The notes under the pieces: model-generated
What the model was told of the DNA's origin: nothing
What the model saw: the letters and a program-made list of their open reading frames with translations, nothing else
The model's database searches: none
Part shown: one piece after another, positions 1 through 64,000 of the stretch
Layout: each line of letters begins with the position of its first letter
Numbering within the stretch: the first letter of the stretch is position 1
Assembly: GCF_024700885.2 (NCBI RefSeq)
Contig: NZ_CP117016.1
Reading direction: 5' to 3' (one strand)
Origin: Escherichia coli
GTDB lineage: Bacteria; Pseudomonadota; Gammaproteobacteria; Enterobacterales; Enterobacteriaceae
Length of the DNA stretch: 64,000 bases
Program-made: the position numbers and the translations under genes

Positions 1-2
1 AG

Positions 3-521
3 TTGCAGGGACTAGAAAAAACAGATTCTGGCATTCTGGCAACGCTGGACCGCCAGCGCAGCATCGAAGTGGATGCGGTAATTGCCGCCACCGGGCTGCG
101 CCCGGAAACCGCCCTGGCACGACGCGCAGGGCTGACGATTAATCGCGGCGTTTGCGTCGATAGTTATCTGCAAACCAGTAATGCCGATATTTATGCGCTG
201 GGCGATTGCGCGGAAATTAACGGTCAGGTATTGCCGTTCCTGCAACCGATTCAACTTAGCGCGATGGTGCTGGCAAAAAATCTTCTCGGCAATAACACGC
301 CGCTGAAACTCCCGTCGATGCTGGTGAAAATCAAAACGCCGGAATTACCGCTGCATCTGGCAGGCGAAACCCAGCGTCGGGATTTACGCTGGCAGATAAA
401 TACCGAACGCCAGGGAATGGTGGCGCGCGGTGTTGATGATGCCGACCAGCTTCGCGCCTTTGTGGTCAGTGAGGATCGGATGAAAGAGGCGTTTGGATTG
501 TTGAAAACGTTGCCGGTGTAG
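3..521 (+). CDS. norW: NADH:flavorubredoxin reductase NorW, C-terminal part (5' end outside window)
   Basis: ORF runs from the window edge to a stop at 521; the translation matches the NorW C-terminus as I recall it, and the gene is convergent with hypF as in the E. coli norVW-hypF arrangement. Confidence 0.8.
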
Positions 522-530
522 GCATGGTTT

Positions 531-557
531 TCTCCCTCGCCCAAAGGGCGAGGGGAC
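531..557. terminator. GC-rich hairpin between convergent norW and hypF (candidate bidirectional terminator)
   Basis: CTCCCTCGCCC-AAA-GGGCGAGGGGA inverted repeat read directly in the sequence. Confidence 0.5.
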
Positions 558-598
558 TGTCCGCGCTCTATTTACGCTTAGTTACGCCACATCCACCA

Positions 599-2839
599 CT
601 ATGCAGTATGCAGGATGCGCGCCGCAGCAATAACCCCCTGCCCCAGAGACAAGCCGCCATCACCCGCCGGTAAACTCTGTGGAAAGAGCAATGTGAAATC
701 AGCGAGATAATGCGCCAGACGTGCACGCAGCAATCGGTTATGAATAACCCCACCGCTAAATACCAGCGTAGTGATACCGCGCATCGTGGCCTGCTCACGC
801 ATCAACGCGGCAAAACCCTGCGCCAGCGCATCATGAAACGCCCACGCGCGTTGATTAACCGGTGCCTGCCAGTTCAGCCACTGCTGCCAGAAAGTGGCGA
901 GATCCAGTTGATTGTCCACCAGCGGCATCGTCACCGGATGCGTCACTCCGTCACATGAGGCTGCGAGCGCCTCCAGAGCACAAGCCGCTTCACCTTCATA
1001 ACTTAACGTGGCTGGCGCACAGCCCAGTGCCGCCGCCACAGCATCAAACAAACGCCCACACGACGACGCCAGCGGCGCGTTAATTCCACGCTCAATGGCC
1101 CGCGCCAGCACGCTCCAGTTTTGCTGTTGCACACTTGCCGTTTCAGGGTAATTCTGCCACTCCGGCACAAAGCGCAGGCACTGCGCCAGCAGGTTACGCC
1201 ACGGCTGCTTCGCCGCCAAATCGCCCCCAGCAAGCGCCACCGCTGGCAAGCCGCCCAGGTGCTGGCATTCGCGATAGTTCACCCGCAGGCACTCGCCGCC
1301 CCATAAAGCGCCGTTCTCCCCCATACCGATACCGTCGAGCGTCAACGCAATGACATCACCGCCATCCAGCGGCCAGTGATGTTCTGCCAGACACGCCGCT
1401 GCGTGGGCATGATGATGCAGCACCGTTTGTGTCGGCAGATTCATTTCGCTCGCCCACTGGCTGGAGACATAGCCCGGATGCGCGTCATGCACAACGTATT
1501 GCGGGGTGAAATCGTAGATGTTTTGCATCAGGCGTAACGCTTCGCGCCACTGCATCTGGATGCCATCGTCACTTAAATCGCCCAGATGCTGACTCAACAC
1601 CGCTTGTTCACCGCGCACCAGGCAGAAGGTATTTTTCAGATCCGCGCCGAGACACAGCACAGGCGGAACATTTTTAAAGCCCGGAGGCAAAGACAGCGCG
1701 TCCGGTACATACCCTCGCGAACGGCGCAGCATTTCGCCGCTTTCGCGCACCACTGAATCATCCATCCGCTGCACGATGTCGCGGTTATGTAGCAAGAATC
1801 CGTCGGCAATGCCCTGCAAATCCGCCAGCGCCTGTTCGTTGCTGATAGCCGGTGGTTTACCGCTCAGGTTGCCGGAGGTCATCACCAGCGGGCATTGCAG
1901 TTCCTGTAACAGCAAATGCTGGAGCGGGTTCGCAGGCAACATTACCCCGACTTCGTTAAGGCCAGGGGCGATATCATCACAAAGCTCAGGTACGTATTTT
2001 TTATCCACCAGCACAATCGGCGCGGCGGGCGTGGTAAGCAACTGGCGCGCAGCGTCTGGTAAACCTTCTGCCACTGGCAACATGACCGCCAGCGGTTTCG
2101 CCGGGCGATGTTTGCGCGCCCGAAGTGTCGCCACCGCGTTACTGTTACGCGCATCGCAGGCGAGATGAAATCCGCCAATCCCTTTGATGGCGACAATGTT
2201 GCCCATTTTTAACTGTGCGATAGCCGCCTGTAATGCCGCCTCTTGTTCTGCATGTTCACCATGACTTACCCATTCAAGATGTGGGCCACACTCCGGGCAG
2301 GCCACCGGCTGGGCGTGGAAGCGACGATCGAGCGGGTCGCGATATTCTTTGTCACAGGCCGGACACAGCGGAAACGCCGCCATCACGGTAAACGGGCGGT
2401 CGTAAGGCATCGCGCGAATAATGGTGAAACGTGGGCCGCAGTGGGTACAGTTGATAAACGGATAACGATAACGCCGCTCGCCCGGGGTATTCATTTCAGC
2501 AAGACAGGCAGGACAAGTCGCGGCATCGGGAACAATTTGCGTATTCATGACGCCGCCTGTGCTCTGACGGATAGTGAACTCGGTGGGCAGTTGTGACCAG
2601 ATAAACGGCTCACGCTCGACGCTATCAATACGCGCCAGCGGCGGGCAGTGCTGATGCAACTGCACAAGAAACGTTTCCGGGTCTTCCAGCAGCCGGACTT
2701 CTACGCCATCGCCGTCATTACAGACATCGCCGTGAAGATTTAATTGCTGTGCCAGCTGCCAGACAAACGGACGAAAACCGACGCCCTGCACTTTGCCACG
2801 AATACGCAGTTGGACACCGCAAGATGTGTTTTTTGCCAT
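599..2839 (-). CDS. hypF: Carbamoyltransferase HypF ([NiFe]-hydrogenase maturation)
   Basis: 746-aa ORF; N-terminus [25 protein letters not shown] (acylphosphatase-like), CxxC zinc-finger pairs and YrdC/Kae1-like regions; start taken at the internal Met matching the known HypF N-terminus. Confidence 0.93.
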
Positions 2840-2991
2840 TGAGTTATTCCCGCCATCATGAATTGCGTAACCCGCCCTGCCGGACACGACAGCGTCGTAT
2901 CCGGCAATCACAGGTCGGCGATACCGCCCGCTCCGTATTCTACGAATATTTCCGGGAATTCCTTTGATGCCAGAACAGTTCAGTAAGATTT

Positions 2992-3519
2992 TTAGAACAT
3001 CAGCGCCGTACGGCGACGTTTTTCTGCGCTCAGTTGTTCAAGTTTATTACGATCGACACAAATCAGCGCATGAGTCGGGCAAGCCGCCATACACGCCGGG
3101 CCGTCTTCACGATGGTTGCACAGGTCACATTTATTGGCTTCGGCTTTGTCAGCCCGTACATTCAGCCCCGCGCCGCTGTTGCGAATCACCGGACGTACCA
3201 CCACTTCCATCGCGCCATACGGGCAAGCCACAACGCAGGTTTTGCAACCAATACAACGTTCCTGCATCACATGAACAAACCCTTTATCACGACTGATAGC
3301 ACCATTCGGGCAGACGTTAGCGCACGGTGCATCTTCACACTGACGGCAAACTGTCGCCGTGGAAATGTTCACACCTTTAATGACATGGATACGCGGTAAA
3401 AATGTTTCCGGGGTCAGCGATGCACAGTCCTGATTTTCCTGATGAGAAACCACGCACGCCACTTCACAGGTACGGCAACCAATACATTTACTCGCGTCAG
3501 CAATGATGAAACGGTTCAT
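2992..3519 (-). CDS. hydN: Ferredoxin-like electron transport protein HydN (4Fe-4S clusters)
   Basis: 175-aa ORF with repeated CxxCxxCxxxCP motifs; directly upstream of hypF on the same strand. Confidence 0.9.
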
Positions 3520-3667
3520 CAAATTCTCCAGCAATGACAGTTAATGCGCCGATACATTCACAAATCATGCCAGTTTTTAATTTACTGTTATTTAAGGAAA
3601 TTAAATTCTGTAATGCAGGAAAAACGATGTCATCGACACTAGTGACGATGACATGTGATGACAATGT

Positions 3668-4678
3668 TTATTGCGAAAGGGCAATGAGTGAGTCACGGCG
3701 GATCAGTTTTCCGCTGAAGGTTTTCGGCGGTGAGAAATCCCCGCCATCGAGCATAAAAATCAGCCGTCCAATAATTTCCTGAATCATCTCAGTTACCGGA
3801 ATTTTTACGCTGGAGAGCGCCGGAACGGTGTAGGGGGCAATAGCGATATCATCGAATCCGATAACTGACACCTGCTCTGGCACCGCTACGCCGCGCTCGT
3901 GTAACGCTTTCATCGCACCTATCGCCATATCGTCGTTACTGGCAACTAACGCGCTAAATTTAGCCCCACGTTCGAGCAACATTTCTACCCCTTCGGCCCC
4001 GCTGGCAGGCGTCCATTTACCGTTAGCGATAAGTTTTTCATTGAGCGCAATACCATGCTGCGCCAGCGCGTCTTTATACCCGGCAAGACGTTCAACGCTG
4101 GTGGGGGAATCCATCGAACCGGTAAGGAAAGCAATCTCCTGATGTCCGGCGTTTATCAACTCTGCCACGGCGTTAAAGCTGGTCTGTTTATGATCGCACC
4201 AGACGCTATGGCTGCTGTTTTTGCGCAGGCGGCGATTAAGCACCATTATCGGCTGACTGTGTGCGTCAATGATGTCATCAATCTCATCCACGCTTAAAAA
4301 ACGCGGGTAAATCATAATGGCGTCGCAGCGCAAATCCAGCAGATACTGAATCGCCTGGCGCTCTTCTTCGGCGCTATGTTTACCATCTGCCAATAGCAAC
4401 TGTCGCCCTTTCTCTTCCGCCATTCGCGCGGCATGAAACAGTAATTCACTAAAATAAATGCCGTGGTAAAGCGTGTTGGTCACGACCAGCCCCAGCGTCT
4501 GAGTACTCTTCGCCGACAGATTGCGCGCCAGCAAGTTTGGACGGTAACCGCTCTCTTCTACCGCCTGAAACACGCGATCTTTAGTCTCCTGGCTGACGTA
4601 GCCATTACCTGAAAGCACGCGGGAAACGGTCGCTTTTGAAACCCCGGCGCGCTTCGCCACTTCCAGCATCGTCGTCAT
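3668..4678 (-). CDS. ascG: LacI-family repressor of the asc operon
   Basis: 336-aa ORF with N-terminal HTH (MTTMLEVAKRAGVSKATVSRVL) and periplasmic-binding-like sugar domain; divergent from ascF. Confidence 0.92.
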   Translation of the reverse strand: MTTMLEVAKRAGVSKATVSRVLSGNGYVSQETKDRVFQAVEESGYRPNLLARNLSAKSTQTLGLVVTNTLYHGIYFSELLFHAARMAEEKGRQLLLADGKHSAEEERQAIQYLLDLRCDAIMIYPRFLSVDEIDDIIDAHSQPIMVLNRRLRKNSSHSVWCDHKQTSFNAVAELINAGHQEIAFLTGSMDSPTSVERLAGYKDALAQHGIALNEKLIANGKWTPASGAEGVEMLLERGAKFSALVASNDDMAIGAMKALHERGVAVPEQVSVIGFDDIAIAPYTVPALSSVKIPVTEMIQEIIGRLIFMLDGGDFSPPKTFSGKLIRRDSLIALSQ

Positions 4679-4764
4679 CATTTTCATCCCTTTACACGCA
4701 ATCAACGCAGTGTACTGCACCGTTTGCCGATTGTCCTTGCGCAATCGGCGGGAAAAATATTCAG

Positions 4765-4778
4765 GTGACCGGTTTCAC
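4765..4778. promoter_or_regulatory. Imperfect LacI-type operator half-palindrome (GTGACCGGTTTCAC) in the ascG-ascF intergenic region
   Basis: Read in sequence; related to the perfect palindrome 75 bp downstream. Confidence 0.5.
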
Positions 4779-4839
4779 AAATATAAAAAATGAACAATTA
4801 ACTCTCTTGCTTATTTAGTGACAACTATTCATGATTTTG

Positions 4840-4853
4840 TGAAACCGGTTTCA
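4840..4853. promoter_or_regulatory. Perfect 14-bp palindrome TGAAACCGGTTTCA, candidate AscG operator
   Basis: Perfect dyad symmetry read in sequence, located between divergent ascG and ascF. Confidence 0.6.
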
Positions 4854-4937
4854 TAATTCCGTTTCAGCATCGGCATTTTTCCGTCACGTCGACTGATAAC
4901 AACTACATCTACCCTACTGATAACAGGATAAAATCCG

Positions 4938-7828
<2,891 letters not shown>

Positions 7829-7836
7829 GCAACCGT

Positions 7837-7916
7837 GCCGGATGCGGCGTGAATGCCTTATCCGGCCTACATAGTTCGTGCGACATGTAGGCCCGATAAG
7901 CATTGCGCATCGGGCA
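7837..7916. repeat. REP/BIME-type extragenic palindromic repeats
   Basis: GCCGGATGCGGCGTGAATGCCTTATCCGGCCTACA and a second inverted copy TGTAGGCCCGATAAGC, the classic E. coli REP consensus. Confidence 0.75.
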
Positions 7917-7985
7917 ATCTGGCGTTTGCTATCAGTTCTGATTCCCTCATCAAGAACATCCCTGTCCTGATTCCTTACTGAAAAA

Positions 7986-8456
7986 CTACTCTTCTTCCAC
8001 CGCTAACTGCGCGAATCCGCCATTCCCTTCCCAGCCTTCCAGTCGTTGATAAACGGTTTCTACCGCATCTTTAATCGGCTGGGTCATCGGGTAGTAAAAG
8101 CCGACGATATCCGGCTGGATGCCGAGGAAAATCACTTCGCCAATGTCTTCTTTCAACTGGTCGATAAGGTAGTTCAACGGCATGTTATGGGTAGTCATCA
8201 TAAACATCTCGTCGATGTCATCCGGGTCGATGATGCGGATCTCGCCGGGGTTTAGCCCCATATCCGTGGCGTCGACAATCAGCAGCCGCGTAGGGCGCAG
8301 TTCACGGATGGCGACGATGTCGTTTTCCGGTGCACTACCGCCGTCAATCACCACCCAGTGACCTTTCGGCGCGGCGGCGCACTTTTCCGCCAGTAGCGGG
8401 CCTGCGCCATCATCGCCCATCATGCTATTGCCAACACAGAGTAAAACGTCAGTCAC
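7986..8456 (-). CDS. hycI: Hydrogenase 3 maturation endopeptidase
   Basis: 156-aa ORF, last gene of the hyc operon. Confidence 0.9.
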   Translation of the reverse strand: MTDVLLCVGNSMMGDDGAGPLLAEKCAAAPKGHWVVIDGGSAPENDIVAIRELRPTRLLIVDATDMGLNPGEIRIIDPDDIDEMFMMTTHNMPLNYLIDQLKEDIGEVIFLGIQPDIVGFYYPMTQPIKDAVETVYQRLEGWEGNGGFAQLAVEEE

Positions 8457-8859
8457 GCAATCTCCTCACCATCAAATAGATGGCGTTTTCCTGATGAATA
8501 TCATGCAACATACTTAACAGCATTGTACTCCATTCTTTCTGCTGCGAAGTTTGCGCTGCCCGGGCTTTATCGAATGCGTTGGCCAACATCGGCACATGGT
8601 TAATGTCGATGACAATCTCACCATATTTCGGCACGCCTTCCATTTTGCGGCGGGCTTCGCTGCCCGCCTCCAGAGTGGCAATCCATGCCAGATATTCATC
8701 CCACGGACAGGTGAGCGCCGCTTCCAGGCAATCGATAACCCCAAGGTGGTGACCAATCGCCAGGCTGTAATAGACCACCTGCTGCGCCTCGGCGGGCGTG
8801 GCATCGTTCTCATCAATAAATTTACGGCTCAGTTGACTGAACACCACCTTTTCACTCAT
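8449..8859 (-). CDS. hycH: Formate hydrogenlyase maturation protein HycH
   Basis: 136-aa ORF in conserved hyc gene order. Confidence 0.9.
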
Positions 8860-9623
8860 CGGATACGCGCCTCTTCAACAACATGATTCAGATGGCTGAC
8901 AATCTCGTTCAGACGCGGATCGTTTTCCGCTTCCAGCCAGCGTGCAACCTGCTCTTCGCCCTGCCCTAACTGTGTCAGGAAGTCATCGGCAATCTGGCGA
9001 CCGTAACGGTAACCCGCCAGGCGGCGTGCTTCGCGATCCACTTTCACGCGCAGCGGCTGCACCATATCGCCATGCAGAATTTCTGCCGGTTGTTCATCCT
9101 GCTCACCCGGGCCACGGGCGTGAATTTTCTGCTCCAGCAGGCCGAGCGCCATTGCAAAGCCGTACAGCGTGGCGGCAGGCGTTGGCGGGCAGCCAGGGAT
9201 GTAGACATCTACCGGGACGATTTTATCCGTACCGCCCCACACGCAGTAGAGATCGTGGAAGATCCCGCCACTGTTACCGCAGGCACCGTAGGAGATACAG
9301 ATTTTCGGGTCCGGCGCGGACTGCCACGCACGCAGCGCAGGGGATCGCATTGCACGGGTGACCGCGCCGGTAAACAGTAAAATATCCGCATGACGCGGTG
9401 AAGGAACGACTTTAATGCCGAAGCGTTCTGCATCAAACAGCGGCGAAAGCGTGGCGAAAATTTCGATTTCGCAGCCGTTGCAGCCGCCGCAGTCCACGCG
9501 GTAAACGTAGGCAGAACGTTTGATTTTTTTCAGTAACGACGCCTTCATGCTGGCGATGGATTCATCCACCGTCATCGGGACCGGAATGCCGTTGGCGTCA
9601 CGGGGGCCTAATAAATTGCTCAT
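8856..9623 (-). CDS. hycG: Hydrogenase 3 small subunit (NuoB-like)
   Basis: 255-aa ORF with the cysteine pattern of NuoB-type Fe-S subunits. Confidence 0.9.
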
Positions 9624-10165
9624 CAGATGGCCTCTTTCATATGGCGAGTCAGTTCAATACGGTCGGACGGCACCAGGCATTTCTGGCGCTTACATTCCGG
9701 GCAAGTCTCAAAGCTTTCGCGGTGGTTTTCCGCGCGGCTGTCGCCGTTGTGCTTAAGCAGCGCAATGGCGTAGTCGATCTCTTTCTGAACGGCAAAAGGA
9801 CGATTGCAGACGCGGCAGTTGCACAGCGCGAAGCGGGACTGTTGCAGGAAGTCTTCTTTCTTCCACACCGCCAGTTCGTACTCTTGCGACAGTTTGATCG
9901 CCGCCGTCGGGCAAACTTCTTCGCAGCGTCCACAGAAGATGCAGCGCCCGAGATTAAACTCCCAGGCCAGCTCTCCTGTGGCGATGTCAGTTTCAACTGT
10001 TAAGGCGTTTGACGGGCAGGCATTGACGCAGGCCGCGCAGCCGATGCACTGCTGCGGGTTCTGCTCTGGCTTACCACGGAAGTTTTTATCAACCGCAATC
10101 GGCTCCAGCGGATAAGACGAGGTCGCCGTGCCGGTTTTGATAACTTTTTTGATAAAGGTAAACAT
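9623..10165 (-). CDS. hycF: Formate hydrogenlyase 4Fe-4S ferredoxin subunit
   Basis: 180-aa ORF with two CxxCxxCxxxCP motifs. Confidence 0.9.
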
Positions 10166-10174
10166 GGCGATTCC

Positions 10175-11884
10175 TTATTTCAGCGGCGAGTTTTTACGCT
10201 CAATGCTGTAGCGCTCGAGTTCTTTGTACGGCACCACTTTGCTCTTCTTCTTACGCACATCGACCACCGTCATGCGGTCGGTACAGGAGTAGCAAGGGTC
10301 CAGGCTACCGATAATCAGCGGCGCATCGGAAACGGTGTTGCCGCGCAGCATGTAGCGCAGGGTCGGCCAGTTCGCGTAGGTCGCCGCACGGCAGCGCCAG
10401 CGGTACAGCTTCTGGTTGTCGCCGGTCATGCTCCAGTGGATATCATCGCCGCGCGGCGCTTCGGCAAAGCCCAGCGCAAAACGGTGCGGAATATAGGTAA
10501 AACCTTCTACCATCAACGGACCGCCCGGCAGGTTATCCAGACCGTAGTCGATCATGTTCAGCGCGGTATAAACTTCGTTGATACGCACTTTCAGGCGCGA
10601 AATAACGTCGCAGCCCTGCTCGCTGTGGACTTCCATTGGCAGCAGGCCATAACCAACAAACGGGTGATCGGCACGGGTATCGCGAGCGTGTCCGCTGGCG
10701 CGGACCATCGGGCCAACGTTACTGAAGTCGCGGGCAATTTCCGGGTCCAGACGACCAATGCCGACGGTGCGCTGTTCCATGTTCGGTGTGCTCAGCAGCA
10801 CATCCACCAGCTCCTGCACTTCACGACGCATCTGTTGTGCCAGCTGGCGGGTCTGGATCATGTCGTCTTTCAGCAGATCGCGACGAATCCCGCCGATCAG
10901 GTTCAGGCCGTAGGTTTTACGTGCACCGGTAAGGATCTCTGCCATTTTCATGGAGGTTTCACGCACGCGGAAGAACTGCATAAAGCCGGAGTCGAAGCCG
11001 GTAAAGTGACAGGCGAGGCCGAGGTTGAGCAGATGCGAGTGCAGGCGTTCTACCTCCAGCAGAATGGCGCGGATCATCTGCGCACGTTCTGGCACCTGAA
11101 TACCCATCGCGTTTTCCACCGACGTGGTGTAGGCGGTGCTGTGAGCAAAGCCGCAGATCCCGCACACACGGTCAGAGAGGAAGGTCACTTCGTTGTAACC
11201 CATGCGGGTTTCCGCCAGTTTTTCCATGCCGCGATGGACATAGAACAGGCGGTAGTCGGCGTCGATAATGTTTTCGCCATCGACGAACAGACGGAAGTGA
11301 CCCGGTTCGTCGGAAGTGACGTGCAGCGGACCAATCGGCACGACGTTGTTTTTCTTGTCGCCCAGTTCGTTGATGAACTCGTAGGTTTCAGCATCGGTAG
11401 TCGGTGCCGGACGTTGACGATAATCCATGCTGTCTTTACGCAGCGGATAAAGTTCATCCGGCCAGTCATCCGGCAGCACCAGACGACGTTCATCCGGCAG
11501 CCCTACCGGAATCAAACCGTACATATCGCGCACTTCACGCTCGCCCCATACCGCCGCCGGAACGCGCGGCGTTACGGACGGATATTCCGGTTTGTTGGCG
11601 TCAACTTCAACGCGCACGGTTATCCAGCATTTGGTGCCCTTCTCCATCGACAGCACGTAATAAACGGCGTAATGACCATTCAGTTTGCGTTCGTCGTTAC
11701 CAAACAGCACCGACAGCCAGCCACCCTGCTTGTAATAGAGAAACTCCACTACTTCCGGCAGATAGTTCACCTTTACGGTGACAGTCAGCTGATCTTTGGT
11801 CTGCCAGGCGTGGTCCAGCACGACGCCCGGAAATGCCTCATTCAGCGCGGCGAGATAATGTTGACCTAATTTTTCTTCAGACAT
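10175..11884 (-). CDS. hycE: Hydrogenase 3 large [NiFe] subunit
   Basis: 569-aa ORF starting MSEEKLGQ, with NuoC/NuoD-like regions and a C-terminal DPCxxC nickel-binding motif. Confidence 0.92.
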   Translation of the reverse strand: MSEEKLGQHYLAALNEAFPGVVLDHAWQTKDQLTVTVKVNYLPEVVEFLYYKQGGWLSVLFGNDERKLNGHYAVYYVLSMEKGTKCWITVRVEVDANKPEYPSVTPRVPAAVWGEREVRDMYGLIPVGLPDERRLVLPDDWPDELYPLRKDSMDYRQRPAPTTDAETYEFINELGDKKNNVVPIGPLHVTSDEPGHFRLFVDGENIIDADYRLFYVHRGMEKLAETRMGYNEVTFLSDRVCGICGFAHSTAYTTSVENAMGIQVPERAQMIRAILLEVERLHSHLLNLGLACHFTGFDSGFMQFFRVRETSMKMAEILTGARKTYGLNLIGGIRRDLLKDDMIQTRQLAQQMRREVQELVDVLLSTPNMEQRTVGIGRLDPEIARDFSNVGPMVRASGHARDTRADHPFVGYGLLPMEVHSEQGCDVISRLKVRINEVYTALNMIDYGLDNLPGGPLMVEGFTYIPHRFALGFAEAPRGDDIHWSMTGDNQKLYRWRCRAATYANWPTLRYMLRGNTVSDAPLIIGSLDPCYSCTDRMTVVDVRKKKSKVVPYKELERYSIERKNSPLK

Positions 11885-11901
11885 GCTCAAACTCTCTTTA
11901 A

Positions 11902-12825
11902 TCACGCCGCCAGCAAGGAGACGAACGCTAAAAATGCAAAGCCAAACCCAGCCCAGGTAATGCGCGGAGTAATATCAAGACGCAGACGGGCCATGCTGTT
12001 TTCGAACAGCGCGATAACCAGGACGCCGACCACCAGTTTGACGATGGCAATCACCAGCGCCAGCAGCAGCCCACCGACGGTGAAGGTTTCCATTTGTCCC
12101 CACGGAATAAACACCCCGACGAACATCTGCAACACCACCAGCTGTTTCAGGCTGATACCCCATTTCATGACGCCAAAGCCGCTGCCGCTATACTCAGAGA
12201 GCGGACCTTCCTGCAACTCCTGCTCGGCTTCCGCCAGGTCGAACGGCAGTTTGCCCATTTCGATAAAGGTGGCGAATGCACAGGCACAAAGCGCCAGCAC
12301 CAGCGGGATGCTCTGGCTCAGCGGCCAGTGATAAACGGTGTCGGTGATGTTGCTGATGTTGGTGGAACCGGCAACCTGCGCCGCAACCCACAGACCAAGC
12401 AGCAGCATCGGTTCGACCAGCACGCCAAGCATCGCTTCACGGCTCGCGCCGATAGCGGTAAACGGGCTACCGGTATCCAGACCAGAAATGGCAAAGAAGA
12501 AACGCGCGATGGCAAAGAGATACAGTAAAGTGATCAAATCGCCCAGCTGCGGCAGCGGAGAACCAACGGTCACCACCGGCAGCGCAGTAGCGATAGTCAG
12601 CATGACGCCCACCATCACATACGGCGTCAGGCGGAACACCCAGCCGGAGGCATCCGGGCCAACGCTCTGGCGACCCAGCAGTTTGATAATGTCGCGATAC
12701 TCCTGCAACACGCCCGGCCCGCGACGGTTATGCAAGCGGGCGCGCGCCACGCGGGTTATACCGGAGAGCAGCGGCGCAACGGCAAATAACACCAGCGCCT
12801 GAATTAACGGATATAAAACACTCAT
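11902..12825 (-). CDS. hycD: Formate hydrogenlyase membrane subunit (NuoH-like)
   Basis: 307-aa polytopic membrane ORF. Confidence 0.9.
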   Translation of the reverse strand: MSVLYPLIQALVLFAVAPLLSGITRVARARLHNRRGPGVLQEYRDIIKLLGRQSVGPDASGWVFRLTPYVMVGVMLTIATALPVVTVGSPLPQLGDLITLLYLFAIARFFFAISGLDTGSPFTAIGASREAMLGVLVEPMLLLGLWVAAQVAGSTNISNITDTVYHWPLSQSIPLVLALCACAFATFIEMGKLPFDLAEAEQELQEGPLSEYSGSGFGVMKWGISLKQLVVLQMFVGVFIPWGQMETFTVGGLLLALVIAIVKLVVGVLVIALFENSMARLRLDITPRITWAGFGFAFLAFVSLLAA

Positions 12826-12827
12826 TC

Positions 12828-14654
12828 TCAGGCTCCTCGTGAAACAATAATCACCACCAGTACCGCCAGTTCAACCAGCGCCATCCGGCGGAACAGCAAC
12901 GCACTCCCCTCGCACTGCCAGCCCGGTACCAGCGACACCGGATTCAGCCATTTGCGCAGTTTCAGCACTGGCGCAAACGCCTGTTTCACCGGCATGGCAA
13001 AACCGTGAGCAGTAATCACCATTGATTTTTCATGGTCGTAGCCGCACACCCAGGCCGCGCCGCGGGAACGCGACGGCAAACGATCGCCTTTGCAAATCGC
13101 CATAATGATGAATGGCAGCAGCGGGCAGGCAATCAGCAGCAACGTGATCATGGGTTGAGAAACGGTGGTGTTAGCAGGCTCCAGCGGCAGAGGTACAGCA
13201 GCAGAGAGCATCGGCAGCAGCCACGGCGCAGCAACACCGCCAATTACGCAGCAAATCGCCAGTGCCACCACGCTTACGCTCATCAGGAGCGGCGCACTGG
13301 TGGCGTTTTCGGCTTCTTTGGTACGCGGCGCGCCGAGGAACGTGACGCCATAGACTTTCGCCATACACATCACCGCCAGCGCACCGGTAATTGCCAGACC
13401 CACAGCGAGCAGCGGCCCCAGCAGACGGGCAACAAACGCGCCACTATTGCTCAGTTTGAAGAAGGATTGATAGATAACCCATTCCCCGGCAAACCCGTTC
13501 AGCGGCGGCAGCGCAGCCATTGCCATCAGCCCGACTAACATGGCGATGGAGATAACCGGCATTTTCTTGCCAATACCACCGAGTTTTTCGATATCGCGAT
13601 GACCGGTACGGAACCAGACACTCCCCGCCCCGAGGAAAAGTACGCTTTTGAACAGGCTATGGTTAAGCAGATGGTACAGACCACCGACCAGGCCAAGAGC
13701 AATCAGCGCCGGTTGTTCGAGCGCGATACCCGTTACGCCAGCGCCCAGCCCCAGCAGGATAATGCCGATATTCTCCAGGGTGTGGTAAGCCAGCAAACGT
13801 TGGATATTATGTTCCATCAACGCATACAGACCGCCGACAAACGCGGTGATCATACCGAGCACCAGCAGCGCGATCCCCCACCACAGCGGTGCATTACCGC
13901 CCAGCAGTGACAGGGTTAAAATGCCCAGCAGGCCAATTTTCATGACTACCGTGGAAAACAACGCGGCAGCTGGCGCAGAGGCGTTAGCATGTGCCTGCGG
14001 CACCCAGCCGTGCAGCGGAATAATCCCGGCCAGCAGGCCAAAACCAATCACACCGAGCAGCCAGATATCGGAACCGAGCGGCAGCTGTTGCATACGCATA
14101 TCCAGCAGGCGCAGATCCAGCGTGCCGTAACGCTGCCACAGCAGCCAACAGGCAATCGCCAGCAGCAGAGTGCCAAGACGCCCCAGCGCAAACCACAGTT
14201 TGCCCTCTTTGCTGTTGCTGGTAAGGAACACCGCGCACAGGGCCATGATTTCGGCCATTACCACGAACATGCCGAGGTTGCTGGCAATGACGGCGCAGAC
14301 GGCGGCAGCCATCAACATATTGATCTGCAAGCCGTTGCACTTCACCTGCGCGTGGCGATGCCAGTCAATGTTATAGAGGCTGACAAACAGACCGCACAGA
14401 CCGAGCGTAATCAGCCAAATCGCGTTAAGCGGAGAGATTTGCACATCGTAGCTTACCAGCGACAGCGCACCGCTCACGCCAACCGCGCCAGTCAGTACAG
14501 TGAAGCCCGCGGCTGCCGTATACAGACTACCCACCGCGCCGCCAATTCCGGCTATCCAGCCGCTTAGCGCCTTTTGAAAAGAAAAGAGAAATGCCAGAAC
14601 AGCGGCGGCGACAAACCACGCCACGCCGCTATTGATCAGGGAAATTGCGCTCAT
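12828..14654 (-). CDS. hycC: Formate hydrogenlyase membrane subunit (NuoL/antiporter-like)
   Basis: 608-aa polytopic membrane ORF. Confidence 0.9.
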   Translation of the reverse strand: MSAISLINSGVAWFVAAAVLAFLFSFQKALSGWIAGIGGAVGSLYTAAAGFTVLTGAVGVSGALSLVSYDVQISPLNAIWLITLGLCGLFVSLYNIDWHRHAQVKCNGLQINMLMAAAVCAVIASNLGMFVVMAEIMALCAVFLTSNSKEGKLWFALGRLGTLLLAIACWLLWQRYGTLDLRLLDMRMQQLPLGSDIWLLGVIGFGLLAGIIPLHGWVPQAHANASAPAAALFSTVVMKIGLLGILTLSLLGGNAPLWWGIALLVLGMITAFVGGLYALMEHNIQRLLAYHTLENIGIILLGLGAGVTGIALEQPALIALGLVGGLYHLLNHSLFKSVLFLGAGSVWFRTGHRDIEKLGGIGKKMPVISIAMLVGLMAMAALPPLNGFAGEWVIYQSFFKLSNSGAFVARLLGPLLAVGLAITGALAVMCMAKVYGVTFLGAPRTKEAENATSAPLLMSVSVVALAICCVIGGVAAPWLLPMLSAAVPLPLEPANTTVSQPMITLLLIACPLLPFIIMAICKGDRLPSRSRGAAWVCGYDHEKSMVITAHGFAMPVKQAFAPVLKLRKWLNPVSLVPGWQCEGSALLFRRMALVELAVLVVIIVSRGA

Positions 14655-15262
14655 TTAGCCTCTCCACTTTGAGCCTGCTGAAACAAGGTGAGATCGCCAA
14701 AGTCCGTGTTAAAGGTCAGCTCACGCTTACGTTTGCTAACGCGGGCGATATCGGTGTTATCCACCAGATGCAGGGCTTTAGTCGGGCACATCCGCACGCA
14801 GGCCGGACCTTGTTCATCAAAACTGCAAAGGTCACATTTGACGGCGATCGCGCGAATACCTGGCACCCAGTCAAGCAATGTGCTGACACGCGCCGGAGCA
14901 GGCGGTGCCGGTGGCGCTTTCGGGGTATTGGCGTTTGCCGGAATATCCAGCGGACGGCTGCCGGAAAATTCAATTGCGCCAAACGGGCAGGCGATGCCGC
15001 ACAGTTTGCAGCTTACGCACAGACTTTCATTCAACTGCACGGCCCCATCAACGCGGGTGATGGCGTTAACCGGGCAAACCACCGCACAGGGCGCATCTTC
15101 ACAGTGGTGACAGAGCTGCGGCGCAGATTCTTTTTCATTGAGCATCACTCGCAGGCGCGGCATTGATTGCAGGCCGTGCTGGCGATGCGTCTCTGAACAG
15201 GCGGCCTCACAGGTGTGGCAGCCGATACAGAGCGTGGAGTCAGCAATTACAAAACGATTCAC
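14651..15262 (-). CDS. hycB: Formate hydrogenlyase 4Fe-4S ferredoxin subunit
   Basis: 203-aa ORF with multiple Cx2Cx2Cx3C motifs. Confidence 0.9.
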   Translation of the reverse strand: MNRFVIADSTLCIGCHTCEAACSETHRQHGLQSMPRLRVMLNEKESAPQLCHHCEDAPCAVVCPVNAITRVDGAVQLNESLCVSCKLCGIACPFGAIEFSGSRPLDIPANANTPKAPPAPPAPARVSTLLDWVPGIRAIAVKCDLCSFDEQGPACVRMCPTKALHLVDNTDIARVSKRKRELTFNTDFGDLTLFQQAQSGEAK

Positions 15263-15386
15263 CAGGCATTCCTCAGGTGATTGTCATTTTTGACGAAAAC
15301 ATGCCGATGAAATGTCATTTTCGACACTCATCGACACGCCCATCCCCAAACAGGCGTAACGCCTGCAAAACGGGCAAAGCCTCAGC

Positions 15387-15848
15387 TCATGCTGCCGGGC
15401 TTTGTCCCTTTACCAGTTGGCTTAAATTCACCGGCACATTGTTTTCAATGGCGGTGTATAAGCTGTCGTAAACGCCAGCGATTTTTTCGAGATAGTGTTC
15501 CAGAACCTGTTCGCGATCGCGGATGTTGACCTTGCCATCAATCATGCCGTCAATGCTCAGTTGCGCCTGCGCAATCCGCTGTTTGTCTTCACCATCTTTT
15601 GTTTCGACGTAATACTCGATGGTGTGGCTGTTAAAGCCATCCGCCAGGGTGACGTAAATGCGAAAATGTTCAAAAAGGACGAAACAGAGTTCTTTGTCCG
15701 GCGCGCAGCTCATGGCGTGATGCAGGCGCGCTTTCGATAACGTGATCCCCTGAACCAGCGAATTGCAGTAGATGTGCCACTGGTCCTGTAGGCGACGATG
15801 CCGCTGTGCGATGTAATCGGCTTTCTCGCTTATTTCCCAAATAGTCAT
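15387..15848 (-). CDS. hycA: Formate hydrogenlyase regulatory protein HycA
   Basis: 153-aa ORF, first gene of the hyc operon, divergent from hypA. Confidence 0.9.
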   Translation of the reverse strand: MTIWEISEKADYIAQRHRRLQDQWHIYCNSLVQGITLSKARLHHAMSCAPDKELCFVLFEHFRIYVTLADGFNSHTIEYYVETKDGEDKQRIAQAQLSIDGMIDGKVNIRDREQVLEHYLEKIAGVYDSLYTAIENNVPVNLSQLVKGQSPAA

Positions 15849-15885
15849 TGTCAGGTTACCCGTTTAACAGAGATGCCAGCTTTAA

Positions 15886-15900
15886 GCATTTTTTGTGCCA
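15886..15900 (-). promoter_or_regulatory. Sigma-54 type -24/-12 promoter element for the hyc operon
   Basis: Minus strand reads TGGCAC-AAAAA-ATGC, matching the GG-N10-GC sigma-54 consensus, upstream of hycA. Confidence 0.55.
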
Positions 15901-15950
15901 ACTTTTAATTTATTGTTATTAAAGCGATTTTTAAGCTAAAGATGAATTTC

Positions 15951-15990
15951 GTCGCCGTGTCGACGTGTCATTTCGACATCATCGACATTA
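15951..15990. promoter_or_regulatory. Candidate FhlA upstream activating sequences between hycA and hypA
   Basis: Clustered TGTCGAC / TTTCGACAT / ATCGACAT repeats between two divergent sigma-54 promoters; assignment to FhlA is inferred from the known regulation of these operons. Confidence 0.4.
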
Positions 15991-16013
15991 TTCACCGCAG
16001 GGATAATCAACAC

Positions 16014-16029
16014 TGGCACAATTATTGCT
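16014..16029 (+). promoter_or_regulatory. Sigma-54 type -24/-12 promoter element for the hyp operon
   Basis: TGGCAC-AATTA-TTGCT, about 30 bp upstream of the hypA start. Confidence 0.6.
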
Positions 16030-16059
16030 TGTAGCTGGCAATAGTTAATGGGAGGCGAT

Positions 16060-16410
16060 ATGCACGAAATAACCCTCTGCCAACGGGCACTGGAATTGAT
16101 CGAACAGCAGGCCGCAAAACACGGCGCAAAACGCGTAACTGGGGTCTGGCTCAAAATTGGCGCATTTTCTTGTGTCGAAACCAGCTCTCTTGCCTTTTGT
16201 TTTGATCTGGTTTGCCGCGGCAGCGTGGCGGAAGGTTGTAAACTGCACCTCGAAGAACAAGAGGCCGAATGCTGGTGTGAAACATGCCAACAGTATGTGA
16301 CGCTACTGACCCAGCGCGTCCGCCGCTGTCCACAGTGTCATGGTGACATGCTACAGATTGTGGCAGACGACGGTTTACAGATTCGGCGGATAGAAATAGA
16401 CCAGGAGTGA
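16060..16410 (+). CDS. hypA: Hydrogenase nickel-insertion protein HypA
   Basis: 116-aa ORF starting MHEITLCQ with CxxC...CxxC zinc motifs. Confidence 0.92.
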   Translation: MHEITLCQRALELIEQQAAKHGAKRVTGVWLKIGAFSCVETSSLAFCFDLVCRGSVAEGCKLHLEEQEAECWCETCQQYVTLLTQRVRRCPQCHGDMLQIVADDGLQIRRIEIDQE

Positions 16411-16413
16411 GCG

Positions 16414-17286
16414 ATGTGTACAACATGCGGTTGCGGTGAAGGCAACCTGTATATCGAGGGTGATGAACATAACCCTCATTCCGCGTTTCGTAGCGCGCCA
16501 TTTGCCCCGGCGGCACGCCCGAAGATGAAAATCACCGGCATTAAAACGCCTGAATTTACCCCCAGCCAGACTGAAGAAGGCGACCTGCATTACGGTCATG
16601 GCGAAGCGGGCACTCACGCGCCGGGCATGAGCCAGCGTCGGATGCTGGAAGTCGAAATTGACGTGCTGGACAAAAATAACCGTCTGGCTGAACGCAACCG
16701 CGCGCGCTTTGCTGCCCGCAAGCAACTGGTGCTCAACCTGGTTTCCAGCCCTGGTTCCGGTAAAACCACCCTGCTGACGGAAACCTTAATGCGCCTGAAA
16801 GACAGCGTTCCGTGCGCGGTTATTGAAGGCGATCAGCAAACCGTGAACGATGCCGCACGCATTCGCGCTACCGGCACACCAGCGATTCAGGTGAATACCG
16901 GTAAAGGCTGCCATCTTGACGCACAGATGATTGCCGACGCCGCACCGCGCCTGCCACTGGACGATAACGGTATTCTGTTTATCGAAAACGTCGGCAACCT
17001 CGTGTGCCCGGCGAGCTTCGATCTCGGTGAAAAACACAAAGTGGCGGTGCTTTCCGTTACCGAAGGTGAAGACAAACCGCTGAAATATCCGCATATGTTT
17101 GCCGCAGCTTCGCTGATGCTGCTCAACAAAGTTGACTTGCTGCCGTATCTCAACTTTGACGTTGAGAAGTGCATCGCCTGCGCCCGCGAAGTCAATCCAG
17201 AAATTGAAATCATCCTTATTTCCGCCACCAGCGGCGAAGGGATGGACCAGTGGCTGAACTGGCTGGAGACACAGCGATGTGCATAG
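16414..17286 (+). CDS. hypB: Hydrogenase nickel-incorporation GTPase HypB
   Basis: 290-aa ORF with N-terminal [10 protein letters not shown] metal-binding motif, His-rich stretch and GSGKTT P-loop. Confidence 0.92.
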
Positions 17287-17549
17287 GCGTTCCCGGGCAG
17301 ATCCGCACCATTGACGGCAACCAGGCGAAAGTCGACGTCTGCGGCATTCAGCGCGACGTCGATTTAACGTTAGTCGGCAGCTGCGATGAAAACGGTCAGC
17401 CACGCGTGGGCCAGTGGGTACTGGTTCACGTTGGCTTTGCCATGAGCGTAATTAATGAAGCCGAAGCGCGCGACACTCTCAACGCCTTACAAAACATGTT
17501 TGACGTTGAGCCGGATGTCGGTGCGCTGTTGTATGGCGAGGAAAAATAA
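17277..17549 (+). CDS. hypC: Hydrogenase maturation chaperone HypC
   Basis: 90-aa ORF starting MCIGVPGQI; start overlaps the hypB stop. Confidence 0.9.
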
Positions 17550-18670
17550 TGCGTTTTGTTGATGAATATCGCGCGCCGGAACAGGTGATGCAGTTAATTG
17601 AGCATCTGCGCGAACGTGCTTCACATCTCTCTTACACCGCCGAACGCCCTCTGCGGATTATGGAAGTGTGCGGTGGTCATACCCACGCCATTTTTAAATT
17701 CGGCCTCGACCAGTTGCTGCCGGAAAACGTTGAGTTTATCCACGGTCCCGGTTGCCCGGTGTGTGTACTGCCGATGGGTAGAATCGACACCTGCGTGGAG
17801 ATTGCCAGCCATCCGGAAGTCATCTTCTGTACCTTTGGCGACGCCATGCGCGTGCCGGGGAAACAGGGATCGCTGTTGCAGGCAAAAGCACGCGGTGCCG
17901 ATGTGCGCATCGTTTACTCGCCGATGGATGCGTTGAAACTGGCGCAGGAGAATCCAACCCGCAAAGTGGTGTTCTTCGGCTTAGGTTTTGAAACCACCAT
18001 GCCGACGACGGCCATCACTCTGCAACAGGCGAAAGCGCGTGATGTGCAGAATTTTTACTTCTTCTGCCAGCATATTACGCTTATCCCGACGCTGCGCAGT
18101 TTGCTGGAAGAGCCGGATAACGGTATCGACGCGTTTCTTGCGCCCGGTCACGTTAGTATGGTTATCGGCACTGATGCCTATAATTTTATCGCCAGCGATT
18201 TTCATCGTCCGCTGGTGGTCGCTGGTTTCGAACCCCTTGATCTACTGCAAGGCGTGGTGATGCTGGTGGAGCAGAAAATAGCGGCCCACAGCAAGGTAGA
18301 GAATCAGTATCGTCGGGTGGTGCCGGATGCCGGTAACCTGCTGGCGCAACAGGCGATTGCCGATGTGTTCTGTGTCAACGGCGACAGCGAATGGCGCGGC
18401 TTAGGCGTGATTGAATCTTCTGGTGTACACCTGACGCCGGATTATCAACGATTCGATGCCGAAGCGCATTTCCGCCCGGCACCGCAGCAGGTCTGCGATG
18501 ACCCGCGCGCACGTTGTGGCGAAGTATTAACGGGCAAATGTAAGCCGCATCAATGCCCGCTGTTTGGTAACACCTGTAATCCTCAAACCGCGTTTGGTGC
18601 GCTGATGGTTTCCTCCGAAGGAGCGTGCGCCGCGTGGTATCAGTATCGTCAGCAGGAGAGTGAAGCGTGA
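17549..18670 (+). CDS. hypD: Hydrogenase maturation protein HypD
   Basis: 373-aa ORF with conserved CGxH and CPVC motifs. Confidence 0.92.
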   Translation: MRFVDEYRAPEQVMQLIEHLRERASHLSYTAERPLRIMEVCGGHTHAIFKFGLDQLLPENVEFIHGPGCPVCVLPMGRIDTCVEIASHPEVIFCTFGDAMRVPGKQGSLLQAKARGADVRIVYSPMDALKLAQENPTRKVVFFGLGFETTMPTTAITLQQAKARDVQNFYFFCQHITLIPTLRSLLEEPDNGIDAFLAPGHVSMVIGTDAYNFIASDFHRPLVVAGFEPLDLLQGVVMLVEQKIAAHSKVENQYRRVVPDAGNLLAQQAIADVFCVNGDSEWRGLGVIESSGVHLTPDYQRFDAEAHFRPAPQQVCDDPRARCGEVLTGKCKPHQCPLFGNTCNPQTAFGALMVSSEGACAAWYQYRQQESEA

Positions 18671-19677
18671 ATAATATCCAACTCGCCCACGGTAGCGGCG
18701 GCCAGGCGATGCAGCAATTAATCAACAGCCTGTTTATGGAAGCCTTTGCCAACCCGTGGCTGGCAGAGCAGGAAGATCAGGCACGTCTTGATCTGGCGCA
18801 GCTGGTAGCGGAAGGCGACCGTCTGGCGTTCTCCACCGACAGTTACGTCATTGACCCGCTGTTCTTTCCTGGCGGTAATATCGGCAAGCTGGCGATTTGC
18901 GGCACAGCCAATGACGTTGCGGTCAGTGGCGCTATTCCGCGCTATCTCTCCTGTGGCTTTATCCTCGAAGAAGGATTGCCGATGGAGACACTGAAAGCCG
19001 TAGTGACCAGCATGGCAGAAACCGCCCGCGCGGCAGGCATTGCCATCGTCACTGGCGATACTAAAGTGGTGCAGCGCGGCGCGGCAGATAAACTGTTTAT
19101 CAACACCGCTGGCATGGGCGCAATTCCGGCGAATATTCACTGGGGAGCACAGACGCTAACCGCAGGCGATGTATTGCTGGTTAGCGGTACACTCGGCGAC
19201 CACGGGGCGACTATCCTTAACCTGCGTGAGCAGCTGGGGCTGGATGGCGAACTGGTCAGCGACTGCGCGGTGCTGACGCCGCTTATTCAGACGCTGCGTG
19301 ACATTCCCGGCGTGAAAGCGCTGCGTGATGCCACCCGTGGTGGTGTGAACGCGGTAGTTCATGAGTTCGCGGCAGCCTGCGGTTGCGGTATTGAAATTTC
19401 AGAAGCGGCACTGCCGGTTAAACCTGCTGTGCGCGGCGTTTGCGAACTGCTGGGACTGGACGCCCTTAACTTTGCCAACGAAGGCAAACTGGTGATCGCC
19501 GTTGAACGCAACGCGGCAGAGCAAGTGCTGGCAGCGTTACATTCCCATCCACTGGGAAAAGACGCGGCGCTGATTGGTGAAGTGGTGGAACGTAAAGGTG
19601 TTCGTCTTGCCGGTCTGTATGGCGTGAAACGAACCCTCGATCTACCGCACGCCGAACCGCTTCCGCGTATATGCTAA
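18667..19677 (+). CDS. hypE: Hydrogenase maturation carbamoyl dehydratase HypE
   Basis: 336-aa ORF, PurM-like fold signatures, C-terminal PRIC. Confidence 0.92.
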   Translation: MNNIQLAHGSGGQAMQQLINSLFMEAFANPWLAEQEDQARLDLAQLVAEGDRLAFSTDSYVIDPLFFPGGNIGKLAICGTANDVAVSGAIPRYLSCGFILEEGLPMETLKAVVTSMAETARAAGIAIVTGDTKVVQRGAADKLFINTAGMGAIPANIHWGAQTLTAGDVLLVSGTLGDHGATILNLREQLGLDGELVSDCAVLTPLIQTLRDIPGVKALRDATRGGVNAVVHEFAAACGCGIEISEAALPVKPAVRGVCELLGLDALNFANEGKLVIAVERNAAEQVLAALHSHPLGKDAALIGEVVERKGVRLAGLYGVKRTLDLPHAEPLPRIC

Positions 19678-19750
19678 TAAAATTCTAAATCTCCTATAGT
19701 TAGTCAATGACCTTTTGCACCGCTTTGCGGTGCTTTCCTGGAAGAACAAA

Positions 19751-21829
19751 ATGTCATATACACCGATGAGTGATCTCGGACAACAAGGGTTGTTCGACAT
19801 CACTCGGACACTATTGCAGCAGCCCGATCTGGCCTCGCTGTGTGAGGCTCTTTCGCAACTGGTAAAGCGTTCTGCGCTCGCCGACAACGCGGCTATTGTG
19901 TTGTGGCAAGCGCAGACTCAACGTGCGTCTTATTACGCATCGCGTGAAAAAGACACCCCCATTAAATATGAAGACGAAACTGTTCTGGCACACGGTCCGG
20001 TACGCAGCATTTTGTCGCGCCCTGATACGCTGCATTGCAGTTACGAAGAATTTTGTGAAACCTGGCCGCAGCTGGCCGCAGGTGGGCTATACCCAAAATT
20101 TGGTCACTATTGCCTGATGCCACTGGCGGCGGAAGGGCATATTTTTGGTGGCTGTGAATTTATTCGTTATGACGATCGCCCCTGGAGCGAAAAAGAGTTC
20201 AATCGTCTGCAAACATTTACGCAGATCGTTTCTGTCGTCACCGAACAAATCCAGAGTCGCGTCGTCAATAATGTTGACTATGAGTTGTTATGCCGGGAGC
20301 GCGATAACTTCCGCATCCTGGTTGCCATTACCAACGCGGTGCTTTCCCGCCTGGATATGGACGAACTGGTCAGCGAAGTCGCCAAAGAAATCCATTACTA
20401 CTTCGACATTGACGATATCAGCATCGTCTTACGCAGCCACCGTAAAAACAAACTCAACATCTACTCCACTCACTATCTTGATAAACAACATCCCGCCCAC
20501 GAACAGAGCGAAGTCGATGAAGCCGGAACCCTCACCGAACGCGTGTTCAAAAGCAAAGAGATGCTGCTGATTAACCTCCACGAGCGGGACGATTTAGCCC
20601 CCTATGAACGCATGTTGTTCGACACCTGGGGCAACCAGATTCAAACCTTGTGCCTGTTACCGCTGATGTCTGGCGACACCATGCTGGGCGTGCTGAAACT
20701 GGCGCAATGCGAAGAGAAAGTATTTACCACTACCAATCTGAGCTTACTGCGCCAGATTGCCGAACGTGTGGCAATCGCTGTCGATAACGCCCTCGCCTAT
20801 CAGGAAATTCATCGTCTGAAAGAACGGCTGGTTGATGAAAACCTCGCCCTGACCGAGCAGCTCAACAATGTTGATAGTGAATTTGGCGAGATTATTGGCC
20901 GCAGCGAAGCCATGTACAGCGTACTTAAACAAGTTGAAATGGTGGCGCAAAGTGACAGTACCGTGCTGATCCTCGGTGAAACTGGCACGGGTAAAGAGCT
21001 GATTGCCCGTGCTATCCATAATCTCAGTGGGCGTAATAATCGCCGCATGGTCAAAATGAACTGCGCGGCAATGCCTGCCGGATTGCTGGAGAGCGATCTG
21101 TTTGGTCATGAGCGTGGGGCTTTTACCGGTGCCAGCGCCCAGCGTATCGGTCGTTTTGAACTGGCGGATAAAAGCTCCCTGTTCCTCGACGAAGTGGGCG
21201 ATATGCCACTGGAGTTACAGCCGAAGTTGCTGCGTGTATTACAGGAACAGGAGTTTGAACGTCTCGGCAGCAACAAAATCATTCAGACGGACGTGCGTCT
21301 AATCGCCGCAACTAACCGCGATCTGAAAAAAATGGTCGCCGACCGTGAGTTCCGTAGCGATCTCTATTACCGCCTGAATGTATTCCCGATCCACCTGCCG
21401 CCACTACGCGAGCGTCCGGAAGATATTCCGCTGCTGGCGAAAGCCTTTACCTTCAAAATTGCCCGTCGTCTGGGGCGCAATATCGACAGCATTCCTGCCG
21501 AGACGCTGCGCACCTTGAGCAACATGGAGTGGCCGGGTAACGTACGCGAACTGGAAAATGTCATTGAGCGCGCGGTATTGCTAACACGCGGCAACGTGCT
21601 GCAGCTGTCATTGCCTGATATTGCTTTACCGGAGCCTGAAACGCCGCCTGCCGCAACGGTTGTCGCCCAGGAGGGCGAAGATGAATATCAGTTGATTGTT
21701 CGCGTGCTGAAAGAAACCAACGGCGTGGTTGCCGGGCCTAAAGGCGCTGCGCAACGTCTGGGGCTGAAACGCACGACCCTGCTGTCACGGATGAAGCGGC
21801 TTGGAATTGATAAATCGGCATTGATTTAA
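19751..21829 (+). CDS. fhlA: Formate hydrogenlyase transcriptional activator (sigma-54 dependent)
   Basis: 692-aa ORF starting MSYTPMSDLGQQ; GAF-type N-terminus, AAA+ sigma-54 interaction domain (GETGTGKE, GAFTGA) and C-terminal HTH. Confidence 0.93.
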   Translation: MSYTPMSDLGQQGLFDITRTLLQQPDLASLCEALSQLVKRSALADNAAIVLWQAQTQRASYYASREKDTPIKYEDETVLAHGPVRSILSRPDTLHCSYEEFCETWPQLAAGGLYPKFGHYCLMPLAAEGHIFGGCEFIRYDDRPWSEKEFNRLQTFTQIVSVVTEQIQSRVVNNVDYELLCRERDNFRILVAITNAVLSRLDMDELVSEVAKEIHYYFDIDDISIVLRSHRKNKLNIYSTHYLDKQHPAHEQSEVDEAGTLTERVFKSKEMLLINLHERDDLAPYERMLFDTWGNQIQTLCLLPLMSGDTMLGVLKLAQCEEKVFTTTNLSLLRQIAERVAIAVDNALAYQEIHRLKERLVDENLALTEQLNNVDSEFGEIIGRSEAMYSVLKQVEMVAQSDSTVLILGETGTGKELIARAIHNLSGRNNRRMVKMNCAAMPAGLLESDLFGHERGAFTGASAQRIGRFELADKSSLFLDEVGDMPLELQPKLLRVLQEQEFERLGSNKIIQTDVRLIAATNRDLKKMVADREFRSDLYYRLNVFPIHLPPLRERPEDIPLLAKAFTFKIARRLGRNIDSIPAETLRTLSNMEWPGNVRELENVIERAVLLTRGNVLQLSLPDIALPEPETPPAATVVAQEGEDEYQLIVRVLKETNGVVAGPKGAAQRLGLKRTTLLSRMKRLGIDKSALI

Positions 21830-21873
21830 CAGATGTGGTTATACTCGATCAACATTCAATGAAAGGAGGCAGT

Positions 21874-22302
21874 ATGGCAGTTTCAGCAAGAAATCAATTA
21901 ACCGGAACAGTTAGCGCAGTAGCAATGGGCGCTGTGAATGATGAAGTAGAACTGACGCTGGCAGGTGGTGCAAAACTGGTGGCAATTGTGACTCACAGCA
22001 GCCAGCAGGCTCTTGGTCTGGCAAAAGGGAAAGAAGCGATTGCCCTGATTAAAGCCCCGTGGGTCACGCTGGCAACGGAAGACTGTGGACTGAAATTCTC
22101 TGCTCGCAACCAGTTTGCTGGCAGCGTGTCGACAATCACCGAAGGCGCAGTGAACGCCACTGTCCATATCATAACGGATGCGGGTTTTGAAATTGTGGCA
22201 GTGGTAACAAATGAAAGTCAGGATGAAATGAAACTCACCACTGGCTCGCGCGTTATTGCATTGATCAAAGCATCAGCCATCCTGATTGCCACCAAAGCGT
22301 AA
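21874..22302 (+). CDS. Molbindin-like protein with two tandem TOBE (Mop) domains
   Basis: 142-aa ORF preceded by AGGAGG; two repeats of SARNQ(L/F)xGxV...ALIKA, the molybdate-binding Mop fold. Confidence 0.7.
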   Translation: MAVSARNQLTGTVSAVAMGAVNDEVELTLAGGAKLVAIVTHSSQQALGLAKGKEAIALIKAPWVTLATEDCGLKFSARNQFAGSVSTITEGAVNATVHIITDAGFEIVAVVTNESQDEMKLTTGSRVIALIKASAILIATKA

Positions 22303-22313
22303 ACGCCTTATTT

Positions 22314-22336
22314 GCCGGAGAGTATGGCTCTCCGGC
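22314..22336. terminator. Hairpin between the convergent molbindin gene and ygbA
   Basis: GCCGGAGAG-TATGG-CTCTCCGGC followed by a T-rich run. Confidence 0.6.
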
Positions 22337-22340
22337 AGAT

Positions 22341-22685
22341 TTATTTCTTTGGACGATATTTTTCTGGCAACTCCGGCACCGGACGCTTGTCATCGATGAG
22401 ATGACGCACGGTTAAGATCGGATGACGCCACAGCATTCTCGGCCCGGCCCAACGCATAATCTGTTTCATCTCTTCACGCTTTGCAGGCTGGTAACAGTGC
22501 ACCGGACACTGCTTACAGGCTGGTTTCTCTTCGCCGAACACACATTTATCCAGCCGCTTTTGCGCGTAGGCAAACAGCGCGTCGTAATGCTCCGGCTCCG
22601 CTGACGCCTGCGGGCATTTCGCTTGATAAAGATCGATCATTTTTTTAATCGTCAGTTTTTCACGAGAGATACGCTTGCCGGACAT
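22341..22685 (-). CDS. ygbA: Cysteine-rich small protein YgbA
   Basis: 114-aa ORF with several Cys pairs, in the conserved position between fhlA and mutS. Confidence 0.85.
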   Translation of the reverse strand: MSGKRISREKLTIKKMIDLYQAKCPQASAEPEHYDALFAYAQKRLDKCVFGEEKPACKQCPVHCYQPAKREEMKQIMRWAGPRMLWRHPILTVRHLIDDKRPVPELPEKYRPKK

Positions 22686-22971
22686 GCTGCCTCCACCTCA
22701 TTAAGATGCATTTATATTACAACTTAATCTTAAAGGGCACTATGACTCTAAAGAAGAAGGGTTCGCCAACTGATACAATTTTGCGTACTTGCTTCATAAG
22801 CATCACGCAAAAGCTGCAAAACAGCATCTTTCCCGGAATCACCATCAAGAACTCGCCGTTCGCTTCTTCCCCTGAAATGATTAACTCCGGTATCATGTGC
22901 GCCTTATGTGATTACAACGAAAATAAAAACCATCACACCTCATTTAATATCAGGGAACCGGACATAACCCC

Positions 22972-23021
22972 ATGAGTGCAATAGAAAATTTCGATGCCCA
23001 TACGCCCATGATGCAGCAGTA
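22972..23021 (+). pseudogene. mutS: Orphaned original 5' end of mutS (first 17 codons, [17 protein letters not shown]) displaced by the island
   Basis: Sequence encodes the native MutS N-terminus as I recall it and then diverges abruptly into AT-rich island DNA; the frame ends after 17 further island codons. Confidence 0.8.
22999..23021. repeat. Left copy of the imperfect direct repeat flanking the island (attL candidate)
   Basis: CATACGCCCATGATGCAGCAGTA; 19 of 23 positions match the right copy at 40836-40858, with an identical ATGATGCAGCA core. Confidence 0.65.
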
Positions 23022-23079
23022 CCATTTTTCTATGGTTAACCTGTTGAAATTTAGCAATAAAGTGTTTGGTAAGTAGACT

Positions 23080-23100
23080 CTGGTTTACTGATGGTATACA
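23080..23100. repeat. Tandem CTGGTTTAC / TGGTATACA motifs at the island left end (candidate integrase arm-type sites)
   Basis: The same TGGTATAC/TATACCAG motif recurs three times next to the integrase gene at the right end. Confidence 0.4.
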
Positions 23101-23365
23101 TAACATATAGTTATGTTAGCCAAGAACTCGAACTTAATGTGCCTAACTACAGAATGAAAAGTAACGTTGCGATACCGAAAAAATTTGGTGGCGTAAGGAA
23201 GGAATTGAAGTTCATTCATCTCCGTGAATATCTAAATCAATTTAATAACCAATTAAATAATTAGCTGGCTACAAATAACATTGATCTAATTCAATAATTT
23301 AGGATTATGTATTGGAGCTATTGAAAAAGTTGTGTTATAAAGGAAAAAAATCAAGGGAGATTAAA

Positions 23366-23635
23366 ATGTCTATCGATATCAATAAGTTAAAATCAAAATT
23401 AATTGAAGATTATAAATTCGCTGACGAGATTAGCGATGATGAAATCAATATAGTTTTAAGTGAAATACACAAAAAGGGTGCCTCAACACCAAAAGAAGTA
23501 GACGAAATTGTCTATACGGTATTAGAGGGTAAAAGGCATTATGCTTTCGAAAGTCTGGATACATCCAATACTACATCCCTTGCATTACAGTTAATTCAGG
23601 CGGCAAAGGTATATGCTCAAACACAAGGAAGATGA
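23366..23635 (+). CDS. Hypothetical small acidic protein
   Basis: 89-aa ORF from an ATG preceded by GGGAG; AT-rich island DNA; no recognisable motif. Confidence 0.45.
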   Translation: MSIDINKLKSKLIEDYKFADEISDDEINIVLSEIHKKGASTPKEVDEIVYTVLEGKRHYAFESLDTSNTTSLALQLIQAAKVYAQTQGR

Positions 23636-24401
23636 AAGCATTCACATAGAGAGTAAAAAAAAACTTGATATGGAATTGCAGTTTTTAATAGATGAGATGC
23701 AAGCTGGGAAGGATAAAAACACTATTCTTCCACTGTTGAATAAACTGCAATTACAGTTTTCGATCTATGTTACTGATTTTGAAAATTTCATCGTTCGAGT
23801 TTCAGAAAATGGGTATTATCGTTCAAAAGGTGAAATAAAAGATGTTTTAATTAGCGTAGAAAATTTTTTAAATTCAAATGCAGTTGTTGCAGAAGCAATA
23901 AATACAGTTTCAAGCATATTCAATTTACCCCAATGTTATCAAGAAGGAAATTTCATAACAACTGCTCAAATAATATTAAGAACACATCAGAAAGAAAAAG
24001 CCGAGGAATTATCTCAAATTTATAAGGATAAAGGATTATCAACAAATGGCTTTGATAGTAAAGAAAAAATTTATTTGAACAGACACGGGTTTGATATGAC
24101 CAGATTTATTTCGTTTATATTAGGATTAATTTGTATACTTTATTTTTTATATGAATACAATATAGGCAATATAAACAATGGTATAAGTTGGTTTAATTAT
24201 AGATTGTTTGTTCCAACTGGATTAGGAGCAATAATATTTTCACTATTTCCGACAACCATGCAATTAAAATTTAGAGCAGGAGTGACAGCCACTGGAATTG
24301 TCGCATTTATTATATTTTTTTATACTGTCAATCCAGCAAAAGTTCCTGATTTTCAACTTCATAATATTGATAGCAATCAATCATCAGAAAAAAACAACTG
24401 A
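23613..24401 (+). CDS. Hypothetical protein, soluble N-terminal domain with C-terminal transmembrane helices
   Basis: 262-aa ORF overlapping the upstream ORF by 23 nt; three hydrophobic helices in the last 90 residues. Confidence 0.5.
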   Translation: MLKHKEDESIHIESKKKLDMELQFLIDEMQAGKDKNTILPLLNKLQLQFSIYVTDFENFIVRVSENGYYRSKGEIKDVLISVENFLNSNAVVAEAINTVSSIFNLPQCYQEGNFITTAQIILRTHQKEKAEELSQIYKDKGLSTNGFDSKEKIYLNRHGFDMTRFISFILGLICILYFLYEYNIGNINNGISWFNYRLFVPTGLGAIIFSLFPTTMQLKFRAGVTATGIVAFIIFFYTVNPAKVPDFQLHNIDSNQSSEKNN

Positions 24402-24448
24402 TATCCAAGCGGATATCAGTTTAGATCTTAAAAGGAAAAAAATCCAAA

Positions 24449-24943
24449 GTGAAATTTATAGCATATGCGTTCTTGTCATTTACTATCGCACCAATAATTG
24501 GCATAATTATTGGAATTCCATTTGATAAATACTTACTCAAAAACTATCCAGTAGTTCTTTTCACAGTAATAATTATTTTCTCGTCCTTAGGAATCTACTC
24601 TCTTTACTTGTATAAAAAATCATACAAATATGTTAATGATGCTGTTTTAGCTATCTTTACTGGTTGGGTTGCATTGACATACTTACTCACGGGAGAAAAA
24701 ACAAGTGAGATAATCCCCTCGGAGAAACTAATTGAAACACACCCATTAATGTATTATCTAATAATATTAAAATTAACTATTGTTGCAAATGGGCTTTTGG
24801 CTAAGATATTTATTACATTAAACGAATTATATCATGCTCGTAAAGCTGAAAACAAAAGTGGGAAATATACTGATGTTTTAAAAATGACTATTTCCAGCAT
24901 TAAATCTTTTTTTAATTCTCAGAAGGACGGAGTCAAAAAGTAG
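24449..24943 (+). CDS. Hypothetical polytopic membrane protein
   Basis: 164-aa ORF with GTG start and about four hydrophobic helices. Confidence 0.45.
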   Translation: MKFIAYAFLSFTIAPIIGIIIGIPFDKYLLKNYPVVLFTVIIIFSSLGIYSLYLYKKSYKYVNDAVLAIFTGWVALTYLLTGEKTSEIIPSEKLIETHPLMYYLIILKLTIVANGLLAKIFITLNELYHARKAENKSGKYTDVLKMTISSIKSFFNSQKDGVKK

Positions 24944-25153
24944 AACAACCCCCATAGGAATTATTAATGCATTCATTGAAATAATAGCAGCAAAAACCAC
25001 TGCTAAATAATCATTCTTTGTGTCATAAAACAAAAACACAACAATATTTAAAAATAACACAAAGAGATAAAAAAGCATATCTTTAATATTCATAACAGCC
25101 TCCTTTTTTCTAATTTGATAATTTACAAATATCTTAATATAACGAAAAGTCAA
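24878..25153 (-). CDS. Hypothetical small membrane protein (uncertain)
   Basis: 91-aa hydrophobic ORF; its 3' end overlaps the preceding plus-strand ORF convergently, so one of the two may be spurious. Confidence 0.3.
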   Translation of the reverse strand: MTFRYIKIFVNYQIRKKEAVMNIKDMLFYLFVLFLNIVVFLFYDTKNDYLAVVFAAIISMNALIIPMGVVLLFDSVLLRIKKRFNAGNSHF

Positions 25154-25244
25154 CTTACCCGATAAAAAATAGTTATTAGAACACCTTAAACTGATAATTA
25201 CATTAATAAATGCGAGTGATGAAATTTTTGAGTGAGATCATAAA

Positions 25245-25568
25245 TTGTTGAGGCGTAAAGTTGTTGATATACCTGCTGTTCTGGTAAGTACTGCCATAAT
25301 AAAGGGCTGGTCTCCATCTGGTTTACTGCTTATATTTGTAGCTATGCTACTTAAGTGCTCTGTCGTTATATTGGGTATACATAATGCCCAAAAATCATTA
25401 TCGGATATTATTGAATCATCTAATAAGACGATGATTTTATTCACGAAAGATAATGCCAATGATGATGACGAAGCATTAACCAACCGTATTAATCAGATCA
25501 CAACCGAAGCTTTAACCAAACTCAGTAATAAAAAAGTTGATGCTGAAAAAACCTTGAATAAGCTCTAA
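25245..25568 (+). CDS. Hypothetical membrane-anchored protein (uncertain start, TTG)
   Basis: 107-aa ORF with one hydrophobic segment; an alternative 81-aa ORF exists on the opposite strand. Confidence 0.3.
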   Translation: MLRRKVVDIPAVLVSTAIIKGWSPSGLLLIFVAMLLKCSVVILGIHNAQKSLSDIIESSNKTMILFTKDNANDDDEALTNRINQITTEALTKLSNKKVDAEKTLNKL

Positions 25569-25876
25569 TGGTTGATTTTCATTGGTGTATCAGTCTGGTC
25601 TATGTTTGTTTTATATCAATTCAAAGATAACATAATCCCAGTTATTGAATTCGCCTATGAGCATATAAAGAGTTTCGTTACTTATTTATTAAGCAAGGGC
25701 TAACTCATCGAAGCTCCGCTTCTTTGAGTTCCCTTGTTTTTCGCCCTTCGGTTGAAAAAGAAAGTCAAAGTCTAACCTAACTCATTGACATGAATTGCAT
25801 TTCCACTATAAATATATAATGTGTTGCAAAGGAATTGCTTACTTTAAAGCGAATAAAAATATAAAAAGGAGTTTAT

Positions 25877-26260
25877 ATGGGTAAAATAATAACATTGTCG
25901 TATACAAATAATTTTAAGCCTATTAGCGATAATAAATCTCAATCATTGCGAATACACTGTGTAAGTGTACGATTAAATAAAGAAGAGTTAGAGCTTCTCA
26001 ATGCAAGCCGTGGTGATAAACGCAAAGGTGAATGGCTTCGCATGGCATCACTTCAAAAGCTTCCTCCGACCATTCCTACAATCAATTTAGAAGTTTGGCA
26101 ATCATTGTCTGATATATCTCAAAAGCTAAACCGTCTAATAATCCACCTTGATACTAAAAGCAGTAATAGTGAACTGACGAAAACAGAGATCTTCGCTGTT
26201 AAAAAGCAGATTAAAGAGCTTCGCTCATGTCTTACAGGTTCTGATCCGTCCGTAAGGTAG
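25877..26260 (+). CDS. MobC-like mobilisation (relaxosome accessory) protein
   Basis: 127-aa ORF with the MobC-type core HCVSVRLNKEELELLNA...GEWLRM, immediately upstream of a relaxase gene. Confidence 0.65.
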   Translation: MGKIITLSYTNNFKPISDNKSQSLRIHCVSVRLNKEELELLNASRGDKRKGEWLRMASLQKLPPTIPTINLEVWQSLSDISQKLNRLIIHLDTKSSNSELTKTEIFAVKKQIKELRSCLTGSDPSVR

Positions 26261-26268
26261 TTATTCGC

Positions 26269-27450
26269 ATGAAAGGAATGCAGAAGATCAAAAGGGGTAA
26301 GAGCTTCTCAGGTGTGGTTCTCTATGTGTTAAAGCCAGGCTCACACCATAGAACCGTTCCAGAAGTAATTGGTGGCAACATGACAGGTGATTGCTCACAA
26401 GAGTTAATCGACGAATTTAACCTTACGAAAGAGCTTCGCTCAGATGTGGCAAAACCTGTTTGGCACAATTCACTTCGATTACCCCAGGGAGAATCTCTTA
26501 CCAACGAACAATGGAAACGAATTGCTGACGATTACATGAAGCGAATGGGGTTCGGTGATACACACCTCCGTTGCTATGTTCTTCATGATGATCAGGCTGG
26601 TCAGCACATACACATTATTGCAAGTCGCATAGATCTCAATGGCGGGAAGCTCTACTTGGGTAGGAACGAAAACCTCATCAGCACCCGCATAATCAGTGAA
26701 CTCGAATTCGCTCATGGTCTGACAGTGACCAAGACAGCCTCTTCAATTGCACCAAAGCAACCGAAGCGGAAGAGAATCTCTCGCAACGAACAGATGCTAT
26801 CAGAACGAACTGGTGTTCCCTGCCCCAAGAAGTCCCTTCAACAGATCATAGATAAAAGTTTGGCAGATACACCTGACCTTTTAACTTTTATCAAGAGGCT
26901 GGAAGAAGCAGAAGTAGGCTGGACGGCGAATGTCGCAAGCACAGGTAAAATGAACGGGTTCTCTTTCGAATACACAGGAATAGCTTTCAAAGCTTCCCAG
27001 TTAGCCAAGAGCTATTCATGGGCAAATCTTCAAAAGCAGCTTAACTACAACCCGGATCACTTAGAAGCTCTGCGAAAGGATATACAGACCAAGGAAGTTC
27101 CTGCTCCTGTTCCTGTTCCTGTTCCTGTTCCTGTTCCTGTTCCTGTTCCTGTTCCTGCAGAACCGATAGCAAGAACGGCCGCCCAGATCGAAAGCATAAG
27201 TGAAAAAATTGCCGAACTGGAACTACGACTCAAAGAAGACAGAAGAAACGAAATCGTAGAAAAGATTCTTCAAAAGAATGCAGCCAAACAGCAAAAGCAT
27301 CTCAGGCTCACCGGCTGGATTCCCTTTTTACAACGGCTCATAGAGCTTCTCAGAAAATATGGAAGGAGCATCCTCCACAAGGTTCCTACAAACTTCTTAG
27401 AAGTCTATTCAACCCATCATCTGAAACCTACAAGAAAAATTCGTTTATAG
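26269..27450 (+). CDS. Mobilisation relaxase (MobA/VirD2-like nuclease domain) with internal (PV)n linker
   Basis: 393-aa ORF with N-terminal Tyr region (GVVLYVLKPG) and HDDQAGQHIHII three-histidine motif typical of relaxases. Confidence 0.75.
   Translation: MKGMQKIKRGKSFSGVVLYVLKPGSHHRTVPEVIGGNMTGDCSQELIDEFNLTKELRSDVAKPVWHNSLRLPQGESLTNEQWKRIADDYMKRMGFGDTHLRCYVLHDDQAGQHIHIIASRIDLNGGKLYLGRNENLISTRIISELEFAHGLTVTKTASSIAPKQPKRKRISRNEQMLSERTGVPCPKKSLQQIIDKSLADTPDLLTFIKRLEEAEVGWTANVASTGKMNGFSFEYTGIAFKASQLAKSYSWANLQKQLNYNPDHLEALRKDIQTKEVPAPVPVPVPVPVPVPVPVPAEPIARTAAQIESISEKIAELELRLKEDRRNEIVEKILQKNAAKQQKHLRLTGWIPFLQRLIELLRKYGRSILHKVPTNFLEVYSTHHLKPTRKIRL
27100..27153 (+). repeat. In-frame hexanucleotide tandem repeat (CCTGTT)n, nine units with seven perfect, encoding a Pro-Val/Pro-Ala linker
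   Basis: CCTGCT-(CCTGTT)x7-CCTGCA read directly inside the relaxase ORF. Confidence 0.9.
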
Positions 27451-27702
27451 ACAGCTAGTTATAAACACCTTTCGTAACATAACTTAATTACCTAGTGATA
27501 AATTTGTGTTTAGTCAAGAAAATATTGATCGTTATTACAGATCGATATCAATATTATGATAGCCTAAACCTATCGTAACTTAGACATCGATCGGTACAAG
27601 TGATTTTACTAAAGATAATTATTCATCGAGAATCCCTGAAAAGAGCCTGATGATTTTTAAGCAATAGCAGTATCAGGAACCGATTGTAAAAATGGAGTTA
27701 AT

Positions 27703-27981
27703 ATGAATAACGAAACCATTAAGTGTCCGTTCTGCTTCAAAGAGAGCCAGTTTGGTGTCCGTGTTTGTACCGGCTGTCATTCAACCATCAAATATGGCGA
27801 AGTTTCACCTTGGTTATCTTTACTAATAGGATTTATTTTATTAGCCATTGCTTACATCATACTTTATATAAGTCAAAGTTTTTTAGTAGCTCTCGTTATT
27901 CTTTTAACATTAATGATTTCTACAAGATTGTATATTCGTAAAAAATTTGCACACAGAGCAGTTTTCACTCACCAACATTAA
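27703..27981 (+). CDS. Hypothetical zinc-ribbon membrane protein
   Basis: 92-aa ORF with CPFC...CTGC at the N-terminus followed by two hydrophobic helices. Confidence 0.45.
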   Translation: MNNETIKCPFCFKESQFGVRVCTGCHSTIKYGEVSPWLSLLIGFILLAIAYIILYISQSFLVALVILLTLMISTRLYIRKKFAHRAVFTHQH

Positions 27982-27999
27982 GAACAAAAGGGATTTAAC

Positions 28000-28314
28000 A
28001 TGAAAGCATATGCTATGCTAACAATCATTCTTTCTACTTTTCTATTAACTGCATGTAATAGTGAACCAAGTCAAGATGATATCTACAATGCATTCAAAAG
28101 TGTTGTAGATAAAACCAATGCCAGCATGAAAGCTTTTGATTCAAGAGTGTCAGAAAAAGACCTTTTAAAAATCGATTATGTAAAAAAAGTAAGCTGTTCG
28201 GAAGAAGCAAACAATGTTTACAACTGCATTGTCGATGCTTCTATTAGCAACAATAAACAGACGAAACCAATTAAATTAGTTAAAGCTGATGGTGTCTGGA
28301 AAGAAGTTCAGTAG
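28000..28314 (+). CDS. Hypothetical lipoprotein
   Basis: 104-aa ORF with signal peptide and lipobox (LLTAC) at the N-terminus. Confidence 0.5.
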   Translation: MKAYAMLTIILSTFLLTACNSEPSQDDIYNAFKSVVDKTNASMKAFDSRVSEKDLLKIDYVKKVSCSEEANNVYNCIVDASISNNKQTKPIKLVKADGVWKEVQ

Positions 28315-28366
28315 TAGCCTATATCAAGAAGTCTCTTTTAGCCCCTGCACAGGGGCTTTTTATTGC

Positions 28367-28801
28367 CTATAACCTGACGGCTCTTACGCGAACTTCATGG
28401 GTTAACTCTTTCTCGATTACTTTCATTTCATATTGTGCTCTGACAGTAGCATAGATTTCTTCTGCCATTTCTTGATTGCTATCGATATAGTTAACGAGAG
28501 AGTTTAGCTCCCTGATAACAGCTTCCTTATTGTTTAATCGTTGTAGTAGATTGCTTGTTAGGCTTTTGTATACAGAGCTAAACATTGCCATGACATTGTC
28601 TATGTTACGATTTGATTTGGAATAAATTTTTTTAGGATAGAAATATTTTAAATGGTATCCCACAAAAATTAAGTAAAGCTGATATGAAAAACTTTTATCA
28701 TGTGGCTGATATCGTTTTGATATGTATTTATCTACAATGATAACAAGCTGTTCTTCCAGTGTCATCACTGAATTATAATTGGTTTTGTTCATAAGTTGCA
28801 T
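28367..28801 (-). CDS. Hypothetical protein
   Basis: 144-aa ORF in AT-rich island DNA; no recognisable motif. Confidence 0.4.
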   Translation of the reverse strand: MQLMNKTNYNSVMTLEEQLVIIVDKYISKRYQPHDKSFSYQLYLIFVGYHLKYFYPKKIYSKSNRNIDNVMAMFSSVYKSLTSNLLQRLNNKEAVIRELNSLVNYIDSNQEMAEEIYATVRAQYEMKVIEKELTHEVRVRAVRL

Positions 28802-28894
28802 CCTTGCAAAATTTGATTTTGTCTTCCTGACAATACATATATAATTACCACATATTTAAAAAACATCAATAGACAAAACCTATTGATGTCAAAA

Positions 28895-29308
28895 TTATTT
28901 TTTGTTTTTGGGAAAAATTTGATCTTCTCTAATACATTTACCATATGCAACCATTTGAAGATCTCTAACCATAAGTAGAAGCCTGTTATTTTCACTAACT
29001 AACCTCGAATTTTCTGTTTCTAATTTACTGATTTTATTCGAAGCATAGGCAAGACTTTGAGGACTTTTAATATGCTTAACAGTTTCACCTTTAGTTCTCT
29101 TTTTCTGCTGATATGCATAAGCTATTACTGTATGTCTTGAAAGAGCCTGTCTCGTTGGTTTTTTACCGAAATGATCCTCTACGGAATCACAAAGACTGAC
29201 CCAAGTTAAATCGCCTTCCCAGCCATTTATTTTATCGAGAACGAATTCAATATCTTCCTTGTTAAACTTTTTACTCATTATGTTCTCCTCTAAGATAATA
29301 ACTAACAA
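28895..29308 (-). CDS. Small coiled-coil protein co-operonic with the recombinase trio (real start possibly MSKKFNKED at 29278)
   Basis: 137-aa ORF overlapping the stop of the upstream recombinase; C-terminal heptad-like KISKLETENSRLVSENNRLLLMVRDLQ. Confidence 0.5.
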   Translation of the reverse strand: MLVIILEENIMSKKFNKEDIEFVLDKINGWEGDLTWVSLCDSVEDHFGKKPTRQALSRHTVIAYAYQQKKRTKGETVKHIKSPQSLAYASNKISKLETENSRLVSENNRLLLMVRDLQMVAYGKCIREDQIFPKNKK

Positions 29309-30917
29309 TATGATTTATAATTTTACTAACTTCTTGGATTTCCTTTTCAACATAATTCGCTTTCTGTGAATTATATTGGCTTCTGTATAAATTATTCTTT
29401 TCTTCAAGCGTTTGTAAATGGTCTTTAATTTTGCAAATAATATCATCCTTACTCCCTCCACCTAAATCAGAAATCATTTCATCAGCAAATAATACTCTTC
29501 GTTCGTTTTGTCGCAACTCCTCCCAAGTTCGGTTATCATACACATTATTTTGTTCAACATTTTTCCTCCCTGACCAAAAAGCTATTTCTATATCAGAGAG
29601 CATAGCTCTTTGAGCAAGAGTGTTTAAAAGATGTCTTGGCTGATGACTACTAAAAATCTCTTTCATACCATTGGGTTGTAATGTTTTATGTCGTTGAAAA
29701 AAATTTAAGGTAGTTTCTTTTTCTGACCTTTTTTTAAAATCAGCAATAAACATCTTTTTATTTGCGGGTAAGACACAGAATAAATCAATTCCTTTCTTTA
29801 AATGTAATTGATCTTTATTTAGGATTAACAATCTATTACTAAGGTTTATAGATTTTGAAAATTCATCCCAAGATTTTGTTTTATCGCTATAATTAAAAAC
29901 TTCATTCCAAAATTCTTTTGCACTAAGAATCCCACTCTCTACCCTCATTAATATATTTTTAGTTTTAACATTGAAGCAGTCCATACAGTTTAGATTTAAA
30001 AGCTTATACAACTTTGTATGAAAATATCGTCCATTCTCATCAGTCTCTAAACTCTTATAAAACTCCAATTCTCCTTTTTCTCGTAGGGTAGCTATGCACC
30101 TTGCCGTTTGTGATAATACCCTTAATCTTTTAATGGCTAATTTTGCTATTGAATGCATATTCCTTGGAATCCACTTTATACTTTCACCATAGCCTTTTGC
30201 ACTATGATAACGAATGCCATAGGAGCCTTTCCCCTCTATGTCGTTCCCTTCAACTTCACAATCCACCTCAAGACTCAGGACTTCTGATATTCGTGTTGGA
30301 GCACAAAGAAGCAGTGCGATGATAGATGTTGTAAATATATCTCTTTGGCTTTTATCATTAGAACTAAAAACCCTACCAACAAGATCTATGACTTCCTCTT
30401 CTGGTAACTTATTTTTAATTTCTTTTTGCCCTATAAGATCTCTTACAGCTTTATTTCTAATTATTCTAAGCCTGGAGTTAAACTTACTTAATTTTGGATT
30501 TATTATGTTATTTATAGCTAACACTTCTAAAATATTCTTTAATGCCTTTTCAATAGCCCCCGCACGACTATTAGAATATTTCTTTTCTACTTGGAATAAA
30601 ATGTTGTTGATAACCTCAGAATTAATATTAACAATATGTGGTTCTACATTCAAAGTGAAGAATGAACTTTCCATAATTTTTATGACCGCCAAATAAAGTA
30701 ATGATTTACTGAGATTAGGGAAACACTCTCTATATATAATAACCTTTGATAATTGTTGAAAATGCGCTCCCATGTCTTTATCTTTTTTTATATGATTGTT
30801 ATTTTTAAATGAAACCCCTCTACCCCATGACAAATCATCCCAATTTATAATATTTTCTTTTTTTGCCTGTATCCTTACTTCATTAGCTAAAACATCATAA
30901 TTATTATAATGACTCAT
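29271..30917 (-). CDS. Tyrosine recombinase family protein (third of three tandem paralogues)
   Basis: 548-aa ORF; candidate catalytic residues in order: R in CAPTRISEVLSL, HQPRHLL (HxxR), W in FWSGRK, Y in NNVYDNR. Confidence 0.6.
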   Translation of the reverse strand: MSHYNNYDVLANEVRIQAKKENIINWDDLSWGRGVSFKNNNHIKKDKDMGAHFQQLSKVIIYRECFPNLSKSLLYLAVIKIMESSFFTLNVEPHIVNINSEVINNILFQVEKKYSNSRAGAIEKALKNILEVLAINNIINPKLSKFNSRLRIIRNKAVRDLIGQKEIKNKLPEEEVIDLVGRVFSSNDKSQRDIFTTSIIALLLCAPTRISEVLSLEVDCEVEGNDIEGKGSYGIRYHSAKGYGESIKWIPRNMHSIAKLAIKRLRVLSQTARCIATLREKGELEFYKSLETDENGRYFHTKLYKLLNLNCMDCFNVKTKNILMRVESGILSAKEFWNEVFNYSDKTKSWDEFSKSINLSNRLLILNKDQLHLKKGIDLFCVLPANKKMFIADFKKRSEKETTLNFFQRHKTLQPNGMKEIFSSHQPRHLLNTLAQRAMLSDIEIAFWSGRKNVEQNNVYDNRTWEELRQNERRVLFADEMISDLGGGSKDDIICKIKDHLQTLEEKNNLYRSQYNSQKANYVEKEIQEVSKIINHIVSYYLRGEHNE

Positions 30918-32274
30918 TATTCATGCCCTCCTTGTTGAGCAATTCGATTATTTTATTTATTTTACATTCTAACATTGTGAATAAGTCCGTTAGGATTTCA
31001 AAGTCTGCTTGCTTCGTATAATCTGCTATTAATACTCCAGTAAGCTTTTTTATGATTATCAAATCGTCAACCAATCTAAGGGTAATGTCGTCACTGTTTT
31101 TTAAAAATGAGGAAATATAAGGGCTTACTAACTCATTTATTGCCTGATCTATTCTGAATGAAAACTCTTCATTGTTTTTTGCATACGACAATACTGATTT
31201 CAAATTGCTATGATCTAAAGCTTTTGCTATCGTACCTAATCCATAACCTTTAAGTGCAAGCCTTGTGGCTAATGTAACCCTAAGTTGCCGAGAGTTAATC
31301 TTTTTATTTTTATCTTTACTTACCCTTTGGCAAATGGCCTGAACCCTACCGGTTATCCTCTTAGAACTCATATGCAAATTGAAGAAGTTATTTTCATATA
31401 ATTTATCAAGTTTGTAAGTCGAGTTAAAAAAACAAGGATCAATAAAGAGGGGTAAATTGTTTAATTCATCTTCACTTAATATATCGCCTACCTCACCCTG
31501 CACAAAAACCTTAACTACTGATTTAAGCTCTGATAGTGAATTGAACAAATTATCCCCTATACGCAATTCGGAAAAATCAGTTCTGAAACTATCTCCTTGT
31601 TTTAATCTGGGTATGTTTAAAAAATTACCATTTTCTTTGATATAAAGATCCTTCCTTTTTAATTGAGCGATCTGCATTGGTCTTCGCCCCGAATATATCA
31701 TCAGCATGACTAAAAGGTAGTCATTCATAGTCATATTTCCATCATTGTATTCCTTTGTCATGCCCCCAATTAGGTTCTTCAGTTCGTATTCAGATAATGG
31801 TCTTAAAGACTCTTTTCGCTCAATATATGCAGTTGTCTTGTTGGGTTTAGTTACTTTCCATTTTAAAATCAAATCCAGCATTTCTTGATCTATGAATTCA
31901 TTATTTAACTCATAATGTTTTATTATAAAATACTTTAAACTTTCAACATGTGTATAGCTTATTTTATAATATGCATTGTAAAATCTATTTAGTAATCCAT
32001 AGTCAAATTTGTCCAACTTCCCTTGATTAAAAACAACGAGTTTTTTTATAGAAAAGAAAAACTTTCTCGCATAAGCTGAACTAAAATTCACAGCAGTATA
32101 GGCAAGGGTCTCTTTTATAGATGCTAATAAGATAGCATTAATGTTTCTTTCAAAATATGAGAAATTTAATTTAACATCTTTGCTGAGAAACCAAACACTA
32201 TCATGTAAACTAAAATTATTTCTGCTGTCTTTTGCCTTTAATACCAAGTAATTTTCTAACATTAATGCTTTCAT
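30904..32274 (-). CDS. Tyrosine recombinase-like protein with degenerate catalytic motifs (second of three)
   Basis: 456-aa ORF; SGRRPMQIAQL (box I Arg), SRQLRVTLATR, LDHSNLKSVLSYAKN; overlaps both neighbours. Confidence 0.5.
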   Translation of the reverse strand: MKALMLENYLVLKAKDSRNNFSLHDSVWFLSKDVKLNFSYFERNINAILLASIKETLAYTAVNFSSAYARKFFFSIKKLVVFNQGKLDKFDYGLLNRFYNAYYKISYTHVESLKYFIIKHYELNNEFIDQEMLDLILKWKVTKPNKTTAYIERKESLRPLSEYELKNLIGGMTKEYNDGNMTMNDYLLVMLMIYSGRRPMQIAQLKRKDLYIKENGNFLNIPRLKQGDSFRTDFSELRIGDNLFNSLSELKSVVKVFVQGEVGDILSEDELNNLPLFIDPCFFNSTYKLDKLYENNFFNLHMSSKRITGRVQAICQRVSKDKNKKINSRQLRVTLATRLALKGYGLGTIAKALDHSNLKSVLSYAKNNEEFSFRIDQAINELVSPYISSFLKNSDDITLRLVDDLIIIKKLTGVLIADYTKQADFEILTDLFTMLECKINKIIELLNKEGMNNESL

Positions 32275-33508
32275 CTATTTCTCCTTCAATTTTATTTATG
32301 ATTTCTTGATTCACTAAATCTGCCTCTTCAAAAGCTTTTAAAGTTTCTTCACTAATATAACGATTGTTATAAATCAAAGCCGTTTTGGAGTTCATTTTCC
32401 ACCCCATTCTTACGCATCTGATTCTATCTAATTGGGTCAATCTATATTGATCAGTGACTCCTATGTATTTTAAACTGTAAATATAGTTCCATGTGTGCCG
32501 TAGACAATGCCCTGTGAAATTTTGAAAAGATACTCCATTGAATTCAATTCTACTTATTTGCTTAATTACTTTATGATATGCACTTATTGACAGAGGAAAT
32601 CCTTCCGTAGGACCAGATTTTTGAGTAATAAATAAGTAATTATGATTTAAGCTTTTCGAATAGAAAGACCTATCATTGTCTATATATGAAGAGATTTGCA
32701 TAGACAATTTTTTGCTAATATTTAATTCTCGTTCAAATGTTTTAACAAGTGGTTGAAAAACTCTTGGGTCTGCTGGATCATTTATTCTTTTACAAACTTT
32801 CAGATATCTTTTTTCCTTGTTAAAATCAGTAATTTTCAAGTTCAATAGCTCACCCCCTCGCATTCCAGTTTCCTGAAGAATGAGGATTATGAGTTGATTT
32901 CTTTTACGGCAACTGATATCAACAAATGGATTGTATTGGCTTTCAGGTTCTATACATTGCAATAGAATGTCTAAGCTTTCTTTTTCTAATGATTTAAAAT
33001 CATTATTCAAATAGAATTGAGAGTTTAATTTTGGTTTATGTTTACGAAAAAGCAAACTAACACTTTTTGATATAATGTTTGTCTCATATATTGTAGTGCT
33101 AAAATATGATTCATAAATCCAAGAAATGTAGGAACTAATTACTGTCAATCTATAATGAAGATTTTCTTGATTGATCTTTTTATACTCTTTTATATCTATA
33201 ACTTTTTGTTTTTTATTTTTAACTCTAAGTTGTTCTGACAATGAATAGATTTCAGTAAAGCTAAGGAAGGTCTTAGATCTAATTCTTTCGATAAGATTTA
33301 TATTTGATTCTATTAGATAATTTTCAAAAGCAATCAAAGTGTAAGCATTTCTCAATACTGTATTAAATGACTTATTCTTTTGCTTATATAGCAAACTAAG
33401 ATATATATTTTGATAATACAATGGCAAACCGTTTTTTGAATCCAAAATCATACAAAATCTGCTTCCATCACTCGCCATTAACTTCTTTACTGAATATCTC
33501 CTATTCAT
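32216..33508 (-). CDS. Tyrosine recombinase family protein (first of three; start set at MNRRYSVKKL after a GGGGTGA RBS, ORF extends to 33547)
   Basis: GMRGGELLNL (box I Arg), HCLRHTW (HxxR), GWKMNS, ALIYNNRY (Tyr) in canonical order. Confidence 0.65.
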   Translation of the reverse strand: MNRRYSVKKLMASDGSRFCMILDSKNGLPLYYQNIYLSLLYKQKNKSFNTVLRNAYTLIAFENYLIESNINLIERIRSKTFLSFTEIYSLSEQLRVKNKKQKVIDIKEYKKINQENLHYRLTVISSYISWIYESYFSTTIYETNIISKSVSLLFRKHKPKLNSQFYLNNDFKSLEKESLDILLQCIEPESQYNPFVDISCRKRNQLIILILQETGMRGGELLNLKITDFNKEKRYLKVCKRINDPADPRVFQPLVKTFERELNISKKLSMQISSYIDNDRSFYSKSLNHNYLFITQKSGPTEGFPLSISAYHKVIKQISRIEFNGVSFQNFTGHCLRHTWNYIYSLKYIGVTDQYRLTQLDRIRCVRMGWKMNSKTALIYNNRYISEETLKAFEEADLVNQEIINKIEGEIDESINVRKLLGIKGKRQQK

Positions 33509-33626
33509 TATCACCCCATAATTTATTTTTTTATTTATAGGTAACATAATTTTTTAGCAAGTTACAAATTTATTTGCTATTATTTTCAATGACCTTATTA
33601 CTCGCGACTCTAATAAAGAATCGGCC

Positions 33627-33652
33627 ATATATTCACCTTAAGGTGAATATAT
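33627..33652. promoter_or_regulatory. Perfect palindrome ATATATTCACC-TTAA-GGTGAATATAT between the recombinase operon and the tRNA genes
   Basis: 11-bp arms with a 4-bp spacer read directly; function (operator or recombination site) not determined. Confidence 0.5.
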
Positions 33653-33680
33653 ATTCCCTCTTGACGCTCCAAAAAACAAT

Positions 33681-33757
33681 GCGGTAGTAGTTCAGTTGGT
33701 CAGAATATTCCCCTGTCACGGGAATGGTCGTGGGTTCGAGTCCCATCTATCGCGCCA
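33681..33757 (+). tRNA. tRNA-Asp (anticodon GUC), foreign island-borne copy
   Basis: Manual cloverleaf: acceptor GCGGTAG/CTATCGC, D stem GTTC/GAAT, anticodon stem TTCCC/GGGAA with loop CUGUCAC, T loop TTCGAGT, 3' GCCA; differs from my recollection of the host tRNA-Asp. Confidence 0.8.
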
Positions 33758-33761
33758 GAAA

Positions 33762-33836
33762 GGGCAATTAACTCATTGGTAGAGTGTATCTCTTACAAAG
33801 ATATGGCGGTTGGTTCGATTCCAACATTGCCCACCA
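33762..33836 (+). tRNA. tRNA-Val (anticodon UAC), foreign island-borne copy
   Basis: Manual cloverleaf: acceptor GGGCAAT/ATTGCCC, D stem ACTC/GAGT, anticodon stem TATCT/AGATA with loop CUUACAA, T stem GTTGG/CCAAC, 3' ACCA. Confidence 0.8.
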
Positions 33837-33847
33837 AAACATAAAAT

Positions 33848-33917
33848 GCGTCAGTATTTCAATGGTAGAATAAAACATTGCCAATGTTTAGGTGAGGGTT
33901 CGATCCCCCTATATTTA
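33848..33917 (+). pseudogene. Degenerate tRNA-like sequence with a Gly (GCC) anticodon arm
   Basis: Intact anticodon arm AAACA-TTGCCAA-TGTTT and a T-loop-like GGGTTCGATCCCC, but the acceptor strands GCGTCAG and ATATTTA cannot pair. Confidence 0.4.
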
Positions 33918-34104
33918 CTTTAGTTAGTAACTCATTGATATAAAATAAATAATAGAAAAGTGTAATTTGTTTTGTAAAGCACAAATAAGAAATTAGAAAA
34001 TATTTAAATGTACAGTGTACGAAAAATTAACCAACTATGTTAATGGCAACTATATGATGATAAAATTACTCATCTAACGATCTATATTATATGAGTAATG
34101 TTTC

Positions 34105-34680
34105 ATGGTACGAAAAATCTCTACATTTTTAAAGATAATAGGAGTTATAGGTTCTTTATGCGGGATTATTGCGACAGTATTCACAATCTATGCGTACTAC
34201 AACCCGACCTCCCCTTCTACTCAGAGATATGACAGTATTGTAGGAAGCTGGCTATCTGATTACTCTTACACCGTAAAAGGGAATACCGTTAGGGTTAATG
34301 GAAAAACGACCTTCTTCTCTAATGGAAAATACAACTTTCATGGCAGTATCTCTATTGACTCTAATGCTCCAGGTGACCATATATTAATAGATTATCTTTC
34401 TGATGGTGCTGGTGATTGGGAACTATATGATAATGAGTTAATTACATCATTAAATAGCCTAAAAACAAAACCTATGAAGCTGGCTTTAAATAACGAAGAT
34501 CTTGATCCACTGAAAATAGAGGTGATAAACAATAAAAAGTTACCAACTATTGAGGAGAATATGGCTGATGGGAAAAACCAATCCTATAAAATAATAAAAT
34601 CTTCAAAAAGCCAGTTAACATTGGAGGTTATTAACGAAATCGGAAGCAATTTCAACTTTACTATGCAAAAAACAAAATAG
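34105..34680 (+). CDS. Hypothetical membrane-anchored or secreted protein
   Basis: 191-aa ORF with an N-terminal hydrophobic segment followed by a Ser/Thr/Asn-rich domain. Confidence 0.45.
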   Translation: MVRKISTFLKIIGVIGSLCGIIATVFTIYAYYNPTSPSTQRYDSIVGSWLSDYSYTVKGNTVRVNGKTTFFSNGKYNFHGSISIDSNAPGDHILIDYLSDGAGDWELYDNELITSLNSLKTKPMKLALNNEDLDPLKIEVINNKKLPTIEENMADGKNQSYKIIKSSKSQLTLEVINEIGSNFNFTMQKTK

Positions 34681-34711
34681 AAATGATGGCGATCTGAAAT
34701 CGCCATCATTT
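34681..34711. terminator. Perfect 13-bp stem hairpin, bidirectional terminator between the convergent 191-aa ORF and the helicase gene
   Basis: AAATGATGGCGAT-CTGAA-ATCGCCATCATTT with A/T runs on both sides, filling the gap between two stop codons. Confidence 0.75.
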
Positions 34712-34712
34712 T

Positions 34713-36560
34713 TCAACCTTGATAATCTTCAGCCTCGATACCACAATAAGTTATCATGTTTGTTATTAACGGTATATCATTACAATTCTGCTTGAAAGAC
34801 CTGCCATAACTATTGTTTCTTATTTTACAACGAGTCATTAATACTTCTTCAATGGCTCTTGAAAATGCCACAAAGACTGTTTTTTGATTTTCTATTTGCT
34901 CTTCTTCTTTACCAAAATAGGCACCAGGTTCAAGCCCCACAACGATGACCTTCCTGAACTCTAACCCTTTACTTTTATGGATGGTCATAAGAGGTATTGT
35001 TTTATTGCCAAGTAATAAATCAATGGCTTCTGATGTGTTTTCTTTTACATCTAACTTATCGAGGTGGCGAGAAAGTAATTCTATGCTATATTCTAAAACA
35101 TTCCCACTCATATACTGCGGAAAGTAAGACTTTATTTTATCGACACCAAATATACTTAATAATGAATATAAATAATCGACAATTTCTCCTTTAATTACCC
35201 GATGAGATTTAATAAACTGGCTAAGTTCTTTTTCTAACCGTGTAACATCACCTCTTTTACTTACTCCTCTTATATTACATAGAAGCTCCATTGTAGTGGC
35301 CCAGCTTTCTATGGATTTTCTATTACAGACAAACATTAGCATTTGTAAAAGTAACTGTACTACAGCTTCATTTAAAAGATCCTGATACTCGTTCTCAAGG
35401 CGACATTGTATTTTCAAATATTGCAATGCTGAAATGATATCGTCTGTATATTGTTTAGCCGGGTTTCTTAGCAGTATACATATATCTCTTTCATTTACTC
35501 CTTCAGCAATCCATTGCTGGATACATAATGCTATATATGCCCCTTCAATACTACTTTCGTCAAATTGTAGTAACTTAGCTGAACCTTCATTTTCAATCAA
35601 CATCATATCAGGCTTTATATCAGCATGATTCATGAAAGCTTCCATCATGCGTTGATAATTTATGAGGTTTTTTAATGACCTTCTATTGCTAACTAATTCA
35701 TTAGATTGTTCGATTCCAAAATCTTTTTTAAACACATCAAAAGCATTGTGCATTGCACCTGCCCAACCCATTATTCTTTGTTTTGTATCACCGACTGCTG
35801 TTATTTTTATTTTTTTACCCAAGAAAATGCTCTTAAAAATCTCATATTGCCTATATGTTGTGTCCTGAAACTCATCGATAAAAGCATAGTCATATGTTGA
35901 ATTTATAGCATTAGATAAATATTGATTCCTACTAATAATATAATTAGCAAGAAAATTAATCATCTTGAATGAAATCCTTGATTTTGGTTTTAATAAGTGT
36001 AACCACACAAACCGTCTTATCCTGCCATCAACAGAATGTTCTAATGCTTTATTATAAGGAGTTACTATATAATTCTCTTCAAAATTATAAGGTTGTAATT
36101 TATTTAATTCTTCAGATGTTAAACCTTCAAAGCCTACGGCCTCTCTTTTAATTTCTTCAACTAAATCATTATTATTTGGAAAGATTATTTCATAGTCATT
36201 TGATGGACGATAAGATTCCGGAATAGTGCTTTTAAAGCGATCAACAATACTTTTACAGAATGCATCAAATGTTGTTGATTCAAATTTGTGTCTATATTTT
36301 GTATCAAGCCGTGAGTTTACTCTATCTTGAAGATTTTTGGCCGCATCTTTTTTAAAGGATAATGCAATTATTTTTTTATTGCTGCATTTTCCTGTCTCAA
36401 TCAAGAAACAAGCTTTCTGAGCCAATAATTCTGTTTTACCTGCACCGGGACCAGCAAGAACGAGATTATGCCCTGTACTATTTCGAATTACCCTCATAGC
36501 CTCGTCTTCTACTTCTTGGATATCCTTTAAAACCCAATCGGCATCTTTAATAGTCGGCAT
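34713..36560 (-). CDS. gajB: UvrD/PcrA-like superfamily 1 helicase, Gabija GajB-like
   Basis: 615-aa ORF with Walker A (LAGPGAGKTELL), DEFQDTT motif and C-terminal HKSKGLEF motif; start codon shares one nucleotide with the upstream ATPase stop. Confidence 0.65.
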   Translation of the reverse strand: MPTIKDADWVLKDIQEVEDEAMRVIRNSTGHNLVLAGPGAGKTELLAQKACFLIETGKCSNKKIIALSFKKDAAKNLQDRVNSRLDTKYRHKFESTTFDAFCKSIVDRFKSTIPESYRPSNDYEIIFPNNNDLVEEIKREAVGFEGLTSEELNKLQPYNFEENYIVTPYNKALEHSVDGRIRRFVWLHLLKPKSRISFKMINFLANYIISRNQYLSNAINSTYDYAFIDEFQDTTYRQYEIFKSIFLGKKIKITAVGDTKQRIMGWAGAMHNAFDVFKKDFGIEQSNELVSNRRSLKNLINYQRMMEAFMNHADIKPDMMLIENEGSAKLLQFDESSIEGAYIALCIQQWIAEGVNERDICILLRNPAKQYTDDIISALQYLKIQCRLENEYQDLLNEAVVQLLLQMLMFVCNRKSIESWATTMELLCNIRGVSKRGDVTRLEKELSQFIKSHRVIKGEIVDYLYSLLSIFGVDKIKSYFPQYMSGNVLEYSIELLSRHLDKLDVKENTSEAIDLLLGNKTIPLMTIHKSKGLEFRKVIVVGLEPGAYFGKEEEQIENQKTVFVAFSRAIEEVLMTRCKIRNNSYGRSFKQNCNDIPLITNMITYCGIEAEDYQG

Positions 36561-38548
36561 TAAAGTAATCCTCTTACTGTTTCGATAATTTCATTAAGAA
36601 CTTCAGGACTATCATCTCTTAACTTATCGTCTTCCATTTTTGATAGAACATAATTGTGCGATAATGGTTTACCTCTTCCTAAAAATAGGTAACGATACCA
36701 AAAATATTTTTCATAATCATCGAACTCACTAATATCAATATCTTTCTCTTCTTTTTTCAAAACTGCAGCAATTGCCGATTTAACTTTATTATCATATTCA
36801 TGATCGTCATCTTTTGGCAATCTTGGCCCACCATTTTTGGGAACAAATGTCTTATAATCCTCAAAGAATTTATTAAGCATTAGCCAATCTAAATCGTAGG
36901 GGTAAGAAAAATAAACATTATAATCTTTTAGACAATTAATCCATGCCGATTCATTATCTTGATCCTCATCCCATGTATGCATTTTTTCAAGCTCTTCATC
37001 ACTTAAAGTTCCTGAAGTAATACTTAACAATTCATTTTTATCTGCACCTATAGATATTAATTGTTTGACTGCATATTTAATTCTTCCCCAACCACCACCT
37101 CCTCCTCTCTTGAAATCATAGTCGAGAAGAGTCACATGTGGAATTGAAAGCTCATTGAGTAACTTCCAAAAATGATTAACATATCGCCCTCCTAATGGAG
37201 CAAATGTTATCAATGAAGTGTCAAGCTCTATACCATTTACTTGAGCTATTTTAGGTATTACTATTTCTTCGCTATCACCTTCACCAAGTATTACAACTTT
37301 TGCAAAATAAATTTCTGGATATGCCTTCACTGCTTCTTTTACATAAGTGAAAGTATCAACATTGTCTCCATCGTCTTCATCTTCGCTTGGTAATAATATT
37401 GGTTTGACAACAGTATTTTTATTATCATGTAGACGAAAATACCTTATATTTTCTGGTTCTACTCTATTGAGTAATGAAGGTGCGTGTGTTGTTAAAACAA
37501 CCTGTGCTCGATCATTCTCAGATATATCTTCACATAGTTTAACTATTCTTCCTAAATATTGGGGTGAAAGATGATTTTCTGGTTCTTCGATTAATATTAT
37601 CGTTAAATTTGGAGGATCTAATGCTTCTACTGATATTGATAATTCATTTTCTCCTGAATTAATGATCTCATCTTCAATATCAAATGCAGATTTGACTAAC
37701 GAAAGATAAAACAATGACTTCATACCATCACTCAATCTTTCAGTTGGTAATGGCTGAGTCACCGGAGTAGGCATAAATACAGTATCTATATGCTTTAATA
37801 CATCTTCTATTCCATTCATTACTGGCTGAATTTTAAGCTGTTCAAAATACCCTCCGCTAAAAAGAGTTTTCCAATTTCTGCCCAATGAAGATGTTATTGT
37901 CTGAACCCCAATTTCTTCTTGGAACTGGTTTCCGATTGATTCTGCAACCTCATCAACCGTTGAACTCATCTGTTCAGACCATTCAACTGCATTTATCAAA
38001 CGGTGCATGATGGTTCCGGCTGTTTGCTTCAGTTGTTGAGCAGGATCGCGATAAGCAGGGACATAATGAACATGGATTTTTGATCTTTCATATGCTGTAA
38101 TATTTTTTTCATATTCTCCTATTTCCCATACTAAATCACTATCTATATCCCCTTCTGCAAGATTAGTTTTTGTCCATTTAGCTTTTAATTTTGCTATACA
38201 GTATGGGATCTGGTCTGCTTCATTTGAGACCAAATGCTTAAAGAAATCAGCGACTGAATCGTCCTCACCATCTTGCAGATCTGCAAATTCAAATTTTACA
38301 CGAACTGATAATTCTCTTTCATCTTGAGTATCGATTTCATCTCCAGGAGGAACATAAAAATCATCAACTTGAACAATTCTATCGGAGCTTTTGACACCAA
38401 ACATCCTTGTCAATGCGAGGAGAACAGCCGTCTTACCTGTTCCATTCCCTCCAATTAAGCTGGTGAATGAATTTATATTTATAGTTTGCCCTACATTATC
38501 AAAGCTCTTAAAACCTTTGATCTCCATTTGTGTAATTTTCATTATCAC
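36560..38548 (-). CDS. gajA: OLD-family ATPase-TOPRIM nuclease, Gabija GajA-like
   Basis: 662-aa ORF with ABC-type Walker A (LIGGNGTGKTAVLL), Walker B and H-loop region (IILIEEPENHLSP) and a C-terminal TOPRIM-like VVILGEGDSEE. Confidence 0.65.
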   Translation of the reverse strand: MIMKITQMEIKGFKSFDNVGQTININSFTSLIGGNGTGKTAVLLALTRMFGVKSSDRIVQVDDFYVPPGDEIDTQDERELSVRVKFEFADLQDGEDDSVADFFKHLVSNEADQIPYCIAKLKAKWTKTNLAEGDIDSDLVWEIGEYEKNITAYERSKIHVHYVPAYRDPAQQLKQTAGTIMHRLINAVEWSEQMSSTVDEVAESIGNQFQEEIGVQTITSSLGRNWKTLFSGGYFEQLKIQPVMNGIEDVLKHIDTVFMPTPVTQPLPTERLSDGMKSLFYLSLVKSAFDIEDEIINSGENELSISVEALDPPNLTIILIEEPENHLSPQYLGRIVKLCEDISENDRAQVVLTTHAPSLLNRVEPENIRYFRLHDNKNTVVKPILLPSEDEDDGDNVDTFTYVKEAVKAYPEIYFAKVVILGEGDSEEIVIPKIAQVNGIELDTSLITFAPLGGRYVNHFWKLLNELSIPHVTLLDYDFKRGGGGGWGRIKYAVKQLISIGADKNELLSITSGTLSDEELEKMHTWDEDQDNESAWINCLKDYNVYFSYPYDLDWLMLNKFFEDYKTFVPKNGGPRLPKDDDHEYDNKVKSAIAAVLKKEEKDIDISEFDDYEKYFWYRYLFLGRGKPLSHNYVLSKMEDDKLRDDSPEVLNEIIETVRGLL

Positions 38549-39195
38549 CTCAATTGCTGTTTTAAAAAATTATAATCACTAATTATTTCTGCGTTTGTAA
38601 TGATTTCTTGTGAGCACAGCTTAAAACATTCTAAAAATATATTTTTATTATCGTTATGTTCCCAATGTTTTTTCAAAGCTTCTTCAATTGAAATCCAAAT
38701 AACTTGAAAATCGTTATTAGATATTTGGCTTGTTAAAACTGTTTCTTCCACACAAAGTATATGCCCTAAGATGACATCATCGTATATGTCAGTATCTGAA
38801 TCTCTAACTCCTAACCTTTTTATTTTCCTTTTTTGGATGATTTTATTTTTAACAATAAAAGGATGTTCTTCTATAAAATCGGTCAATGATGTAAAAGCCA
38901 AGCCACGAACCTGAGCACCATGCATTGAACTATTTACTTTATGGATATCTCTCCAAACTCGCAGATCACCTAATACATAGAGAACCCGCTGATTTCTCGC
39001 TTTCGTATCTTCTGCTTGGTATTGGATATAAGGTGGCCCTCCCCCATTTTGTCTATATCGGGCAAGGGTTTTGATGCTTATGCCAAGAAAGACAGAAGCA
39101 AGCTCACTATTTACAGTGGCAGAATCAGGCATTTGACCAAATAGTTTCCATACCTCTGAATACTCCCGCAAAACTTCCACCACACTCATCTTCAC
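38545..39195 (-). CDS. Uncharacterised protein with an N-terminal HTH-like motif, translationally coupled between the integrase and the ATPase (possible true start at ATG 39189)
   Basis: 216-aa ORF; ELASVFLGISIKTLARYRQNGGGPP resembles excisionase/AlpA-type HTH; its start overlaps the integrase stop and its stop overlaps the ATPase start (ATGA). Confidence 0.5.
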   Translation of the reverse strand: MKMSVVEVLREYSEVWKLFGQMPDSATVNSELASVFLGISIKTLARYRQNGGGPPYIQYQAEDTKARNQRVLYVLGDLRVWRDIHKVNSSMHGAQVRGLAFTSLTDFIEEHPFIVKNKIIQKRKIKRLGVRDSDTDIYDDVILGHILCVEETVLTSQISNNDFQVIWISIEEALKKHWEHNDNKNIFLECFKLCSQEIITNAEIISDYNFLKQQLR

Positions 39196-40655
39196 TCCCT
39201 CGTTTCAGGTAATGGAGGATACTTAGCCGAAGCAAGTAACACATTGTATAATTTAGGAGCAGTCATAAGCATATGCAACTCAATCCTTTGTAATGCTTCA
39301 AAAATCCGTTCTTGATCAGGTTCTGCATACCTTTCTGTTGGATCTGTTGTATTTCTGTGATTGAGCAGTCTCTTAACGACGGCATATGAAACAAGTTCTT
39401 CAGCAACCCTACCAAATGTCCTTCGTAGATCATGCATACCAAGCTTCAGGATTCCCGCCTCTTGGCAGATATATTCCCTTAGACTTTTACTATCGGAATA
39501 GTGACCAACTTTACTTCGAGAAGAACGGGCCGGGAAAACCCACTTCTGTTTGTCCTTCTGGGTTACCGTATCGTTTACTATGTCTCTTCTATCTTCCAAA
39601 ATTCTTTTGACAGCATCACAAATCGGAAGCTCGTGATCGTTTCGATTCTTAGTGTCGTAAAAACGGATAGTTCTGTTACTCAGGTCAACATAGCTTGTCG
39701 TTTTAGCTTCTTCCTTTGTAAGAGACTCTCGCCAACACAGAGAAGCTGTTTCTTCCTTACGAGCACCTAAGAGAACGGTAAGTAGCAGATAATCGCACCC
39801 AAGCCGGTTGAAGCTTCTCTTGTTGAACAATGCAGTCAAGAACCGACCAAGTGTATCCTTTGGTGATAAGGGGTTTCTGACACCTTTTGCCCGATAACTA
39901 TCCTCAAGCTCAGAACGTGTCCTAAACTTTTTCTGTACCTTTAAGATACTGAAAGGGTTGTAAGATAGAGAAGGTTGTCGTTGCTGGGTCTGAGCATTCC
40001 CAGCTTCAATCTCTATTGCGTGTTTTACAGCAACATTCGCCCACCTAAAGGTCTGTTCCGCTGCTGTTCTGGCTCTTGAAGCAATCTCATCAAACTTCCT
40101 AAGAATTTCATTACCAGTAAGATCTTTAACTCGCAAACCAGCCCACTCAGAAAGCCTGTTTTCTGCTTTATCTAATACAGCCAAGGTGTTGGGTTTAGCT
40201 GGTTTCGCTCTACCCAGCAGATGCTGGCGGTATTGTGCAAACACTTCACTGATAGTGAGTTCAGAAGCATCGGACTCCCGTTTTATTTTGTTAGGGTTCC
40301 TTTTGGTCAACTTCATGGTTTGAACTAAATTGCGAGCAACCTCGCGGGCTTGATCGATGTTAGCGAAATCAGAGACATTGCCAATTGTAGACCTGATAAC
40401 CTCAGATGGGGATTTTCCCCCTGTCTTAGGGCGATTGCCAGGAGAAGAGACTCGTCGCTGAACGATATAGGTCTTTTTCGTTGCACTGATTTTGACACCA
40501 AAACCAACGGGTGAATCCCGGTGATTATCAGTGATAAGATACGGTTTTCGCTCTGGATTGGGTAAGTAGACTACTCTGCCTTGCGGATCAAGGCTCGGTT
40601 TCACGTCGATAGATAACTTATTGATTATAATCGACTGATTGAGTGTCATTTTCAT
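39192..40655 (-). CDS. Tyrosine integrase, P4-like family with N-terminal arm-binding domain (ORF extends to 40763; start set at MKMTLNQ)
   Basis: Box I LLGARKEETASL, HDLRRTFG (HxLR) and C-terminal NHRNTTDPTERY; lies at the island border next to the target gene. Confidence 0.8.
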   Translation of the reverse strand: MKMTLNQSIIINKLSIDVKPSLDPQGRVVYLPNPERKPYLITDNHRDSPVGFGVKISATKKTYIVQRRVSSPGNRPKTGGKSPSEVIRSTIGNVSDFANIDQAREVARNLVQTMKLTKRNPNKIKRESDASELTISEVFAQYRQHLLGRAKPAKPNTLAVLDKAENRLSEWAGLRVKDLTGNEILRKFDEIASRARTAAEQTFRWANVAVKHAIEIEAGNAQTQQRQPSLSYNPFSILKVQKKFRTRSELEDSYRAKGVRNPLSPKDTLGRFLTALFNKRSFNRLGCDYLLLTVLLGARKEETASLCWRESLTKEEAKTTSYVDLSNRTIRFYDTKNRNDHELPICDAVKRILEDRRDIVNDTVTQKDKQKWVFPARSSRSKVGHYSDSKSLREYICQEAGILKLGMHDLRRTFGRVAEELVSYAVVKRLLNHRNTTDPTERYAEPDQERIFEALQRIELHMLMTAPKLYNVLLASAKYPPLPETRE

Positions 40656-40660
40656 CGATG

Positions 40661-40716
40661 TATACCAGTGGTTCAAGTGTGTATACCAGATAGTAGCTAG
40701 AATACTTCTGGTATAC
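40661..40716. promoter_or_regulatory. Three copies of TATACCAG, including a 10-bp inverted repeat GTATACCAGA...TCTGGTATAC, between the integrase start and mutS
   Basis: Read directly; candidate integrase operator or arm sites, overlapping a possible -10 (TAGAAT) for the rewired mutS. Confidence 0.5.
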
Positions 40717-40787
40717 AAATTTATGGGTTTATGTGAGTTTAAAGGGGTATCACTTGGGGCCACATAAGTACTCAGAAGACTTTAAAA

Positions 40788-43370
40788 ATGAGTAAAATCA
40801 ATATGAAAGAGTCTGCAAGCAAGGATCTATCAGACCACACTCCTATGATGCAGCAATATCTCAAGCTGAAAGCCCAGCATCCCGAGATCCTGCTGTTTTA
40901 CCGGATGGGTGATTTTTATGAACTGTTTTATGACGACGCAAAACGCGCGTCGCAACTGCTGGATATTTCACTGACCAAACGCGGTGCTTCGGCGGGAGAG
41001 CCGATCCCGATGGCGGGGATCCCCTACCATGCGGTGGAAAACTACCTCGCCAAACTGGTGAATCAGGGCGAGTCCGTTGCCATCTGCGAACAAATTGGCG
41101 ATCCGGCGACCAGCAAAGGTCCGGTTGAGCGCAAAGTTGTGCGTATCGTTACGCCAGGCACCATCAGCGATGAAGCCCTGTTGCAGGAGCGTCAGGACAA
41201 CCTGCTGGCGGCTATCTGGCAGGACAGCAAAGGTTTCGGCTACGCGACGCTGGATATCAGTTCCGGGCGTTTTCGCCTGAGCGAACCGGCTGACCGCGAA
41301 ACGATGGCGGCAGAGCTGCAACGCACTAATCCGGCAGAGCTGTTGTATGCAGAAAATTTCGCCGAGATGTCGCTGATTGAAGGTCGTCGCGGACTGCGCC
41401 GTCGCCCGCTATGGGAGTTTGAAATCGACACCGCGCGCCAGCAGTTGAATCTGCAATTTGGCACCCGCGATCTGGTCGGTTTTGGCGTCGAGAACGCGCC
41501 GCGCGGACTTTGTGCTGCCGGTTGTCTGTTGCAGTATGCGAAAGATACCCAACGTACGACTCTGCCGCATATTCGTTCCATCACCATGGAACGTGAGCAG
41601 GACAGCATCATTATGGATGCCGCGACGCGTCGTAATCTGGAAATCACCCAGAACCTGGCGGGTGGTGCGGAAAATACGCTGGCTTCTGTGCTCGACTGCA
41701 CCGTCACGCCGATGGGCAGCCGTATGCTGAAACGCTGGCTGCATATGCCAGTGCGCGATACCCGCGTCTTGCTTGAGCGCCAGCAAACTATTGGCGCATT
41801 GCAGGATTTCACCGCCGAGCTGCAGCCGGTACTGCGTCAGGTCGGCGACCTGGAACGTATTCTGGCGCGTCTGGCTTTACGAACTGCTCGCCCACGCGAT
41901 CTGGCCCGTATGCGTCACGCTTTCCAGCAACTGCCGGAGCTGCGTGCGCTATTAGAAAATGTCGATAGCGCTCCGGTACAGGCGCTGCGTGAAAAAATGG
42001 GCGAGTTTGCCGAGCTGCGCGATCTGCTGGAGCGAGCAATCATCGACACACCGCCAGTGCTGGTACGCGACGGTGGTGTTATCGCACCGGGCTATAACGA
42101 AGAGCTGGATGAGTGGCGCGCGCTGGCTGACGGCGCGACCGATTATCTGGAGCGTCTGGAAGTCCGCGAGCGTGAACGTACTGGCCTGGACACCCTGAAA
42201 GTCGGCTTTAACGCGGTTCATGGTTATTACATTCAGATCAGCCGTGGACAAAGCCATCTGGCACCCATCAATTACATGCGTCGCCAGACGCTGAAAAACG
42301 CCGAGCGCTACATTATTCCAGAGCTAAAAGAGTACGAAGACAAAGTTCTCACTTCAAAAGGCAAAGCACTGGCACTGGAAAAACAGCTTTATGAAGAGTT
42401 GTTCGACCTGCTGTTGCCGCATCTGGAAGCGTTGCAACAGAGCGCGAGCGCGCTGGCGGAACTCGACGTGCTGGTGAACCTGGCAGAACGGGCCTATACG
42501 CTGAACTACACCTGCCCGACCTTTATTGATAAACCGGGTATTCGCATCACCGAAGGCCGCCATCCGGTGGTTGAACAGGTGCTGAATGAGCCGTTTATCG
42601 CCAACCCGCTGAACCTGTCGCCGCAGCGTCGCATGTTGATCATTACCGGTCCGAATATGGGCGGTAAAAGTACCTATATGCGCCAGACCGCACTGATTGC
42701 GCTGATGGCCTACATCGGCAGCTATGTACCGGCACAAAAAGTCGAGATTGGACCTATCGATCGCATCTTTACCCGCGTAGGGGCAGCGGATGATCTGGCA
42801 TCCGGGCGTTCAACCTTTATGGTGGAAATGACCGAAACCGCCAATATTTTACATAACGCCACCGAGTACAGTCTGGTGCTGATGGATGAGATTGGGCGCG
42901 GGACGTCCACTTACGATGGTCTGTCGCTGGCGTGGGCGTGCGCGGAAAATCTGGCGAATAAGATTAAAGCGTTGACACTGTTTGCCACCCACTATTTCGA
43001 GCTGACCCAGTTACCGGAGAAAATGGAAGGCGTCGCCAACGTGCATCTCGATGCGCTGGAGCACGGCGACACCATTGCCTTTATGCACAGCGTGCAGGAT
43101 GGCGCGGCGAGCAAAAGCTACGGCCTGGCGGTTGCAGCTCTGGCAGGCGTGCCAAAAGAGGTTATTAAGCGCGCACGGCAAAAACTGCGTGAGCTGGAAA
43201 GCATTTCGCCGAACGCCGCCGCTACGCAAGTGGATGGTACGCAAATGTCTTTGCTGTCAGTGCCAGAAGAAACGTCGCCTGCGGTCGAGGCACTGGAAAA
43301 CCTCGACCCGGATTCACTGACTCCGCGTCAGGCGCTGGAGTGGATTTATCGCTTGAAGAGTCTGGTGTAA
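40788..43370 (+). CDS. mutS: DNA mismatch repair protein MutS with an island-encoded replacement N-terminus
   Basis: 860-aa ORF; matches the MutS sequence as I recall it from HTPMMQQYL onward (Walker [10 protein letters not shown] present), but the first 16 residues [16 protein letters not shown] are encoded by island DNA. Confidence 0.93.
40836..40858. repeat. Right copy of the imperfect direct repeat flanking the island (attR candidate), inside the mutS coding sequence
   Basis: CACACTCCTATGATGCAGCAATA; 19 of 23 positions match 22999-23021. Confidence 0.65.
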
Positions 43371-43375
43371 TAACA

Positions 43376-43404
43376 ATTCCCGATAGTCTTTTGCTATCGG
43401 GAAT
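43376..43404. terminator. Hairpin downstream of mutS
   Basis: ATTCCCGATAG-TCTTTTG-CTATCGGGAAT, an 11-bp perfect stem. Confidence 0.55.
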
Positions 43405-43475
43405 ATTAACGACAACTGACGAATCAAATAAAAACACCCTGTATAATAGGAAATCTTATTTTACAGGGTAAAACC

Positions 43476-44132
43476 ATGCCATCTACACGCTATCAAAAAA
43501 TTAATGCCCATCACTATCGTTATATATGGGCCGTTGGTGATATTCATGGTGACTATCAATTATTACAATCCCGCTTACATCAACTCTCTTTTTGCCCTGA
43601 AACCGACTTACTTATTTCTGTCGGCGATAATATTGATCGTGGGCCGGAGAGTCTTAACGTACTACGCCTGTTAAACCAGCCCTGGTTTACATCGGTTAAA
43701 GGCAACCATGAAGCGATGGCGCTTGATGCATTCGAAACTGGCGATGGAAATATGTGGCTTGCCAGCGGCGGCGACTGGTTCTTTGAATTAAATGAGACGG
43801 AACAACAAGAAGCAATAAATCTGTTGCTGAAATTTCATCGCCTTCCACATATTATTGAAATCACTAACGATATAATAAAATATGTCATCGCACATGCAGA
43901 TTATCCGGGGAATGAATATCTCTTTGGCAAAGAAATAGCGGAGAGAGAACTACTCTGGCCTGTTGATCGTGTGCAGAAATCGCTTAATGGCGAGTTACAA
44001 CAAATAAACGGCGCTGATTATTTTATATTTGGACATATGATGTTTGATAACATTCAGACGTTCGCAAACCAGATTTATATTGATACCGGATCGCCGAAAA
44101 GCGGGCGGCTGTCATTTTATAAAATAAAGTAG
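43476..44132 (+). CDS. pphB: Serine/threonine protein phosphatase 2
   Basis: 218-aa ORF with calcineurin-like metallophosphatase motifs (GDIHG, GDNIDRG, GNHE). Confidence 0.9.
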   Translation: MPSTRYQKINAHHYRYIWAVGDIHGDYQLLQSRLHQLSFCPETDLLISVGDNIDRGPESLNVLRLLNQPWFTSVKGNHEAMALDAFETGDGNMWLASGGDWFFELNETEQQEAINLLLKFHRLPHIIEITNDIIKYVIAHADYPGNEYLFGKEIAERELLWPVDRVQKSLNGELQQINGADYFIFGHMMFDNIQTFANQIYIDTGSPKSGRLSFYKIK

Positions 44133-44133
44133 T

Positions 44134-44159
44134 CTCATGCTTCTTCTGTGAAGCATGAG
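44134..44159. terminator. Hairpin between convergent pphB and ygbI
   Basis: CTCATGCTTC-TTCTGT-GAAGCATGAG, 10-bp stem. Confidence 0.55.
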
Positions 44160-44182
44160 TAACCCGGTGTTATTGCAGGCCA

Positions 44183-44980
44183 TTATTCATTTTTCGCTAC
44201 CAGCAAAGAGAGATCCTGCTTCGCCAGCGCGCGACTGGCACTCTCCGGCAAACCGTCGTCTGTAATAATCTGATCAAACTCGCTTAATGGTAACGCCAGC
44301 CATGTCGCCACCTGACCATATTTCGTCGCATCACAGACCAAAACTCGCTGGCGGCTGGCACTGGCAATCGCCCGTTTCACCGTGACTTTATCTTCCGCTG
44401 GCGTAGAAATCCCCCGCACACTCCATGACGATGCAGAAATAAAAGCCTGATCAATCATCAGGCTGCGCAGCATGGTCGCAGCGGCTTCCCCGACACAGGA
44501 ACGGTTTTCCCGACACACTGCACCGCCAGTGTGAATAATTGTGCAATTACTGTTGTCGAGCAAGTAGTCCGCAATAACGAAATCGTTTGTGACCACAGTC
44601 AGTGACTCCATGTGAATCAGATGCTGTGCTATCGCTAGCGTGGTCGTTCCCGCATCCAGATAGATACAACTTCCCGGCTGAACAAGACTTGCCGCCAGCT
44701 TGCCAATAGCCGCTTTTTGCGTCATTGCCAGCGCAGTTTTTACCTGATGAGAAGGTTCATGCGCCACGCGTCCCGGAGACTGGACGCCTCCGGACACCAG
44801 CACAACGGCTCCCTGCTGCTCCAGTTTTTGTAAATCCCGACGAATGGTCATATGTGACACATTCATTCTGTCCGTTAGTTCAGCAATACTGACAATGCCT
44901 TTTTCAGCTACCATCTCAAGGATGATTTGGCGACGCTCTACGGGTATCAACTTTTGCTCCTTCCTTTGTCCTGCTGACAT
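44183..44980 (-). CDS. ygbI: DeoR-family transcriptional regulator
   Basis: 265-aa ORF with N-terminal HTH and DeoR-type sugar-binding C-terminus; divergent from ygbJ. Confidence 0.85.
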   Translation of the reverse strand: MSAGQRKEQKLIPVERRQIILEMVAEKGIVSIAELTDRMNVSHMTIRRDLQKLEQQGAVVLVSGGVQSPGRVAHEPSHQVKTALAMTQKAAIGKLAASLVQPGSCIYLDAGTTTLAIAQHLIHMESLTVVTNDFVIADYLLDNSNCTIIHTGGAVCRENRSCVGEAAATMLRSLMIDQAFISASSWSVRGISTPAEDKVTVKRAIASASRQRVLVCDATKYGQVATWLALPLSEFDQIITDDGLPESASRALAKQDLSLLVAKNE

Positions 44981-45145
44981 TCTACGCTATTTGCCTGCGA
45001 AACGTGCGCGGCGCAACTAACGCTTAGTTCACATAAAATAACACACAATGTTAATTTTTGTGAATCAGCTCACCATATCGTTATCTTTCAGCGCTTATAT
45101 TCACAATATCAAACAAAATATCACTTAAATTAACAAGGAGAGCAG

Positions 45146-46054
45146 ATGAAAACGGGATCTGAGTTTCATGTCGGTATCGTTGGCTTAGGGTCAATGGGAA
45201 TGGGAGCAGCACTGTCATGTGTCCGCGCAGGTCTTTCTACCTGGGGCGCAGACCTGAACAGCAATGCCTGCGCTACGTTGAAAGAGGCAGGTGCTTGCGG
45301 GGTTTCTGATAACGCCGCGACGTTTGCCGAAAAACTGGACGCTCTGCTGGTGCTGGTGGTCAATGCGGCCCAGGTTAAACAGGTGCTGTTTGGTGAAACA
45401 GGCGTTGCACAACATCTGAAACCCGGTACGGCAGTAATGGTTTCTTCCACTATCGCTAGTGCTGATGCGCAAGAAATTGCTACCGCTCTGGCTGGATTCG
45501 ATCTGGAAATGCTGGATGCGCCAGTTTCTGGTGGTGCAGTAAAAGCCGCTAACGGTGAAATGACTGTCATGGCCTCCGGTAGCGATATTGCCTTTGAACG
45601 ACTGGCACCCGTGCTGGAAGCCGTTGCCGGAAAAGTTTATCGCATAGGTGCAGAACCGGGACTAGGTTCGACCGTAAAAATTATTCACCAGTTGTTAGCG
45701 GGCGTACATATTGCTGCCGGAGCCGAAGCGATGGCACTTGCAGCCCGTGCGGGGATCCCGCTGGATGTGATGTATGACGTCGTGACCAATGCCGCCGGAA
45801 ATTCCTGGATGTTCGAAAACCGGATGCGTCATGTGGTGGATGGCGATTACACCCCGCATTCAGCCGTCGATATTTTTGTTAAGGATCTTGGTCTGGTTGC
45901 CGATACAGCCAAAGCCCTGCACTTCCCGCTGCCATTGGCCTCAACAGCATTGAATATGTTCACCAGCGCCAGTAACGCGGGTTACGGGAAAGAAGACGAT
46001 AGCGCAGTTATCAAGATTTTCTCTGGCATCACTCTACCGGGAGCGAAATCATGA
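45146..46054 (+). CDS. ygbJ: 3-hydroxyisobutyrate dehydrogenase-family oxidoreductase (threonate/tetronate pathway)
   Basis: 302-aa ORF with N-terminal Rossmann motif GIVGLGSMGMG. Confidence 0.85.
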   Translation: MKTGSEFHVGIVGLGSMGMGAALSCVRAGLSTWGADLNSNACATLKEAGACGVSDNAATFAEKLDALLVLVVNAAQVKQVLFGETGVAQHLKPGTAVMVSSTIASADAQEIATALAGFDLEMLDAPVSGGAVKAANGEMTVMASGSDIAFERLAPVLEAVAGKVYRIGAEPGLGSTVKIIHQLLAGVHIAAGAEAMALAARAGIPLDVMYDVVTNAAGNSWMFENRMRHVVDGDYTPHSAVDIFVKDLGLVADTAKALHFPLPLASTALNMFTSASNAGYGKEDDSAVIKIFSGITLPGAKS

Positions 46055-47313
46055 TCAAGATTGGCGTTATCGCCGATGATTTTACCGGCGCGACGGATAT
46101 CGCCAGTTTTCTGGTGGAAAACGGTCTACCAACGGTACAAATTAACGGTGTTCCAACAGGTAAAATGCCGGAAGCAATCGACGCACTGGTGATCAGCCTG
46201 AAAACGCGTTCCTGTCCGGTGGTTGAAGCCACACAGCAATCGCTGGCGGCTCTGAGCTGGTTGCAACAGCAAGGTTGCAAACAGATCTATTTCAAATACT
46301 GCTCTACTTTCGACAGTACGGCGAAAGGTAATATCGGCCCGGTTACCGATGCATTAATGGATGCTCTCGACACGCCGTTTACGGTCTTCTCTCCGGCCCT
46401 GCCGGTCAACGGACGTACGGTTTATCAGGGGTATTTGTTCGTAATGAATCAACTGCTGGCCGAATCTGGGATGCGCCATCACCCGGTAAATCCCATGACC
46501 GACAGCTATCTTCCCCGTCTGGTTGAAGCGCAATCCACAGGGCGCTGCGGCGTCGTTTCGGCACATGTTTTCGAACAAGGTGTGGATGCCGTTCGTCAAG
46601 AGCTGGCTCGCTTACAGCAAGAGGGCTACCGCTACGCGGTGCTTGATGCGCTGACCGAACACCATCTGGAAATTCAGGGAGAAGCCTTGCGCGATGCCCC
46701 ACTGGTAACGGGCGGTTCTGGTCTGGCGATTGGCCTTGCCCGGCAGTGGGCGCAAGAAAACGGTAACCAGGCTCGCAAAGCAGGGCATCCGCTCGCTGGG
46801 CGCGGCGTAGTGCTCTCCGGTTCATGCTCTCAAATGACCAACCGCCAGGTAGCACATTACCGTCAAATTGCACCAGCCCGTGAAGTTGATGTGGCACGCT
46901 GCCTCTCAATTGAAACTCTGGCCGCTTATGCACACGAACTGGCAGAGTGGGTTCTGGGCCAGGAAAGTGTACTTGCTCCACTGGTTTTTGCCACCGCCAG
47001 CACTGACGCATTGGCAGCAATTCAACAGCAATACGGTGCACAAAAAGCCAGTCAGGCAGTAGAAACACTGTTTTCTCAACTAGCGACGCGGTTAGCCGCG
47101 GAAGGCGTGACACGCTTTATTGTCGCAGGCGGTGAGACCTCCGGCGTAGTCACACAGAGCCTGGGAATAAAAGGGTTTCATATTGGCCCAACCATTTCCC
47201 CCGGCGTGCCGTGGGTAAACGCACTGGATAAGCCTGTCTCACTCGCCCTTAAATCTGGCAACTTCGGTGATGAAGCCTTTTTTTCACGAGCCCAAAGAGA
47301 GTTTTTATCATGA
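46051..47313 (+). CDS. ygbK: Four-carbon acid sugar kinase family protein
   Basis: 420-aa ORF in the conserved ygbJKLMN order. Confidence 0.85.
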   Translation: MIKIGVIADDFTGATDIASFLVENGLPTVQINGVPTGKMPEAIDALVISLKTRSCPVVEATQQSLAALSWLQQQGCKQIYFKYCSTFDSTAKGNIGPVTDALMDALDTPFTVFSPALPVNGRTVYQGYLFVMNQLLAESGMRHHPVNPMTDSYLPRLVEAQSTGRCGVVSAHVFEQGVDAVRQELARLQQEGYRYAVLDALTEHHLEIQGEALRDAPLVTGGSGLAIGLARQWAQENGNQARKAGHPLAGRGVVLSGSCSQMTNRQVAHYRQIAPAREVDVARCLSIETLAAYAHELAEWVLGQESVLAPLVFATASTDALAAIQQQYGAQKASQAVETLFSQLATRLAAEGVTRFIVAGGETSGVVTQSLGIKGFHIGPTISPGVPWVNALDKPVSLALKSGNFGDEAFFSRAQREFLS

Positions 47314-47948
47314 GCGATTTCGCAAAAGTAGAGCAGTCTTTGCGAGAGGAGATGACGCGGATTGCCAGTTCATTCTTTCAGCGCGGCTATGCAACCGGTT
47401 CGGCTGGCAATCTGTCGCTGCTTTTACCTGACGGGAATTTACTGGCGACACCGACAGGTTCATGCCTGGGCAATCTCGATCCGCAGCGGCTTTCCAAAGT
47501 CGCCGCGGATGGCGAATGGTTAAGTGGTGACAAACCCTCGAAAGAGGTGCTCTTTCATCTGGCGCTGTATCGCAACAATCCGCGCTGTAAAGCGGTGGTG
47601 CATTTGCACAGCACATGGTCGACGGCGCTTTCCTGCCTGCAAGGGCTGGACAGCAGCAACGTTATTCGTCCGTTCACACCATACGTGGTGATGCGGATGG
47701 GAAATATCCCGCTGGTGCCTTATTACCGACCGGGCGATAAACGCATCGCACAGGATCTGGCGGAACTGGCAGCAGACAATCAGGCTTTTTTACTGGCAAA
47801 TCATGGCCCAGTGGTTTGCGGTGAAAGCCTGCAAGAAGCCGCCAACAATATGGAAGAGCTGGAGGAAACGGCAAAGCTGATTTTTATTCTCGGTGACCGC
47901 CCGATCCGTTATCTGACCGCAGGTGAAATTGCGGAATTAAGGAGTTAA
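47310..47948 (+). CDS. ygbL: Class II aldolase/adducin-family protein
   Basis: 212-aa ORF. Confidence 0.85.
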
Positions 47949-47952
47949 TGCA

Positions 47953-48729
47953 ATGCCTCGTTTTGCAGCTAATTTATCCATGATGTTCACCGAAGTGCCT
48001 TTTATTGAACGCTTCGCCGCAGCGCGAAAAGCCGGGTTCGATGCTGTGGAATTTCTGTTTCCCTATAACTACTCCACCCTGCAAATCCAAAAGCAACTGG
48101 AGCAAAACCATCTGACACTGGCGCTGTTCAATACCGCTCCCGGAGATATTAATGCGGGGGAATGGGGATTATCCGCCCTTCCCGGACGTGAGCACGAAGC
48201 ACACGCAGACATCGACCTGGCACTGGAATATGCATTGGCGCTCAATTGTGAACAAGTCCATGTGATGGCAGGCGTCGTGCCCGCTGGCGAAGATGCTGAA
48301 CGGTACAGGGCAGTATTTATCGATAATATCCGCTACGCTGCCGACCGCTTTGCACCACACGGCAAGCGAATATTAGTTGAAGCACTCAGCCCCGGCGTTA
48401 AGCCTCATTATCTCTTCTCCAGCCAGTATCAGGCACTGGCTATTGTTGAAGAAGTTGCGCGAGATAACGTGTTTATTCAACTAGATACTTTTCATGCGCA
48501 AAAAGTAGATGGCAACCTGACGCATTTAATCCGCGACTACGCCGGGAAATATGCGCACGTACAAATTGCCGGACTACCTGATCGACATGAACCGGACGAT
48601 GGAGAAATCAACTATCCGTGGCTGTTCCGCCTGTTCGATGAGGTGGGATATCAGGGCTGGATCGGTTGTGAATATAAACCTCGTGGCCTCACCGAAGAAG
48701 GGCTTGGCTGGTTTGACGCCTGGCGCTAA
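47953..48729 (+). CDS. ygbM: Hydroxypyruvate isomerase-like (TIM-barrel sugar isomerase) protein
   Basis: 258-aa ORF. Confidence 0.85.
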
Positions 48730-48817
48730 TTCGTTAAATCCCTAATTACAACGTACCCATACATCCCCCCATCTACGGATGGGGTAGGTTAACTATAACT
48801 TTCAGACAGGGTTTCCC

Positions 48818-50182
48818 ATGTCCACAATTACATTGTTATGCATTGCGTTAACTGGCGTAATCATGCTGTTGCTGCTGGTCATCAAGGCAAAGGTACAACC
48901 ATTCGTTGCTCTGCTCCTCGTCAGCCTGTTAGTCGCACTTGCGGCGGGTATACCAGCGGGCGAAGTGGGTAAAGTGATGATCGCCGGGATGGGCGGTGTG
49001 CTTGGTTCCGTCACTATTATTATTGGTCTGGGCGCTATGCTGGGGCGTATGATCGAACACTCTGGTGGTGCAGAGTCACTGGCTAATTATTTCAGTCGCA
49101 AGTTAGGTGACAAACGAACTATCGCTGCGCTGACTCTGGCAGCGTTCTTCCTCGGTATTCCCGTCTTCTTTGATGTCGGCTTTATTATTCTTGCGCCAAT
49201 CATTTACGGTTTTGCCAAGGTTGCCAAAATATCGCCACTCAAATTTGGCCTGCCTGTCGCTGGAATCATGCTAACTGTTCATGTGGCGGTACCGCCGCAT
49301 CCAGGCCCTGTCGCCGCAGCGGGGTTACTCCACGCAGACATCGGCTGGCTAACCATCATCGGTATTGCGATTTCTATTCCAGCAGGGATTGTTGGCTACT
49401 TTGCAGCGAAAATAATCAATAAGCGCCAATATGCGATGTCGGTGGAAGTACTGGAACAGATGCAACTGGCTCCGGCCAGTGAGGAAGGCGCGACAAAATT
49501 AAGCGATAAAATAAATCCACCGGGCGTCGCGCTGGTCACCTCGCTAATTGTTATTCCTATCGCGATTATCATGGCGGGTACGGTTTCCGCAACACTGATG
49601 CCGCCTTCGCATCCCCTGCTTGGTACGCTACAGCTGATCGGCTCACCAATGGTAGCTCTAATGATTGCGCTGGTGCTGGCATTCTGGTTATTGGCTTTAC
49701 GTCGCGGCTGGAGCTTACAACACACCAGCGACATTATGGGCTCAGCCCTTCCCACTGCGGCGGTAGTGATTTTGGTTACTGGTGCTGGAGGGGTATTTGG
49801 CAAAGTGCTGGTGGAATCGGGCGTCGGCAAAGCCCTTGCCAACATGCTACAAATGATTGACCTGCCTCTGTTACCAGCCGCATTTATTATTTCACTGGCG
49901 CTGCGTGCATCGCAGGGGTCAGCAACCGTAGCAATCCTGACAACCGGCGGGTTACTCTCAGAAGCGGTGATGGGATTGAATCCGATTCAGTGCGTATTGG
50001 TGACGCTGGCAGCCTGCTTTGGTGGGCTTGGCGCGTCACATATTAATGACTCAGGGTTCTGGATTGTGACCAAATATCTGGGGTTGTCGGTAGCAGACGG
50101 TCTGAAAACCTGGACAGTGTTAACGACCATTCTCGGTTTTACCGGATTCTTAATTACCTGGTGCGTATGGGCGGTAATTTGA
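48818..50182 (+). CDS. ygbN: GntP-family permease
   Basis: 454-aa polytopic membrane ORF. Confidence 0.85.
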   Translation: MSTITLLCIALTGVIMLLLLVIKAKVQPFVALLLVSLLVALAAGIPAGEVGKVMIAGMGGVLGSVTIIIGLGAMLGRMIEHSGGAESLANYFSRKLGDKRTIAALTLAAFFLGIPVFFDVGFIILAPIIYGFAKVAKISPLKFGLPVAGIMLTVHVAVPPHPGPVAAAGLLHADIGWLTIIGIAISIPAGIVGYFAAKIINKRQYAMSVEVLEQMQLAPASEEGATKLSDKINPPGVALVTSLIVIPIAIIMAGTVSATLMPPSHPLLGTLQLIGSPMVALMIALVLAFWLLALRRGWSLQHTSDIMGSALPTAAVVILVTGAGGVFGKVLVESGVGKALANMLQMIDLPLLPAAFIISLALRASQGSATVAILTTGGLLSEAVMGLNPIQCVLVTLAACFGGLGASHINDSGFWIVTKYLGLSVADGLKTWTVLTTILGFTGFLITWCVWAVI

Positions 50183-50190
50183 CCTTAATA

Positions 50191-50218
50191 AAAAGGTCCG
50201 ATGGGCATCGGACCTTTT
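50191..50218. terminator. Bidirectional hairpin between ygbN and the decarboxylase cluster
   Basis: AAAAGGTCCGAT-GGGC-ATCGGACCTTTT. Confidence 0.65.
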
Positions 50219-50220
50219 AT

Positions 50221-50457
50221 TTAGCGCTTACCTTCCGCCAGCAGCGGCGGGATGCTCGGCACCATCGGCGCGTCATCAATATCTTTCTGCGTCATGCGGA
50301 ACGCTTCGGGATAATGTTCGCGGCTGGTGCGGCGTAGCGGTTCGGTATCGCGCCAGGTATAGAGGCAATGCTGGCACTGATAGATCGTCCAGACATCTTT
50401 TACCGGCGATTTCGCCATCACTTCAATCTGTTCATCAGCACAACGTGGACAAATCAT
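50221..50457 (-). CDS. Small zinc-ribbon subunit of a non-oxidative hydroxyarylic acid decarboxylase (subunit D type)
   Basis: 78-aa ORF with CPRC...CQHC, downstream of UbiD-like and UbiX-like genes. Confidence 0.7.
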   Translation of the reverse strand: MICPRCADEQIEVMAKSPVKDVWTIYQCQHCLYTWRDTEPLRRTSREHYPEAFRMTQKDIDDAPMVPSIPPLLAEGKR

Positions 50458-50467
50458 CTTGTTCTCC

Positions 50468-51895
50468 TTATTTACGTGCGGCCAGCATAGCGGTCAGTTT
50501 TTCAGCCCAGGCTTTGGTTTCCGGTAAATCCACCACCGGCTGGCTGTAGTGACCACGGTTGTCCGGGGCGACAGGCGTGGTGGCGTCGATAATCAGCTTG
50601 TCGGTGATACCGGCCGGGCTTGAGCCGGGGTCGAGTTCCAGCACGGACATATTCGGCAACTGCACCAAATCCCCTGCCGGGTTCACTTTCGAAGAGAGCG
50701 CCCACATCACCTGCGGCAGGTTGAACGGATCAACGTCTTCATCGACCATAATCACCATCTTCACGTAGCCCAGACCGTGTGGCGTGGTCATCGCACGCAG
50801 GCCCACCGCGCGGGCAAAGCCACCGTAGCGTTTTTTGGTGGAGATAATCGCCAGCAGGCCGTGGGTGTACATGGCGTTCACCGCCTGCACTTCCGGGAAC
50901 TCGGCTTTCAGTTGCTGATACAGCGGCACGCAGGTGGCTGGCCCCATCAGGTAGTCGATTTCTGTCCACGGCATGCCGAGGTACAGCGATTCGAAAATCG
51001 GCCTGGTGCGGTAAGAGACTTTATCGATACGCACCACGGTCATGTTACGCCCGCCGGAGTAGTGCCCGGTAAACTCACCGAACGGCCCTTCGATTTCGCG
51101 TTTACGGCTTTCGATGACCCCTTCGAGGATCACCTCCGAGCCCCACGGCACATCAAAACCGGTCAATGGCGCGGTGGCGATCGGATACGGGCTTTCGCGC
51201 AGCGCGCCTGCCATTTCATACTCAGACTGATCGTATTTCAGCGGCGTGGCCCCCATCAGGGTGATGATCGGATCGTTACCGAGCGTGATTGCAATCGGCA
51301 GATCTTCACCGCGCTCTTCTGCTTTATGCAGATGCAGGGCGATATCGTGCATCGGCACCGGTTGCAGGCCGAGCTTACGCTTGCCCTTCACTTCCATGCG
51401 GTAGATGCCGACGTTCTGCTTGCCGAAGTTATCCGGATCAAGCGGATCGCGGGAAACCACGCACGCTTTGTCGAGATAGAAACCGCCATCGCCATCGTTT
51501 AAACGAAACAGCGGCAGGATATCGAACAGGTTGATCTCGTCGCCATCGACGGTGTTCTGCGCCCAGGCTGGATTGGCGCGGCGCTCCGGGGCAATCGGGA
51601 AGTTATCCCAGCGGCGGATAAACTCATCAATCTGCTTTTTGACCGGGGTGTTTGGCGGCAGGCCGAGGGAAATCGCGTGGTTCTGCCAGGAACCGATGGT
51701 ATTCATCGCCACACGGGCATCGGTAAAGCCGCGAATATTATCAAACCACAGCGCGGGCGCGCCGTCGCCGATACGCCCGGTGGCGTTAGCTGCTGCTGCC
51801 AGATCCGGTTCCGCGTTCACCTCTTCGCTGATTTTCAGTAACTGTCCGTGGTCATCAAGCGCCTGTAAAAAGCTGCGTAAATCATCAAATGCCAT
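50468..51895 (-). CDS. UbiD-family (prenylated-FMN dependent) decarboxylase, subunit C type
   Basis: 475-aa ORF with UbiD-like length and sequence character. Confidence 0.8.
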   Translation of the reverse strand: MAFDDLRSFLQALDDHGQLLKISEEVNAEPDLAAAANATGRIGDGAPALWFDNIRGFTDARVAMNTIGSWQNHAISLGLPPNTPVKKQIDEFIRRWDNFPIAPERRANPAWAQNTVDGDEINLFDILPLFRLNDGDGGFYLDKACVVSRDPLDPDNFGKQNVGIYRMEVKGKRKLGLQPVPMHDIALHLHKAEERGEDLPIAITLGNDPIITLMGATPLKYDQSEYEMAGALRESPYPIATAPLTGFDVPWGSEVILEGVIESRKREIEGPFGEFTGHYSGGRNMTVVRIDKVSYRTRPIFESLYLGMPWTEIDYLMGPATCVPLYQQLKAEFPEVQAVNAMYTHGLLAIISTKKRYGGFARAVGLRAMTTPHGLGYVKMVIMVDEDVDPFNLPQVMWALSSKVNPAGDLVQLPNMSVLELDPGSSPAGITDKLIIDATTPVAPDNRGHYSQPVVDLPETKAWAEKLTAMLAARK

Positions 51896-52488
51896 TATTC
51901 ATTCTCCTGAGAAAAATTCCGGACCTGCGGCAATCCTTGCCAGCGCCTGGCGTGGGGATGTTCGAGGCCAAATTGATCCAGCACGCGGGCTACCACGTGG
52001 TGGACAATGTCATCTACCGTTTCGGGATGGTTATAAAAGGCAGGCATCGGCGGCACCATCGCCACGCCCATGCGTGAAAGTGCGAGCATATTTTCGAGAT
52101 GGATGGTGCTAAGCGGCATTTCACGCGGCACCAGCACTAGTTTGCGGCCTTCTTTGAGCACGACGTCCGCCGCGCGCCCTACCAGGCCATCGGCGTAACC
52201 GGCACGGATACCGGCGAGCGTTTTCATACTGCACGGAATAACGATCATGCCGTCGGTACGAAAGGAACCTGAGGAGATGGTCGCCGCCTGATCCGCCGGG
52301 TTATGACTGAAGTCTGCGAGGGCAGCAACATCGCGAGCGCTGTAAGGCGTTTCCAGTTCAATGGTGGTTTTCGCCCACTTCGACATCACCAGATGAGTCT
52401 CGACATTCGGCATCTCCCGCAGCGCTTGCAGTAATGCCACCCCAAGAGGCGCACCGGTAGCCCCTGTCATCCCGACGATCAGTCTCAT
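51895..52488 (-). CDS. UbiX/Pad1-family flavin prenyltransferase, subunit B type
   Basis: 197-aa ORF starting MRLIVGMTGATGAP, a typical UbiX N-terminus. Confidence 0.8.
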   Translation of the reverse strand: MRLIVGMTGATGAPLGVALLQALREMPNVETHLVMSKWAKTTIELETPYSARDVAALADFSHNPADQAATISSGSFRTDGMIVIPCSMKTLAGIRAGYADGLVGRAADVVLKEGRKLVLVPREMPLSTIHLENMLALSRMGVAMVPPMPAFYNHPETVDDIVHHVVARVLDQFGLEHPHARRWQGLPQVRNFSQENE

Positions 52489-52601
52489 TGTTTATTCTCT
52501 TAATTGTTCGTATACGAACGTTATTATTAAAATACGCCTCTGTTTTCATCGCGGCAAGCACTGAAAAGTAACAACATCTTCTTCGTCACTGAAAAACCGC
52601 T

Positions 52602-53042
52602 ATGATAGCCACAGATAGTTTGCCCGGAGTTTACATGGCGTTACGAAATAAAGCGTTCCATCAGTTACGACAGCTTTTTCAGCAGCACACGGCTCGCTGG
52701 CAGCACGAGTTACCTGACCTCACCAAACCACAGTACGCGGTGATGCGCGCCATTGCTGATAAGCCTGGTATCGAACAGGTGGCACTGATGGAAGCAGCAG
52801 TCAGCACCAAAGCAACGCTGGCAGAAATGCTGGCAAGAATGGAAAATCGTGGCTTAGTCAGACGAGAACATGACACCGCTGATAAGCGGCGACGCTTTGT
52901 CTGGCTGACTGCCGAAGGAGAAAAGGTACTTGCTGCGGCGATACCGATTGGTGACAGCGTGGATGAGGAATTTTTGGGGCGTTTGAGTGCAGAAGAGCAG
53001 GAGCTGTTTATGCAGCTGGTGCGCAAGATGATGAACGCATAG
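52602..53042 (+). CDS. MarR/SlyA-family transcriptional regulator (start may be the internal Met at 52635)
   Basis: 146-aa ORF with winged-helix region, divergent from the decarboxylase operon. Confidence 0.75.
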   Translation: MIATDSLPGVYMALRNKAFHQLRQLFQQHTARWQHELPDLTKPQYAVMRAIADKPGIEQVALMEAAVSTKATLAEMLARMENRGLVRREHDTADKRRRFVWLTAEGEKVLAAAIPIGDSVDEEFLGRLSAEEQELFMQLVRKMMNA

Positions 53043-53110
53043 GGGGCAAATTTCCGGATGCGACGCTATCGCGTCTTATCCAGACTACAAATACACCGAC
53101 TCACCAACCG

Positions 53111-53147
53111 AAAGAAAAAAGGCCAGCCTCGCTTGAGACTGGCCTTT
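53111..53147 (-). terminator. rpoS terminator hairpin
   Basis: GGCCAGCCTCGCTTGAGACTGGCC preceded on the plus strand by an A run (a T run on the transcript). Confidence 0.6.
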
Positions 53148-53162
53148 CTGACAGATGCTTAC

Positions 53163-54155
53163 TTACTCGCGGAACAGCGCTTCGATATTCAGCCCCTGCG
53201 TTTGCAGGATTTCGCGCAAACGGCGCAGGCCTTCAACCTGAATCTGGCGAACACGTTCACGGGTGAGGCCAATTTCACGACCTACATCTTCCAGTGTTGC
53301 CGCTTCGTACCCCAGCAAACCGAATCGACGTGCCAGTACTTCACGCTGTTTGGCGTTCAGCTCGAACAGCCATTTGACGATGCTCTGCTTCATATCGTCA
53401 TCTTGCGTGGTATCTTCCGGACCGTTCTCTTTTTCATCGGCCAGGATGTCCAGCAACGCTTTTTCGGAATCACCACCTAGCGGGGTGTCTACCGAGGTAA
53501 TGCGCTCGTTAAGACGAAGCATACGGCTGACGTCATCAACTGGCTTATCCAGTTGCTCTGCGATCTCTTCCGCACTTGGTTCGTGGTCCAGTTTATGGGA
53601 CAACTCGCGTGCGGTTCGCAGGTAAACGTTCAGCTCCTTTACGATGTGAATCGGCAAACGAATAGTACGGGTTTGGTTCATAATCGCCCGTTCGATCGTC
53701 TGGCGAATCCACCAGGTTGCGTATGTTGAGAAGCGGAAACCACGTTCCGGGTCAAACTTCTCTACCGCGCGGATCAGCCCCAGGTTGCCCTCTTCGATCA
53801 GGTCCAGCAACGCCAGACCACGATTGCCATAACGGCGGGCAATTTTTACCACCAGACGCAAGTTACTCTCGATCATCCGGCGGCGGGAGGCAACATCTCC
53901 ACGCAGTGCGCGACGCGCAAAATAAACTTCTTCTTCGGCCGTTAACAGTGGTGAATAACCAATCTCACCAAGGTAAAGCTGAGTCGCGTCCAACACACGC
54001 TGTGTGGCTCCCTGCGATAACAGTTCCTCTTCGGCCAAATCGTTATCACTGGGTTCCTCTTCTACTAAGGCCTTTTCGTCAAAAACCTCAACTCCGTTCT
54101 CATCAAATTCCGCATCTTCATTTAAATCATGAACTTTCAGCGTATTCTGACTCAT
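53163..54155 (-). CDS. rpoS: RNA polymerase sigma factor RpoS (sigma-38)
   Basis: 330-aa ORF starting [21 protein letters not shown], with sigma-70 family regions 2-4. Confidence 0.95.
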
Positions 54156-54217
54156 AAGGTGGCTCCTACCCGTGATCCCTTGACGGAACATTCAAGCAAA
54201 AGCCTGGTTCCGCCGAT

Positions 54218-55357
54218 TTATCGCTGCGGCAAATAACGCAGCGGGTTTACGGATTTCCCCTTGTAACGAATTTCAAAATGCAAGCGTGTTGAACTGGTTC
54301 CGGTGCTACCCATGGTTGCTATTTTTTGCCCCGCCTTCACTTCTTGTTGTTCCCGGACCAGCATTGTGTCGTTATGGGCGTAGGCACTCAGGTAATCATC
54401 ATTATGTTTGATGATAATCAGATTACCGTAGCCGCGCAGCGCGTTACCGGCATAAACAACGCGGCCATCTGCGGTCGCGATAATTGCCTGTCCTTTGCTG
54501 CCTGCGATATCAATCCCCTTGTTGCCCCCCTCAGAAGCGCCAAAGGTTTCGATCACTTTGCCCTCAGTCGGCCAGCGCCAGGTGGAGATAGGCGTACTGG
54601 TTGATGTACTGCTGACAGTCGGCTCGGTTGTGCTTGCTGTTGGCACCGTTACAGGCGCTGTGACCGTGGTCGCAGTTGGCTTGTTGTTCGGCAACATTTT
54701 GTTAGCACTCTGTTCACCCGAAGACTCAGAATACGTAATTGTCGGTTGCGACGCAACAGCAACGGTGGAATTTTGTGCAGGCTTGATCACAACTCCTTGC
54801 TCTGCTGCGTCGGCCTGGGTAATGGCATTTCCGCCAGTGATTGGCGTACCGGAAGCATTACCCACCTGCAAGGTCTGACCAACGTTCAGCGCGTATGGTG
54901 CCTGAATATTGTTGCGCTGAGCAAGGTCACGGAAATCGTTGCCAGTAATCCAGGCGATATAGAAAAGTGTGTCGCCTTTTTTCACGGTATAGGTACTGCC
55001 GCTATAACTGCCTTTCGGAATGTTCCCATACTGACGGTTATAGACGATGCGTCCGTTTTCCATCTGTACCGGCTGCTGAGCTACTGGCTGCACCGGCTGG
55101 ATTTGCGGTTGTTGAGTGGCCTGAATTTGTGGCTGCTGTACCGGCTGAATTTGCGGTTGCTGAGCTGTAGACGTCGTTCCCATTTTCGGCGGCGGCGTAA
55201 TCAACATACCAGAATTGGTATTTGCAGGCGCATTGCCATTAACGGAGCTGACCGGTGCCGGTGGATTTGAAGTGTCAGAACAGCCTGCCAGCCATAGCGA
55301 AACCAGTGACAAAGCCGCAATGCGGCGAACGGTGAATTTTGGGCTTCCCGCGCTCAT
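54218..55357 (-). CDS. nlpD: Murein hydrolase activator lipoprotein NlpD (LysM plus M23 peptidase-like)
   Basis: 379-aa ORF with lipobox LAGCS, Gln/Pro-rich repeats, LysM and M23-like C-terminus. Confidence 0.93.
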
Positions 55358-55496
55358 TTATCCCCCAGGAAAAATTGGTTAATAACCAGTGACATAATTA
55401 CCGTGCAAGGCACCATACTGAACACTGGAAAAGATGTTCACGATACGCTGACCTGCGGCAAAATAACCAGGAAAAATCCAGGTATTTCCTCACGTT

Positions 55497-56858
<1,362 letters not shown>

Positions 56859-56878
<20 letters not shown>

Positions 56879-57908
56879 AATCACCTGTTGTGTTGATAAG
56901 TTCCCTGACAACGCTGGTTGCAAAACTACCCGCCGGAAGCCAGAAACGGATTTCTACGGTGACGTCATCCCACCAGTTCCAGCTTAATTGTTGCGGATAC
57001 AGCAGCATCGCTCTGCGCGCTGCTTCAACTTTTTCGCGCACCAGTAAGGCTTGTAATTCAGTTTCTTCGGCGATAGCTGCTTGTTCGAATGCCAGCGCTT
57101 CACGCTGAGTTCCCCATTCACCACTGCCCGGCAATGCGGCGGTTATCATCAGCTCTTTATCGTTGACGCGACGCTGTAATTCCGCCAGTTCTTCGGTGGT
57201 TGCAACAAACCAGCTACCACGTCCGGCTAATTGTAGCGCATCGCCGTCAACAACTTGATTAACGTCTGCTTTTTTGAGGCGCTCAGCAACAATCTGATTA
57301 AACAACGCACTGCGGGCGGCCGACAACCAAAAACTCCGTTTATTGCGATCGCGCACCGGAGTATTGGTTTGCGCCCAGCGCAGCGCGCCCTGCAAGTTGC
57401 TACCGCCAATCCCAAAACGTTGGGCACCAAAATAGTTAGGCACGCCTTTTACGCAAATATCGATCAGACGTTGTTCAACGTCATCGCGATTGCTCACTTC
57501 GCGCAGAACCAGGGTAAAGGCGTTACCTTTCAGCGCGCCTAAACGCAGCTTGCGCTTGTGCCGCGCATACTCCAGCACCTGGCAGCCTTCCAGTTGAAAG
57601 GCGCTCAGATCGGGCATTTCCTTGCCCGGCACGCGAGCGCATAACCACTGTTCCGTAACAGCATGTTTGTCTTTTTGCCCAGCGAAGCTGACTTCACGGG
57701 CATGAATTTTAAGGAATTTTGCCAGTGCATCCGCCACAAAACGGGTATTGCAGCCGTTTTTGAGGATTCTAACCAGAATATGCTCACCTTCACCATCAGG
57801 CTCAAAGCCCAAATCTTCCACCACCACAAAGTCTTCCGGATTGGCTTTCAGCAGCCCGGTGCCTTGCGGTTTACCGTGGAGGTAAGTGAGATTATCAAAC
57901 TCAATCAT
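56859..57908 (-). CDS. truD: tRNA pseudouridine(13) synthase TruD
   Basis: 349-aa ORF in conserved position upstream of surE. Confidence 0.9.
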
Positions 57909-58384
57909 TTTGTTGCCTTAATGAGTAGCGCCACCGCTTCACAGGCAATCCCTTCCCCACGTCCGGTAAATCCAAGTTTTTCCGTAGTAGTGGCTTTCAC
58001 GTTAACATCATCCATATGGCAGCCGAGATCTTCGGCAATAAACACGCGCATTTGTGGAATGTGCGGCAACATCTTCGGTGCCTGAGCGATGATAGTGACA
58101 TCGACGTTGCCAAGGGTATAACCCTTCGCCTGAATACGACGCCAGGCTTCGCGTAGCAGCTCGCGGCTATCGGCACCTTTAAATGCCGGATCGGTATCCG
58201 GGAACAGTTTGCCGATATCCCCCAGCGCCGCCGCGCCAAGCAATGCATCGGTCAACGCATGGAGCGCCACGTCGCCATCAGAATGCGCCAGCAATCCTTT
58301 TTCGTAAGGAATGCGTACGCCACCAATGATAATTGGGCCTTCACCGCCAAAGGCGTGTACGTCAAAACCGTGTCCAATTCGCAT
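57905..58384 (-). CDS. ispF: 2-C-methyl-D-erythritol 2,4-cyclodiphosphate synthase
   Basis: 159-aa ORF starting [13 protein letters not shown]. Confidence 0.93.
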
Positions 58385-59094
58385 TATGTATTCTCCTGAT
58401 GGATGGTTCGGGTGAGGTAAAACTCGGCCAGTGCCAAATCTTCCGGTCGCGTGACTTTAATGTTATCCGCGCGGCCTTCGACCAACTGCGGATGGAATCC
58501 GCAATATTCCAGCGCCGAGGCTTCGTCGGTAATGGTAGCGCCTTCATTTAGAGCGCGCGTCAGGCAGTCATGTAACAGCTCGCGAGGGAAAAATTGCGGC
58601 GTCAGCGCGTGCCATAAGCCGTTGCGATCAACGGTATGAGCAATGGCATTTTTGCCCGGTTCGGCACGTTTCATCGTATCGCGCACTGGTGCGGCGAGGA
58701 TCCCCCCCGTGCGGCTGGTTTCGCTCAACGCCAACAATCGCGCGAGGTCATCCTGATGCAGACAAGGACGAGCGGCGTCATGCACCAATACCCACTGCGC
58801 GTCGCCAGCGGCTTTCAGACCTGCCAGCACCGAATCGGCACGCTCATCACCGCCATCTACAACGGTGATTTGCGGATGATTCGCCAGAGGAAGTTGTGCA
58901 AAACGGCTATCGCCAGGACTTATGGCAATGACGACACGTTTCACCCGGGGATGCGCCAGCAGCGCATGCACCGAGTGTTCAAGAATGGTTTGATTACCGA
59001 TTGAGAGATATTGCTTAGGACATTCCGTTTGCATTCGACGGCCAAATCCGGCCGCCGGAACCACGGCGCAAACATCCAAATGAGTGGTTGCCAT
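58384..59094 (-). CDS. ispD: 2-C-methyl-D-erythritol 4-phosphate cytidylyltransferase
   Basis: 236-aa ORF with PAAGxGxRM motif. Confidence 0.93.
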
Positions 59095-59112
59095 GTTAAT
59101 TCCCGGGCTGAT

Positions 59113-59424
59113 TTATCGATTGTTTTGCCCCGCAGACTGTGCGCGCTTCGACGCGTCAGGCACCAGACGATAAAAAGTTTCGCCCGGCCTGGTCATGCTG
59201 AGTTCATTACGCGCACGCTCTTCGAGCGCCTCCTGGCCGCCATTGAGATCGTCAATTTCGGCAAAAAGTTGATCGTTTCGCGCTTTAAGTTTCGCGTTTG
59301 TAGCTTGCTGTGCCGCCACATCATCATTGACGCGGGTATAGTCATGTATACCGTTCTTACCGAACCACAGCGAATACTGTAGCCAGACCAGAATAGCCAG
59401 CAACAGCAGCGTTAGTTTACCCAT
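59113..59424 (-). CDS. ftsB: Cell division protein FtsB
   Basis: 103-aa ORF with N-terminal TM helix and coiled coil. Confidence 0.9.
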
Positions 59425-59617
59425 CCTGCCCCCTGAAAAACGGCATCATCATCCCATGCATCCGAAGACGACTCTACATCCTCTGTTGGGGATACCGCGA
59501 CAACGCGGGCAAATGTACCACATTTGTCCATTGTTACGTATACCCAGGGCGTGCAGAACATAATCTCATTATTAGTTACGGTTTGAATTATGAACAGAGG
59601 AGACAAGAAAGTACAAA

Positions 59618-59941
59618 TTAGCCCAGTAGCCACATAAACAGTGCGCCAAACATAATGCCTACTGTCATCAGGGTGAAAACAATACTGTAGCGTAGCTTTC
59701 CGTCCATCAATGAATGCAGCGCAATCCCCACCACTACCGCGACGGGCATCAGCGCCAGAAAGAAAGGCCAGGTGTAGATAAAGAAGAACAGCGTGTTAGA
59801 GCCATAAATCAACATCGGCATCGCCAGCGCAAATAACCAGGAGATAAAACCGACCACGGCACCAGGCAGTGACCATGTGGTTTCTTCATCCTCAGTAAGG
59901 CTGTCGTTATTTGTTAGTGTAATGTTATGGCTATTACGCAT
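59618..59941 (-). CDS. ygbE: Inner membrane protein YgbE (DUF3561)
   Basis: 107-aa hydrophobic ORF between ftsB and cysC. Confidence 0.85.
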   Translation of the reverse strand: MRNSHNITLTNNDSLTEDEETTWSLPGAVVGFISWLFALAMPMLIYGSNTLFFFIYTWPFFLALMPVAVVVGIALHSLMDGKLRYSIVFTLMTVGIMFGALFMWLLG

Positions 59942-59990
59942 ATTTGATCCTGTTACTTTGACGAACCGGGCATGGAAACCCGGTGGTGTC

Positions 59991-60596
59991 TCAGGATCTG
60001 ATAATATCGTTCTGTCTCAACAGATCTAATAATTGCTGTACCAAATTTGTTACTAATTGTTCACCATTGAGATGAATTTCTGCCGATTCAGGCGCTTCGT
60101 AAACAGAATCTATTCCCGTAAAGTTACGCAGTTCACCGGCACGCGCTTTCTTATATAAGCCTTTTGGATCGCGGGCTTCGCAAATCGCCAGCGGTGTATC
60201 GACAAACACTTCGATAAAGCGCCCTTCTCCTACGCGTTCGCGAACCATCTGGCGTTCGGCGCGGTGTGGCGAGATGAATGCGGTCAGCACCACCAGTCCG
60301 GCTTCAACCATCAAATTCGCCACTTCACCGACGCGACGGATATTCTCTTTACGATCGGCATCGCTAAAACCGAGATCGCTGCATAATCCGTGGCGAACAT
60401 TGTCGCCATCCAGCAGATACGTACTGACGCCGAGTTTATGTAACGCCTCCTCCAGCGCCCCGGCGACCGTTGATTTACCGGACCCGGAGAGGCCGGTAAA
60501 CCACAGCACTACACCACGATGACCGTGGTGTAGCTCGCGTTGTTGCACAGTGACCGGATGGCTATGCCAGACGACGTTTTCGTCATGCAGCGCCAT
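59991..60596 (-). CDS. cysC: Adenylylsulfate kinase
   Basis: 201-aa ORF with P-loop GLSGSGKST. Confidence 0.93.
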
Positions 60597-62023
60597 TATT
60601 TATCCCCCAGCAAATCGCGCGCGCCCCAGTGCGGAAAGTGGCGACGAACCAGGGCATTCAATTCCAGTTCGAATGCACTGAATTCAGATGGCGCAGCAGT
60701 TGCCTGGCTAACTGGCTCGTGCACCATACCGGCACCCACGGTCACATTGCTCAGGCGATCGATAAAAATCAGCCCACCGGTAACCGGGTTTTGCTGATAA
60801 CGATCTAACACCAGTGGCTCGTCAAAAGTGAGATCCACCAGGCCGATGCCGTTCAGCGGCAGGTTTTCAACTTCGCGTTGGGTAAGGTTATTAATATCAA
60901 CCTGATAACGAATGCCATCAACACGAGCACGCGTCTTCTTACCGGCAATTTTGATGTCGTAACTCTGGCCTGGGGAAAGCGGCTGTTCCGCCATCCATAC
61001 CACATCCACCGACGCGCTCTGCACAGCCGGTAACGCTTCGTCTGCCGCCAGCAGCAGATCGCCACGGCTGATGTCGATCTCATCCGTTAGCACCAGGGTG
61101 ATCGCTTCTTCGGCAAAGGCTTCTTCGCGATCGCCATCAAAAGTCACGATCCGCGCGACGTTTGATTCCACACCAGAGGGCAGCACTTTGACACGTTGCC
61201 CGACTTCCACTCGACCGGATGCCAGCGTTCCGGCGTAGCCACGAAAATCGAGATTCGGGCGATTAACGTACTGCACCGGGAAGCGCATTGGCTGGGCATC
61301 CACCACTCGCTGGATCTCCACGGTTTCCAGCACTTCGAGCAGTGTCGGACCGCTGTACCACGGCATACTTTCACTTTGCGAAGCCACGTTGTCGCCTTCC
61401 AGTGCAGAGAGCGGCACAAAGCGGATATCCAGATTACCCGGCAGCTGCCCGGCAAACGTCAGATAATCTTCGCGAATACGGGTGAACGTCTCTTCACTGT
61501 AACCCACCAGATCCATTTTGTTGATCGCCACGACCAGATGTTTGATCCCCAACAGTGTGGAGATAAAACTGTGACGACGGGTTTGATCGAGCACGCCTTT
61601 ACGGGCGTCGATCAGTAAGATCGCCAGTTCGCATGTCGATGCGCCGGTCGCCATATTGCGGGTGTACTGCTCGTGCCCAGGGGTGTCGGCGATAATAAAT
61701 TTGCGCTTCTCGGTAGAGAAATAACGGTAAGCCACGTCAATGGTGATGCCCTGTTCGCGCTCAGCTTGCAGGCCGTCCACCAGCAGTGCCAGATCCAGTT
61801 TTTCGCCCTGGGTGCCGTGACGTTTACTGTCGTTATGCAGCGATGAGAGCTGATCTTCGTAGATTTGGCGGGTATCGTGCAGCAGGCGACCAATCAGGGT
61901 ACTTTTGCCGTCATCGACGCTACCACAGGTCAGAAAACGCAGCAGGCTTTTATGTTGTTGCGCAATCATCCAGGCTTCGACGCCGCCTTCATTGGCGATT
62001 TGTTGTGCTAGTGCGGTGTTCAT
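60596..62023 (-). CDS. cysN: Sulfate adenylyltransferase subunit 1 (GTPase)
   Basis: 475-aa ORF with GTPase motifs ([18 protein letters not shown]). Confidence 0.93.
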
Positions 62024-62024
62024 C

Positions 62025-62933
62025 TTAAAAATACCCCTGACGTTTTTTCAGCTCCATAGACCCCGCCTGGTCGCGGTCAATCACGCGGCCCTGACGTTCA
62101 CTGGTGGTGGAAACCAGCATCTCTTCGATGATCTCCGGCAGTGTTTGTGCATTTGACTCCACCGCGCCGGTCAGCGGCCAGCAGCCCAGCGTACGGAAAC
62201 GCACCATCCGTTTTTTAATCACTTCGCCCGGTTGCAGGTCGATACGGTTGTCATCAATCATCATCAACATACCGTCGCGTTCCAGAACCGGACGTTCCGC
62301 AGCGAGATACAGCGGCACAATGTCGATATTTTCCAGCCAGATGTATTGCCAGATATCCTGCTCGGTCCAGTTAGAGAGCGGGAAGACGCGGATGCTTTCG
62401 CCTTTGTTAATTTGCCCGTTGTAGTTGTGCCACAGCTCCGGGCGCTGATTTTTCGGATCCCAGCGATGGAAGCGGTCACGGAAAGAGTAAATTCGCTCTT
62501 TAGCGCGGGATTTCTCTTCGTCACGGCGCGCACCACCGAAGGCGGCATCAAAACCGTATTTGTTCAGCGCCTGTTTCAGGCCTTCAGTTTTCATAATATC
62601 GGTATGTTTCGCGCTGCCGTGCACGAATGGATTAATCCCCATCGCCACGCCTTCCGGGTTTTTATGCACCAGCAGCTCGCAGCCGTAGGCTTTCGCCGTA
62701 CGATCGCGGAACTCATACATCTCGCGGAATTTCCAGCCGGTATCGACATGCAGCAACGGGAAAGGCAGCGTACCTGGATAAAACGCCTTGCGCGCCAGAT
62801 GCAACATGACGCTGGAATCTTTACCGATAGAGTAGAGCATCACCGGATTTGAGAATTCTGCCGCCACCTCGCGAATAATGTGGATGCTTTCCGCCTCCAG
62901 TTGCCGCAGGTGAGTAAGTCGTTTTTGATCCAT
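62025..62933 (-). CDS. cysD: Sulfate adenylyltransferase subunit 2
   Basis: 302-aa ORF with PAPS-reductase-like fold. Confidence 0.93.
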
Positions 62934-63184
62934 AACCGTTCCTTTGCAATACCGCTATTTTCTTGCCATCAGATGTTTCGACTATAGGGAGCGTAAGAGA
63001 ACGAATGAAATTACCAATTAGAATGAGTAGTTCCTTAACGGAATAACGATTTGGCAAAGCTAATATCAAAAAGTGCTTAAGGCACCGGATTTCGGGCGTT
63101 TAGGAAGATTTGAAATTGTTTTAGCGCAGCGGCAGTTTCATACTATGGCGGTAAAAAAATTTGCATGGTATTTAAGGACTCACT

Positions 63185-64000
63185 ATGTTTTCCGCATTGC
63201 GCCACCGTACCGCTGCCCTGGCGCTCGGCGTATGCTTTATTCTCCCCGTACACGCCTCGTCACCTAAACCTGGCGATTTTGCTAATACCCAGGCACGACA
63301 TATTGCTACTTTCTTTCCGGGACGCATGACCGGAACTCCTGCAGAAATGTTATCTGCCGATTATATTCGCCAACAGTTTCAGCAAATGGGTTATCGCAGT
63401 GATATTCGGACATTTAATAGTCGGTATATTTATACCGCCCGCGATAATCGCAAGAGCTGGCATAACGTGACGGGAAGTACGGTGATTGCCGCTCATGAAG
63501 GCAAAGCGCCGCAGCAGATCATCATTATGGCGCATCTGGATACTTACGCCCCGCTGAGCGATGCTGACGCCGATGCCAATCTCGGCGGGCTGACGTTACA
63601 AGGAATGGATGATAATGCCGCAGGTTTAGGTGTCATGCTGGAACTGGCAGAACGCCTGAAAAATACGCCTACCGAGTATGGTATTCGATTTGTGGCGACC
63701 AGTGGTGAAGAGGAAGGGAAATTAGGTGCTGAGAATTTACTCAAGCGGATGAGTGACACCGAAAAGAAAAATACGCTGCTGGTGATTAATCTCGATAACT
63801 TAATTGTTGGCGATAAATTGTATTTCAACAGTGGTGTAAAAACCCCTGAAGCAGTAAGGAAATTAACGCGCGACAGGGCACTGGCAATTGCGCGTAGTCA
63901 TGGAATTGCCGCAACGACCAATCCGGGTTTGAATAAAAATTATCCGAAGGGTACTGGCTGTTGTAATGACGCCGAAGTTTTCGACAAAGCCGGTATTGCC
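63185..64000 (+). CDS. iap: Alkaline phosphatase isozyme conversion aminopeptidase (3' end outside window)
   Basis: ORF starting MFSALRHRTAALALGV (signal peptide) and running to the window edge; position after cysD matches the E. coli order. Confidence 0.85.
   Translation, partial: MFSALRHRTAALALGVCFILPVHASSPKPGDFANTQARHIATFFPGRMTGTPAEMLSADYIRQQFQQMGYRSDIRTFNSRYIYTARDNRKSWHNVTGSTVIAAHEGKAPQQIIIMAHLDTYAPLSDADADANLGGLTLQGMDDNAAGLGVMLELAERLKNTPTEYGIRFVATSGEEEGKLGAENLLKRMSDTEKKNTLLVINLDNLIVGDKLYFNSGVKTPEAVRKLTRDRALAIARSHGIAATTNPGLNKNYPKGTGCCNDAEVFDKAGIA

Follow-up and report, generated by a model that had tools for sequence, protein, structure and literature searches.

What brings a small block of tRNA genes into a defense island of Escherichia coli, beside a recombinase operon, and do the tRNAs serve the island? 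The block lies in a 64,000-nucleotide stretch of E. coli DNA, analyzed in full and referred to here as the window. An AT-rich mobilisable defense island (positions 23022 to 40834; about 30% GC in the GC profile) lies integrated in mutS at its 5' end, and copies of a 24-bp imperfect direct repeat derived from that part of the gene mark the two borders of the island (22998 to 23021 and 40835 to 40858; repeat family D16); in genomes without the island, ygbA joins mutS directly. The island region was found in 16 of 5,426 complete E. coli genomes. It encodes a relaxase (26269 to 27450), a terminal integrase beside mutS (39192 to 40655), and a 191-amino-acid ORF, together with GajB (34713 to 36560) and GajA (36560 to 38548), which gave full-length PADLOC matches of 659 and 798 bits, respectively. 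GajA, an OLD-type ATPase-Toprim protein, and GajB, a UvrD-like helicase, are encoded in one operon, the arrangement by which a Gabija system is recognized.

A four-gene recombination operon (28895 to 33508, minus strand) lies about 10 kb inside the mutS direct repeats, as does the core site described below. Its first gene, rec1 (32216 to 33508; 430 amino acids), is followed on the same strand by rec2 (30904 to 32274; 456 amino acids), by a gene for a 548-amino-acid protein (29271 to 30917), and by a conserved ORF of 127 amino acids (28895 to 29278); the same gene order is found in Salmonella, Yersinia, and Pectobacterium. Annotation with the tyrosine recombinase family PF00589 exists for rec1, its homologues, and the rec2 genes of related loci, and both window proteins give weak NCBIfam recombinase hits. 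An NCBIfam GmtY hit from the operon scores 27 bits, far below the cut-off of 340, and neither the third nor the fourth protein has a hit. For the 548-amino-acid protein, neither a Pfam match nor a PDB sequence match was obtained, and alignment with rec2 by hhalign gave a probability of 0.3%. Its AlphaFold model has a pLDDT of 48.6, too low for use; invariant R, HxxR, W, and Y residues were picked out by eye only.

ARAGORN called two tRNA genes and no others in the 64-kb window, both on the plus strand: tRNA-Asp(GUC) at 33681 to 33757 and tRNA-Val(UAC) at 33762 to 33836, each intact and with an encoded CCA. Both were also matched by Rfam RF00005, at 66.6 and 67.8 bits (gathering score, 29; E about 1e-12), and a third, partial match of 34.4 bits covered 33855 to 33910, corresponding to model positions 8 to 63 of 71. 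A preliminary description of this DNA, which had proposed a tRNA scan as its check, is thus borne out in its reading of two well-formed tRNAs lying in AT-rich DNA and divergent from the recombinase operon. Its remark that the tRNA-Asp differs clearly from the host copy also holds: the two are identical at 56 of 77 positions, and host genomes carry three tRNA-Asp copies each. No host tRNA-Val matched the island tRNA-Val at E<=1e-3. Judged by these comparisons, both island tRNAs are foreign to E. coli.

The identity elements of the aspartyl-tRNA synthetase are G73, G34-U35-C36, C38, and G10, and those of the valyl-tRNA synthetase are A73, A35, and C36. Read from the sequence and the ARAGORN drawings, the island tRNA-Asp has G73, the GUC anticodon, C38, and G10, and the tRNA-Val has A73 and the UAC anticodon. 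The Asp and Val genes appear to be functional, having full cloverleafs, encoded CCA, and the identity elements expected of tRNAs charged in E. coli. A single promoter-like match was found on the plus strand, at 33554 to 33583, the count of such matches not being above chance; a rightward promoter upstream, if active, would co-transcribe the two genes.

The third element had been described as a degenerate Gly-GCC-like tRNA, a view that did not survive closer inspection. The segment from 33848 to 33902 covers three-quarters of a tRNA-Gly(GCC), from the 5' end to a stop within the T-loop (..GAGGGTTCG), as seen from the partial Rfam match and the indel boundary given below, and the segment from 33653 to 33671 (ATTCCCTCTTGACGCTCCA) is the 3' quarter, consisting of the end of the T-loop, the 3' strands of the T-stem and acceptor stem, and CCA. 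Joined, they form a 74-nucleotide tRNA-Gly(gcc) that is called by ARAGORN and has perfect acceptor and T stems; the element is therefore one part of a cleanly split gene, not a decayed one. The 3' quarter is separated from tRNA-Asp by the spacer AAAAACAAT (33672 to 33680), which also follows tRNA-Gly(GCC) in the donor array identified below. Taken together, the tRNA block is a Gly(GCC)-Asp-Val unit in circularly permuted form, with one half of a single tRNA-Gly at either end.

Comparison with E. coli NCTC8623 set the limits of the block exactly. That genome has flanks 99.7 to 100% identical to those of the window and is without precisely 33653 to 33902, a cassette of 250 bp, plus strand, with a 2-bp AT ambiguity at the indel boundary. 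An empty junction with the identical boundary occurs in seven other E. coli islands and also in Salmonella and Dickeya, and 12 related elements from five genera have the same empty site. The cassette was found in only 4 of the 5,426 complete E. coli genomes; of the 16 island regions in E. coli, 12 are without it, as are all related elements examined in other genera, those of Salmonella, Yersinia, Pectobacterium, Dickeya, Citrobacter, and Photorhabdus having no insert at the site. Among species-representative genomes, a search for other inserts at the core site returned three true sites, all empty, and six loci with homologous recombinase modules had no tRNAs there. By alignment, then, the 250-bp block is an insertion into an otherwise empty site that is conserved across genera.

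A scan of metagenomes with the 3' half of an intact tRNA-Gly, a sequence that the E. coli island cannot supply, identified donor DNA on contig L051. The tRNA-Gly of this contig is intact, identical at 74 of 74 positions to the reconstituted gene, and preceded by Asp and Val genes. A type IVb pilin gene beside the L051 array led to two longer contigs from other samples, L090 and L092, with an array of 12 tRNA genes in the order Met-Val-Asp-Val-Asp-?-Asp7-Val8-Gly9(GCC)-Asp10-Asp11-Gly(UCC). The array is redundant, with five Asp and three Val genes. The cassette of E. coli Ecol_542 is identical at 249 to 250 of 250 positions to contiguous donor DNA running from Asp7 through the spacer after Gly9 (L090, L051, and L092). 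The window cassette has one change beyond the Ecol_542 version, at position 27 of tRNA-Asp, where donor Asp7 and the Ecol_542 copy have C and the window has T; the change restores the 27-43 pair. The window tRNA-Val is identical to that of L090 over all 75 positions, and the reconstituted tRNA-Gly matches the intact gene of L090 as completely as that of L051. Copy number of the array units varies by sample, Asp11 being absent from L051 and present in L090 and L092, from which it follows that the array evolves as units are duplicated in tandem and lost. Gly9 is flanked by Asp7 and Asp11, direct repeats identical at 76 of 77 positions.

The donor contigs have a GC content of 23 to 27%, and their ORFs are mostly orphans. 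Genes neighboring the array encode NrdD and NrdG, PTS components, and a fused polynucleotide kinase-phosphatase-Rnl1 ligase. Donor NrdD is 70 to 76% identical to proteins of Serratia, Leminorella, Morganella, and other Enterobacterales, and from this affiliation, the GC content, and the distance of phage and plasmid relatives we identify the donor as an uncultured, very AT-rich enterobacterial relative, or a replicon in one. A classical phage was considered as donor and rejected: the kinase-phosphatase-Rnl1 fusion is only 31 to 33% identical to its phage and plasmid homologues, and NrdD points to the Enterobacterales. Known phages and plasmids were likewise dismissed as the source of the cassette, since they showed only generic, partial similarity at the tRNA level, of about 80% identity or less. 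Exact-pattern scans of IMG/VR for the Gly junction, the Val arm, and the donor Gly-UCC gave no matches in any of the three. The cassette documents very recent flow of DNA into E. coli from this uncultured, extremely AT-rich enterobacterial relative.

We then turned to the DNA into which the cassette is inserted. Directly before the cassette is a perfect 26-bp palindrome, ATATATTCACC-TTAA-GGTGAATATAT (33627 to 33652), the right arm of which (33642 to 33652) is the recombinase-proximal arm of the core site. On the far side, as read from alignments, are a 6-bp spacer, ATCCCC (33903 to 33908), and a distal arm, CTATATTTACT (33909 to 33919), which repeats GGTGAATATAT imperfectly and in inverted orientation. 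Without the cassette the site runs ATATATTCACC-TTAA-GGTGAATATAT-ATCCCC-CTATATTTAC(T/C), that is, 11-bp imperfect inverted repeats around a 6-bp spacer, plus one additional arm, and the insertion point is the exact arm/spacer boundary, about 145 bp upstream of the annotated rec1 start. The spacer varies among elements (ATCCCC, AACCCC, AGCCCC, AGTCCC, AATCCT, and AACCTC), and the arms are conserved; the palindrome does not vary among the copies in E. coli, Salmonella, and Dickeya, and in Yersinia a compensatory change preserves it. The position of the motif upstream of rec1 is fixed in E. coli, Yersinia, and Pectobacterium, although rec1 is only 49 to 66% identical among them, and the motif occurs at the same position in Dickeya, Citrobacter, and Photorhabdus. 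Within the window, the arm motif was found without mismatch at the core site only; one match with a single mismatch lies in host DNA at 45954. The possibility of two tandem elements was discarded, there being no second copy of the arm motif at the far end of the island.

At the left junction the sequence reads GAATATAT|ATTCCC, and at the right edge, inside the T-loop of tRNA-Gly, it reads GGTTCG|ATCCCC. The left junction carries the spacer of the tRNA (ATTCCC) and the right junction that of the island (ATCCCC); both apparent crossovers therefore map to the same top-strand cleavage position. This is how one daughter duplex of a tyrosine recombinase acting across a heterologous spacer would be expected to look. 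By simple identity the tRNA-Gly T-arm matches the core poorly, at 12 of 27 positions, a point against the capture proposed below, and the T-arm was rejected as the best match to the core in donor DNA, many other donor positions scoring higher.

The DNA on the two sides of the site has followed different paths. Dickeya and E. coli 19KM2415N are 72% identical to the left of the site and 100% identical to the right; Ecol_542 and the window are 99% identical to the left and 81% to the right; and 1335KP and CMZE087 are identical to the left and 93% identical to the right. More distant elements have Gabija, QatABCD, DUF6387/DUF6685, or merely a P4-type integrase as right-hand cargo. As aligned here, the histories of the left-hand recombinase core and the right-hand cargo are uncoupled at the core site, and homologous recombination within roughly 60 conserved bases could contribute to this uncoupling or also explain it. 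Left-flank sequences place the window in a tight group with NCTC8623 and 19KM2415N, both free of the cassette, and separate from Ecol_542 and 4/4, which carry it; on this grouping the cassette carriers are not monophyletic. NCTC8623 showed no patch of foreign SNPs at the core site. From these two observations, at least two precise events have taken place at the same nucleotide, either two gains or one gain and an exact loss.

Given this position and these junctions, we consider it quite likely that the island's own tyrosine-recombinase module took up the tRNA mini-cluster, a 250-bp stretch of foreign origin, at its core site. The preliminary description had put forward the tRNAs as possible targets of the neighboring recombinases, a suggestion favored by the break in the T-loop of tRNA-Gly and by its counterpart at the arm/spacer boundary upstream of the operon. 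In the scheme we propose, the rec1/rec2 module, if active as a recombinase, would carry out one reciprocal crossover between the core site and the tRNA-Gly(GCC) T-loop of a co-resident donor replicon, fusing that replicon to the island as a cointegrate. Recombination would then trim the cointegrate to one 250-bp unit, either across the two nearly identical tRNA-Asp genes on the sides of Gly or at a second Gly copy. By an equivalent route, a 250-bp circle would leave the array first and then integrate. Each hybrid junction, having one arm and a spacer, may still be competent for recombination and could support excision and the exchange of arms; such competence would account for carriers that are not monophyletic and for different cargo arms on the same recombinase arm. 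The simplest trimming route requires a donor in which Gly(GCC) adjoins a cassette-type Asp, and a variant with Gly(GCC) directly before such an Asp was not seen in the arrays examined.

Two other accounts of the insert were weighed against capture by the recombinase module. The tRNAs could be ancestral to the island and the 250 bp deleted in other strains, and the 2-bp AT microhomology at the junction could support such a deletion. A deletion cannot, however, create a permuted copy of donor DNA with a split tRNA-Gly, and in five further genera the empty site is conserved and looks like a functional motif; with the donor DNA contiguous as well, we rejected this account and give it practically no credence. 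The insertion could instead be the work not of the recombinase trio but of relaxase strand transfer at an oriT-like hairpin and nick, or of illegitimate recombination at the 2-bp AT microhomology. HUH relaxases act at origins of transfer built from a hairpin and an adjacent nick. The island encodes a relaxase, the perfect hairpin immediately 5' of the break resembles this architecture, the donor break would in single-stranded DNA lie in a hairpin loop (the T-arm), and the recombining partners have low sequence identity. Yet the site is fixed directly upstream of rec1, 6 kb from the relaxase gene, which has an upstream intergenic region of its own with repeats, and the third conserved arm, inverted and at 6-bp spacing, is what tyrosine recombinases need and relaxases do not. 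Both junctions fall at the same donor nucleotide, which argues for a reciprocal crossover and counts against the relaxase, and either form of this account would have to operate precisely at least twice. We regard it as improbable, and capture by the recombinase module stays our preferred reading.

Do the tRNAs themselves matter to the island? On balance, the Asp and Val genes are probably passengers with no selected function. Compensation for the codon usage of AT-rich cargo, one of the uses proposed in the preliminary description, found little to recommend it: GAT, GTA, and GTT are commoner in island genes than in host genes, but the excess that stands out is in AGA (21.7 versus 0.6 per 1,000, island versus host), AUA (34.0 versus 2.9), AGG, and UUA rather than in codons for Asp, Val, or Gly, and the cassette serves none of these four. 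Host genomes, moreover, already have three tRNA-Asp(GUC) genes each, and most islands with the same cargo are without the cassette, so that codon compensation is very improbable. The rarity of the cassette and the missing rationale for it are the grounds on which passenger status is argued.

The cassette might alternatively be kept as a source of tRNA-Asp and tRNA-Val resistant to OLD/Toprim-type or other tRNases, whether of a competing element, a prophage, or the island. tRNAs of phages and other mobile elements can rescue cells from tRNA-cleaving defenses (PMC10264068, PMC11555353, PMC12445682), and the substrates of P2-OLD include tRNA-Asp and tRNA-Val(UAC), paired CNG motifs in the anticodon stem being needed (PMC12445682). 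The host tRNA-Asp has such motifs (CTG/CAG), and the anticodon stems of the cassette tRNA-Asp (TTCCC/GGGAA) and tRNA-Val (TATCT/AGATA) are without them. The redundant donor array adjoins an enzyme of the tRNA-repair type, the Pnk-phosphatase-Rnl1 fusion, and the neighbor of the cassette, GajA, is an OLD-family nuclease. GajA is reported, however, to cut DNA and not tRNA (PMC12445682), Gabija-bearing islands are mostly without the cassette, and no tRNA nuclease was recognized among the island cargo. tRNA-Thr(UGU), the critical target of P2-OLD, is missing from the cassette, the choice of genes is fully explained by what neighbors tRNA-Gly in the donor, and the carriers number just 4 genomes. 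Retention for nuclease resistance is accordingly unlikely, with a slim chance of being right.

Parts of this arrangement have counterparts in known systems. Integration into tRNA genes was reportedly described by Williams in 2002, some of the integrase subfamilies having their crossover within the T-loop. As in tRNA-integrated islands and prophages (Islander database, PMC4383910), a site associated with tyrosine recombinases has here recombined with a tRNA gene, the crossover is in the symmetric T-arm, and split tRNA fragments mark the junctions. The fragments here, however, flank a captured piece of 250 bp and not an island, tRNA-Gly is not regenerated, the tRNA comes from another organism, and the island itself lies in the 5' end of mutS by means of a different integrase. 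A classical tDNA-integrated island has a regenerated tRNA at one flank and a displaced fragment; this one ends in mutS.

The operon itself is closest in organization to multirecombinase modules. GInts carry a ginABCD operon with three integrases (Bardaji et al. 2017, PMC5385486). Likened by order alone, ginABCD, tnpABC of Tn554, and the present operon share two catalytic recombinases, a large hypothetical protein, and a small protein, and two consecutive tyrosine recombinase genes begin the present operon, as indicated by PF00589 in related loci and by NCBIfam. GInts share with it an att site directly upstream of the first gene, variable adjacent cargo, and occurrence in Gammaproteobacteria. 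They differ in that here a relaxase is present and the operon, instead of delimiting the 5' end of the element, is internal, beside an apparently intact joint. The definition of GInts further asks for a third protein whose tyrosine-recombinase fold has an incomplete catalytic motif and for a small GinD/TnpC-like fourth product. [quoted passage not shown] All three features are found here, the spacer varies between copies in both, and one junction has the spacer of the target and the other that of the element. SEs, in contrast, have the order intA-tfp-intB plus srap, where the present operon has two adjacent PF00589 genes; the GmtY score of 27 bits against a cut-off of 340 falls short of similarity at the family level, and the hosts of SEs are mainly Vibrionales, Pseudomonadales, and Alteromonadales.

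Aberrant excision of phage lambda captures DNA adjacent to its att site, gal or bio, in the manner of specialized transduction. There, as here, a mobile element takes up a small piece of partner DNA beside the attachment site, but in the present case one and the same att-like point limits the piece at left and right, so that it is a circular permutation; permutation in turn calls for a cointegrate that shrank through its tandem tRNA repeats, or for a mini-circle, and not for a single off-site excision. The cassette resembles anti-nuclease tRNA arrays (PMC10264068, PMC11555353, PMC12445682) in its foreign, AT-rich tRNAs, altered anticodon stems, and defense context; it differs in having two intact tRNAs chosen by adjacency to the crossover, in having no recognized cognate nuclease, and in being rare. 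With integron cassettes (attI x attC) it has in common a small, potentially circular and excisable unit at a recombinase-proximal platform that bounds variable cargo. Both IntI and attC are missing here, though, the place of attC being taken by a tRNA T-arm, and the cassette is the only one of its kind observed. T-loop crossovers, junctions marked by split tRNAs, multirecombinase modules of the GInt, SE, and Tn554 kinds, and capture of att-adjacent DNA are already known. What sets this locus apart is the combination, in which a foreign, permuted mini-array sits at the internal, intact joint of a module undescribed in such form, inside a mutS-integrated mobilisable defense island and at the point where defense cargo is exchanged.

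The value of the locus lies in this footprint of a recombinase site and its target, the tRNAs being probably incidental rather than a useful tRNA supply. It would pin to the nucleotide where an uncharacterized multirecombinase module of enterobacterial defense islands cuts, what a target of the module looks like, and where defense cargos are joined to the conserved mobility core, and with it the reshuffling of cargo in defense islands becomes, for this family of modules, a question that a simple plasmid-based recombination assay can address. A more ambitious reading is possible, although we hold it tentatively and think it somewhat unlikely in its entirety. The palindrome and spacer would be the working joint of an undescribed GInt/SE-like four-gene module of the Enterobacterales, serving as a cargo-exchange platform that swaps defense arms (Gabija, Qat, and others) between islands and takes up or releases small DNA circles through sites resembling tRNA T-arms; the tRNA block would be an excisable mini-circle, comparable to an integron cassette, whose tRNA-Gly is intact only when the circle is free.

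Two minor observations concern tRNA-Gly sequences. A pattern common to the T-arm and the core site, GGTGA..AT(Y)CCC, can be written, and it was defined post hoc. At the Pectobacterium locus, an unrelated tRNA-Gly(CCC) lies at the end of the island.

[quoted passage not shown] Such a motif, a paired CTG/CAG, is present in the anticodon stem of the host tRNA-Asp (L094, 55-131); the corresponding stems of the foreign cassette, TTCCC/GGGAA in tRNA-Asp (window 33707-33723) and TATCT/AGATA in tRNA-Val, are both free of it. The tRNA array of the AT-rich donor contigs (L090, 600-1620; L092) contains five tRNA-Asp, three tRNA-Val, and two tRNA-Gly genes, as well as an odd 78-nt "tRNA-???". About 4 kb from this array lies a gene for a fused polynucleotide kinase-phosphatase-T4 Rnl1-type RNA ligase (L090, 5446-7830; L092), which matches phrog_8238 with 533 bits and is a tRNA-repair-type enzyme. 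Because the redundant array is accompanied by such an enzyme, we suggest that tRNA damage acts as a selective pressure in the donor.

The 548-aa third protein of the recombinase operon (29271-30917) showed no similarity to recombinases by Pfam, PDB, or profile comparison. Alignment of six sequences identified R209, H425-x-x-R428, W448, and Y460 as invariant, a pattern of R, HxxR, W, and Y that resembles the active site of a tyrosine recombinase at the sequence level. Insertion sequences are present at two loci (L001, 9880-10577; L004): in strain CFSAN061761 the gene is broken by IS1, and in SCU-308 the entire island is heavily pseudogenised, with an IS21 insertion.

The island is integrated at the 5' end of mutS in the window, where it is bounded by a 24-bp imperfect direct repeat (22998-23021 and 40835-40858) corresponding to mutS codons ∼10 to 17. 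The replacement mutS 5' end comes from the island and adjoins an integrase of 487 to 523 aa; mutS-targeting integrase clades are mentioned in PMC7192596. On both flanks of the conserved recombinase-relaxase core, the defence cargo differs between strains (window 23022-28800 and 34105-39195; L003, L011, L012, and L014), and includes Gabija, QatABCD, a reverse transcriptase, DUF4297-HerA, a ThsB-like TIR protein, LmuB, and DUF6387/DUF6685. Gabija-type islands share a conserved 191-aa ORF (34105-34680) that directly adjoins the core site on its right; in Yersinia this position is held by a 184-aa ORF. The 191-aa product has a hydrophobic N terminus and carries no family assignment.

A 26- to 30-nt motif (ACGAAnnATTAACCAAC..TTAAT) occurs at 24609-24638, 25468-25493, 25504-25529, and 34016-34045. 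Copies precede the mobilisation operon, and the motif is also found on the right-hand side of the core site, at a distance of ∼115 bp; it could be a binding site for an accessory protein or regulator. The relaxase gene contains a (GTTCCT)n tandem repeat (27097-27162).

What the first reader, a model, noticed from the sequence alone, without database searches (positions are those of the whole stretch)
34713..38548. Gabija-like anti-phage pair on the island
A 662-aa protein with ABC-type ATPase motifs and a C-terminal TOPRIM-like segment is followed, with a one-nucleotide stop/start overlap, by a 615-aa UvrD-like helicase. An OLD-family nuclease paired with a UvrD-like helicase is the defining architecture of the Gabija defence system. 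Both proteins are longer than the prototypes I recall (about 580 and 490 aa), so this may be a divergent subtype.
Basis: partly seen in the sequence, partly recalled or inferred. Interest (0 to 1): 0.75.

Follow-up and report, generated by a model that had tools for sequence, protein, structure and literature searches.

The report
Ordinary Gabija defence pair, long form
The two genes are an intact Gabija anti-phage pair (an OLD-type nuclease and a UvrD-type helicase) of a long-form lineage that defence-system catalogues already cover, carried as cargo on a mobile island inserted into the start of the E. coli mutS gene.

Summary
Two translationally coupled minus-strand ORFs (gajA-like 36560-38542/38548, gajB-like 34713-36560, TAATG overlap) lie on a ~17.8 kb AT-rich island. 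The interpretation also holds. The first protein matches PADLOC GajA model PDLC00090 end to end (E 1.9e-240), the second GajB model PDLC00103 (E 2.6e-198). Pfam finds AAA_15 plus OLD-like TOPRIM, and UvrD-helicase plus UvrD_C. The TOPRIM residues (E421, E425, D474/D476, D550/D552) and the Walker and helicase motifs are invariant across the relatives I aligned. The nuclease-helicase pairing persists down to 31% identity in unrelated contexts.

The "divergent subtype" idea is only partly right. The pair is far from the Bacillus cereus prototype: about 15-17% identity for GajA, and the GajB model resembles UvrD/PcrA/Rep more than BcGajB. But it belongs to a large long-form lineage (about 650-700 aa and 600-630 aa) that catalogue models built for it already cover.

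The candidate third gene (216 aa) and the convergent 191-aa gene are island backbone. Sibling mutS islands carry them with other cargo (DRT type 3, a NACHT protein, a DUF2971 protein).

The mutS-ygbA site is published E. coli defence hotspot #8. I found no phage-challenge test of this lineage. Interest is low.

The parts
36560..38542 (-). gajA: class 2 OLD-family nuclease, 660 aa from the ATG at 38542 (662 aa if the GTG at 38548 is used). It has an N-terminal ABC-type ATPase, a TOPRIM domain and a C-terminal helical domain.
   Evidence: PADLOC GajA PDLC00090, E 1.9e-240, covering model positions 1-652 of 659. Pfam AAA_15, AAA_21 and OLD-like_TOPRIM. A profile alignment to B. cereus GajA runs end to end at E 2e-23 and maps BcGajA E379, D432/D434 and D511/E513 onto E421, D474/D476 and D550/D552. 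All of these are invariant in 52 homologues. The AF2 model has pLDDT 83.5, and its best Foldseek hits are GajA structures 8u7i, 8x5i and 8sm3.
34713..36560 (-). gajB: UvrD/PcrA/Rep-like superfamily 1 helicase, 615 aa. Its start overlaps the gajA stop by one base (TAATG).
   Evidence: PADLOC GajB PDLC00103, E 2.6e-198, covering 3-608 of 612. Pfam UvrD-helicase and UvrD_C. The helicase motifs are invariant in 7 homologues at 29-88% identity: GPGAGK(42), DEFQD(229-233), GD..Q(257-261), R294, T.HKSKGLE(526-534), S567-R568. The AF2 model has pLDDT 82.7, and its best fold hits are UvrD, PcrA and Rep at E about 1e-29. The overlap is shown.
38569..38574 (-). Candidate -10 promoter element (TATAAT) 26 nt upstream of the gajA ATG, inside the 3' end of the 216-aa gene.
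   Evidence: The hexamer is conserved in the window, Klebsiella, Pectobacterium and Pantoea upstream regions. In Pantoea, similarity to the window starts only about 45 nt before the ATG. This is a consensus match only; it is not shown to be functional.
34681..34711 (.). 14-bp-stem hairpin in the 32-nt gap between the gajB stop and the stop of the convergent 191-aa gene. It is a probable bidirectional terminator and marks the 3' end of the gajAB operon.
   Evidence: Terminator-like site found by the scan: 14 pairs, loop of 3, T-rich tail.
38545..39195 (-). Context, not part of Gabija: 214/216-aa island backbone gene with a conserved N-terminal helix-turn-helix region. Probably an excisionase or regulator of the island.
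   Evidence: No PADLOC, NCBIfam or significant Pfam hit. It is absent next to gajAB in Pectobacterium and Pantoea. Homologues at 48-51% identity sit in sibling mutS islands that carry other cargo.
34105..34680 (+). Context, probably not part of Gabija: 191-aa gene with an N-terminal transmembrane segment, convergent with gajB.
   Evidence: It travels with gajAB at 73-87% identity, even in the different Pantoea island. Its 40-46% identical relatives lie in sibling islands without Gabija, and distant gajAB pairs lack it.
39192..40655 (-). Context: island tyrosine integrase, divergent from mutS. RefSeq annotates 487 aa; the mechanical ORF extends to 40763.
   Evidence: Annotated as a tyrosine-type recombinase/integrase on the identical DNA. 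Pfam Phage_integrase on the homologues. The end coordinate 40655 is my calculation from the 487-aa RefSeq call.
22997..23022 (+). Context: left island junction (attL-like). It is the displaced native mutS 5' end, whose ORF remnant starts at 22972 and reads [17 protein letters not shown].
40834..40859 (+). Context: right island junction (attR-like) inside the mutS coding sequence. The island supplies a surrogate start, [24 protein letters not shown].

Best explanation
This is a two-gene Gabija anti-phage system (a class 2 OLD nuclease GajA plus a UvrD-like helicase GajB) of a long-form lineage. It is carried as the defence cargo of a mobilisable island integrated into the 5' end of mutS. What the sequence shows: both genes are intact, translationally coupled and full length relative to catalogue models, and every catalytic motif is present. 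What I infer by homology to the B. cereus system: GajA and GajB assemble into a hetero-oligomer. The GajA ABC ATPase domain binds nucleotides and keeps the TOPRIM nuclease off at normal NTP levels. During phage infection, through nucleotide depletion and/or exposed phage DNA ends, GajA nicks or cleaves DNA by two-metal TOPRIM catalysis. GajB engages the resulting DNA ends and hydrolyses (d)ATP/(d)GTP, which stops phage replication, possibly at the cost of the cell. The pair probably has its own promoter about 30 nt upstream and a hairpin terminator downstream. It does not need the neighbouring 216-aa or 191-aa genes.
For: Classifier models: GajA E 1.9e-240 and GajB E 2.6e-198, both full length. 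Domains: AAA_15 with OLD-like TOPRIM, and UvrD-helicase with UvrD_C. Catalytic set: E421, E425, D474, D476, D550, D552 and K37 are invariant in 52 homologues at 29-90% identity. They align to BcGajA E379, D432/D434 and D511/E513 and to the positions of the BpOLD metal A and B ligands E400/E404/D455/D457/T506/E508 described in PMC6755086. Fold: the best PDB matches are GajA structures, E about 1e-24, TM 0.55-0.65. Pairing: a 600-630 aa UvrD helicase immediately follows in Klebsiella, Pectobacterium and Pantoea, and in three metagenomic contexts at 46%, 36% and 31% GajA identity. Defence context: in the sibling islands examined (L011-L014), the region between the integrase and the 184-199-aa gene instead holds DRT type 3 (Drt3a 4e-130, Drt3b 2.7e-206), a NACHT protein or a DUF2971 protein. 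The mutS-ygbA site is hotspot #8 for defence islands in E. coli (PMC10121019 supplement). The mechanism of the prototype comes from PMC8136825, bioRxiv 10.1101/2023.05.02.539174, PMC10781630 and bioRxiv 10.64898/2026.07.10.737580.
Against: No experiment on this lineage turned up in six full-text searches. The E. coli Gabija tested by Wu et al. is from ECOR49. Its GajA mutants are numbered K35 and H317, as in the short prototype, and E. coli plasmids gave no tblastn hit to this GajA at E<=1e-20. Similarity to the characterised B. cereus proteins is low: pairwise E about 1e-11 over partial stretches and 15-17% identity in structural alignment. The class 1 OLD from Thermus scores almost as well by fold. 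The GajB model matches housekeeping UvrD, PcrA and Rep, and BcGajB is not among its top 50 fold hits. So the details may differ: stoichiometry, DNA sequence preference, nucleotide sensing, and nicking versus processive cleavage. P2 OLD was recently reported to cleave tRNA rather than DNA in vivo, so the in vivo substrate of untested OLD lineages is not certain.
Confidence: 0.9

Rival explanations
1. The pair is a housekeeping module of the mobile island: a PcrA/Rep-like helicase plus a nuclease serving rolling-circle replication, transfer or repair of the excised element, not phage defence.
For: The island encodes a relaxase (26269-27450). By sequence and fold the helicase is closest to PcrA, Rep and UvrD, and those enzymes support rolling-circle replication (established knowledge).
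Against: The same pair occurs in unrelated contexts without a relaxase or this integrase. In the sibling islands examined, which keep the same backbone, the region between the integrase and the 184-199-aa gene holds DRT type 3, NACHT or DUF2971 genes instead of this pair, so it is dispensable cargo. The nuclease is an OLD-family protein, and all characterised bacterial classes of that family are defence proteins.
Confidence: 0.04
2. It is a Gabija-architecture system whose effector chemistry differs from the B. cereus prototype. For example, GajA could cleave tRNA as reported for P2 OLD and PARIS AriB, or it could degrade DNA processively with a true translocating helicase.
For: The pair is very distant from BcGajAB. 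GajB has the full size and the fold matches of UvrD/PcrA/Rep. B. pseudomallei class 2 OLD degrades DNA processively (PMC6755086). P2 OLD cleaves Val(UAC) and other tRNAs in vivo.
Against: There is no direct evidence. All class 2 OLD enzymes studied so far act on DNA. The active-site residues are the same as in those DNA-cleaving enzymes.
Confidence: 0.06
3. It is a three-gene system that needs the upstream 216-aa helix-turn-helix protein or the convergent 191-aa membrane protein.
For: If the GTG start is used there is a 4-nt overlap with the 216-aa ORF. The 191-aa gene accompanies gajAB even in the different Pantoea island.
Against: The 216-aa gene is absent in Pectobacterium and Pantoea. Both genes have homologues in sibling islands that lack Gabija. 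Distant gajAB pairs have neither gene. With the ATG start used by RefSeq there is no overlap.
Confidence: 0.05

Closest known systems
Gabija system of Bacillus cereus VD045 (GajA 578 aa, GajB 494 aa; PDB 8SM3, 8U7I, 8J4T, 8X5I)
   Same: The gene order is the same, gajA then gajB. GajA has the same ABC ATPase, TOPRIM and helical-domain layout. E379, D432/D434 and D511/E513 correspond to E421, D474/D476 and D550/D552, and the Walker A lysine and the EEPE Walker B are shared. BcGajA structures are the best fold matches.
   Different: Identity is only about 15-17% in structural alignment. GajA here is about 80 residues longer, mostly in the C-terminal helical domain and an insert before Walker B. 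GajB is about 120 residues longer, and BcGajB does not appear among its top 50 fold hits while UvrD, PcrA and Rep do. The host is a Gram-negative chromosome. This lineage is experimentally untested as far as I could find.
Class 2 OLD nucleases of Burkholderia pseudomallei and Xanthomonas campestris (PDB 6NK8, 6NJV; PMC6755086)
   Same: OLD nuclease paired with a UvrD-like helicase. The two-metal TOPRIM site E400/E404/D455/D457/T506/E508 corresponds to the invariant E421/E425/D474/D476/D550/D552. There is a C-terminal helical domain with an invariant lysine (K625 here), which may correspond to K562.
   Different: Sequence matches cover only the TOPRIM core (E 1e-8 to 1e-11). The K625-K562 correspondence is inferred, not shown.
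PADLOC-DB Gabija sub-models PDLC00090 (GajA) and PDLC00103 (GajB)
   Same: Both proteins fit end to end at about 1.1-1.2 bits per residue, and model lengths of 659 and 612 match the proteins. The lineage is therefore already catalogued as Gabija.
   Different: None at the level that can be tested.
Phage P2 Old (class 1 OLD) and Thermus scotoductus OLD (PDB 6P74)
   Same: Same ATPase-TOPRIM fold. 6P74 scores E 3.7e-22 by Foldseek and 2.5e-23 by profile.
   Different: Class 1 proteins are stand-alone genes without a helicase partner. Here the helicase is translationally coupled and conserved.
E. coli defence-island hotspot #8, mutS-ygbA (Hochhauser et al. 2023, PMC10121019)
   Same: Same chromosomal site. 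It was occupied in 27 of 1322 E. coli genomes in that survey, and 13 of 5426 complete genomes carry this gajAB.
   Different: I did not find integration inside the mutS coding sequence, or the surrogate mutS 5' end, described in the texts I could read.

Membership tests
Gabija / class 2 OLD system | GajA is a single polypeptide with an N-terminal ABC-type ATPase domain and a TOPRIM nuclease domain. | tested here: met
   Pfam AAA_15 at 3-359 (E 1e-25) and OLD-like_TOPRIM at 415-478 (E 1.5e-15). The AF2 fold matches GajA and OLD structures.
Gabija / class 2 OLD system | A UvrD/PcrA/Rep-like helicase gene (gajB) lies immediately downstream in the same operon. | tested here: met
   One-base TAATG overlap. 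Pfam UvrD-helicase and UvrD_C. The pairing is conserved in all 9 other distinct contexts examined, down to 31% GajA identity.
Gabija / class 2 OLD system | Complete TOPRIM active site: invariant Glu, DxD, and the additional metal B ligands. | tested here: met
   E421, E425, D474, D476, D550 and D552 are invariant in 52 homologues and align with BcGajA E379, D432, D434, D511 and E513. G451 aligns with BcGajA G409.
Gabija / class 2 OLD system | Recognition by curated defence-system profile models for both components. | tested here: met
   PADLOC GajA E 1.9e-240 and GajB E 2.6e-198, both full length. The next non-GajA families score far lower: Old 1e-30, AriA 1.5e-28, PtuA 5.5e-23.
Gabija / class 2 OLD system | Intact SF1 helicase ATPase motifs in GajB. 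| tested here: met
   Walker A GPGAGKT (K42), DEFQD (229-233), motifs III, IV, V and VI are invariant in alignment A5.
Gabija / class 2 OLD system | GajA and GajB form a hetero-oligomeric complex (4:4 in B. cereus). | not testable with these tools
   Only monomer models could be predicted.
Gabija / class 2 OLD system | Confers protection against phage. | not testable with these tools
   No experiment on this lineage was found in six full-text searches. The ECOR49 Gabija tested in E. coli has GajA mutants numbered K35 and H317, as in the short prototype.
PARIS (class 4 OLD, AriA/AriB) | ATPase and TOPRIM are encoded as separate proteins. | tested here: not met
   Both domains are in one 660-aa protein. 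The AriA model matches only the ATPase part, residues 3-359, at E 1.5e-28.
Class 1 OLD (P2 Old-like) | Stand-alone gene without a helicase partner. | tested here: not met
   The helicase is coupled and conserved.
Septu / retron-associated PtuA | ATPase without TOPRIM, partnered with an HNH nuclease PtuB (with or without a reverse transcriptase). | tested here: not met
   PtuA models match only the Walker B region at scores far below cutoff: 51.8 bits against a cutoff of 500. No HNH or RT gene is adjacent.

The most novel reading that the evidence does not exclude
The long-form Gabija lineage (GajA of about 660 aa with an enlarged C-terminal helical domain, and a full-size UvrD/PcrA/Rep-like GajB) has not been tested in any paper I found. 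It may work differently from the B. cereus prototype, for instance as a processive helicase-nuclease or on RNA substrates as reported for P2 OLD. Separately, its carrier is a family of Enterobacterales islands that integrate inside the mutS coding sequence and replace the mutS promoter and first ~10 codons with a conserved surrogate. Acquiring the defence island could therefore change mismatch-repair expression.
Probability: 0.12. Interest if true: 0.5.

Novelty: already known. Interest (0 to 1): 0.2.

Why it matters
For the finding itself, little changes. A standard defence-system classifier would label this pair as Gabija, identical proteins are already in RefSeq, and the chromosomal site is a published defence hotspot. 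What this analysis adds is modest. It defines the minimal unit to clone: two genes with about 45-80 nt upstream and the downstream hairpin, not three genes. It shows that the commonly cited 580/490-aa sizes describe only one branch of a broad family. It also records that the best-studied prototype is a poor sequence proxy for the form found on Enterobacterales chromosomes, so mechanistic details should be re-tested in that form. The carrier island may deserve separate attention, because it swaps defence cargo at a fixed region and rewrites the 5' end of mutS.

Tried and rejected
1. The 216-aa upstream gene as a third Gabija component. Rejected: it is absent in Pectobacterium and Pantoea and present in sibling islands with other cargo. 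It has no family hits; the best is HTH_17 at E 0.21.

2. The convergent 191-aa membrane protein as a partner. It co-travels with gajAB at 73-87% identity, including in Pantoea. Rejected as a required part: its 40-46% identical relatives flank non-Gabija cargo and distant gajAB pairs lack it.

3. A new subtype on the basis of length. Rejected: PADLOC models of 659 and 612 positions fit end to end, and a large family of similar length exists.

4. Identity with the E. coli plasmid or ECOR49 Gabija that has been tested. Not supported: the GajA mutants of that system are numbered K35 and H317, as in the short prototype, and no E. coli plasmid matched this GajA at E<=1e-20.

5. Other defence genes on the island. 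No PADLOC hits for ten further ORFs.

6. Structured RNAs near the operon. Rfam finds only the tRNAs.

7. A phage origin for the island tRNAs. Only generic tRNA-level similarity of 70-78%.

8. Literature on Gabija clades or subtypes, or on integration into the mutS 5' end. Nothing specific found.

9. Measuring whether K625 reaches the active site in the AF2 model. Not possible, because model coordinates are not exposed to the script tool.


Full report
**Observation**

The window is E. coli chromosome. It runs fhlA, ygbA, an AT-rich island, mutS, pphB, and on to rpoS. GC falls from about 0.53 to about 0.31 between roughly 22.7 and 40 kb.

On the minus strand of the island lie ORFs 36560..38548 (662 aa, GTG start) and 34713..36560 (615 aa, ATG start).

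The more probable gajA start is the ATG at 38542, giving 660 aa. It follows an AGGTG ribosome-binding site, it is the start RefSeq uses on identical DNA, and the profile alignments begin there. Residue numbers below use the 660-aa form.

At this base composition an open frame of 660 codons has a chance probability near 1e-23 (my calculation). The ORFs are real genes.

**What the proteins are**

The first protein has Pfam AAA_15/AAA_21 ATPase domains and an OLD-like TOPRIM domain. The second has UvrD-helicase and UvrD_C domains.

Against PADLOC-DB, the first protein fits GajA model PDLC00090 end to end (positions 1-652 of 659, E 1.9e-240). The second fits GajB model PDLC00103 (3-608 of 612, E 2.6e-198). 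Rival OLD-related families score far lower: Old 1e-30, AriA 1.5e-28, PtuA 5.5e-23. NCBIfam has no equivalog for either protein; only sub-threshold PtuA, UvrD, PcrA and Rep hits appear.

**Relation to the characterised prototype**

Pairwise sequence searches against the PDB reach B. cereus GajA only at E about 1e-11, over residues 315-484. They reach BcGajB at about 1e-11, while PcrA and Rep score 1e-24 to 1e-25.

I collected 50%-identity cluster representatives. 292 have E<1e-30, and most are 640-700 aa and align over their full length. I aligned 52 of them, at 29-90% identity to the window protein.

The resulting profile aligns BcGajA residues 1-529 end to end at E 2e-23. This places BcGajA E379, D432/D434 and D511/E513 on window E421, D474/D476 and D550/D552. 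All of these, together with K37 (Walker A), E319-E322 (Walker B) and E425, are invariant in the 52 sequences.

These positions correspond to the two-metal site defined for class 2 OLD nucleases: E400, E404, D455, D457, T506 and E508 in B. pseudomallei OLD (PMC6755086). They also correspond to the BcGajA active site described in PMC10781630. An invariant K625 in the C-terminal helical domain may correspond to the catalytic K562 of BpOLD. That is an inference I could not test.

An AlphaFold2 model of GajA (pLDDT 83.5) finds GajA structures as its best PDB matches: 8u7i, 8x5i and 8sm3, at E 1e-23 to 1e-25 and TM 0.55-0.65. The class 1 OLD from Thermus is close behind.

The GajB model (pLDDT 82.7) matches UvrD, PcrA and Rep at E about 1e-29. 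BcGajB is not in its top 50. All SF1 helicase motifs are invariant in seven GajB homologues.

**Conserved pairing**

Close homologues at 80-93% identity are common in Klebsiella, Enterobacter, Salmonella, Pantoea, Pectobacterium, Yersinia and Dickeya. In every context I opened, a 600-632 aa UvrD-like helicase gene follows directly. These contexts were Klebsiella and E. coli, Pectobacterium, Pantoea, and three unrelated metagenomic contigs at 46%, 36% and 31% GajA identity. The lineage also occurs on plasmids of Bacillus, Rhizobium, Vibrio and Pseudomonas at 36-39% identity.

This satisfies the published definition of class 2 OLD / Gabija: an ATPase-TOPRIM protein with a downstream UvrD/PcrA/Rep-like gajB (PMC12392090).

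**The neighbouring genes**

The upstream 216-aa ORF has no family hits. It is missing beside gajAB in Pectobacterium and Pantoea. Homologues at 48-51% identity, with a strongly conserved N-terminal 115 residues, sit in sibling islands that carry other cargo.

The convergent 191-aa gene has an N-terminal transmembrane segment. It accompanies gajAB at 73-87% identity even in Pantoea. However, its 40-46% identical relatives lie in sibling islands without Gabija, and distant gajAB pairs lack it.

Both are therefore island backbone genes, and the functional unit is two genes.

In Pantoea, similarity to the window begins only about 45 nt upstream of the gajA ATG. A TATAAT hexamer 26 nt upstream of the ATG is conserved in all four upstream regions. 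A 14-bp-stem hairpin fills the gap after gajB. Together these suggest a self-contained operon.

**The carrier**

The island spans about 23.02-40.85 kb. It has a tyrosine integrase divergent from mutS, three consecutive tyrosine-recombinase-like genes, and a relaxase.

Its junctions lie inside the mutS coding sequence. The native start ([17 protein letters not shown]) is stranded at 22972. The functional mutS begins with island-encoded [24 protein letters not shown]. An imperfect 25-bp repeat marks both junctions.

Sibling islands in Klebsiella, Pectobacterium, Serratia and others all supply a similar surrogate MutS N-terminus. In the sibling islands examined (L011-L014), the region between the integrase and the 184-199-aa gene holds other cargo instead of gajAB. 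This cargo is DRT type 3 (Drt3a 4e-130, Drt3b 2.7e-206), a NACHT protein, or a DUF2971 protein. That supports reading this region as a defence-cargo site.

The mutS-ygbA site is hotspot #8 in the E. coli defence-island survey, occupied in 27 of 1322 genomes (PMC10121019 supplement). Here, 13 of 5426 complete E. coli genomes carry this gajAB, all on the chromosome. The three I opened have it beside mutS. No other PADLOC-recognised defence gene is on the island.

**How it most likely works**

This section is inferred by homology. [quoted passage not shown] GajB senses the DNA termini and hydrolyses (d)ATP/(d)GTP. The two form a GajA-tetramer-centred complex (PMC8136825; bioRxiv 10.1101/2023.05.02.539174; PMC10781630).

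A newer proposal is that phage DNA-end-binding proteins license GajAB by excluding RecBCD (cited in bioRxiv 10.64898/2026.07.10.737580).

The window proteins keep every residue these models need, so I take the same scheme as the best explanation (confidence 0.9 for "Gabija defence system"; lower for the details).

**Caveats**

The lineage is distant from the prototype. Its GajB looks like a full UvrD/PcrA/Rep helicase. P2 OLD was recently reported to act on tRNA in vivo. I found no phage-challenge data for this lineage. The E. coli Gabija tested by Wu et al. comes from ECOR49, and its GajA mutants are numbered K35 and H317, as in the short prototype.

**Verdict**

The "divergent subtype" remark is true only in the sense that the family is broad and the prototype sits on another branch. 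Catalogue models built for this lineage already cover it. Novelty: already known. Interest: 0.2.

Noticed in passing
window 22972-23022 and 40788-40859: The island is integrated inside the mutS coding sequence. The native mutS start ([17 protein letters not shown]) is stranded at the left junction. The island supplies a new promoter region and a surrogate N-terminus ([24 protein letters not shown]), with an imperfect ~25-bp repeat at both junctions. Sibling islands in Klebsiella, Pectobacterium and Serratia give MutS a similar surrogate N-terminus. mutS expression may therefore depend on island DNA.
   Followed up: partly
L011 2121-3950; L013 9009-10392; L014 11154-14431 (sibling mutS islands): Islands with the same integrase, HTH gene, 184-199-aa gene, recombinase trio and relaxase carry different cargo where the window has gajAB. 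L014 has DRT type 3 (Drt3a and Drt3b), L011/L012 a NACHT protein plus an unknown 232-aa gene, and L013 a DUF2971 protein (weak PDC-S31 hit) plus unknown genes. This is a cargo-swapping defence island family.
   Followed up: partly
window 33681-33910: The AT-rich island encodes tRNA-Asp(GTC), tRNA-Val(TAC) and a third truncated tRNA-like sequence (Rfam 34 bits), between the 191-aa gene and the recombinase trio. They are present in an 82%-identical E. coli sibling island but absent from the Klebsiella sibling, and they have no close phage match. P2 OLD is reported to cleave tRNA-Val(UAC), so foreign tRNAs beside an OLD-family system are curious.
   Followed up: partly
window 29271-33547 (minus strand): Three consecutive overlapping tyrosine-recombinase-like genes (443, 456 and 548 aa) resemble the 'three integrases' (GInt/Tn6571-like or recombinase-trio) elements. 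NCBIfam hits are weak or below cutoff: integrase_1 at 221 bits against a cutoff of 350, and GmtY at E 2.4e-6. The third protein has no family hit. In strain CFSAN061761 an IS1 interrupts it.
   Followed up: partly
L008 5950-6000 (Pantoea agglomerans): The Pantoea gajAB cassette sits in a different island, with a P4-type integrase at tRNA-Pro(GGG) and a 1837-aa DUF4011 helicase gene as neighbour. It still carries the last ~14 codons of the 214-aa backbone gene upstream of gajA. This indicates the cassette was captured from a mutS-type island.
   Followed up: partly
window 23312-25568: The left arm of the island encodes several small proteins (107, 262, 164 and 107 aa), some with predicted membrane segments. 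None has a PADLOC match. This arm differs between E. coli sibling islands.
   Followed up: no
window 26269-27450: The relaxase/mobilisation protein contains a (Pro-Val)x9 repeat, PVPVPVPVPVPVPVPVPV, in its linker region.
   Followed up: no

Follow-up and report, generated by a model that had tools for sequence, protein, structure and literature searches.

An integrase-coupled gene upstream of Gabija in Escherichia coli probably belongs to the core of a mutS-inserting mobilizable island

In an Escherichia coli genome (NCBI RefSeq contig NZ_CP117016.1), a gene for a 214-residue protein lies between a tyrosine integrase gene and the two genes of a Gabija defense system. Does this gene serve the defense system that follows it or the recombinase that precedes it? 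The initial annotation of the window, the 64,000-nucleotide stretch analyzed here, offered both options: a third component or regulator of the defense pair, or a directionality factor. We conclude that it probably belongs to the core genes of a mobilizable island family whose members integrate into the 5' end of mutS, and that its homology, fold, and position point to an integrase-coupled directionality factor or regulator rather than a part of Gabija. The features discussed are listed in Table 1.

Table 1. Positions of the island features within the 64,000-nucleotide window.
Feature	Position	Strand	Basis or remark
Left copy of the att core	23008..23018		native mutS 5' end stub at 22972-23021
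Fourth TGGTATACA copy, opposite island end	23092-23100		candidate Int/RDF binding site
Terminator-like hairpin closing the int-214aa-gajA-gajB unit	34681..34711	minus	14-bp stem; shared with convergent ORF191
gajB (UvrD-type helicase), cargo	34713..36560	minus	PADLOC GajB, E = 2.6e-198, full length
gajA (OLD-family ATPase/TOPRIM nuclease), cargo	36560..38542	minus	PADLOC GajA, E = 1.8e-240, full length
214-aa backbone gene	38545..39189	minus	ORF list, conserved ATG and Shine-Dalgarno, homolog family, purifying selection
C-terminal part, residues 106-214	38545..38874	minus	long beta hairpin, small alpha/beta unit, 35-residue terminal helix
N-terminal part, residues 1-105	38875..39189	minus	helix 3-19, then winged helix-turn-helix (wHTH)
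Tyrosine integrase of the island, 487 aa from ATG	39192..40655	minus	PHROG integrase, E = 1.1e-14; RefSeq; PF00589
Three TGGTATACA copies between integrase start and mutS	40659..40717		candidate Int/RDF binding sites
Right copy of the 11-bp att core ATGATGCAGCA	40845..40855		inside mutS 5' coding region

The reading frame is a real, conserved gene under purifying selection. Its product is a "hypothetical protein" in RefSeq (WP_032230126.1), and a literature search found no paper describing it. The longest form of the frame (38545 to 39195, minus strand) encodes 216 aa; the ATG at 39189, with the Shine-Dalgarno sequence GGGAG upstream, gives 214. This methionine is invariant in 15 of 15 aligned family members and is also the start chosen by RefSeq. 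Compared with relatives, dN/dS was 0.11 to 0.24 for the whole gene and 0.23 to 0.42 for the C-terminal half; for the N-terminal half it was 0.05 in the comparison with locus L060, dS being saturated in the other informative comparisons. Because of these ratios and of conservation over more than 150 clusters at 50% identity, a pseudogene or a chance reading frame can be rejected.

The genes of the region are tightly packed. Overlapping stop and start codons had been reported to link the integrase, the 214-aa gene, and gajA. These GTGA overlaps appear only with the GTG starts of the longest reading frames; with ATG starts, both junctions become gaps of 2 nt. Specifically, the integrase has 523 aa (39192 to 40763) from an upstream GTG and 487 aa from the ATG at 40655, while the longest gajA frame runs from 36560 to 38548 and the ATG-based start at 38542 has GAGG upstream. 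Base 36560 is common to gajA and gajB. No terminator-like site interrupts the stretch from the integrase start to the gajB stop, and promoter-like matches were fewer than in shuffled sequences (19 versus 27.8). Because the coupling is tight and no terminator intervenes, the proposed single transcription unit of integrase, 214-aa gene, gajA, and gajB is plausible on sequence grounds, but it does not imply partnership. The coupling to gajA shows where cargo landed and is no sign of a functional association. A candidate for an internal Gabija promoter (10/12 match at 38676-38647) was rejected; it lies outside the Gabija block found in Pantoea, and such matches fall below the shuffled expectation.

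The homologs of the gene follow the integrase. In a genome scan with a 15-sequence family alignment, the order mutS, integrase, 214-aa gene homolog was found in 18 of 18 species-level loci, and the same order recurred in every protein-cluster context examined. PF00589 was found in the integrases of all homologous loci. The homolog usually comes directly after the integrase, separated from it by 2 nt or slightly overlapping it. Overlap with an integrase stop also occurs in relatives at 34% and 39% identity, and in one of them, L064, the integrase again abuts mutS. The link is not absolute, as cargo separates the two genes in several islands. The gene was present in every examined island of the mutS-inserting family, and no homolog was detected on 72,556 plasmids or in 50,697 phages. 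The N-terminal half is present in 84 complete E. coli genomes, but the full gene with the Gabija lineage of the window in only 13, all of which have the same island.

The element that carries the gene has defined ends. In E. coli genomes lacking the island, the rejoined att site is contiguous with 100% identity, and the mutS site is interrupted in about 184 of 5,418 complete genomes. The repeat TGGTATACA has four matches in the 64 kb, all at the island ends, where 0.26 would be expected; the exact motif is absent from many related islands. An integrase abutting mutS, direct repeats at the ends, a relaxase (a homolog is present in related islands), and variable cargo identify the element as a mutS-targeting integrative mobilizable island. 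The identical chromosomal site is E. coli defense-island hotspot #8 (mutS/ygbA) of Hochhauser et al. 2023 (PMC10121019), which is defined there by its flanking genes and was occupied in 27 of 1,322 genomes. Its elements carry defense systems, and GInt-type triple-recombinase modules were described; the accessible text of that paper gives no account of insertion into mutS coding sequence, of an integrase-coupled gene of 200 aa, or of two cargo slots.

These two slots flank the 214-aa gene. Slot 2, directly after it, holds Gabija in the window, and occupants across islands include Gabija, DRT3, retron I-B, and proteins without a PADLOC match. Slot 1, between the integrase and the gene, is occupied by QatABCD, Hachiman, ToxN, or a pair of 594- and 516-aa proteins without a PADLOC match. 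Some homologs follow mutS-adjacent integrases with no cargo at all, and Gabija is present in only 2 of the 18 species loci bearing the gene. Gabija is one of many interchangeable cargoes. Backbone genes likewise flank a short slot of interchanging, unrelated defense systems in P2 phages and P4 satellites (Rousset et al. 2022, PMC9122126). Unlike those hotspots, the element described here is a relaxase-bearing mobilizable island with a recombination breakpoint inside a backbone gene.

The protein consists of two parts with different histories. The N-terminal part retains 63 to 80% identity across Enterobacterales irrespective of cargo and has an integrase-like GC content (0.42), whereas the C-terminal part evolves fast, with 22 to 35% identity between lineages. 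The N-terminal domain belongs to the excisionase/MerR-type winged-helix class. The segment LGISIKTLARYRQNGGGPP, singled out earlier as an excisionase/AlpA-like motif, does sit within this excisionase-type winged helix, although the Pfam profile Phage_AlpA itself matched neither the 214-aa protein nor any of 69 relatives. HTH_17 (PF12728) matched the window protein below significance as a single sequence (i-E = 0.21); among the 69 family members, there were 19 matches at E ≤ 1e-3 and 43 at E ≤ 0.1. Searches with the 214-aa protein returned no PADLOC family at E ≤ 0.01, nothing in NCBIfam, and in PHROGs one weak match to a family of unknown function (E = 0.0088). The description of about 130 further residues with no nameable motif was borne out, in that the part beyond the HTH region had no Pfam, NCBIfam, or PADLOC match. 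Nor does a WYL domain follow the wHTH, as in the build of WYL/BrxR/CapW-type defense regulators. The family profile matched RdfS (8dgl) with an E value of 8.9e-8. There is also structural similarity to the AlpA-family excisionase 8c3t.

Of the two initial options, the directionality factor is the better-supported one and, judged by homology, fold, and position, the best-supported reading overall. The gene is encoded with a tyrosine recombinase, which it adjoins in nearly all loci, and no other island reading frame matches a PHROGs excisionase family; ten other frames gave only two families of unknown function. We propose that the protein would act with the integrase as a recombination directionality factor (RDF), binding DNA close to the ends of the island and bending it so that Int carries out excision; the TGGTATACA repeats found at each end are putative targets. 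Like RdfS, Apl, and Cox, it may in addition control expression of the int operon. The simplest role for the C-terminal domain, which ends in a long helix, would be oligomerization. Since the 3' end of the 214-aa gene is where the cargo slot starts, Gabija lies 2 nt downstream, and it would probably be expressed by read-through from the int operon. Directionality factors are typically 55 to 100 aa long and small single-domain proteins; the 214-aa protein exceeds this size and has a second folded domain. This length, the cargo that intervenes between gene and integrase in several islands, the HTH_17 score below significance, the missing Phage_AlpA match, and the lack of the exact TGGTATACA motif in many related islands count against the proposal.

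The closest solved relative of the N-terminal domain is RdfS, the directionality factor of ICEMlSymR7A (PDB 8dgl; PMC9527761, PMC11963761). RdfS likewise has a winged helix after an extra N-terminal helix, and its gene resides on an integrative element that uses a tyrosine recombinase. However, RdfS is a single-domain protein of about 90 aa, to which the 214-aa protein adds a C-terminal domain of about 110 residues, and its element is a rhizobial ICE rather than an enterobacterial mobilizable island. The function of RdfS was demonstrated experimentally, whereas the role proposed here is read from sequence, fold, and position. A gene next to the integrase is also common to AlpA-family/HTH_17 excisionases (GIsul2 Xis 8c3t, Tn916 Xis, TorI, Pukovnik Xis, and lambda Xis), and 19 of the 69 family members match HTH_17. 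Unlike these, the 214-aa protein falls below Pfam thresholds when searched singly, lacks the Phage_AlpA match, and has twice the usual length. Its gene is downstream of int in the same operon, while theirs are upstream or divergent.

A less likely account is that the protein regulates transcription on the island in the manner of AlpA and takes no part in recombination. It would switch the int/cargo operon or mobilization genes on or off, and its C-terminal domain would receive a signal such as an incoming helper conjugative element or phage. The fold class includes pure regulators (BldC, MerR-family proteins, PrtN, and AlpA), RdfS itself regulates promoters (PMC11963761), and regulators, more often than excisionases, are built of two domains. 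Furthermore, because the gene closes slot 1 and opens slot 2, its position would suit control of the cargo. Yet its nearest relatives in both sequence and structure are excisionases rather than regulators, much of the slot-2 cargo has a convergent orientation, which rules out transcription from the gene's side, and the sequence downstream of the gene yielded no operator-like repeat. We consider this account rather unlikely.

The C-terminal half raises further alternatives. Between islands with different cargo, blastn homology stops at nt 313-353 of the 214-aa gene. In L024, dS is saturated in the N-terminal half and 0.14 in the C-terminal half. A long-form C-terminal half, with a 14-residue insertion that gives 214 aa, accompanies Gabija in two diverged lineages whose GajA proteins are 70% identical. 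Cargo exchange by homologous recombination would break inside the gene, just past the conserved N-terminal domain, and the apparent link of the C-terminal half with Gabija would arise because of this. The association is one of physical linkage, which is compatible with a function. One such function would make the fast-evolving domain a cargo-linked adaptor that couples cargo state or phage infection to int operon expression or island excision. This would explain why both slots flank the gene, why breakpoints fall at the domain boundary, and why the long form occurs with Gabija in two diverged lineages. We regard the adaptor as improbable; if true, it would be a new kind of two-domain directionality factor or regulator that organizes a defense hotspot.

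Most improbable of all is a role in this Gabija lineage itself, as a third component or dedicated regulator acting through a C-terminal domain that co-evolves with GajA and GajB. All islands with Gabija, the diverged L020 lineage among them, have a gap of 2 to 3 nt to gajA. Joint transfer has placed the C-terminal half and Gabija of L024 on a different integrase/N-terminal backbone (93% identity in the C-terminal half versus 72% in the N-terminal half), and gajA nucleotide identity is 93.1% in the same island type (H17, the record behind L003). Apart from L029, which retains a stub of gajA, the long form was seen in no lineages but the two with Gabija, and at 0.27 the C-terminal half resembles cargo in GC content. 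However, an island in Pantoea has GajA and GajB of this lineage, 88% identical to those of the window, with homology beginning 34 nt before the stop of the 214-aa gene, and keeps nothing of that gene but its last 11 codons. Of 313 plasmids with GajA homologs, none carries a homolog of the 214-aa protein. Conversely, L029, an E. coli lineage that has lost Gabija, has an intact gene beside a gajA stub of 16 codons. In L020, the C-terminal half is 25% identical although GajA is 70% identical, and therefore the two do not co-diverge. Other C-terminal types, at 56 to 82% identity, are common to islands with different cargo (DRT3 versus DUF4238; a 527-aa protein versus retron I-B).

The Pantoea context and the plasmid search settled the independence of Gabija; searches within E. 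coli were uninformative on this point because all 13 genomes carry the same island. The neighboring genes, originally called Gabija-like, are full-length members of the two-gene system. No Gabija model matches the 214-aa protein, and outside the island family described here the protein and Gabija do not occur together. Published structures are of GajA4-GajB4 complexes, with no third subunit in the accessible text (PMC10822852, PMC10781630), and a literature search found no paper on a three-gene Gabija. The suggestion of a new Gabija partner was thus not upheld, and it failed the test that the initial annotation had set for it: the family follows mutS-adjacent integrases with many cargoes or none.

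These results remove a false lead, as the Gabija of the window is an ordinary two-gene system, and they illustrate how a backbone gene packed closely into an operon with cargo can pass for part of a multigene defense system. The island inserts into the coding sequence of mutS and rebuilds its 5' end. A family of integrase-coupled, excisionase-like proteins of about 200 aa, with an uncharacterized second domain, marks this widespread enterobacterial island. Because the 214-aa gene reliably marks two slots of defense cargo, several of whose occupants match no known defense family, it could help to mine new defense genes.

The low-GC block of this Escherichia coli chromosome runs from ~23.0 kb to 40.8 kb, is flanked by ygbA and mutS, and has a GC content of ~0.30 to 0.44 versus 0.50 to 0.59 in most flanking windows. 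Its minus-strand end consists of four close-packed genes: the integrase gene, the 214-aa gene, gajA, and gajB. The initial annotation had placed an open reading frame between the integrase and Gabija genes, and the ORF list, RefSeq, and purifying selection acting on the gene all confirm its existence. The tight packing was also upheld, but the reported length of 216 aa and the overlapping stop and start codons stem from starting at the first GTG. Two codons farther on, an ATG with GGGAG upstream is both the RefSeq start and the family's invariant M1; counted from there, the product is 214 aa long, and 2 nt separate the gene from either neighbor. No terminator-like hairpin was found from the integrase start to the end of gajB; a strong one lies downstream of that gene.

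Features of the island and of related island loci (L-numbers) compared with it
Feature	Position	Strand	Evidence or remark
Native mutS start (stub)	22972-23021		
11-bp repeat ATGATGCAGCA, left copy	23008-23018		
11-bp repeat ATGATGCAGCA, right copy	40845-40855		
TGGTATACA copies	23092-23100, 40659-40667, 40680-40688, 40709-40717		
Recombinase-like genes and 137-aa ORF	28895-33547	-	
26-bp palindrome	33627-33652		
tRNA-Asp(GTC), tRNA-Val(TAC)	33681-33836		
191-aa ORF	34105-34680	+	
gajB	34713-36560	-	PADLOC GajB 2.6e-198, full length
gajA	36560-38542	-	PADLOC GajA 1.8e-240, full length; GC 0.34
214-aa gene	38545-39189	-	ORF list, RefSeq start; GC 0.42 (N-terminal half), 0.27 (C-terminal half)
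Tyrosine integrase, from ATG	39192-40655	-	ORF list; GC 0.43
Island-encoded mutS N-terminus	40788-40855		
ToxN/AbiQ toxin gene	L003:13016-13522, L024:7124-7630		between integrase and 214-aa gene
527-aa protein	L008:8785-10368		no PADLOC match; listed in 398 blocks of assembly index
594 + 516 aa pair	L047:5616-8970		no PADLOC match
327-aa protein	L039:9743-10726		no PADLOC match
376-aa protein	L036:9635-10765		no PADLOC match
DUF4238 protein	L012:9683-10660		no PADLOC match

Sequence search recovered 195 clusters of homologs, mostly from Enterobacterales and ~50% identical along almost the entire protein; an exhaustive search yielded 153 representatives at 50% identity, mostly of 180 to 220 aa. 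In all contexts examined, the gene comes after a tyrosine integrase of ~485 aa adjoining mutS, and the DNA on its 3' side varies. Occupants of this second slot include DRT3 (Drt3a and Drt3b, by PADLOC), the 527-aa protein (also without a Pfam match), convergent ORFs that include the DUF4238 protein, and a convergent retron I-B. When one genome per species was scanned, 18 loci were returned from Escherichia-related genera, Erwinia, Yersinia, Pantoea, Rahnella, Dickeya, Photorhabdus, and others. All 18 have the order mutS, integrase, 214-aa-gene homolog, as far as the locus extends, and only two contain Gabija: Dickeya undicola and a contig labeled as a Bacteroidales MAG. The latter (JABUTT010000130.1, 6 kb) bears this enterobacterial integrase/214-aa/Gabija block, with protein identities of 91 to 96% for the integrase, the 214-aa protein, and GajA (GajB, 71%), and it is probably a binning contaminant. 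In several loci, QatABCD, Hachiman, ToxN, or the unknown 594 + 516 aa pair lies on the same strand between the integrase and the 214-aa gene. Because cargo is found on both sides, the gene divides two cargo slots. Even in relatives with 39% and 34% identity, it overlaps the integrase stop codon, and in one of them the integrase again adjoins mutS; the nearby genes are of the ankyrin, TrfA, or TrwC kind and not for defense. The 214-aa gene belongs to the backbone of a mobilizable island that targets mutS. Both slots also hold PADLOC-negative proteins, which are candidate unknown defense genes. The ToxN/AbiQ insertion belongs to an island variant with a mosaic form of the 214-aa gene.

The family profile convincingly matched one solved structure, the RdfS excisionase (8dgl; E = 8.9e-8, residues 26 to 82). 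The AlphaFold model (mean pLDDT, 90.9) has a helix at residues 3 to 19, a winged helix extending to about residue 95, and a second domain after it. For RdfS, which binds both attP and its own promoter, oligomerization and excision depend on an extra N-terminal helix (PMC11963761); the 214-aa protein likewise has a helix before its winged helix. By its homology, fold, and position, the protein, which has an added second domain, most likely serves as directionality factor of the integrase and/or as operon regulator. We adopt a directionality factor, the alternative raised initially, as the putative function with moderate confidence.

The idea favored initially, that the protein is a third component or regulator of Gabija, was not borne out, since the gene follows mutS-adjacent integrases with varied cargo. 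Pantoea agglomerans has GajA and GajB with 88% identity to the window's proteins, encoded in another island, which has a P4-type integrase and lacks mutS. DNA homology begins only 34 nt ahead of the 214-aa gene's stop codon and takes in no more of that gene than the last 11 codons, plus the ribosome-binding site of gajA. A tblastn search with the 214-aa protein gave no matches (E ≤ 1e-3) in 72,556 plasmids and 50,697 phage records, although GajA homologs occur on 313 of those plasmids. One E. coli lineage (L029 to L031) has the intact gene, then a 16-codon gajA stub (MKITQVESEGFKTFVI*) and unrelated DNA; this lineage lost Gabija and kept the gene. From these three lines of evidence, Gabija does not depend on the 214-aa gene. 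The Pantoea and plasmid results and the 2 of 18 species loci also contradict the expected co-occurrence. Gabija is interchangeable cargo of the island.

The sole point favoring a partnership is that, within the island family, the C-terminal half (residues 106 to 214) moves together with Gabija. Homology between islands of differing cargo breaks inside the gene, at nt 313 to 353 (residues 105 to 118). Among complete E. coli genomes, 84 have the conserved N-terminal half and only 13 the Gabija-linked form. The gene at locus L024 is mosaic, its two parts meeting at the domain boundary: its N-terminal half is 72% identical to that of the window, with saturated dS, versus 93% and a dS of 0.14 for the C-terminal half, and gajA of this island type has 93.1% nucleotide identity. 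Another, diverged lineage of Gabija (L020; GajA 70%, GajB 56%) also comes after a 214-aa long form that likewise carries the 14-residue insertion. The association is best explained by linkage, because the C-terminal half in L020 shares only 25% identity with that of the window, no closer than halves beside unrelated cargo, and because other C-terminal types (56 to 82% identity) are common to islands of differing cargo (DRT3 and DUF4238; the 527-aa protein and retron I-B; retron I-B and the 327-aa protein).

The island has further contents. Three recombinase-like genes overlap one another in tandem (443 and 456 aa, each with a Phage_integrase match; 548 aa without a Pfam match); with a small 137-aa ORF, they have the organization of a GInt/Tn6571-type module, nested within the island and missing from some related islands; the palindrome lies just upstream. 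The ~250-bp stretch with the two tRNA genes is missing from otherwise collinear islands. The 191-aa ORF, for which no family match was found, has an N-terminal stretch that is hydrophobic; it is convergent with gajB, and the two have a terminator in common. It is found with this Gabija lineage in the Pantoea island as well (79% identity), was lost in Pectobacterium, and has homologs (40 to 46%) in islands without Gabija.

At the island ends, TGGTATACA occurs four times, the only copies in the 64 kb (0.26 expected by chance): three between int and mutS and one ~75 bp inside the opposite end. The copies are candidates for integrase-arm or RDF binding sites, and the exact sequence is found in only some related islands. 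The insertion site is hotspot #8 (mutS/ygbA) of Hochhauser et al. 2023 (PMC10121019), which was filled in 27 of 1,322 genomes in that study; here, mutS was uninterrupted in 5,234 of 5,426 genomes and split in ~184. The island sits inside the mutS coding sequence, where the native start survives as a stub at the far end; when the stub is joined to mutS, the resulting sequence occurs uninterrupted, with 100% identity, in other E. coli genomes. The resident, working mutS has an island-encoded N-terminus and presumably an island-encoded promoter, and island insertion could alter mutS expression.

Follow-up and report, generated by a model that had tools for sequence, protein, structure and literature searches.

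The interval 40656-40858 of the 64,000-nucleotide stretch of Escherichia coli DNA analyzed here (the window) is very likely the attR end of an integrative island, which restores the mutS gene that it interrupts by means of a surrogate 5′ end and thereby deprives it of the controls in its native leader. The rate of mutation and recombination in a cell is set by mutS, and stress reduces the MutS level of E. coli via this leader. We propose that a tyrosine integrase recombines at ATGATGCAGCAGTA inside the mutS coding sequence. Because the crossover would lie within the coding sequence, the att site of the island has to carry a substitute for the mutS 5′ end, which would consist of a translation-initiation region, the ATG at 40803, a tail of 11 residues and synonymous codons for HTPMMQQ.

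The Island and Its Boundaries

The island extends from about 23022 to 40858 (~17.8 kb, ~31% GC) and is inserted at codons 16/17 of mutS. In the GC profile of the window the GC content falls from 0.45-0.54 to ~0.30 at 23000 and is back to 0.59 at 41000. Both ends carry a direct repeat of 24 nt that is imperfect but includes an exact core of 11 nt, with the attL copy CCATACGCCCATGATGCAGCAGTA at 22998-23021 and the attR copy CCACACTCCTATGATGCAGCAATA at 40835-40858, in which A40856 is the final island-diagnostic base; the crossover is placed in or beside ATGATGCAGCAGTA. Alignment with K-12, which like most E. coli has the uninterrupted mutS site, revealed an intact upstream region of mutS plus codons 1-17 at the left junction and, from the right junction onward, the remainder of the gene without a break. 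The junction is not an artefact: E. coli MLI114 has a sequence 100% identical to the window over this junction, and at least 133 of 5426 complete E. coli genomes share the integrase-mutS junction. As expected of a tyrosine-integrase element, the island has a recombinase at one end and a core repeat at each end, and its target is uninterrupted in relatives.

At 22898-23021, 17.8 kb away from the working mutS, the gene's own promoter, its leader and 17 codons are stranded, exactly as a preliminary description of this DNA had stated for the promoter. The 17 codons are followed by 17 island codons and a stop, which yields an orphan ORF of 34 codons (22972-23076, + strand). That the native promoter drives only this orphan, as was also claimed, does not follow, since behind this ORF the + strand lacks a terminator-like site, and the island genes that come next point in the same direction.

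The island is probably a mobilizable integrative element. A relaxase-like gene (26269-27450, + strand), annotated by PGAP as relaxase/mobilization nuclease domain protein, gives MobP/TraI-type matches that stay far under the curated cut-offs (66.8 bits for NCBIfam TraI_MobP vs a cut-off of 250), and no conjugation genes are annotated in the island; judged from its sequence, the island may be capable of excision and transfer. Its cargo includes the defence system Gabija on the - strand (34713-38548), in which GajA (ATPase-nuclease; 36560-38548) directly adjoins GajB (UvrD-like helicase; 34713-36560), both recognized by PADLOC over their full length (E = 1.9e-240 and 2.6e-198, respectively). No copy in the attP form was found in plasmid or phage collections. 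The single "plasmid" match turned out to be a mislabelled fragment of a Salmonella chromosome and pointed to the Salmonella scar described below.

The Rebuilt mutS Gene

Integration would rebuild a complete mutS of 855 amino acids and leave the native promoter, leader and 17 codons as the orphan at the left end. The right mutS copy (40803-43370, + strand) is indeed a complete, functional-looking ORF with all five MutS Pfam domains, and its codons 1-18 (40803-40856) are island-encoded. Its ATG at 40803 is invariant in 33 distinct island right ends and is also the start annotated by PGAP. An ATG at 40788 was rejected as start codon, as it is replaced by ACG or CCG in 14 of the 33 right ends and followed by an in-frame stop in one. 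The start is therefore 56 bp away from the island edge rather than the 24 bp first reported, a figure that is the length of the repeat.

The sequence bears out that the ribosome-binding region, the start codon and the N-terminal tail of the working mutS are island-encoded. As to the replacement of 16 codons noted earlier, at the protein level the only change is that of the native nine-residue tail MSAIENFDA to an 11-residue island tail, the codons for HTPMMQQ being re-encoded synonymously. The lysine at position 19 (R19K, codon AAG) was considered as island-derived and dismissed: AAG is the majority native allele and follows the native 5′ end in 3109 of 5380 E. coli records. The Pfam domain MutS_I starts exactly at the T of TPMMQQY, so that the altered tail lies outside MutS_I, as it does outside the portion that aligns with the Neisseria and Thermus MutS structures; the solved E. 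coli MutS constructs have six additional N-terminal residues. Since only a non-conserved tail is altered, the protein is expected to work normally.

Directly 5′ of the start codon is the near-invariant sequence GAGTAAAATCAAT (40790-40802, + strand), the proposed translation-initiation region. A near-invariant TAAAAT was examined as a promoter element, but it ends 4 nt before the ATG, too near for a translatable transcript, and is more plausibly assigned to the initiation region.

The 11-residue tail contains no indels across the 33 variants. Pairwise comparison of the HTPMMQQY codons in the 33 distinct right ends yielded 1222 synonymous codon differences and 0 non-synonymous ones (the sequences are related, so that the pairs are not independent events), and all five variable sites are third positions. 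The surrogate mutS 5′ end is under purifying selection at the amino-acid level.

These findings bear on the view that the island is a mutator switch, which when integrated lowers or abolishes MutS and thus raises the mutation rate, and upon excision restores the native gene. Such a role was proposed for mutS-targeting integrase clades (Mageeney et al., 2020; PMC7192596), has a precedent in SpyCIM1 at mutL (PMC3430984, PMC4689407), and would be in line with the physical detachment of the native promoter and leader and with the lack of a strong predicted promoter in the intergenic region. The island does, however, supply an in-frame start and a tail, which are open without indels in the 33 variants and under selection at the amino-acid level, together with a conserved initiation region and a putative promoter. 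Moreover, mutS is annotated as intact in all of the carrier genomes listed. Together with the situation in Salmonella enterica, the synonymous-only codons argue, if indirectly, against a loss of mutS function, and we regard the mutator switch as highly improbable.

The Integrase and Its Putative Arm-Type Sites

The tyrosine integrase (487 amino acids; 39192-40655, - strand; PGAP annotation and Pfam) abuts the right end of the island and is divergent from mutS. It matches Pfam Phage_integrase at residues 321-449 (E = 2.3e-10) and, weakly, Arm-DNA-bind_3 at residues 44-127. Upstream of it are the TATACCAG repeats, which had been noted before and are a genuine enrichment, with 3 copies within 40661-40715 vs 0.8 expected across the whole window. 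In the longer form TGGTATACA they are located at 40659-40667 (- strand), 40680-40688 (- strand) and 40709-40717 (+ strand), a cluster (40659-40717) that we propose to be the P arm sites. The exact 9-mer TGGTATACA occurs in 4 copies in the 64 kb, all at the two island ends; the copy at 23092-23100 (+ strand), 71 bp inside the left end, is the proposed P′ arm-type site. The island of E24377A has a motif of its own, GAGCTACA, near its left end in what we read as the equivalent place.

Between island clades the integrases are ~95% identical past residue 100 and much more divergent within the first 100 residues, and the repeat motif switches together with the N-terminal domain, from GGTATACA to GCTACAA. 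The TATACCAG repeats, being present at both island ends, are probably arm-type sites of the integrase, which is a better reading of them than the operator of a regulator. Protein binding there could still influence the promoters of both int and mutS. The candidate int promoter TTGTAT-17-TACTAT (predicted; 40690-40718, - strand) is overlapped by the repeat cluster. Among the small ORFs of the island no informative PHROG matches to a directionality factor were obtained.

Transcription of the Rebuilt Gene

The four genes upstream of mutS (34713-40655) all lie on the opposite strand. Transcription of mutS must therefore begin in island DNA, either in the int control region or in the 5′ end of int, and to this extent the earlier claim of an island-encoded promoter stands; its exact position is a prediction. 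A scan of 40500-41000 for consensus sigma-70 promoters and terminators found nothing. A home-made position weight matrix yielded the candidate TTCACG-17-GATTAT over a perfect TATAAT (40626-40631) at 40600-40631 on the + strand, antisense within the first int codons, and for most island variants such a pair is predicted in the corresponding place.

In Salmonella Typhimurium, dRNA-seq placed mutS transcription start sites at positions -201 and -434 relative to the conserved ATG (PMC3293720, PMC3963941), in low-depth data that disagree on which of the two is primary. The -201 site corresponds to about 40613 in the window, and the string of its promoter lies within an integrase stub; its -10 element (TAACAT) is not conserved in the clade of the window. 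From this homology, mutS transcription would most likely start ~190-200 nt 5′ of the ATG, antisense in the first int codons, and the leader would cross both the arm-type TGGTATACA/TATACCAG repeats and a conserved block of 75 bp.

This block (40714-40789, + strand) is found in all island variants and contains the direct repeat TTYAYNTGGG twice, ~21 bp apart. It is a candidate for protein-binding sites of the att arm or for a part of a long mutS leader. In phage lambda attP such protein-binding sites sit between the arm-type sites and the core. The conservation upstream of mutS could accordingly serve recombination only, through sites for the integrase, a directionality factor or IHF, and have nothing to do with mutS expression. 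The block does lie between putative arm-type sites and core, as in the well-studied att arms, the copies of its repeat are spaced by about two helical turns and change together between variants, and neither RNAalifold (energy -0.7, no convincing covariation) nor Rfam (one match, to a spurious miRNA) pointed to a conserved RNA element in the island leader. On the other hand, no gene for a directionality factor is identifiable in the island, and the block is kept, little altered, next to a decayed integrase stub in Salmonella and other genera. That it is retained where the integrase can no longer recombine speaks for a role in the expression of mutS, and a function in recombination alone is in our opinion unlikely.

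Probable Loss of the Native Leader Controls

The native mutS leader of K-12 starts at -74 and contains the Hfq-binding site ARN1 (-50 to -42) and a pairing site for the small RNA ArcZ; mutation of these Hfq/ArcZ sites in K-12 raises MutS and lowers stress-induced mutagenesis (PMC5580658). In the window the detached leader (22898-22971, + strand) is near-identical to that of K-12 and has retained both the Hfq (AAN)3 site AATAAAAAC (22922-22930, + strand; -50 to -42) and CAGGGAA, the complement of the ArcZ seed (22951-22957, + strand). Neither of the two turned up when the 100 nt 5′ of 40803 were searched for exact motifs. This type of search, for exact seeds and motifs, was preferred to the energies of ArcZ-leader duplexes, since those calculated with RNAduplex failed to discriminate between native, island and shuffled sequences.

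Since the island leader is devoid of the Hfq (AAN)3 and ArcZ sites, the regulation of mutS is probably rewired. The normal stress-responsive controls of mutS appear to be removed by the island, and the Hfq (AAN)3 and ArcZ pairing controls, which are E. coli-specific, would be lost for as long as it is integrated. Whether this amounts to a phenotype is a further step. MutS without Hfq/ArcZ repression, made from a promoter that faces the int promoter, might stay high in stationary phase, with less stress-induced mutagenesis as a consequence, or might be tied to integrase expression. The effect of the K-12 site mutations and the stranding of both motifs speak for such a change, as does the arrangement of the candidate int and mutS promoters, which overlap the putative arm-site cluster and would transcribe toward each other. 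But in a few island variants, including that of E24377A, an (ARN)3-4 run is found at about -25, other controls could sit in the long leader, and the promoter positions are predicted; a phenotype is hence advanced here only tentatively. Leader swaps in natural isolates are, in any case, a natural experiment on the importance of the Hfq/ArcZ control of MutS.

Distribution of the Island Family and the Salmonella Scar

The clades of the junction range from 100% down to ~66% identity. A scan of species representatives retrieved 26 Enterobacterales loci, in 22 of which the integrase is divergent beside mutS, and in every case host-specific sequence starts directly after ATGATGCAGCAGTA. This family of tyrosine integrases always targets ATGATGCAGCAGTA, the part of mutS that codes for MMQQY where domain I of MutS begins.

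Salmonella enterica has the island-type mutS 5′ end, the conserved block and the repeats together with an integrase stub of 130-134 amino acids. The Salmonella MutS allele that was queried is indexed in its exact form in 63,455 blocks of the collection, and the island-type 5′ end appears to be fixed in the species. From this apparent fixation beside an integrase stub it follows that the island-type 5′ end probably supports normal repair; a disabling insertion would be incompatible with it and with the persistence of such ends next to decayed integrases, which are also found in several other genera. The Salmonella case demonstrates that an island-type 5′ end can serve a species and is no measure of whether MutS is equal in E. 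coli carriers and island-free strains. The stub itself was considered as a selected regulator of mutS and discarded, since the stubs of the other genera contain stops and frameshifts.

In Salmonella no old attL, that is no orphan mutS 5′ fragment, was found between ygbA and mutS, which leaves a location of SPI-1 within a former island hypothetical. A published analysis of the fhlA-mutS locus describes no attachment-site features there (PMC7232297). The integrase family would account for this interval as a hotspot for islands.

Taken together, the observations allow a wider reading, to which we give limited credence, namely that carriage of the island rewires the control of mismatch repair. The ~2.5% of complete E. 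coli genomes that carry it would lose Hfq/ArcZ repression in stationary phase and transcribe mutS from a promoter antisense in int through the integrase sites; MutS levels and stress-induced mutagenesis would differ in carriers and could respond to int. In Salmonella enterica, where the swap seems permanent, and in several other Enterobacterales the mutS control region and N-terminus would have been replaced for good, and the fhlA-mutS hotspot with SPI-1 would be the footprint of the family.

Relation to Known Elements

Elements of this kind are already known. SXT/R391 elements are reported, in work attributed to Hochhut and Waldor (1999), to be integrated at the 5′ end of prfC. There, too, a tyrosine integrase recombines in the 5′ coding end of a conserved housekeeping gene. 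The prfC gene receives a new promoter and new N-terminal codons and stays functional. The mutS island shares the crossover in the 5′ coding sequence and the element-borne in-frame start and N-terminus; it differs in target, integrase lineage and type of element, being small and not self-transmissible, with a relaxase-like gene and defence cargo, and its promoter is predicted. Genomic islands with dusA-targeting integrases, reportedly described by Farrugia et al. in 2015, likewise enter a conserved gene at its 5′ end, in numerous genera, and restore that end; they differ from the mutS island in target and integrase family and have no link to DNA repair.

Integration into the 5′ end of mutS has been mentioned in the literature that we found at catalogue level only (PMC7192596, PMC10121019). 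The TIGER/Islander survey lists 17 elements in mutS, with four clades of mutS-targeting integrases in Beta- and Gammaproteobacteria and attB upstream of the MutS Pfam matches, and has prfC among the known targets in its Supplementary Table 8 (PMC7192596). The family described here very probably includes one of these clades. Whereas the survey regards mutS elements as candidates for gene inactivation, the selected start and tail indicate restoration and correct the published suggestion; described here beyond the survey are also the putative arm sites, the exchange of the leader and the scar in Salmonella (PMC7192596).

The E. coli defence-island hotspot #8, between mutS and ygbA (Hochhauser et al., 2023; PMC10121019, S1 and S2 tables), is the same locus with defence-carrying islands at a similar frequency (27/1322 genomes vs at least 133/5426 here). 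In contrast to the island family described here, it is defined by its flanking genes only, and the main text is silent on mutS, on integration within the ORF and on a replaced 5′ end (PMC10121019). SpyCIM1 and related islands of Streptococcus pyogenes are likewise mobile and occupy the 5′ end of mutL, a mismatch-repair gene, and some SpyCI carry a rescuing promoter (PMC3430984, PMC4129442, PMC4689407). SpyCIM1 shuts down mutL together with downstream genes and produces a growth-phase-dependent mutator phenotype, whereas the mutS ORF is reconstituted, with sequence evidence in favour of a retained function.

For genome annotation it follows that a MutS of 855 amino acids with the tail M[KNQ]E..DKD..H can be recognized as having arisen by recombination, and that in Salmonella the small ORF 5′ of mutS is best regarded as an integrase remnant.

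Integration of the island within mutS

From 0.45-0.59 in the flanks the GC content drops to about 0.30 in the interval 23000-41000, and the island ends in an imperfect 24-nt direct repeat (22998-23021 and 40835-40858), A40856 being the last island-diagnostic base. Alignment with K-12 showed an undisturbed ygbA-mutS intergenic region on the left side, followed by intact mutS codons 1-17; the mutS fragment then runs into island DNA and reaches a stop after 34 codons. The remainder of mutS continues after the right-hand repeat, where the right copy is a complete open reading frame with MutS domains I-V. Repeat, GC break, K-12 colinearity, left orphan and complete right copy together confirm the central observation of the preliminary description, that the island displaced the 5′ end of mutS. 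Across the right junction E. coli MLI114 is 100% identical to the window.

The integration is of a known kind and is itself well characterised, with one testable regulatory consequence; its evolutionary footprint in Salmonella was unexpected. The further suggestion that altered mutS expression would change mismatch-repair capacity held in part: control region and N-terminal tail are swapped and known regulatory sites are lost, but the function of the rebuilt mutS appears, as judged from comparative sequence, to be retained.

The stranded native mutS promoter is directed into the left end of the island (23077-25153, plus strand). The open reading frames at 23366-24943 are co-directional with it, on the plus strand without an intervening terminator-like site, and a promoter-like site is found at 23084-23111. 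Read-through from the host promoter into these genes is possible in the window island; in E24377A the first island gene lies on the opposite strand and such read-through is not possible. Between fhlA and ygbA there is a TOBE-domain reading frame (21835-22302, plus strand) that is missing in K-12; a modE-like gene at this position has been noted in some Escherichia (PMC7232297).

Start codon and N-terminal tail

The comparison covered 33 distinct island right ends, taken from E. coli and from 22 further Enterobacterales loci. The ATG at 40803, directly 3′ of the nearly invariant GAGTAAAATCAAT, is present in every one of them and is the start called by PGAP. Therefore mutS begins 56 bp from the island edge, not 24 bp as previously proposed, and encodes 855 residues. 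An ATG at 40788 was rejected as start since this triplet is ATG in only 19 of the 33 right ends (ACG in 12, CCG in two) and is followed by a stop in one.

The native MSAIENFDA is exchanged for an 11-residue island-encoded tail, and HTPMMQQ is re-encoded by island DNA with its amino acids unchanged; Pfam MutS_I begins exactly at the T of TPMMQQY. In the eight island-borne codons for HTPMMQQY, pairwise comparison of the 33 right ends, which are related sequences, gave 1222 synonymous and 0 non-synonymous codon differences, all five variable sites being third positions. The 11-codon tail occurs in 17 versions of constant length among the same right ends. It lies outside the region alignable to distant MutS structures, and the E. 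coli MutS constructs of known structure have six additional residues at the N-terminus. K19 was dismissed as an island-derived change because it is the majority native allele, found behind the native 5′ end in 3109 of 5380 records.

An integrase family targeting mutS

The gene adjoining the right junction encodes a tyrosine integrase of 487 amino acids. Of 5426 complete E. coli genomes, at least 133 have the int-mutS junction, in clades ranging from 100% down to about 66% nucleotide identity and including that of the ETEC strain E24377A. A scan in which each bacterial species was represented by one genome yielded 26 related integrase loci, all in Enterobacterales, with mutS divergently adjoining the integrase in 22. 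The hosts are Citrobacter, Salmonella diarizonae, Salmonella arizonae, Klebsiella, Kosakonia, Pseudocitrobacter, Yersinia, Serratia, Erwinia, Pantoea, Tatumella, Brenneria, Samsonia and Rosenbergiella. Since in all these loci the host-specific mutS sequence starts directly after ATGATGCAGCAGTA, the target of the integrase family is the stretch encoding MMQQY, the first residues to be strongly conserved in MutS, and the family brings its own version of everything upstream.

SXT at prfC and the dusA islands follow the strategy of integrating into the 5′ coding part of a housekeeping gene and supplying it with a promoter and N-terminus of their own; the mutS island resembles them in its site of integration. 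Hotspot #8 in the survey of defence islands by Hochhauser et al., where 27 of 1322 genomes were occupied, is the same locus (PMC10121019). Mageeney et al. described 17 elements in mutS and four clades of mutS-targeting integrases, and suggested that such elements may inactivate mutS (PMC7192596); contrary to this suggestion, the sequence comparisons made here point to restoration of mutS. SpyCIM1 at mutL is the known example of an island controlling mismatch repair (PMC3430984, PMC4689407). What defines it is that expression is lost as long as it is integrated, and this is not seen at the sequence level in the mutS island.

The island-type 5′ end in Salmonella

The same conserved upstream block, together with GCTACA repeats, precedes mutS in Salmonella enterica (comparison loci L040, 4542-5145, L049 and L041-L048). 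S. Senftenberg NCTC10384 and eight other contexts of the identical MutS protein have mutS with the island-type start; in the collection, 63,455 indexed blocks contain the queried Salmonella allele. An N-terminal integrase stub of 130-134 amino acids, probably the "unknown" gene STM2908, lies 158 bp upstream of Salmonella mutS. S. Typhimurium SL1344 also has the stub, since its published promoter string matches this region.

The Salmonella mutS 5′ region thus looks like the fixed scar of a mutS-targeting island, at a locus that also holds SPI-1. An old attL or orphan mutS 5′ fragment was not found between ygbA and mutS in Salmonella, and for this reason a link to the acquisition of SPI-1 cannot be shown. 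Lerminiaux et al. described fhlA-mutS as an island hotspot including SPI-1 in which attachment-type features were not apparent (PMC7232297); the integrase stub next to Salmonella mutS and the putative arm repeats there are features of this type.

Truncated, frameshifted or insertion-split integrases beside an island-type mutS 5′ end were also found in Klebsiella michiganensis, Citrobacter sedlakii, Brenneria and Samsonia, and the same arrangement in Erwinia psidii, Rosenbergiella and one Escherichia species (remnant loci L023, L026, L031-L035 and L037). Remnants in several genera indicate that the surrogate 5′ end was left behind repeatedly. Salmonella is the strongest indication that the rebuilt mutS is used: with whole species depending on the island-type 5′ end, it is unlikely that this end cripples mismatch repair.

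Candidate promoters and repeats at the right end

Since all genes between 34713 and 40655 are on the strand opposite to mutS, transcription of the latter has to originate in island DNA. In 40500-41000 a consensus promoter scan found nothing, and a home-made weight-matrix scan of the intergenic region gave as only conserved candidate TAAAAT beside the ATG, which is too near to be productive.

In SL1344, dRNA-seq located two mutS start sites, −201 and −434 from the conserved ATG (PMC3293720, PMC3963941), the distances being corrected here for an annotated mutS start 42 nt too far downstream. This annotated start (3072897), the first methionine of MMQQY, is probably mis-called (PMC3293720 supplement). 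The −201 site is antisense to the integrase stub and falls 42 nt within it. A promoter-like pair, TT[CA]AC[AG]-17-GAT[AT]AT, stands at this place in most island variants; in the window the predicted mutS promoter (40600-40605 and 40623-40628) overlaps a perfect TATAAT.

The exact 9-mer TGGTATACA, which includes the TATACCAG of the preliminary description, occurs four times in the 64 kb, three times within 40659-40717 and once 71 bp into the island from its left end, at 23092. At equivalent positions the E24377A clade has GCTACAA. The integrases of window and E24377A are about 95% identical past residue 100 and far more divergent in residues 1-100, the place of the arm-binding domain. A motif present in both att arms and changing together with this domain is what arm-type integrase sites are expected to look like, and the repeats are putatively such sites. 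The best candidate integrase promoter in the weight-matrix scan, TTGTAT-17-TACTAT (40690-40718, minus strand), lies within them. If both predictions hold, the mutS and int promoters would face each other across the arm sites, which would give the earlier idea of a coupling between mutS and integrase a physical basis.

Common to all island variants is the block 40714-40789, which contains two direct repeats TTYAYNTGGG about 21 bp apart that co-vary among variants. Neither a conserved RNA fold nor an Rfam match was found for it. The block could bind accessory proteins of recombination or be part of a long mutS leader; its conservation next to defunct integrases speaks for a role in mutS expression.

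Loss of known leader sites

In K-12, Chen and Gottesman mapped the mutS leader from −74 and traced its repression by Hfq and ArcZ to two sites, an (AAN)3 motif at −50 to −42 and a pairing site for ArcZ close to the ribosome-binding site; this repression contributes to stress-induced mutagenesis (PMC5580658). The stranded native leader of the window has AATAAAAAC at exactly −50 and CAGGGAA at −21; no (ARN)3 run and no seed match of at least six bases were found in the 100 nt before 40803. These leader sites are restricted to few genera, and Salmonella mutS was not found among the SdsR targets (PMC5580658), both of which fit an island-type origin of the Salmonella leader. Carriers of the island may escape the stationary-phase repression of MutS, the consequence of greatest interest here.

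Cargo of the island

The island carries a complete Gabija system and a relaxase-like gene. The sister island of E24377A (L003, 8249-20340) harbors DRT3 (drt3a/b), an ABC-three-component system, a NERD-domain protein and a relaxase fragment interrupted by IS3; islands of the family seem to transport defence genes of various kinds.

A second recombinase module, possibly a nested element, lies at 29271-33547 (minus strand), with two adjacent tyrosine recombinases (443 and 456 amino acids) weakly matching GmtY and integrase_1, and a 548-amino acid reading frame that gave no matches. It may be an element of the gamma-mobile-trio or three-integrase type, and is adjoined by genes for tRNA-Asp(GTC) and tRNA-Val(TAC) (33681-33836, plus strand). 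Within the relaxase-like gene, about 11 tandem units of GTTCCT (27097-27162) code for a Val-Pro repeat that could be a length-variable linker.

Follow-up and report, generated by a model that had tools for sequence, protein, structure and literature searches.

A hosA-ecdBCD decarboxylase locus between ygbN and rpoS of Escherichia coli, probably ancestral and lost from K-12-type strains

In the 64,000-nucleotide stretch of E. coli DNA analyzed here (the window), the open reading frame list places three co-oriented minus-strand genes and a divergent MarR-family gene at positions 50221-53042. We conclude that this segment is, very probably, the ancestral enterobacterial hosA-ecdBCD locus (also known as kpdBCD, the HAD operon, or "slyA-pad1-yclC"), which would encode a 4-hydroxybenzoate-regulated decarboxylase that K-12-type strains have lost. 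The gene content, protein families, motifs, operator, K-12 absence, frequencies, and synteny on which this rests come from the present analysis; the enzyme activity, the subunit D requirement, and the induction by 4-hydroxybenzoate are carried over from the literature and from homologs. A sequence-only reading of the same DNA had described, between ygbN and rpoS, an operon of UbiX-like, UbiD-like, and zinc-ribbon genes together with a divergent regulator of the MarR type, and the open reading frames, family models, and solved structures bear this description out. Its open reading frame positions were confirmed exactly, the sole coordinate correction being the start of the MarR gene (most likely 52635, not 52602). 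That reading had left both the regulator, HosA, and the operon, ecdBCD/kpdBCD/HAD, unnamed; both have been characterized experimentally.

Architecture and boundaries of the locus

The operon reads B-C-D on one strand and is tightly packed, with the ecdB stop and the ecdC start overlapping by 1 nt and a gap of 10 nt between ecdC and ecdD. Among its genes, ecdB (vdcB, kpdB, or "pad1"; 51895-52488, minus strand) encodes a 197-residue protein predicted to be a UbiX-type flavin prenyltransferase making prenylated FMN (prFMN); ecdC (vdcC, kpdC, or "yclC"; 50468-51895, minus strand) encodes a 475-residue protein predicted to be the catalytic subunit of a UbiD-family, prFMN-dependent hydroxyarylic acid decarboxylase; and ecdD (vdcD or kpdD; 50221-50457, minus strand) encodes the 78-residue zinc-ribbon subunit D, which has a proline-rich C-terminal tail. 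The divergent gene, hosA ("slyA-like" or kpdR; 52635-53042, plus strand), encodes a 135-residue protein predicted to be a 4-hydroxybenzoate-responsive MarR-family repressor, and is separated from ecdB by a control region of 146 bp (52489-52634). The longest open reading frame for the regulator spans 52602-53042 (146 residues), but 52635 is most likely the real start, because PGAP places the start there in identical genomes and the crystallized HosA has its residue 1 at the same position; starting at 52602 would add 11 N-terminal residues that are missing from the crystallized protein and from the PGAP annotation.

The block was said to be absent from K-12, and a search for it at the same position in MG1655 found only a 93-bp ygbN-rpoS spacer, in which 8 nt (GTGCACAG) stand in place of 2,895 bp of the window (50222-53116), a segment slightly longer than the gene span itself. 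On the left, ygbN ends at 50182 and is followed by a shared flank (50183-50221) that is identical to the first 39 nt of the K-12 spacer and forms a hairpin, A-run / GGTCCGATG-GGC-CATCGGACC / T-run, which could terminate both ygbN on the plus strand and ecdD on the minus strand. The megablast alignment breaks at 50221, the final base of this flank, a base that also opens the ecdD stop codon (TTA on the plus strand). On the right, the shared flank holds the intrinsic terminator hairpin of rpoS, a terminator-like site of 15 pairs (53116-53149, minus strand), and the 46 nt directly before the rpoS stop (53163) are identical to K-12. Both block junctions lie in the interval bounded by two terminator hairpins, that of ygbN and that of rpoS. 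The GC content of the block is 0.57-0.59, as against ∼0.51-0.53 in its flanks. An Rfam scan of the whole window returned no RNA family in or beside the block, the only hits being tRNAs inside an unrelated island. The 5' end of mutS holds an integrated 17.8-kb island that carries Gabija.

Decarboxylase subunits and the HosA regulator

As judged from their sequences, all four proteins either reach curated family thresholds or match near-identical solved structures. EcdB aligns over residues 1-197 of 197 with PDB 1SBZ, the "Probable aromatic acid decarboxylase" Pad1 of O157:H7 (E = 1.3e-128), matches the Pfam Flavoprotein family, and scores 312.8 bits with the NCBIfam VdcB model NF041206 (cut-off 290). 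Its top NCBIfam match was BagM/FevK (343 bits), an assignment we rejected since this score lies below the cut-off of 420, whereas the VdcB model was passed. EcdC scores 790.5 bits with the VdcC model NF041204 (cut-off 650), matches the Pfam families UbiD_N, UbiD, and UbiD_C, and aligns over residues 3-471 with chain A of PDB 7AE4, the ShVdcC subunit (E = 2e-160). It retains the motifs NVGIYR (161-166) and EGPFGE (269-274), in which Arg166, Glu269, and Glu274 align with the Glu-Arg-Glu (ERE) residues of ShVdcC (NVGTYR; Glu273 and Glu278); Glu278 of ShVdcC has been identified as the catalytic residue (PMC8379154). EcdD scores 120.5 bits with the VdcD equivalog model NF041205 (cut-off 30) and aligns with ShVdcD (PDB 7AE4 chain a, E = 4e-11), such that Cys3, Cys6, Cys28, and Cys31 occupy the zinc-ligand positions in two CXXC knuckles, and conservation extends to Arg36 and Glu39, whose equivalents make salt bridges in ShVdcD. 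The protein ends in a proline-rich tail (...PMVPSIPPL).

By homology, EcdD is assigned as an allosteric activator of subunit C. VdcC activity strictly requires VdcD, and VdcCD homologs take both vanillate and 4-hydroxybenzoate in a reversible reaction (PMC8379154); further, a lysate of E. coli expressing kpdBCD turned 4-hydroxybenzoate into phenol (Lupa 2005, as cited in PMC6424909). By analogy, EcdB would make prFMN, and EcdC would use it for the reversible, non-oxidative decarboxylation of 4-hydroxybenzoate and related phenolic acids to phenol and CO2, while EcdD would bind EcdC near the loops bearing the catalytic Glu-Arg-Glu residues and would be needed for activity.

The same family and subunit logic is seen in Sedimentibacter hydroxybenzoicus VdcCD (ShdCD; PDB 7AE4, 7AE5, and 7AE7) and Bacillus subtilis BsdBCD, where a UbiD hexamer is decorated with zinc-ribbon D subunits, has the ERE residues, and is active on 4-hydroxybenzoate and vanillate. 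These are, however, distant Firmicutes homologs, whose D subunit has 10 fewer residues and departs in sequence beyond the zinc ribbon. In B. subtilis, control of the operon falls to the LysR-type BsdA and not to a MarR protein. The UbiD and UbiX of K-12 ubiquinone biosynthesis (PDB 2IDB and 5M1C) belong to the same two superfamilies and share the prFMN chemistry and the 4-hydroxybenzoate scaffold, but they are paralogs rather than orthologs: UbiD takes a polyprenylated substrate, works without a D subunit, and is encoded elsewhere. EcdC scores 173.7 bits with the UbiD equivalog model, for which the cut-off is 788.

The regulator matches Pfam PF01047 (MarR, 47.7 bits) and PDB 8AGA, "Transcriptional regulator HosA" (E = 2.8e-83), with residues 12-145 of the 146-residue query corresponding to chain residues 1-134. 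Older typing papers labeled this gene "slyA" (PMC4209514). We rejected SlyA as an identity, given a score of 28.4 bits with NF002926 (cut-off 120) and the match to HosA; on its sequence, the regulator is a SlyA/MarR-family homolog and not SlyA itself. HosA of E. coli UMN026 and EPEC, represented by 8AGA and six further entries, is a near-identical protein (E = 3e-83) with the same 14-bp palindromic operator in the same divergent region, and shows no difference of substance.

In the control region, this operator appears as a perfect 14-bp inverted repeat, GTTCGTATACGAAC (52506-52519), lying 18-31 nt upstream of the ecdB start codon, and the 28 nt around it (CTTAATTGTTCGTATACGAACGTTATTA) equal a HosA-binding-site oligonucleotide in the supplement of PMC6261655. 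In 69 of 80 species-level loci from other Enterobacterales, the palindrome was found at the same intergenic position with at most one mismatch. HosA is reported to repress the HAD operon and itself, with 4-hydroxybenzoate disrupting its DNA binding (Roy & Ranjan 2016, as cited in bioRxiv 10.1101/2024.04.24.590444); the HosA-4-hydroxybenzoate KD is 4.74 μM (PMC6261655), and 4-hydroxybenzoate induces the operon in E. coli (bioRxiv 10.1101/2024.04.24.590444; PMC6261655). HosA would, as in these studies, bind the palindrome just upstream of ecdB as a divergently transcribed, MarR-type dimer and repress both the operon and its own gene, until 4-hydroxybenzoate binding (KD ∼5 μM) released it from DNA and induced the operon. 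A sigma-70 consensus scan of positions 50100-53250 found no promoter-like site, including in the 146-bp control region, and manual inspection for ecdB and hosA promoters gave poor -35/-10 candidates only. An occupied operator would presumably block transcription by promoter occlusion or as a roadblock.

Distribution and origin of the block

The mutS-rpoS (o454-nlpD) region had been described as varying between lineages, and is indeed documented as polymorphic, with four patterns that include a defined "pattern IV" (PMC4209514). The order of pattern IV, namely ygbN (o454), then kpdD-kpdC-kpdB-slyA(hosA), then rpoS, is also that of the window, and genomes identical to it are annotated likewise; the coexistence of the block with ygbI-N, which the sequence-only reading had pointed out, corresponds to the published E2348/69 type. 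Across 5,426 complete E. coli genomes, our census of the published arrangements assigns 5,396 to one of the four: ygbN plus block, the type of the window, in 1,601 (29.5%); block without ygbI-N, the O157 type, in 805 (14.8%); the K-12 type in 1,950 (35.9%); and the B2 type in 1,040 (19.2%). Herbelin et al. in 2000 reportedly gave the primary description of gene loss in the mutS-rpoS region. Of the 5,426 genomes, 2,380 (∼44%) carry at least 80% of the 2,895-bp segment. The sequence-only reading had placed the block in some pathogenic lineages, and O157-type genomes do carry it; at this frequency, however, and with pig, bird, dog, and wastewater isolates among its carriers, the block extends beyond pathogenic lineages.

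The 2.9-kb rpoS-proximal segment of E. coli O157:H7 and EPEC carries these four genes too, likewise beside rpoS and in an unchanged order. An O157-type EcdC (WP_000863205.1) is identical to that of genomes identical to the window, and the window block and O55:H7/O157-type alleles share ∼95.9% DNA identity. The two types differ in their neighbor: since O157-type genomes lack ygbI-N, their block has pphB at its border, whereas the window block adjoins ygbN, as in EPEC E2348/69. Outside E. coli, the Klebsiella pneumoniae KpdBCD and Enterobacter cloacae 4-hydroxybenzoate decarboxylase loci are orthologous B-C-D operons with a divergent MarR gene, and also adjoin rpoS. Across the retrieved species of Klebsiella and Enterobacter, EcdC is ∼96-97% identical and EcdB 84-89%, but HosA only ∼71-81%; several of these species have ∼2.5 kb of extra DNA between hosA and rpoS (RpoS at ∼1,200 versus ∼3,750 in locus coordinates).

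Among the 80 comparison loci, 51 have rpoS-nlpD no farther than 6 kb from hosA-ecdBCD; they come from Citrobacter, Klebsiella, Enterobacter, Kluyvera, Salmonella, Kosakonia, Franconibacter, and other genera. The ecdC dS against these genera is 0.7-1.1 (Pseudocitrobacter aside, at 0.32), compared with 0.4-1.2 for rpoS and 0.75-1.2 for nlpD; the dN/dS of ecdC is ∼0.02. Across Enterobacteriaceae, synonymous sites are close to saturation, and EcdC is similar to RpoS in its degree of conservation (∼96-99% amino acid identity). Because the rpoS-nlpD synteny recurs in these 51 loci and the synonymous divergence of the block reaches the level seen in the flanking core genes, the sequence comparison identifies the block as ancestral for Enterobacteriaceae rather than as an insertion, and K-12 as having lost it. 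The block would then have stood beside rpoS since before the Enterobacteriaceae genera split; K-12-type strains would have lost it by a clean deletion between the two terminator hairpins, B2 strains would carry different genes at the site, and O157-type strains would have kept the block and lost ygbI-N.

The opposite history, in which pathogenic lineages gained the block as a horizontally acquired islet in an originally K-12-like ygbN-rpoS junction, with Shigella or a GC-richer enterobacterium as possible donors, is in our estimation highly improbable. The raised GC of the block and an ecdC GC3 of 0.70 (0.53-0.55 for ygbN, rpoS, and nlpD) could be taken as signs of a foreign donor, but ecdC GC3 is high in other genera as well (0.60-0.70), and therefore characterizes the gene itself rather than marking a donor. 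A preprint does claim horizontal acquisition from Shigella (10.1101/2024.04.24.590444); Shigella, however, lies phylogenetically within E. coli, so that similarity to S. dysenteriae is no proof of transfer. The patchy distribution within E. coli (44%) also fits acquisition, as does Escherichia sp. E1V33, where the block dS (0.29-0.51) exceeds the 0.12 of the flanks, a sign of allelic exchange inside the genus. Against this stand the same four genes beside rpoS-nlpD across many genera, an inter-genus block dS that equals or exceeds that of the flanking core genes, and junctions that lie between two terminators retained by K-12. The block boundaries showed no integrase, transposase, direct repeat, or tRNA, and a mobile islet was rejected on this lack of mobility genes and boundary repeats together with the synteny and the dS.

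Physiological role and significance

Two other readings accept the gene identities and place the main function elsewhere. The operon might serve mainly for something other than 4-hydroxybenzoate detoxification, such as (i) other phenolic acids (vanillate, protocatechuate, or gallate), (ii) carboxylation under the anaerobic, high-CO2 conditions of the gut, or (iii) the supply of prFMN and an activator subunit to other UbiD enzymes, and we regard this as unlikely while giving it some weight. The acceptance of vanillate and the reversibility reported for VdcCD homologs (PMC8379154) speak for it, as do the unusually strong constraint on EcdC (∼97% amino acid identity to Klebsiella, Enterobacter, and Salmonella, at the low dN/dS given above) and the several Enterobacterales loci that have no ecdB and must obtain prFMN from UbiX; yet the cognate regulator answers to 4-hydroxybenzoate, which also induces the operon in E. 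coli, and the K. pneumoniae homolog produces phenol from 4-hydroxybenzoate in lysates. Far less credible is that HosA is chiefly a global, SlyA-like regulator of virulence and motility whose position beside ecdBCD is coincidental. The first account of HosA presented it as regulating motility in EPEC (Ferrandiz et al. 2005, as cited in PMC5491219), and the older "slyA" annotation points the same way, but the divergent hosA-ecdB(C) layout is kept along with the operator palindrome in the 69 loci, the match to the SlyA model is weak, and direct repression of the operon with relief by 4-hydroxybenzoate has been reported. The HosA regulon may nevertheless be wider than the ecdBCD operon.

The locus is already published and well characterized, so that the observation made here is correct but ordinary, and matters little beyond correct annotation. 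It serves as a textbook case of mutS-rpoS polymorphism and, for more than 20 years, as a strain-typing marker; HosA is already in use as a biosensor for 4-hydroxybenzoate; and HosA, the O157:H7 B-subunit homolog (1SBZ), and a distant C-D complex all have solved structures. It seems improbable to us that the operon has an important, niche-specific, unrecognized role (in stationary phase or the anaerobic gut, for example in controlling the 4-hydroxybenzoate pool for ubiquinone or in phenol production), or that the variable sequence downstream of rpoS has a part in the differences in RpoS level known among strains; either could follow, because EcdC is strongly conserved and linked to rpoS in most genera and yet was lost in K-12-type strains, while B2 strains have other genes at the site. 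Our modest additions are the census of the four arrangements, the exact deletion end-points between two hairpins, and the synteny and dS support for an ancestral block lost in K-12, as against the acquisition of hosA from Shigella proposed in the preprint.

Layout, junctions, and distribution of the hosA-ecdBCD block

Within the ORF list for 46-57 kb of the window, three closely packed minus-strand ORFs, namely ecdD (78 aa, 50221-50457), ecdC (475 aa, 50468-51895), and ecdB (197 aa, 51895-52488), together with a divergent plus-strand hosA (longest ORF 146 aa, 52602-53042), lie between ygbN (plus strand, ending at 50182) and rpoS (minus strand, stop codon at 53163), after which comes nlpD. This is the decarboxylase operon with a divergent MarR-family gene described at these coordinates in the sequence-only reading, an interpretation that is supported. 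The block has a GC content of 0.57-0.59, against about 0.51-0.53 in its flanks. The ecdB stop and ecdC start codons overlap by one base (51893-51897), and ecdC and ecdD are separated by 10 nt, which suggests that the three subunits are translationally coupled.

Collinearity between K-12 MG1655 and the window stops after 50221 and resumes at 53117; K-12 carries 8 nt (GTGCACAG) in place of the 2,895 bp of the window, confirming the stated absence of the block from K-12 at this position. Its ygbN-rpoS spacer measures 93 bp, of which the first 39 nt and the last 46 nt are the same as in the window. Each end of the block falls immediately inside a terminator hairpin that K-12 keeps: the left hairpin, flanked by A- and T-runs and abutting the ecdD stop codon, is the ygbN terminator, and the right hairpin is that of rpoS. 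The block boundaries bear no integrase, transposase, tRNA, or direct repeat.

The four arrangements of a published typing scheme (PMC4209514), tallied by junction across 5,426 complete E. coli genomes, together account for 5,396 of them (99.4%), bearing out the proposed polymorphism of the region between lineages. Pattern II (K-12 type), in which ygbN directly precedes rpoS, was found in 1,950 genomes; pattern IV (E2348/69 type), ygbN plus block, in 1,601; pattern III (B2 type, for example Nissle), in which an MBL-fold hydrolase and a flavodoxin replace the block, in 1,040; and pattern I (O157 type), pphB plus block without ygbI-N, in 805. The window has pattern IV, the combination of the block with ygbI-N that was also pointed out beforehand. 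At least 80% of the block is present in 2,380 of the 5,426 genomes. Its occurrence in some pathogenic lineages holds for the O157 type, but the block is not pathogen-specific, because its carriers include pig, bird, dog, and wastewater isolates.

Protein identities, operator, and proposed function

Curated models gave unambiguous family assignments for all four proteins. EcdD scored 120.5 bits against the VdcD equivalog cut-off of 30; EcdC, which has the complete set of three UbiD Pfam domains, 790.5 bits against 650 for VdcC; and EcdB 312.8 bits against 290 for VdcB, also exceeding the UbiX flavin-prenyltransferase subfamily models. The 146-aa hosA product is a MarR-family winged-helix regulator. 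Every membership that we tested, of the proteins and of the locus, was recovered, except for "SlyA", an old label for the regulator, which was rejected at 28.4 bits against an equivalog cut-off of 120.

Solved structures agree: EcdB aligned end to end with PDB 1SBZ (E 1e-128), EcdC matched Sedimentibacter VdcC (PDB 7AE4, E 2e-160), EcdD matched the Zn-ribbon partner of VdcC in the same entry, and the regulator matched "Transcriptional regulator HosA" (PDB 8AGA plus six other entries, E 3e-83). In the 8AGA alignment, residue 1 of crystallized HosA corresponds to residue 12 of the long ORF, in agreement with the PGAP start at 52635 in identical genomes. EcdD Cys3, Cys6, Cys28, and Cys31 correspond to the four Zn ligands of S. 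hydroxybenzoicus VdcD (PMC8379154). EcdC keeps the motifs NVGIYR (R166) and EGPFGE (E269 and E274), whose glutamates align with E273 and E278 of ShVdcC, the latter being the catalytic glutamate named in that enzyme (PMC8379154).

In the 146-bp divergent ecdB-hosA region, a perfect 14-bp palindrome, GTTCGTATACGAAC, occupies 52506-52519, 18-31 nt 5' of the ecdB start codon, and the 28 nt around it are identical to an oligonucleotide listed as a HosA binding site in the PMC6261655 supplement. According to that study, the HosA site is a 14-bp palindrome and 4-hydroxybenzoate (4-HBA) releases HosA; the KD is 4.74 uM. Of 80 related loci from other Enterobacterales, 69 have the palindrome at the corresponding intergenic position when one mismatch is allowed. 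A consensus promoter scan of this control region returned no site, so the exact mode of HosA repression is inferred.

With gene content, family membership, motifs, and operator established in the window, a function may be proposed by analogy with homologs and the literature. EcdB would supply prenylated FMN, with which EcdC would reversibly decarboxylate 4-HBA and vanillate-type acids; EcdD would bind EcdC near its ERE loops, and EcdC activity would strictly depend on it, as PMC8379154 reports for the corresponding subunits. HosA would complete the regulatory loop as a substrate-responsive repressor; Roy & Ranjan 2016, as relayed in bioRxiv 10.1101/2024.04.24.590444, describe HosA autorepression and repression of the hydroxyarylic acid decarboxylase operon, with 4-HBA as inducer. 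When the K. pneumoniae orthologs are expressed in E. coli, the cell lysate turns 4-HBA into phenol (Lupa 2005, as relayed in PMC6424909). Every component of the locus was known before: the 2.9-kb segment (LeClerc 1999, Herbelin 2000, and Ewers 2014), the VdcCD mechanism, the structure of the B subunit (1SBZ), and HosA together with the operator, ligand, and structures of this regulator are already described.

Ancestry of the block at the rpoS-adjacent site

A search for EcdC relatives in one genome per species gave 80 loci, and in 51 of these rpoS, mostly together with nlpD, lies inside the 6-kb flank. The rpoS-linked genera include Citrobacter, Pseudocitrobacter, Klebsiella, Enterobacter, Kluyvera, Leclercia, Lelliottia, Atlantibacter, Kosakonia, Franconibacter, Mangrovibacter, Cedecea, and Pluralibacter. 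Where rpoS is missing, the contig is truncated or the locus mostly comes from Enterobacterales that are more distant, such as Rahnella, Pantoea, and Erwinia. In Salmonella enterica subsp. diarizonae/arizonae and Phytobacter spp. (L020, L023, L025, L049, and L051), the block adjoins rpoS but is inverted versus E. coli, with ecdD, not hosA, toward rpoS. Several Klebsiella, Enterobacter, and Leclercia loci hold about 2.5 kb of extra DNA in the hosA-rpoS gap.

By the Nei-Gojobori method, ecdC dS versus the rpoS-linked genera is 0.7-1.1 (Pseudocitrobacter, 0.32), comparable with the flanking rpoS (0.4-1.2) and nlpD (0.75-1.2), and its dN is low (0.015-0.05). Purifying selection rather than recent transfer thus accounts for the striking 96-99% EcdC protein identity across genera. 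The GC3 of ecdC is high (0.60-0.70), likewise in most other genera. From these sequence comparisons, we conclude that the block is ancestral at the rpoS-adjacent site and was deleted in K-12, in agreement with the title of Herbelin et al. 2000. An ancestral block deleted in K-12 argues against the reading that it was horizontally acquired from Shigella (bioRxiv 10.1101/2024.04.24.590444).

Two further observations concern the related loci. Between Pseudocitrobacter vendiensis (L009) and the window, dS is only 0.32 for ecdC and ecdD (50221-51895), versus far more diverged values elsewhere (ecdB 0.93, rpoS 0.69, and nlpD 0.90), making this segment a candidate for localized inter-genus exchange. 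In about a dozen Enterobacterales species (loci L043, L055, L056, L065, L067, L070, L075, L076, L078, L081, L085, and L086), ecdB is absent from the operon and hosA lies directly 5' of ecdC; their prFMN presumably comes from the housekeeping UbiX.

An integrative island within mutS

Compared with the strain that best matches the block, the window departs from collinearity by an extra 17.8 kb at 23019-40834. This element is an integrative, mobilizable island inside the 5' end of mutS, with junctions at 22998-23018 and 40835-40855, an identical 11-bp core (ATGATGCAGCA) at both ends, and a cargo that includes three tyrosine recombinases, one relaxase, and a Gabija pair (GajA, 36560-38548, 798 bits; GajB, 34713-36560, 659 bits). 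Near the recombinases lie tRNA-Asp and tRNA-Val genes (33681-33910, as annotated in MLI114, an identical genome), and a third tRNA-like match in the island is partial (34.4 bits, model positions 8-63). Integration occurred within the first codons of mutS, leaving the original start as a 47-bp remnant (22972-23018); the functional gene instead opens with codons contributed by the island, at 40788 or 40803, and the native mutS promoter has been moved 17.8 kb away.

The island is found full-length at 100% identity in two genomes only, MLI114 and CFSAN061761, and at least 80% of an 18-kb query spanning it is present in 6 of the 5,426 genomes. The same mutS site also houses related islands whose cargo differs (HerA, for example). 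Strain 1190, with a 100% identical ecd block, carries an IS621 between hycI and ascB (window ~7889) that is absent from the window, which is nearer to MLI114 and CFSAN061761 than to this strain.
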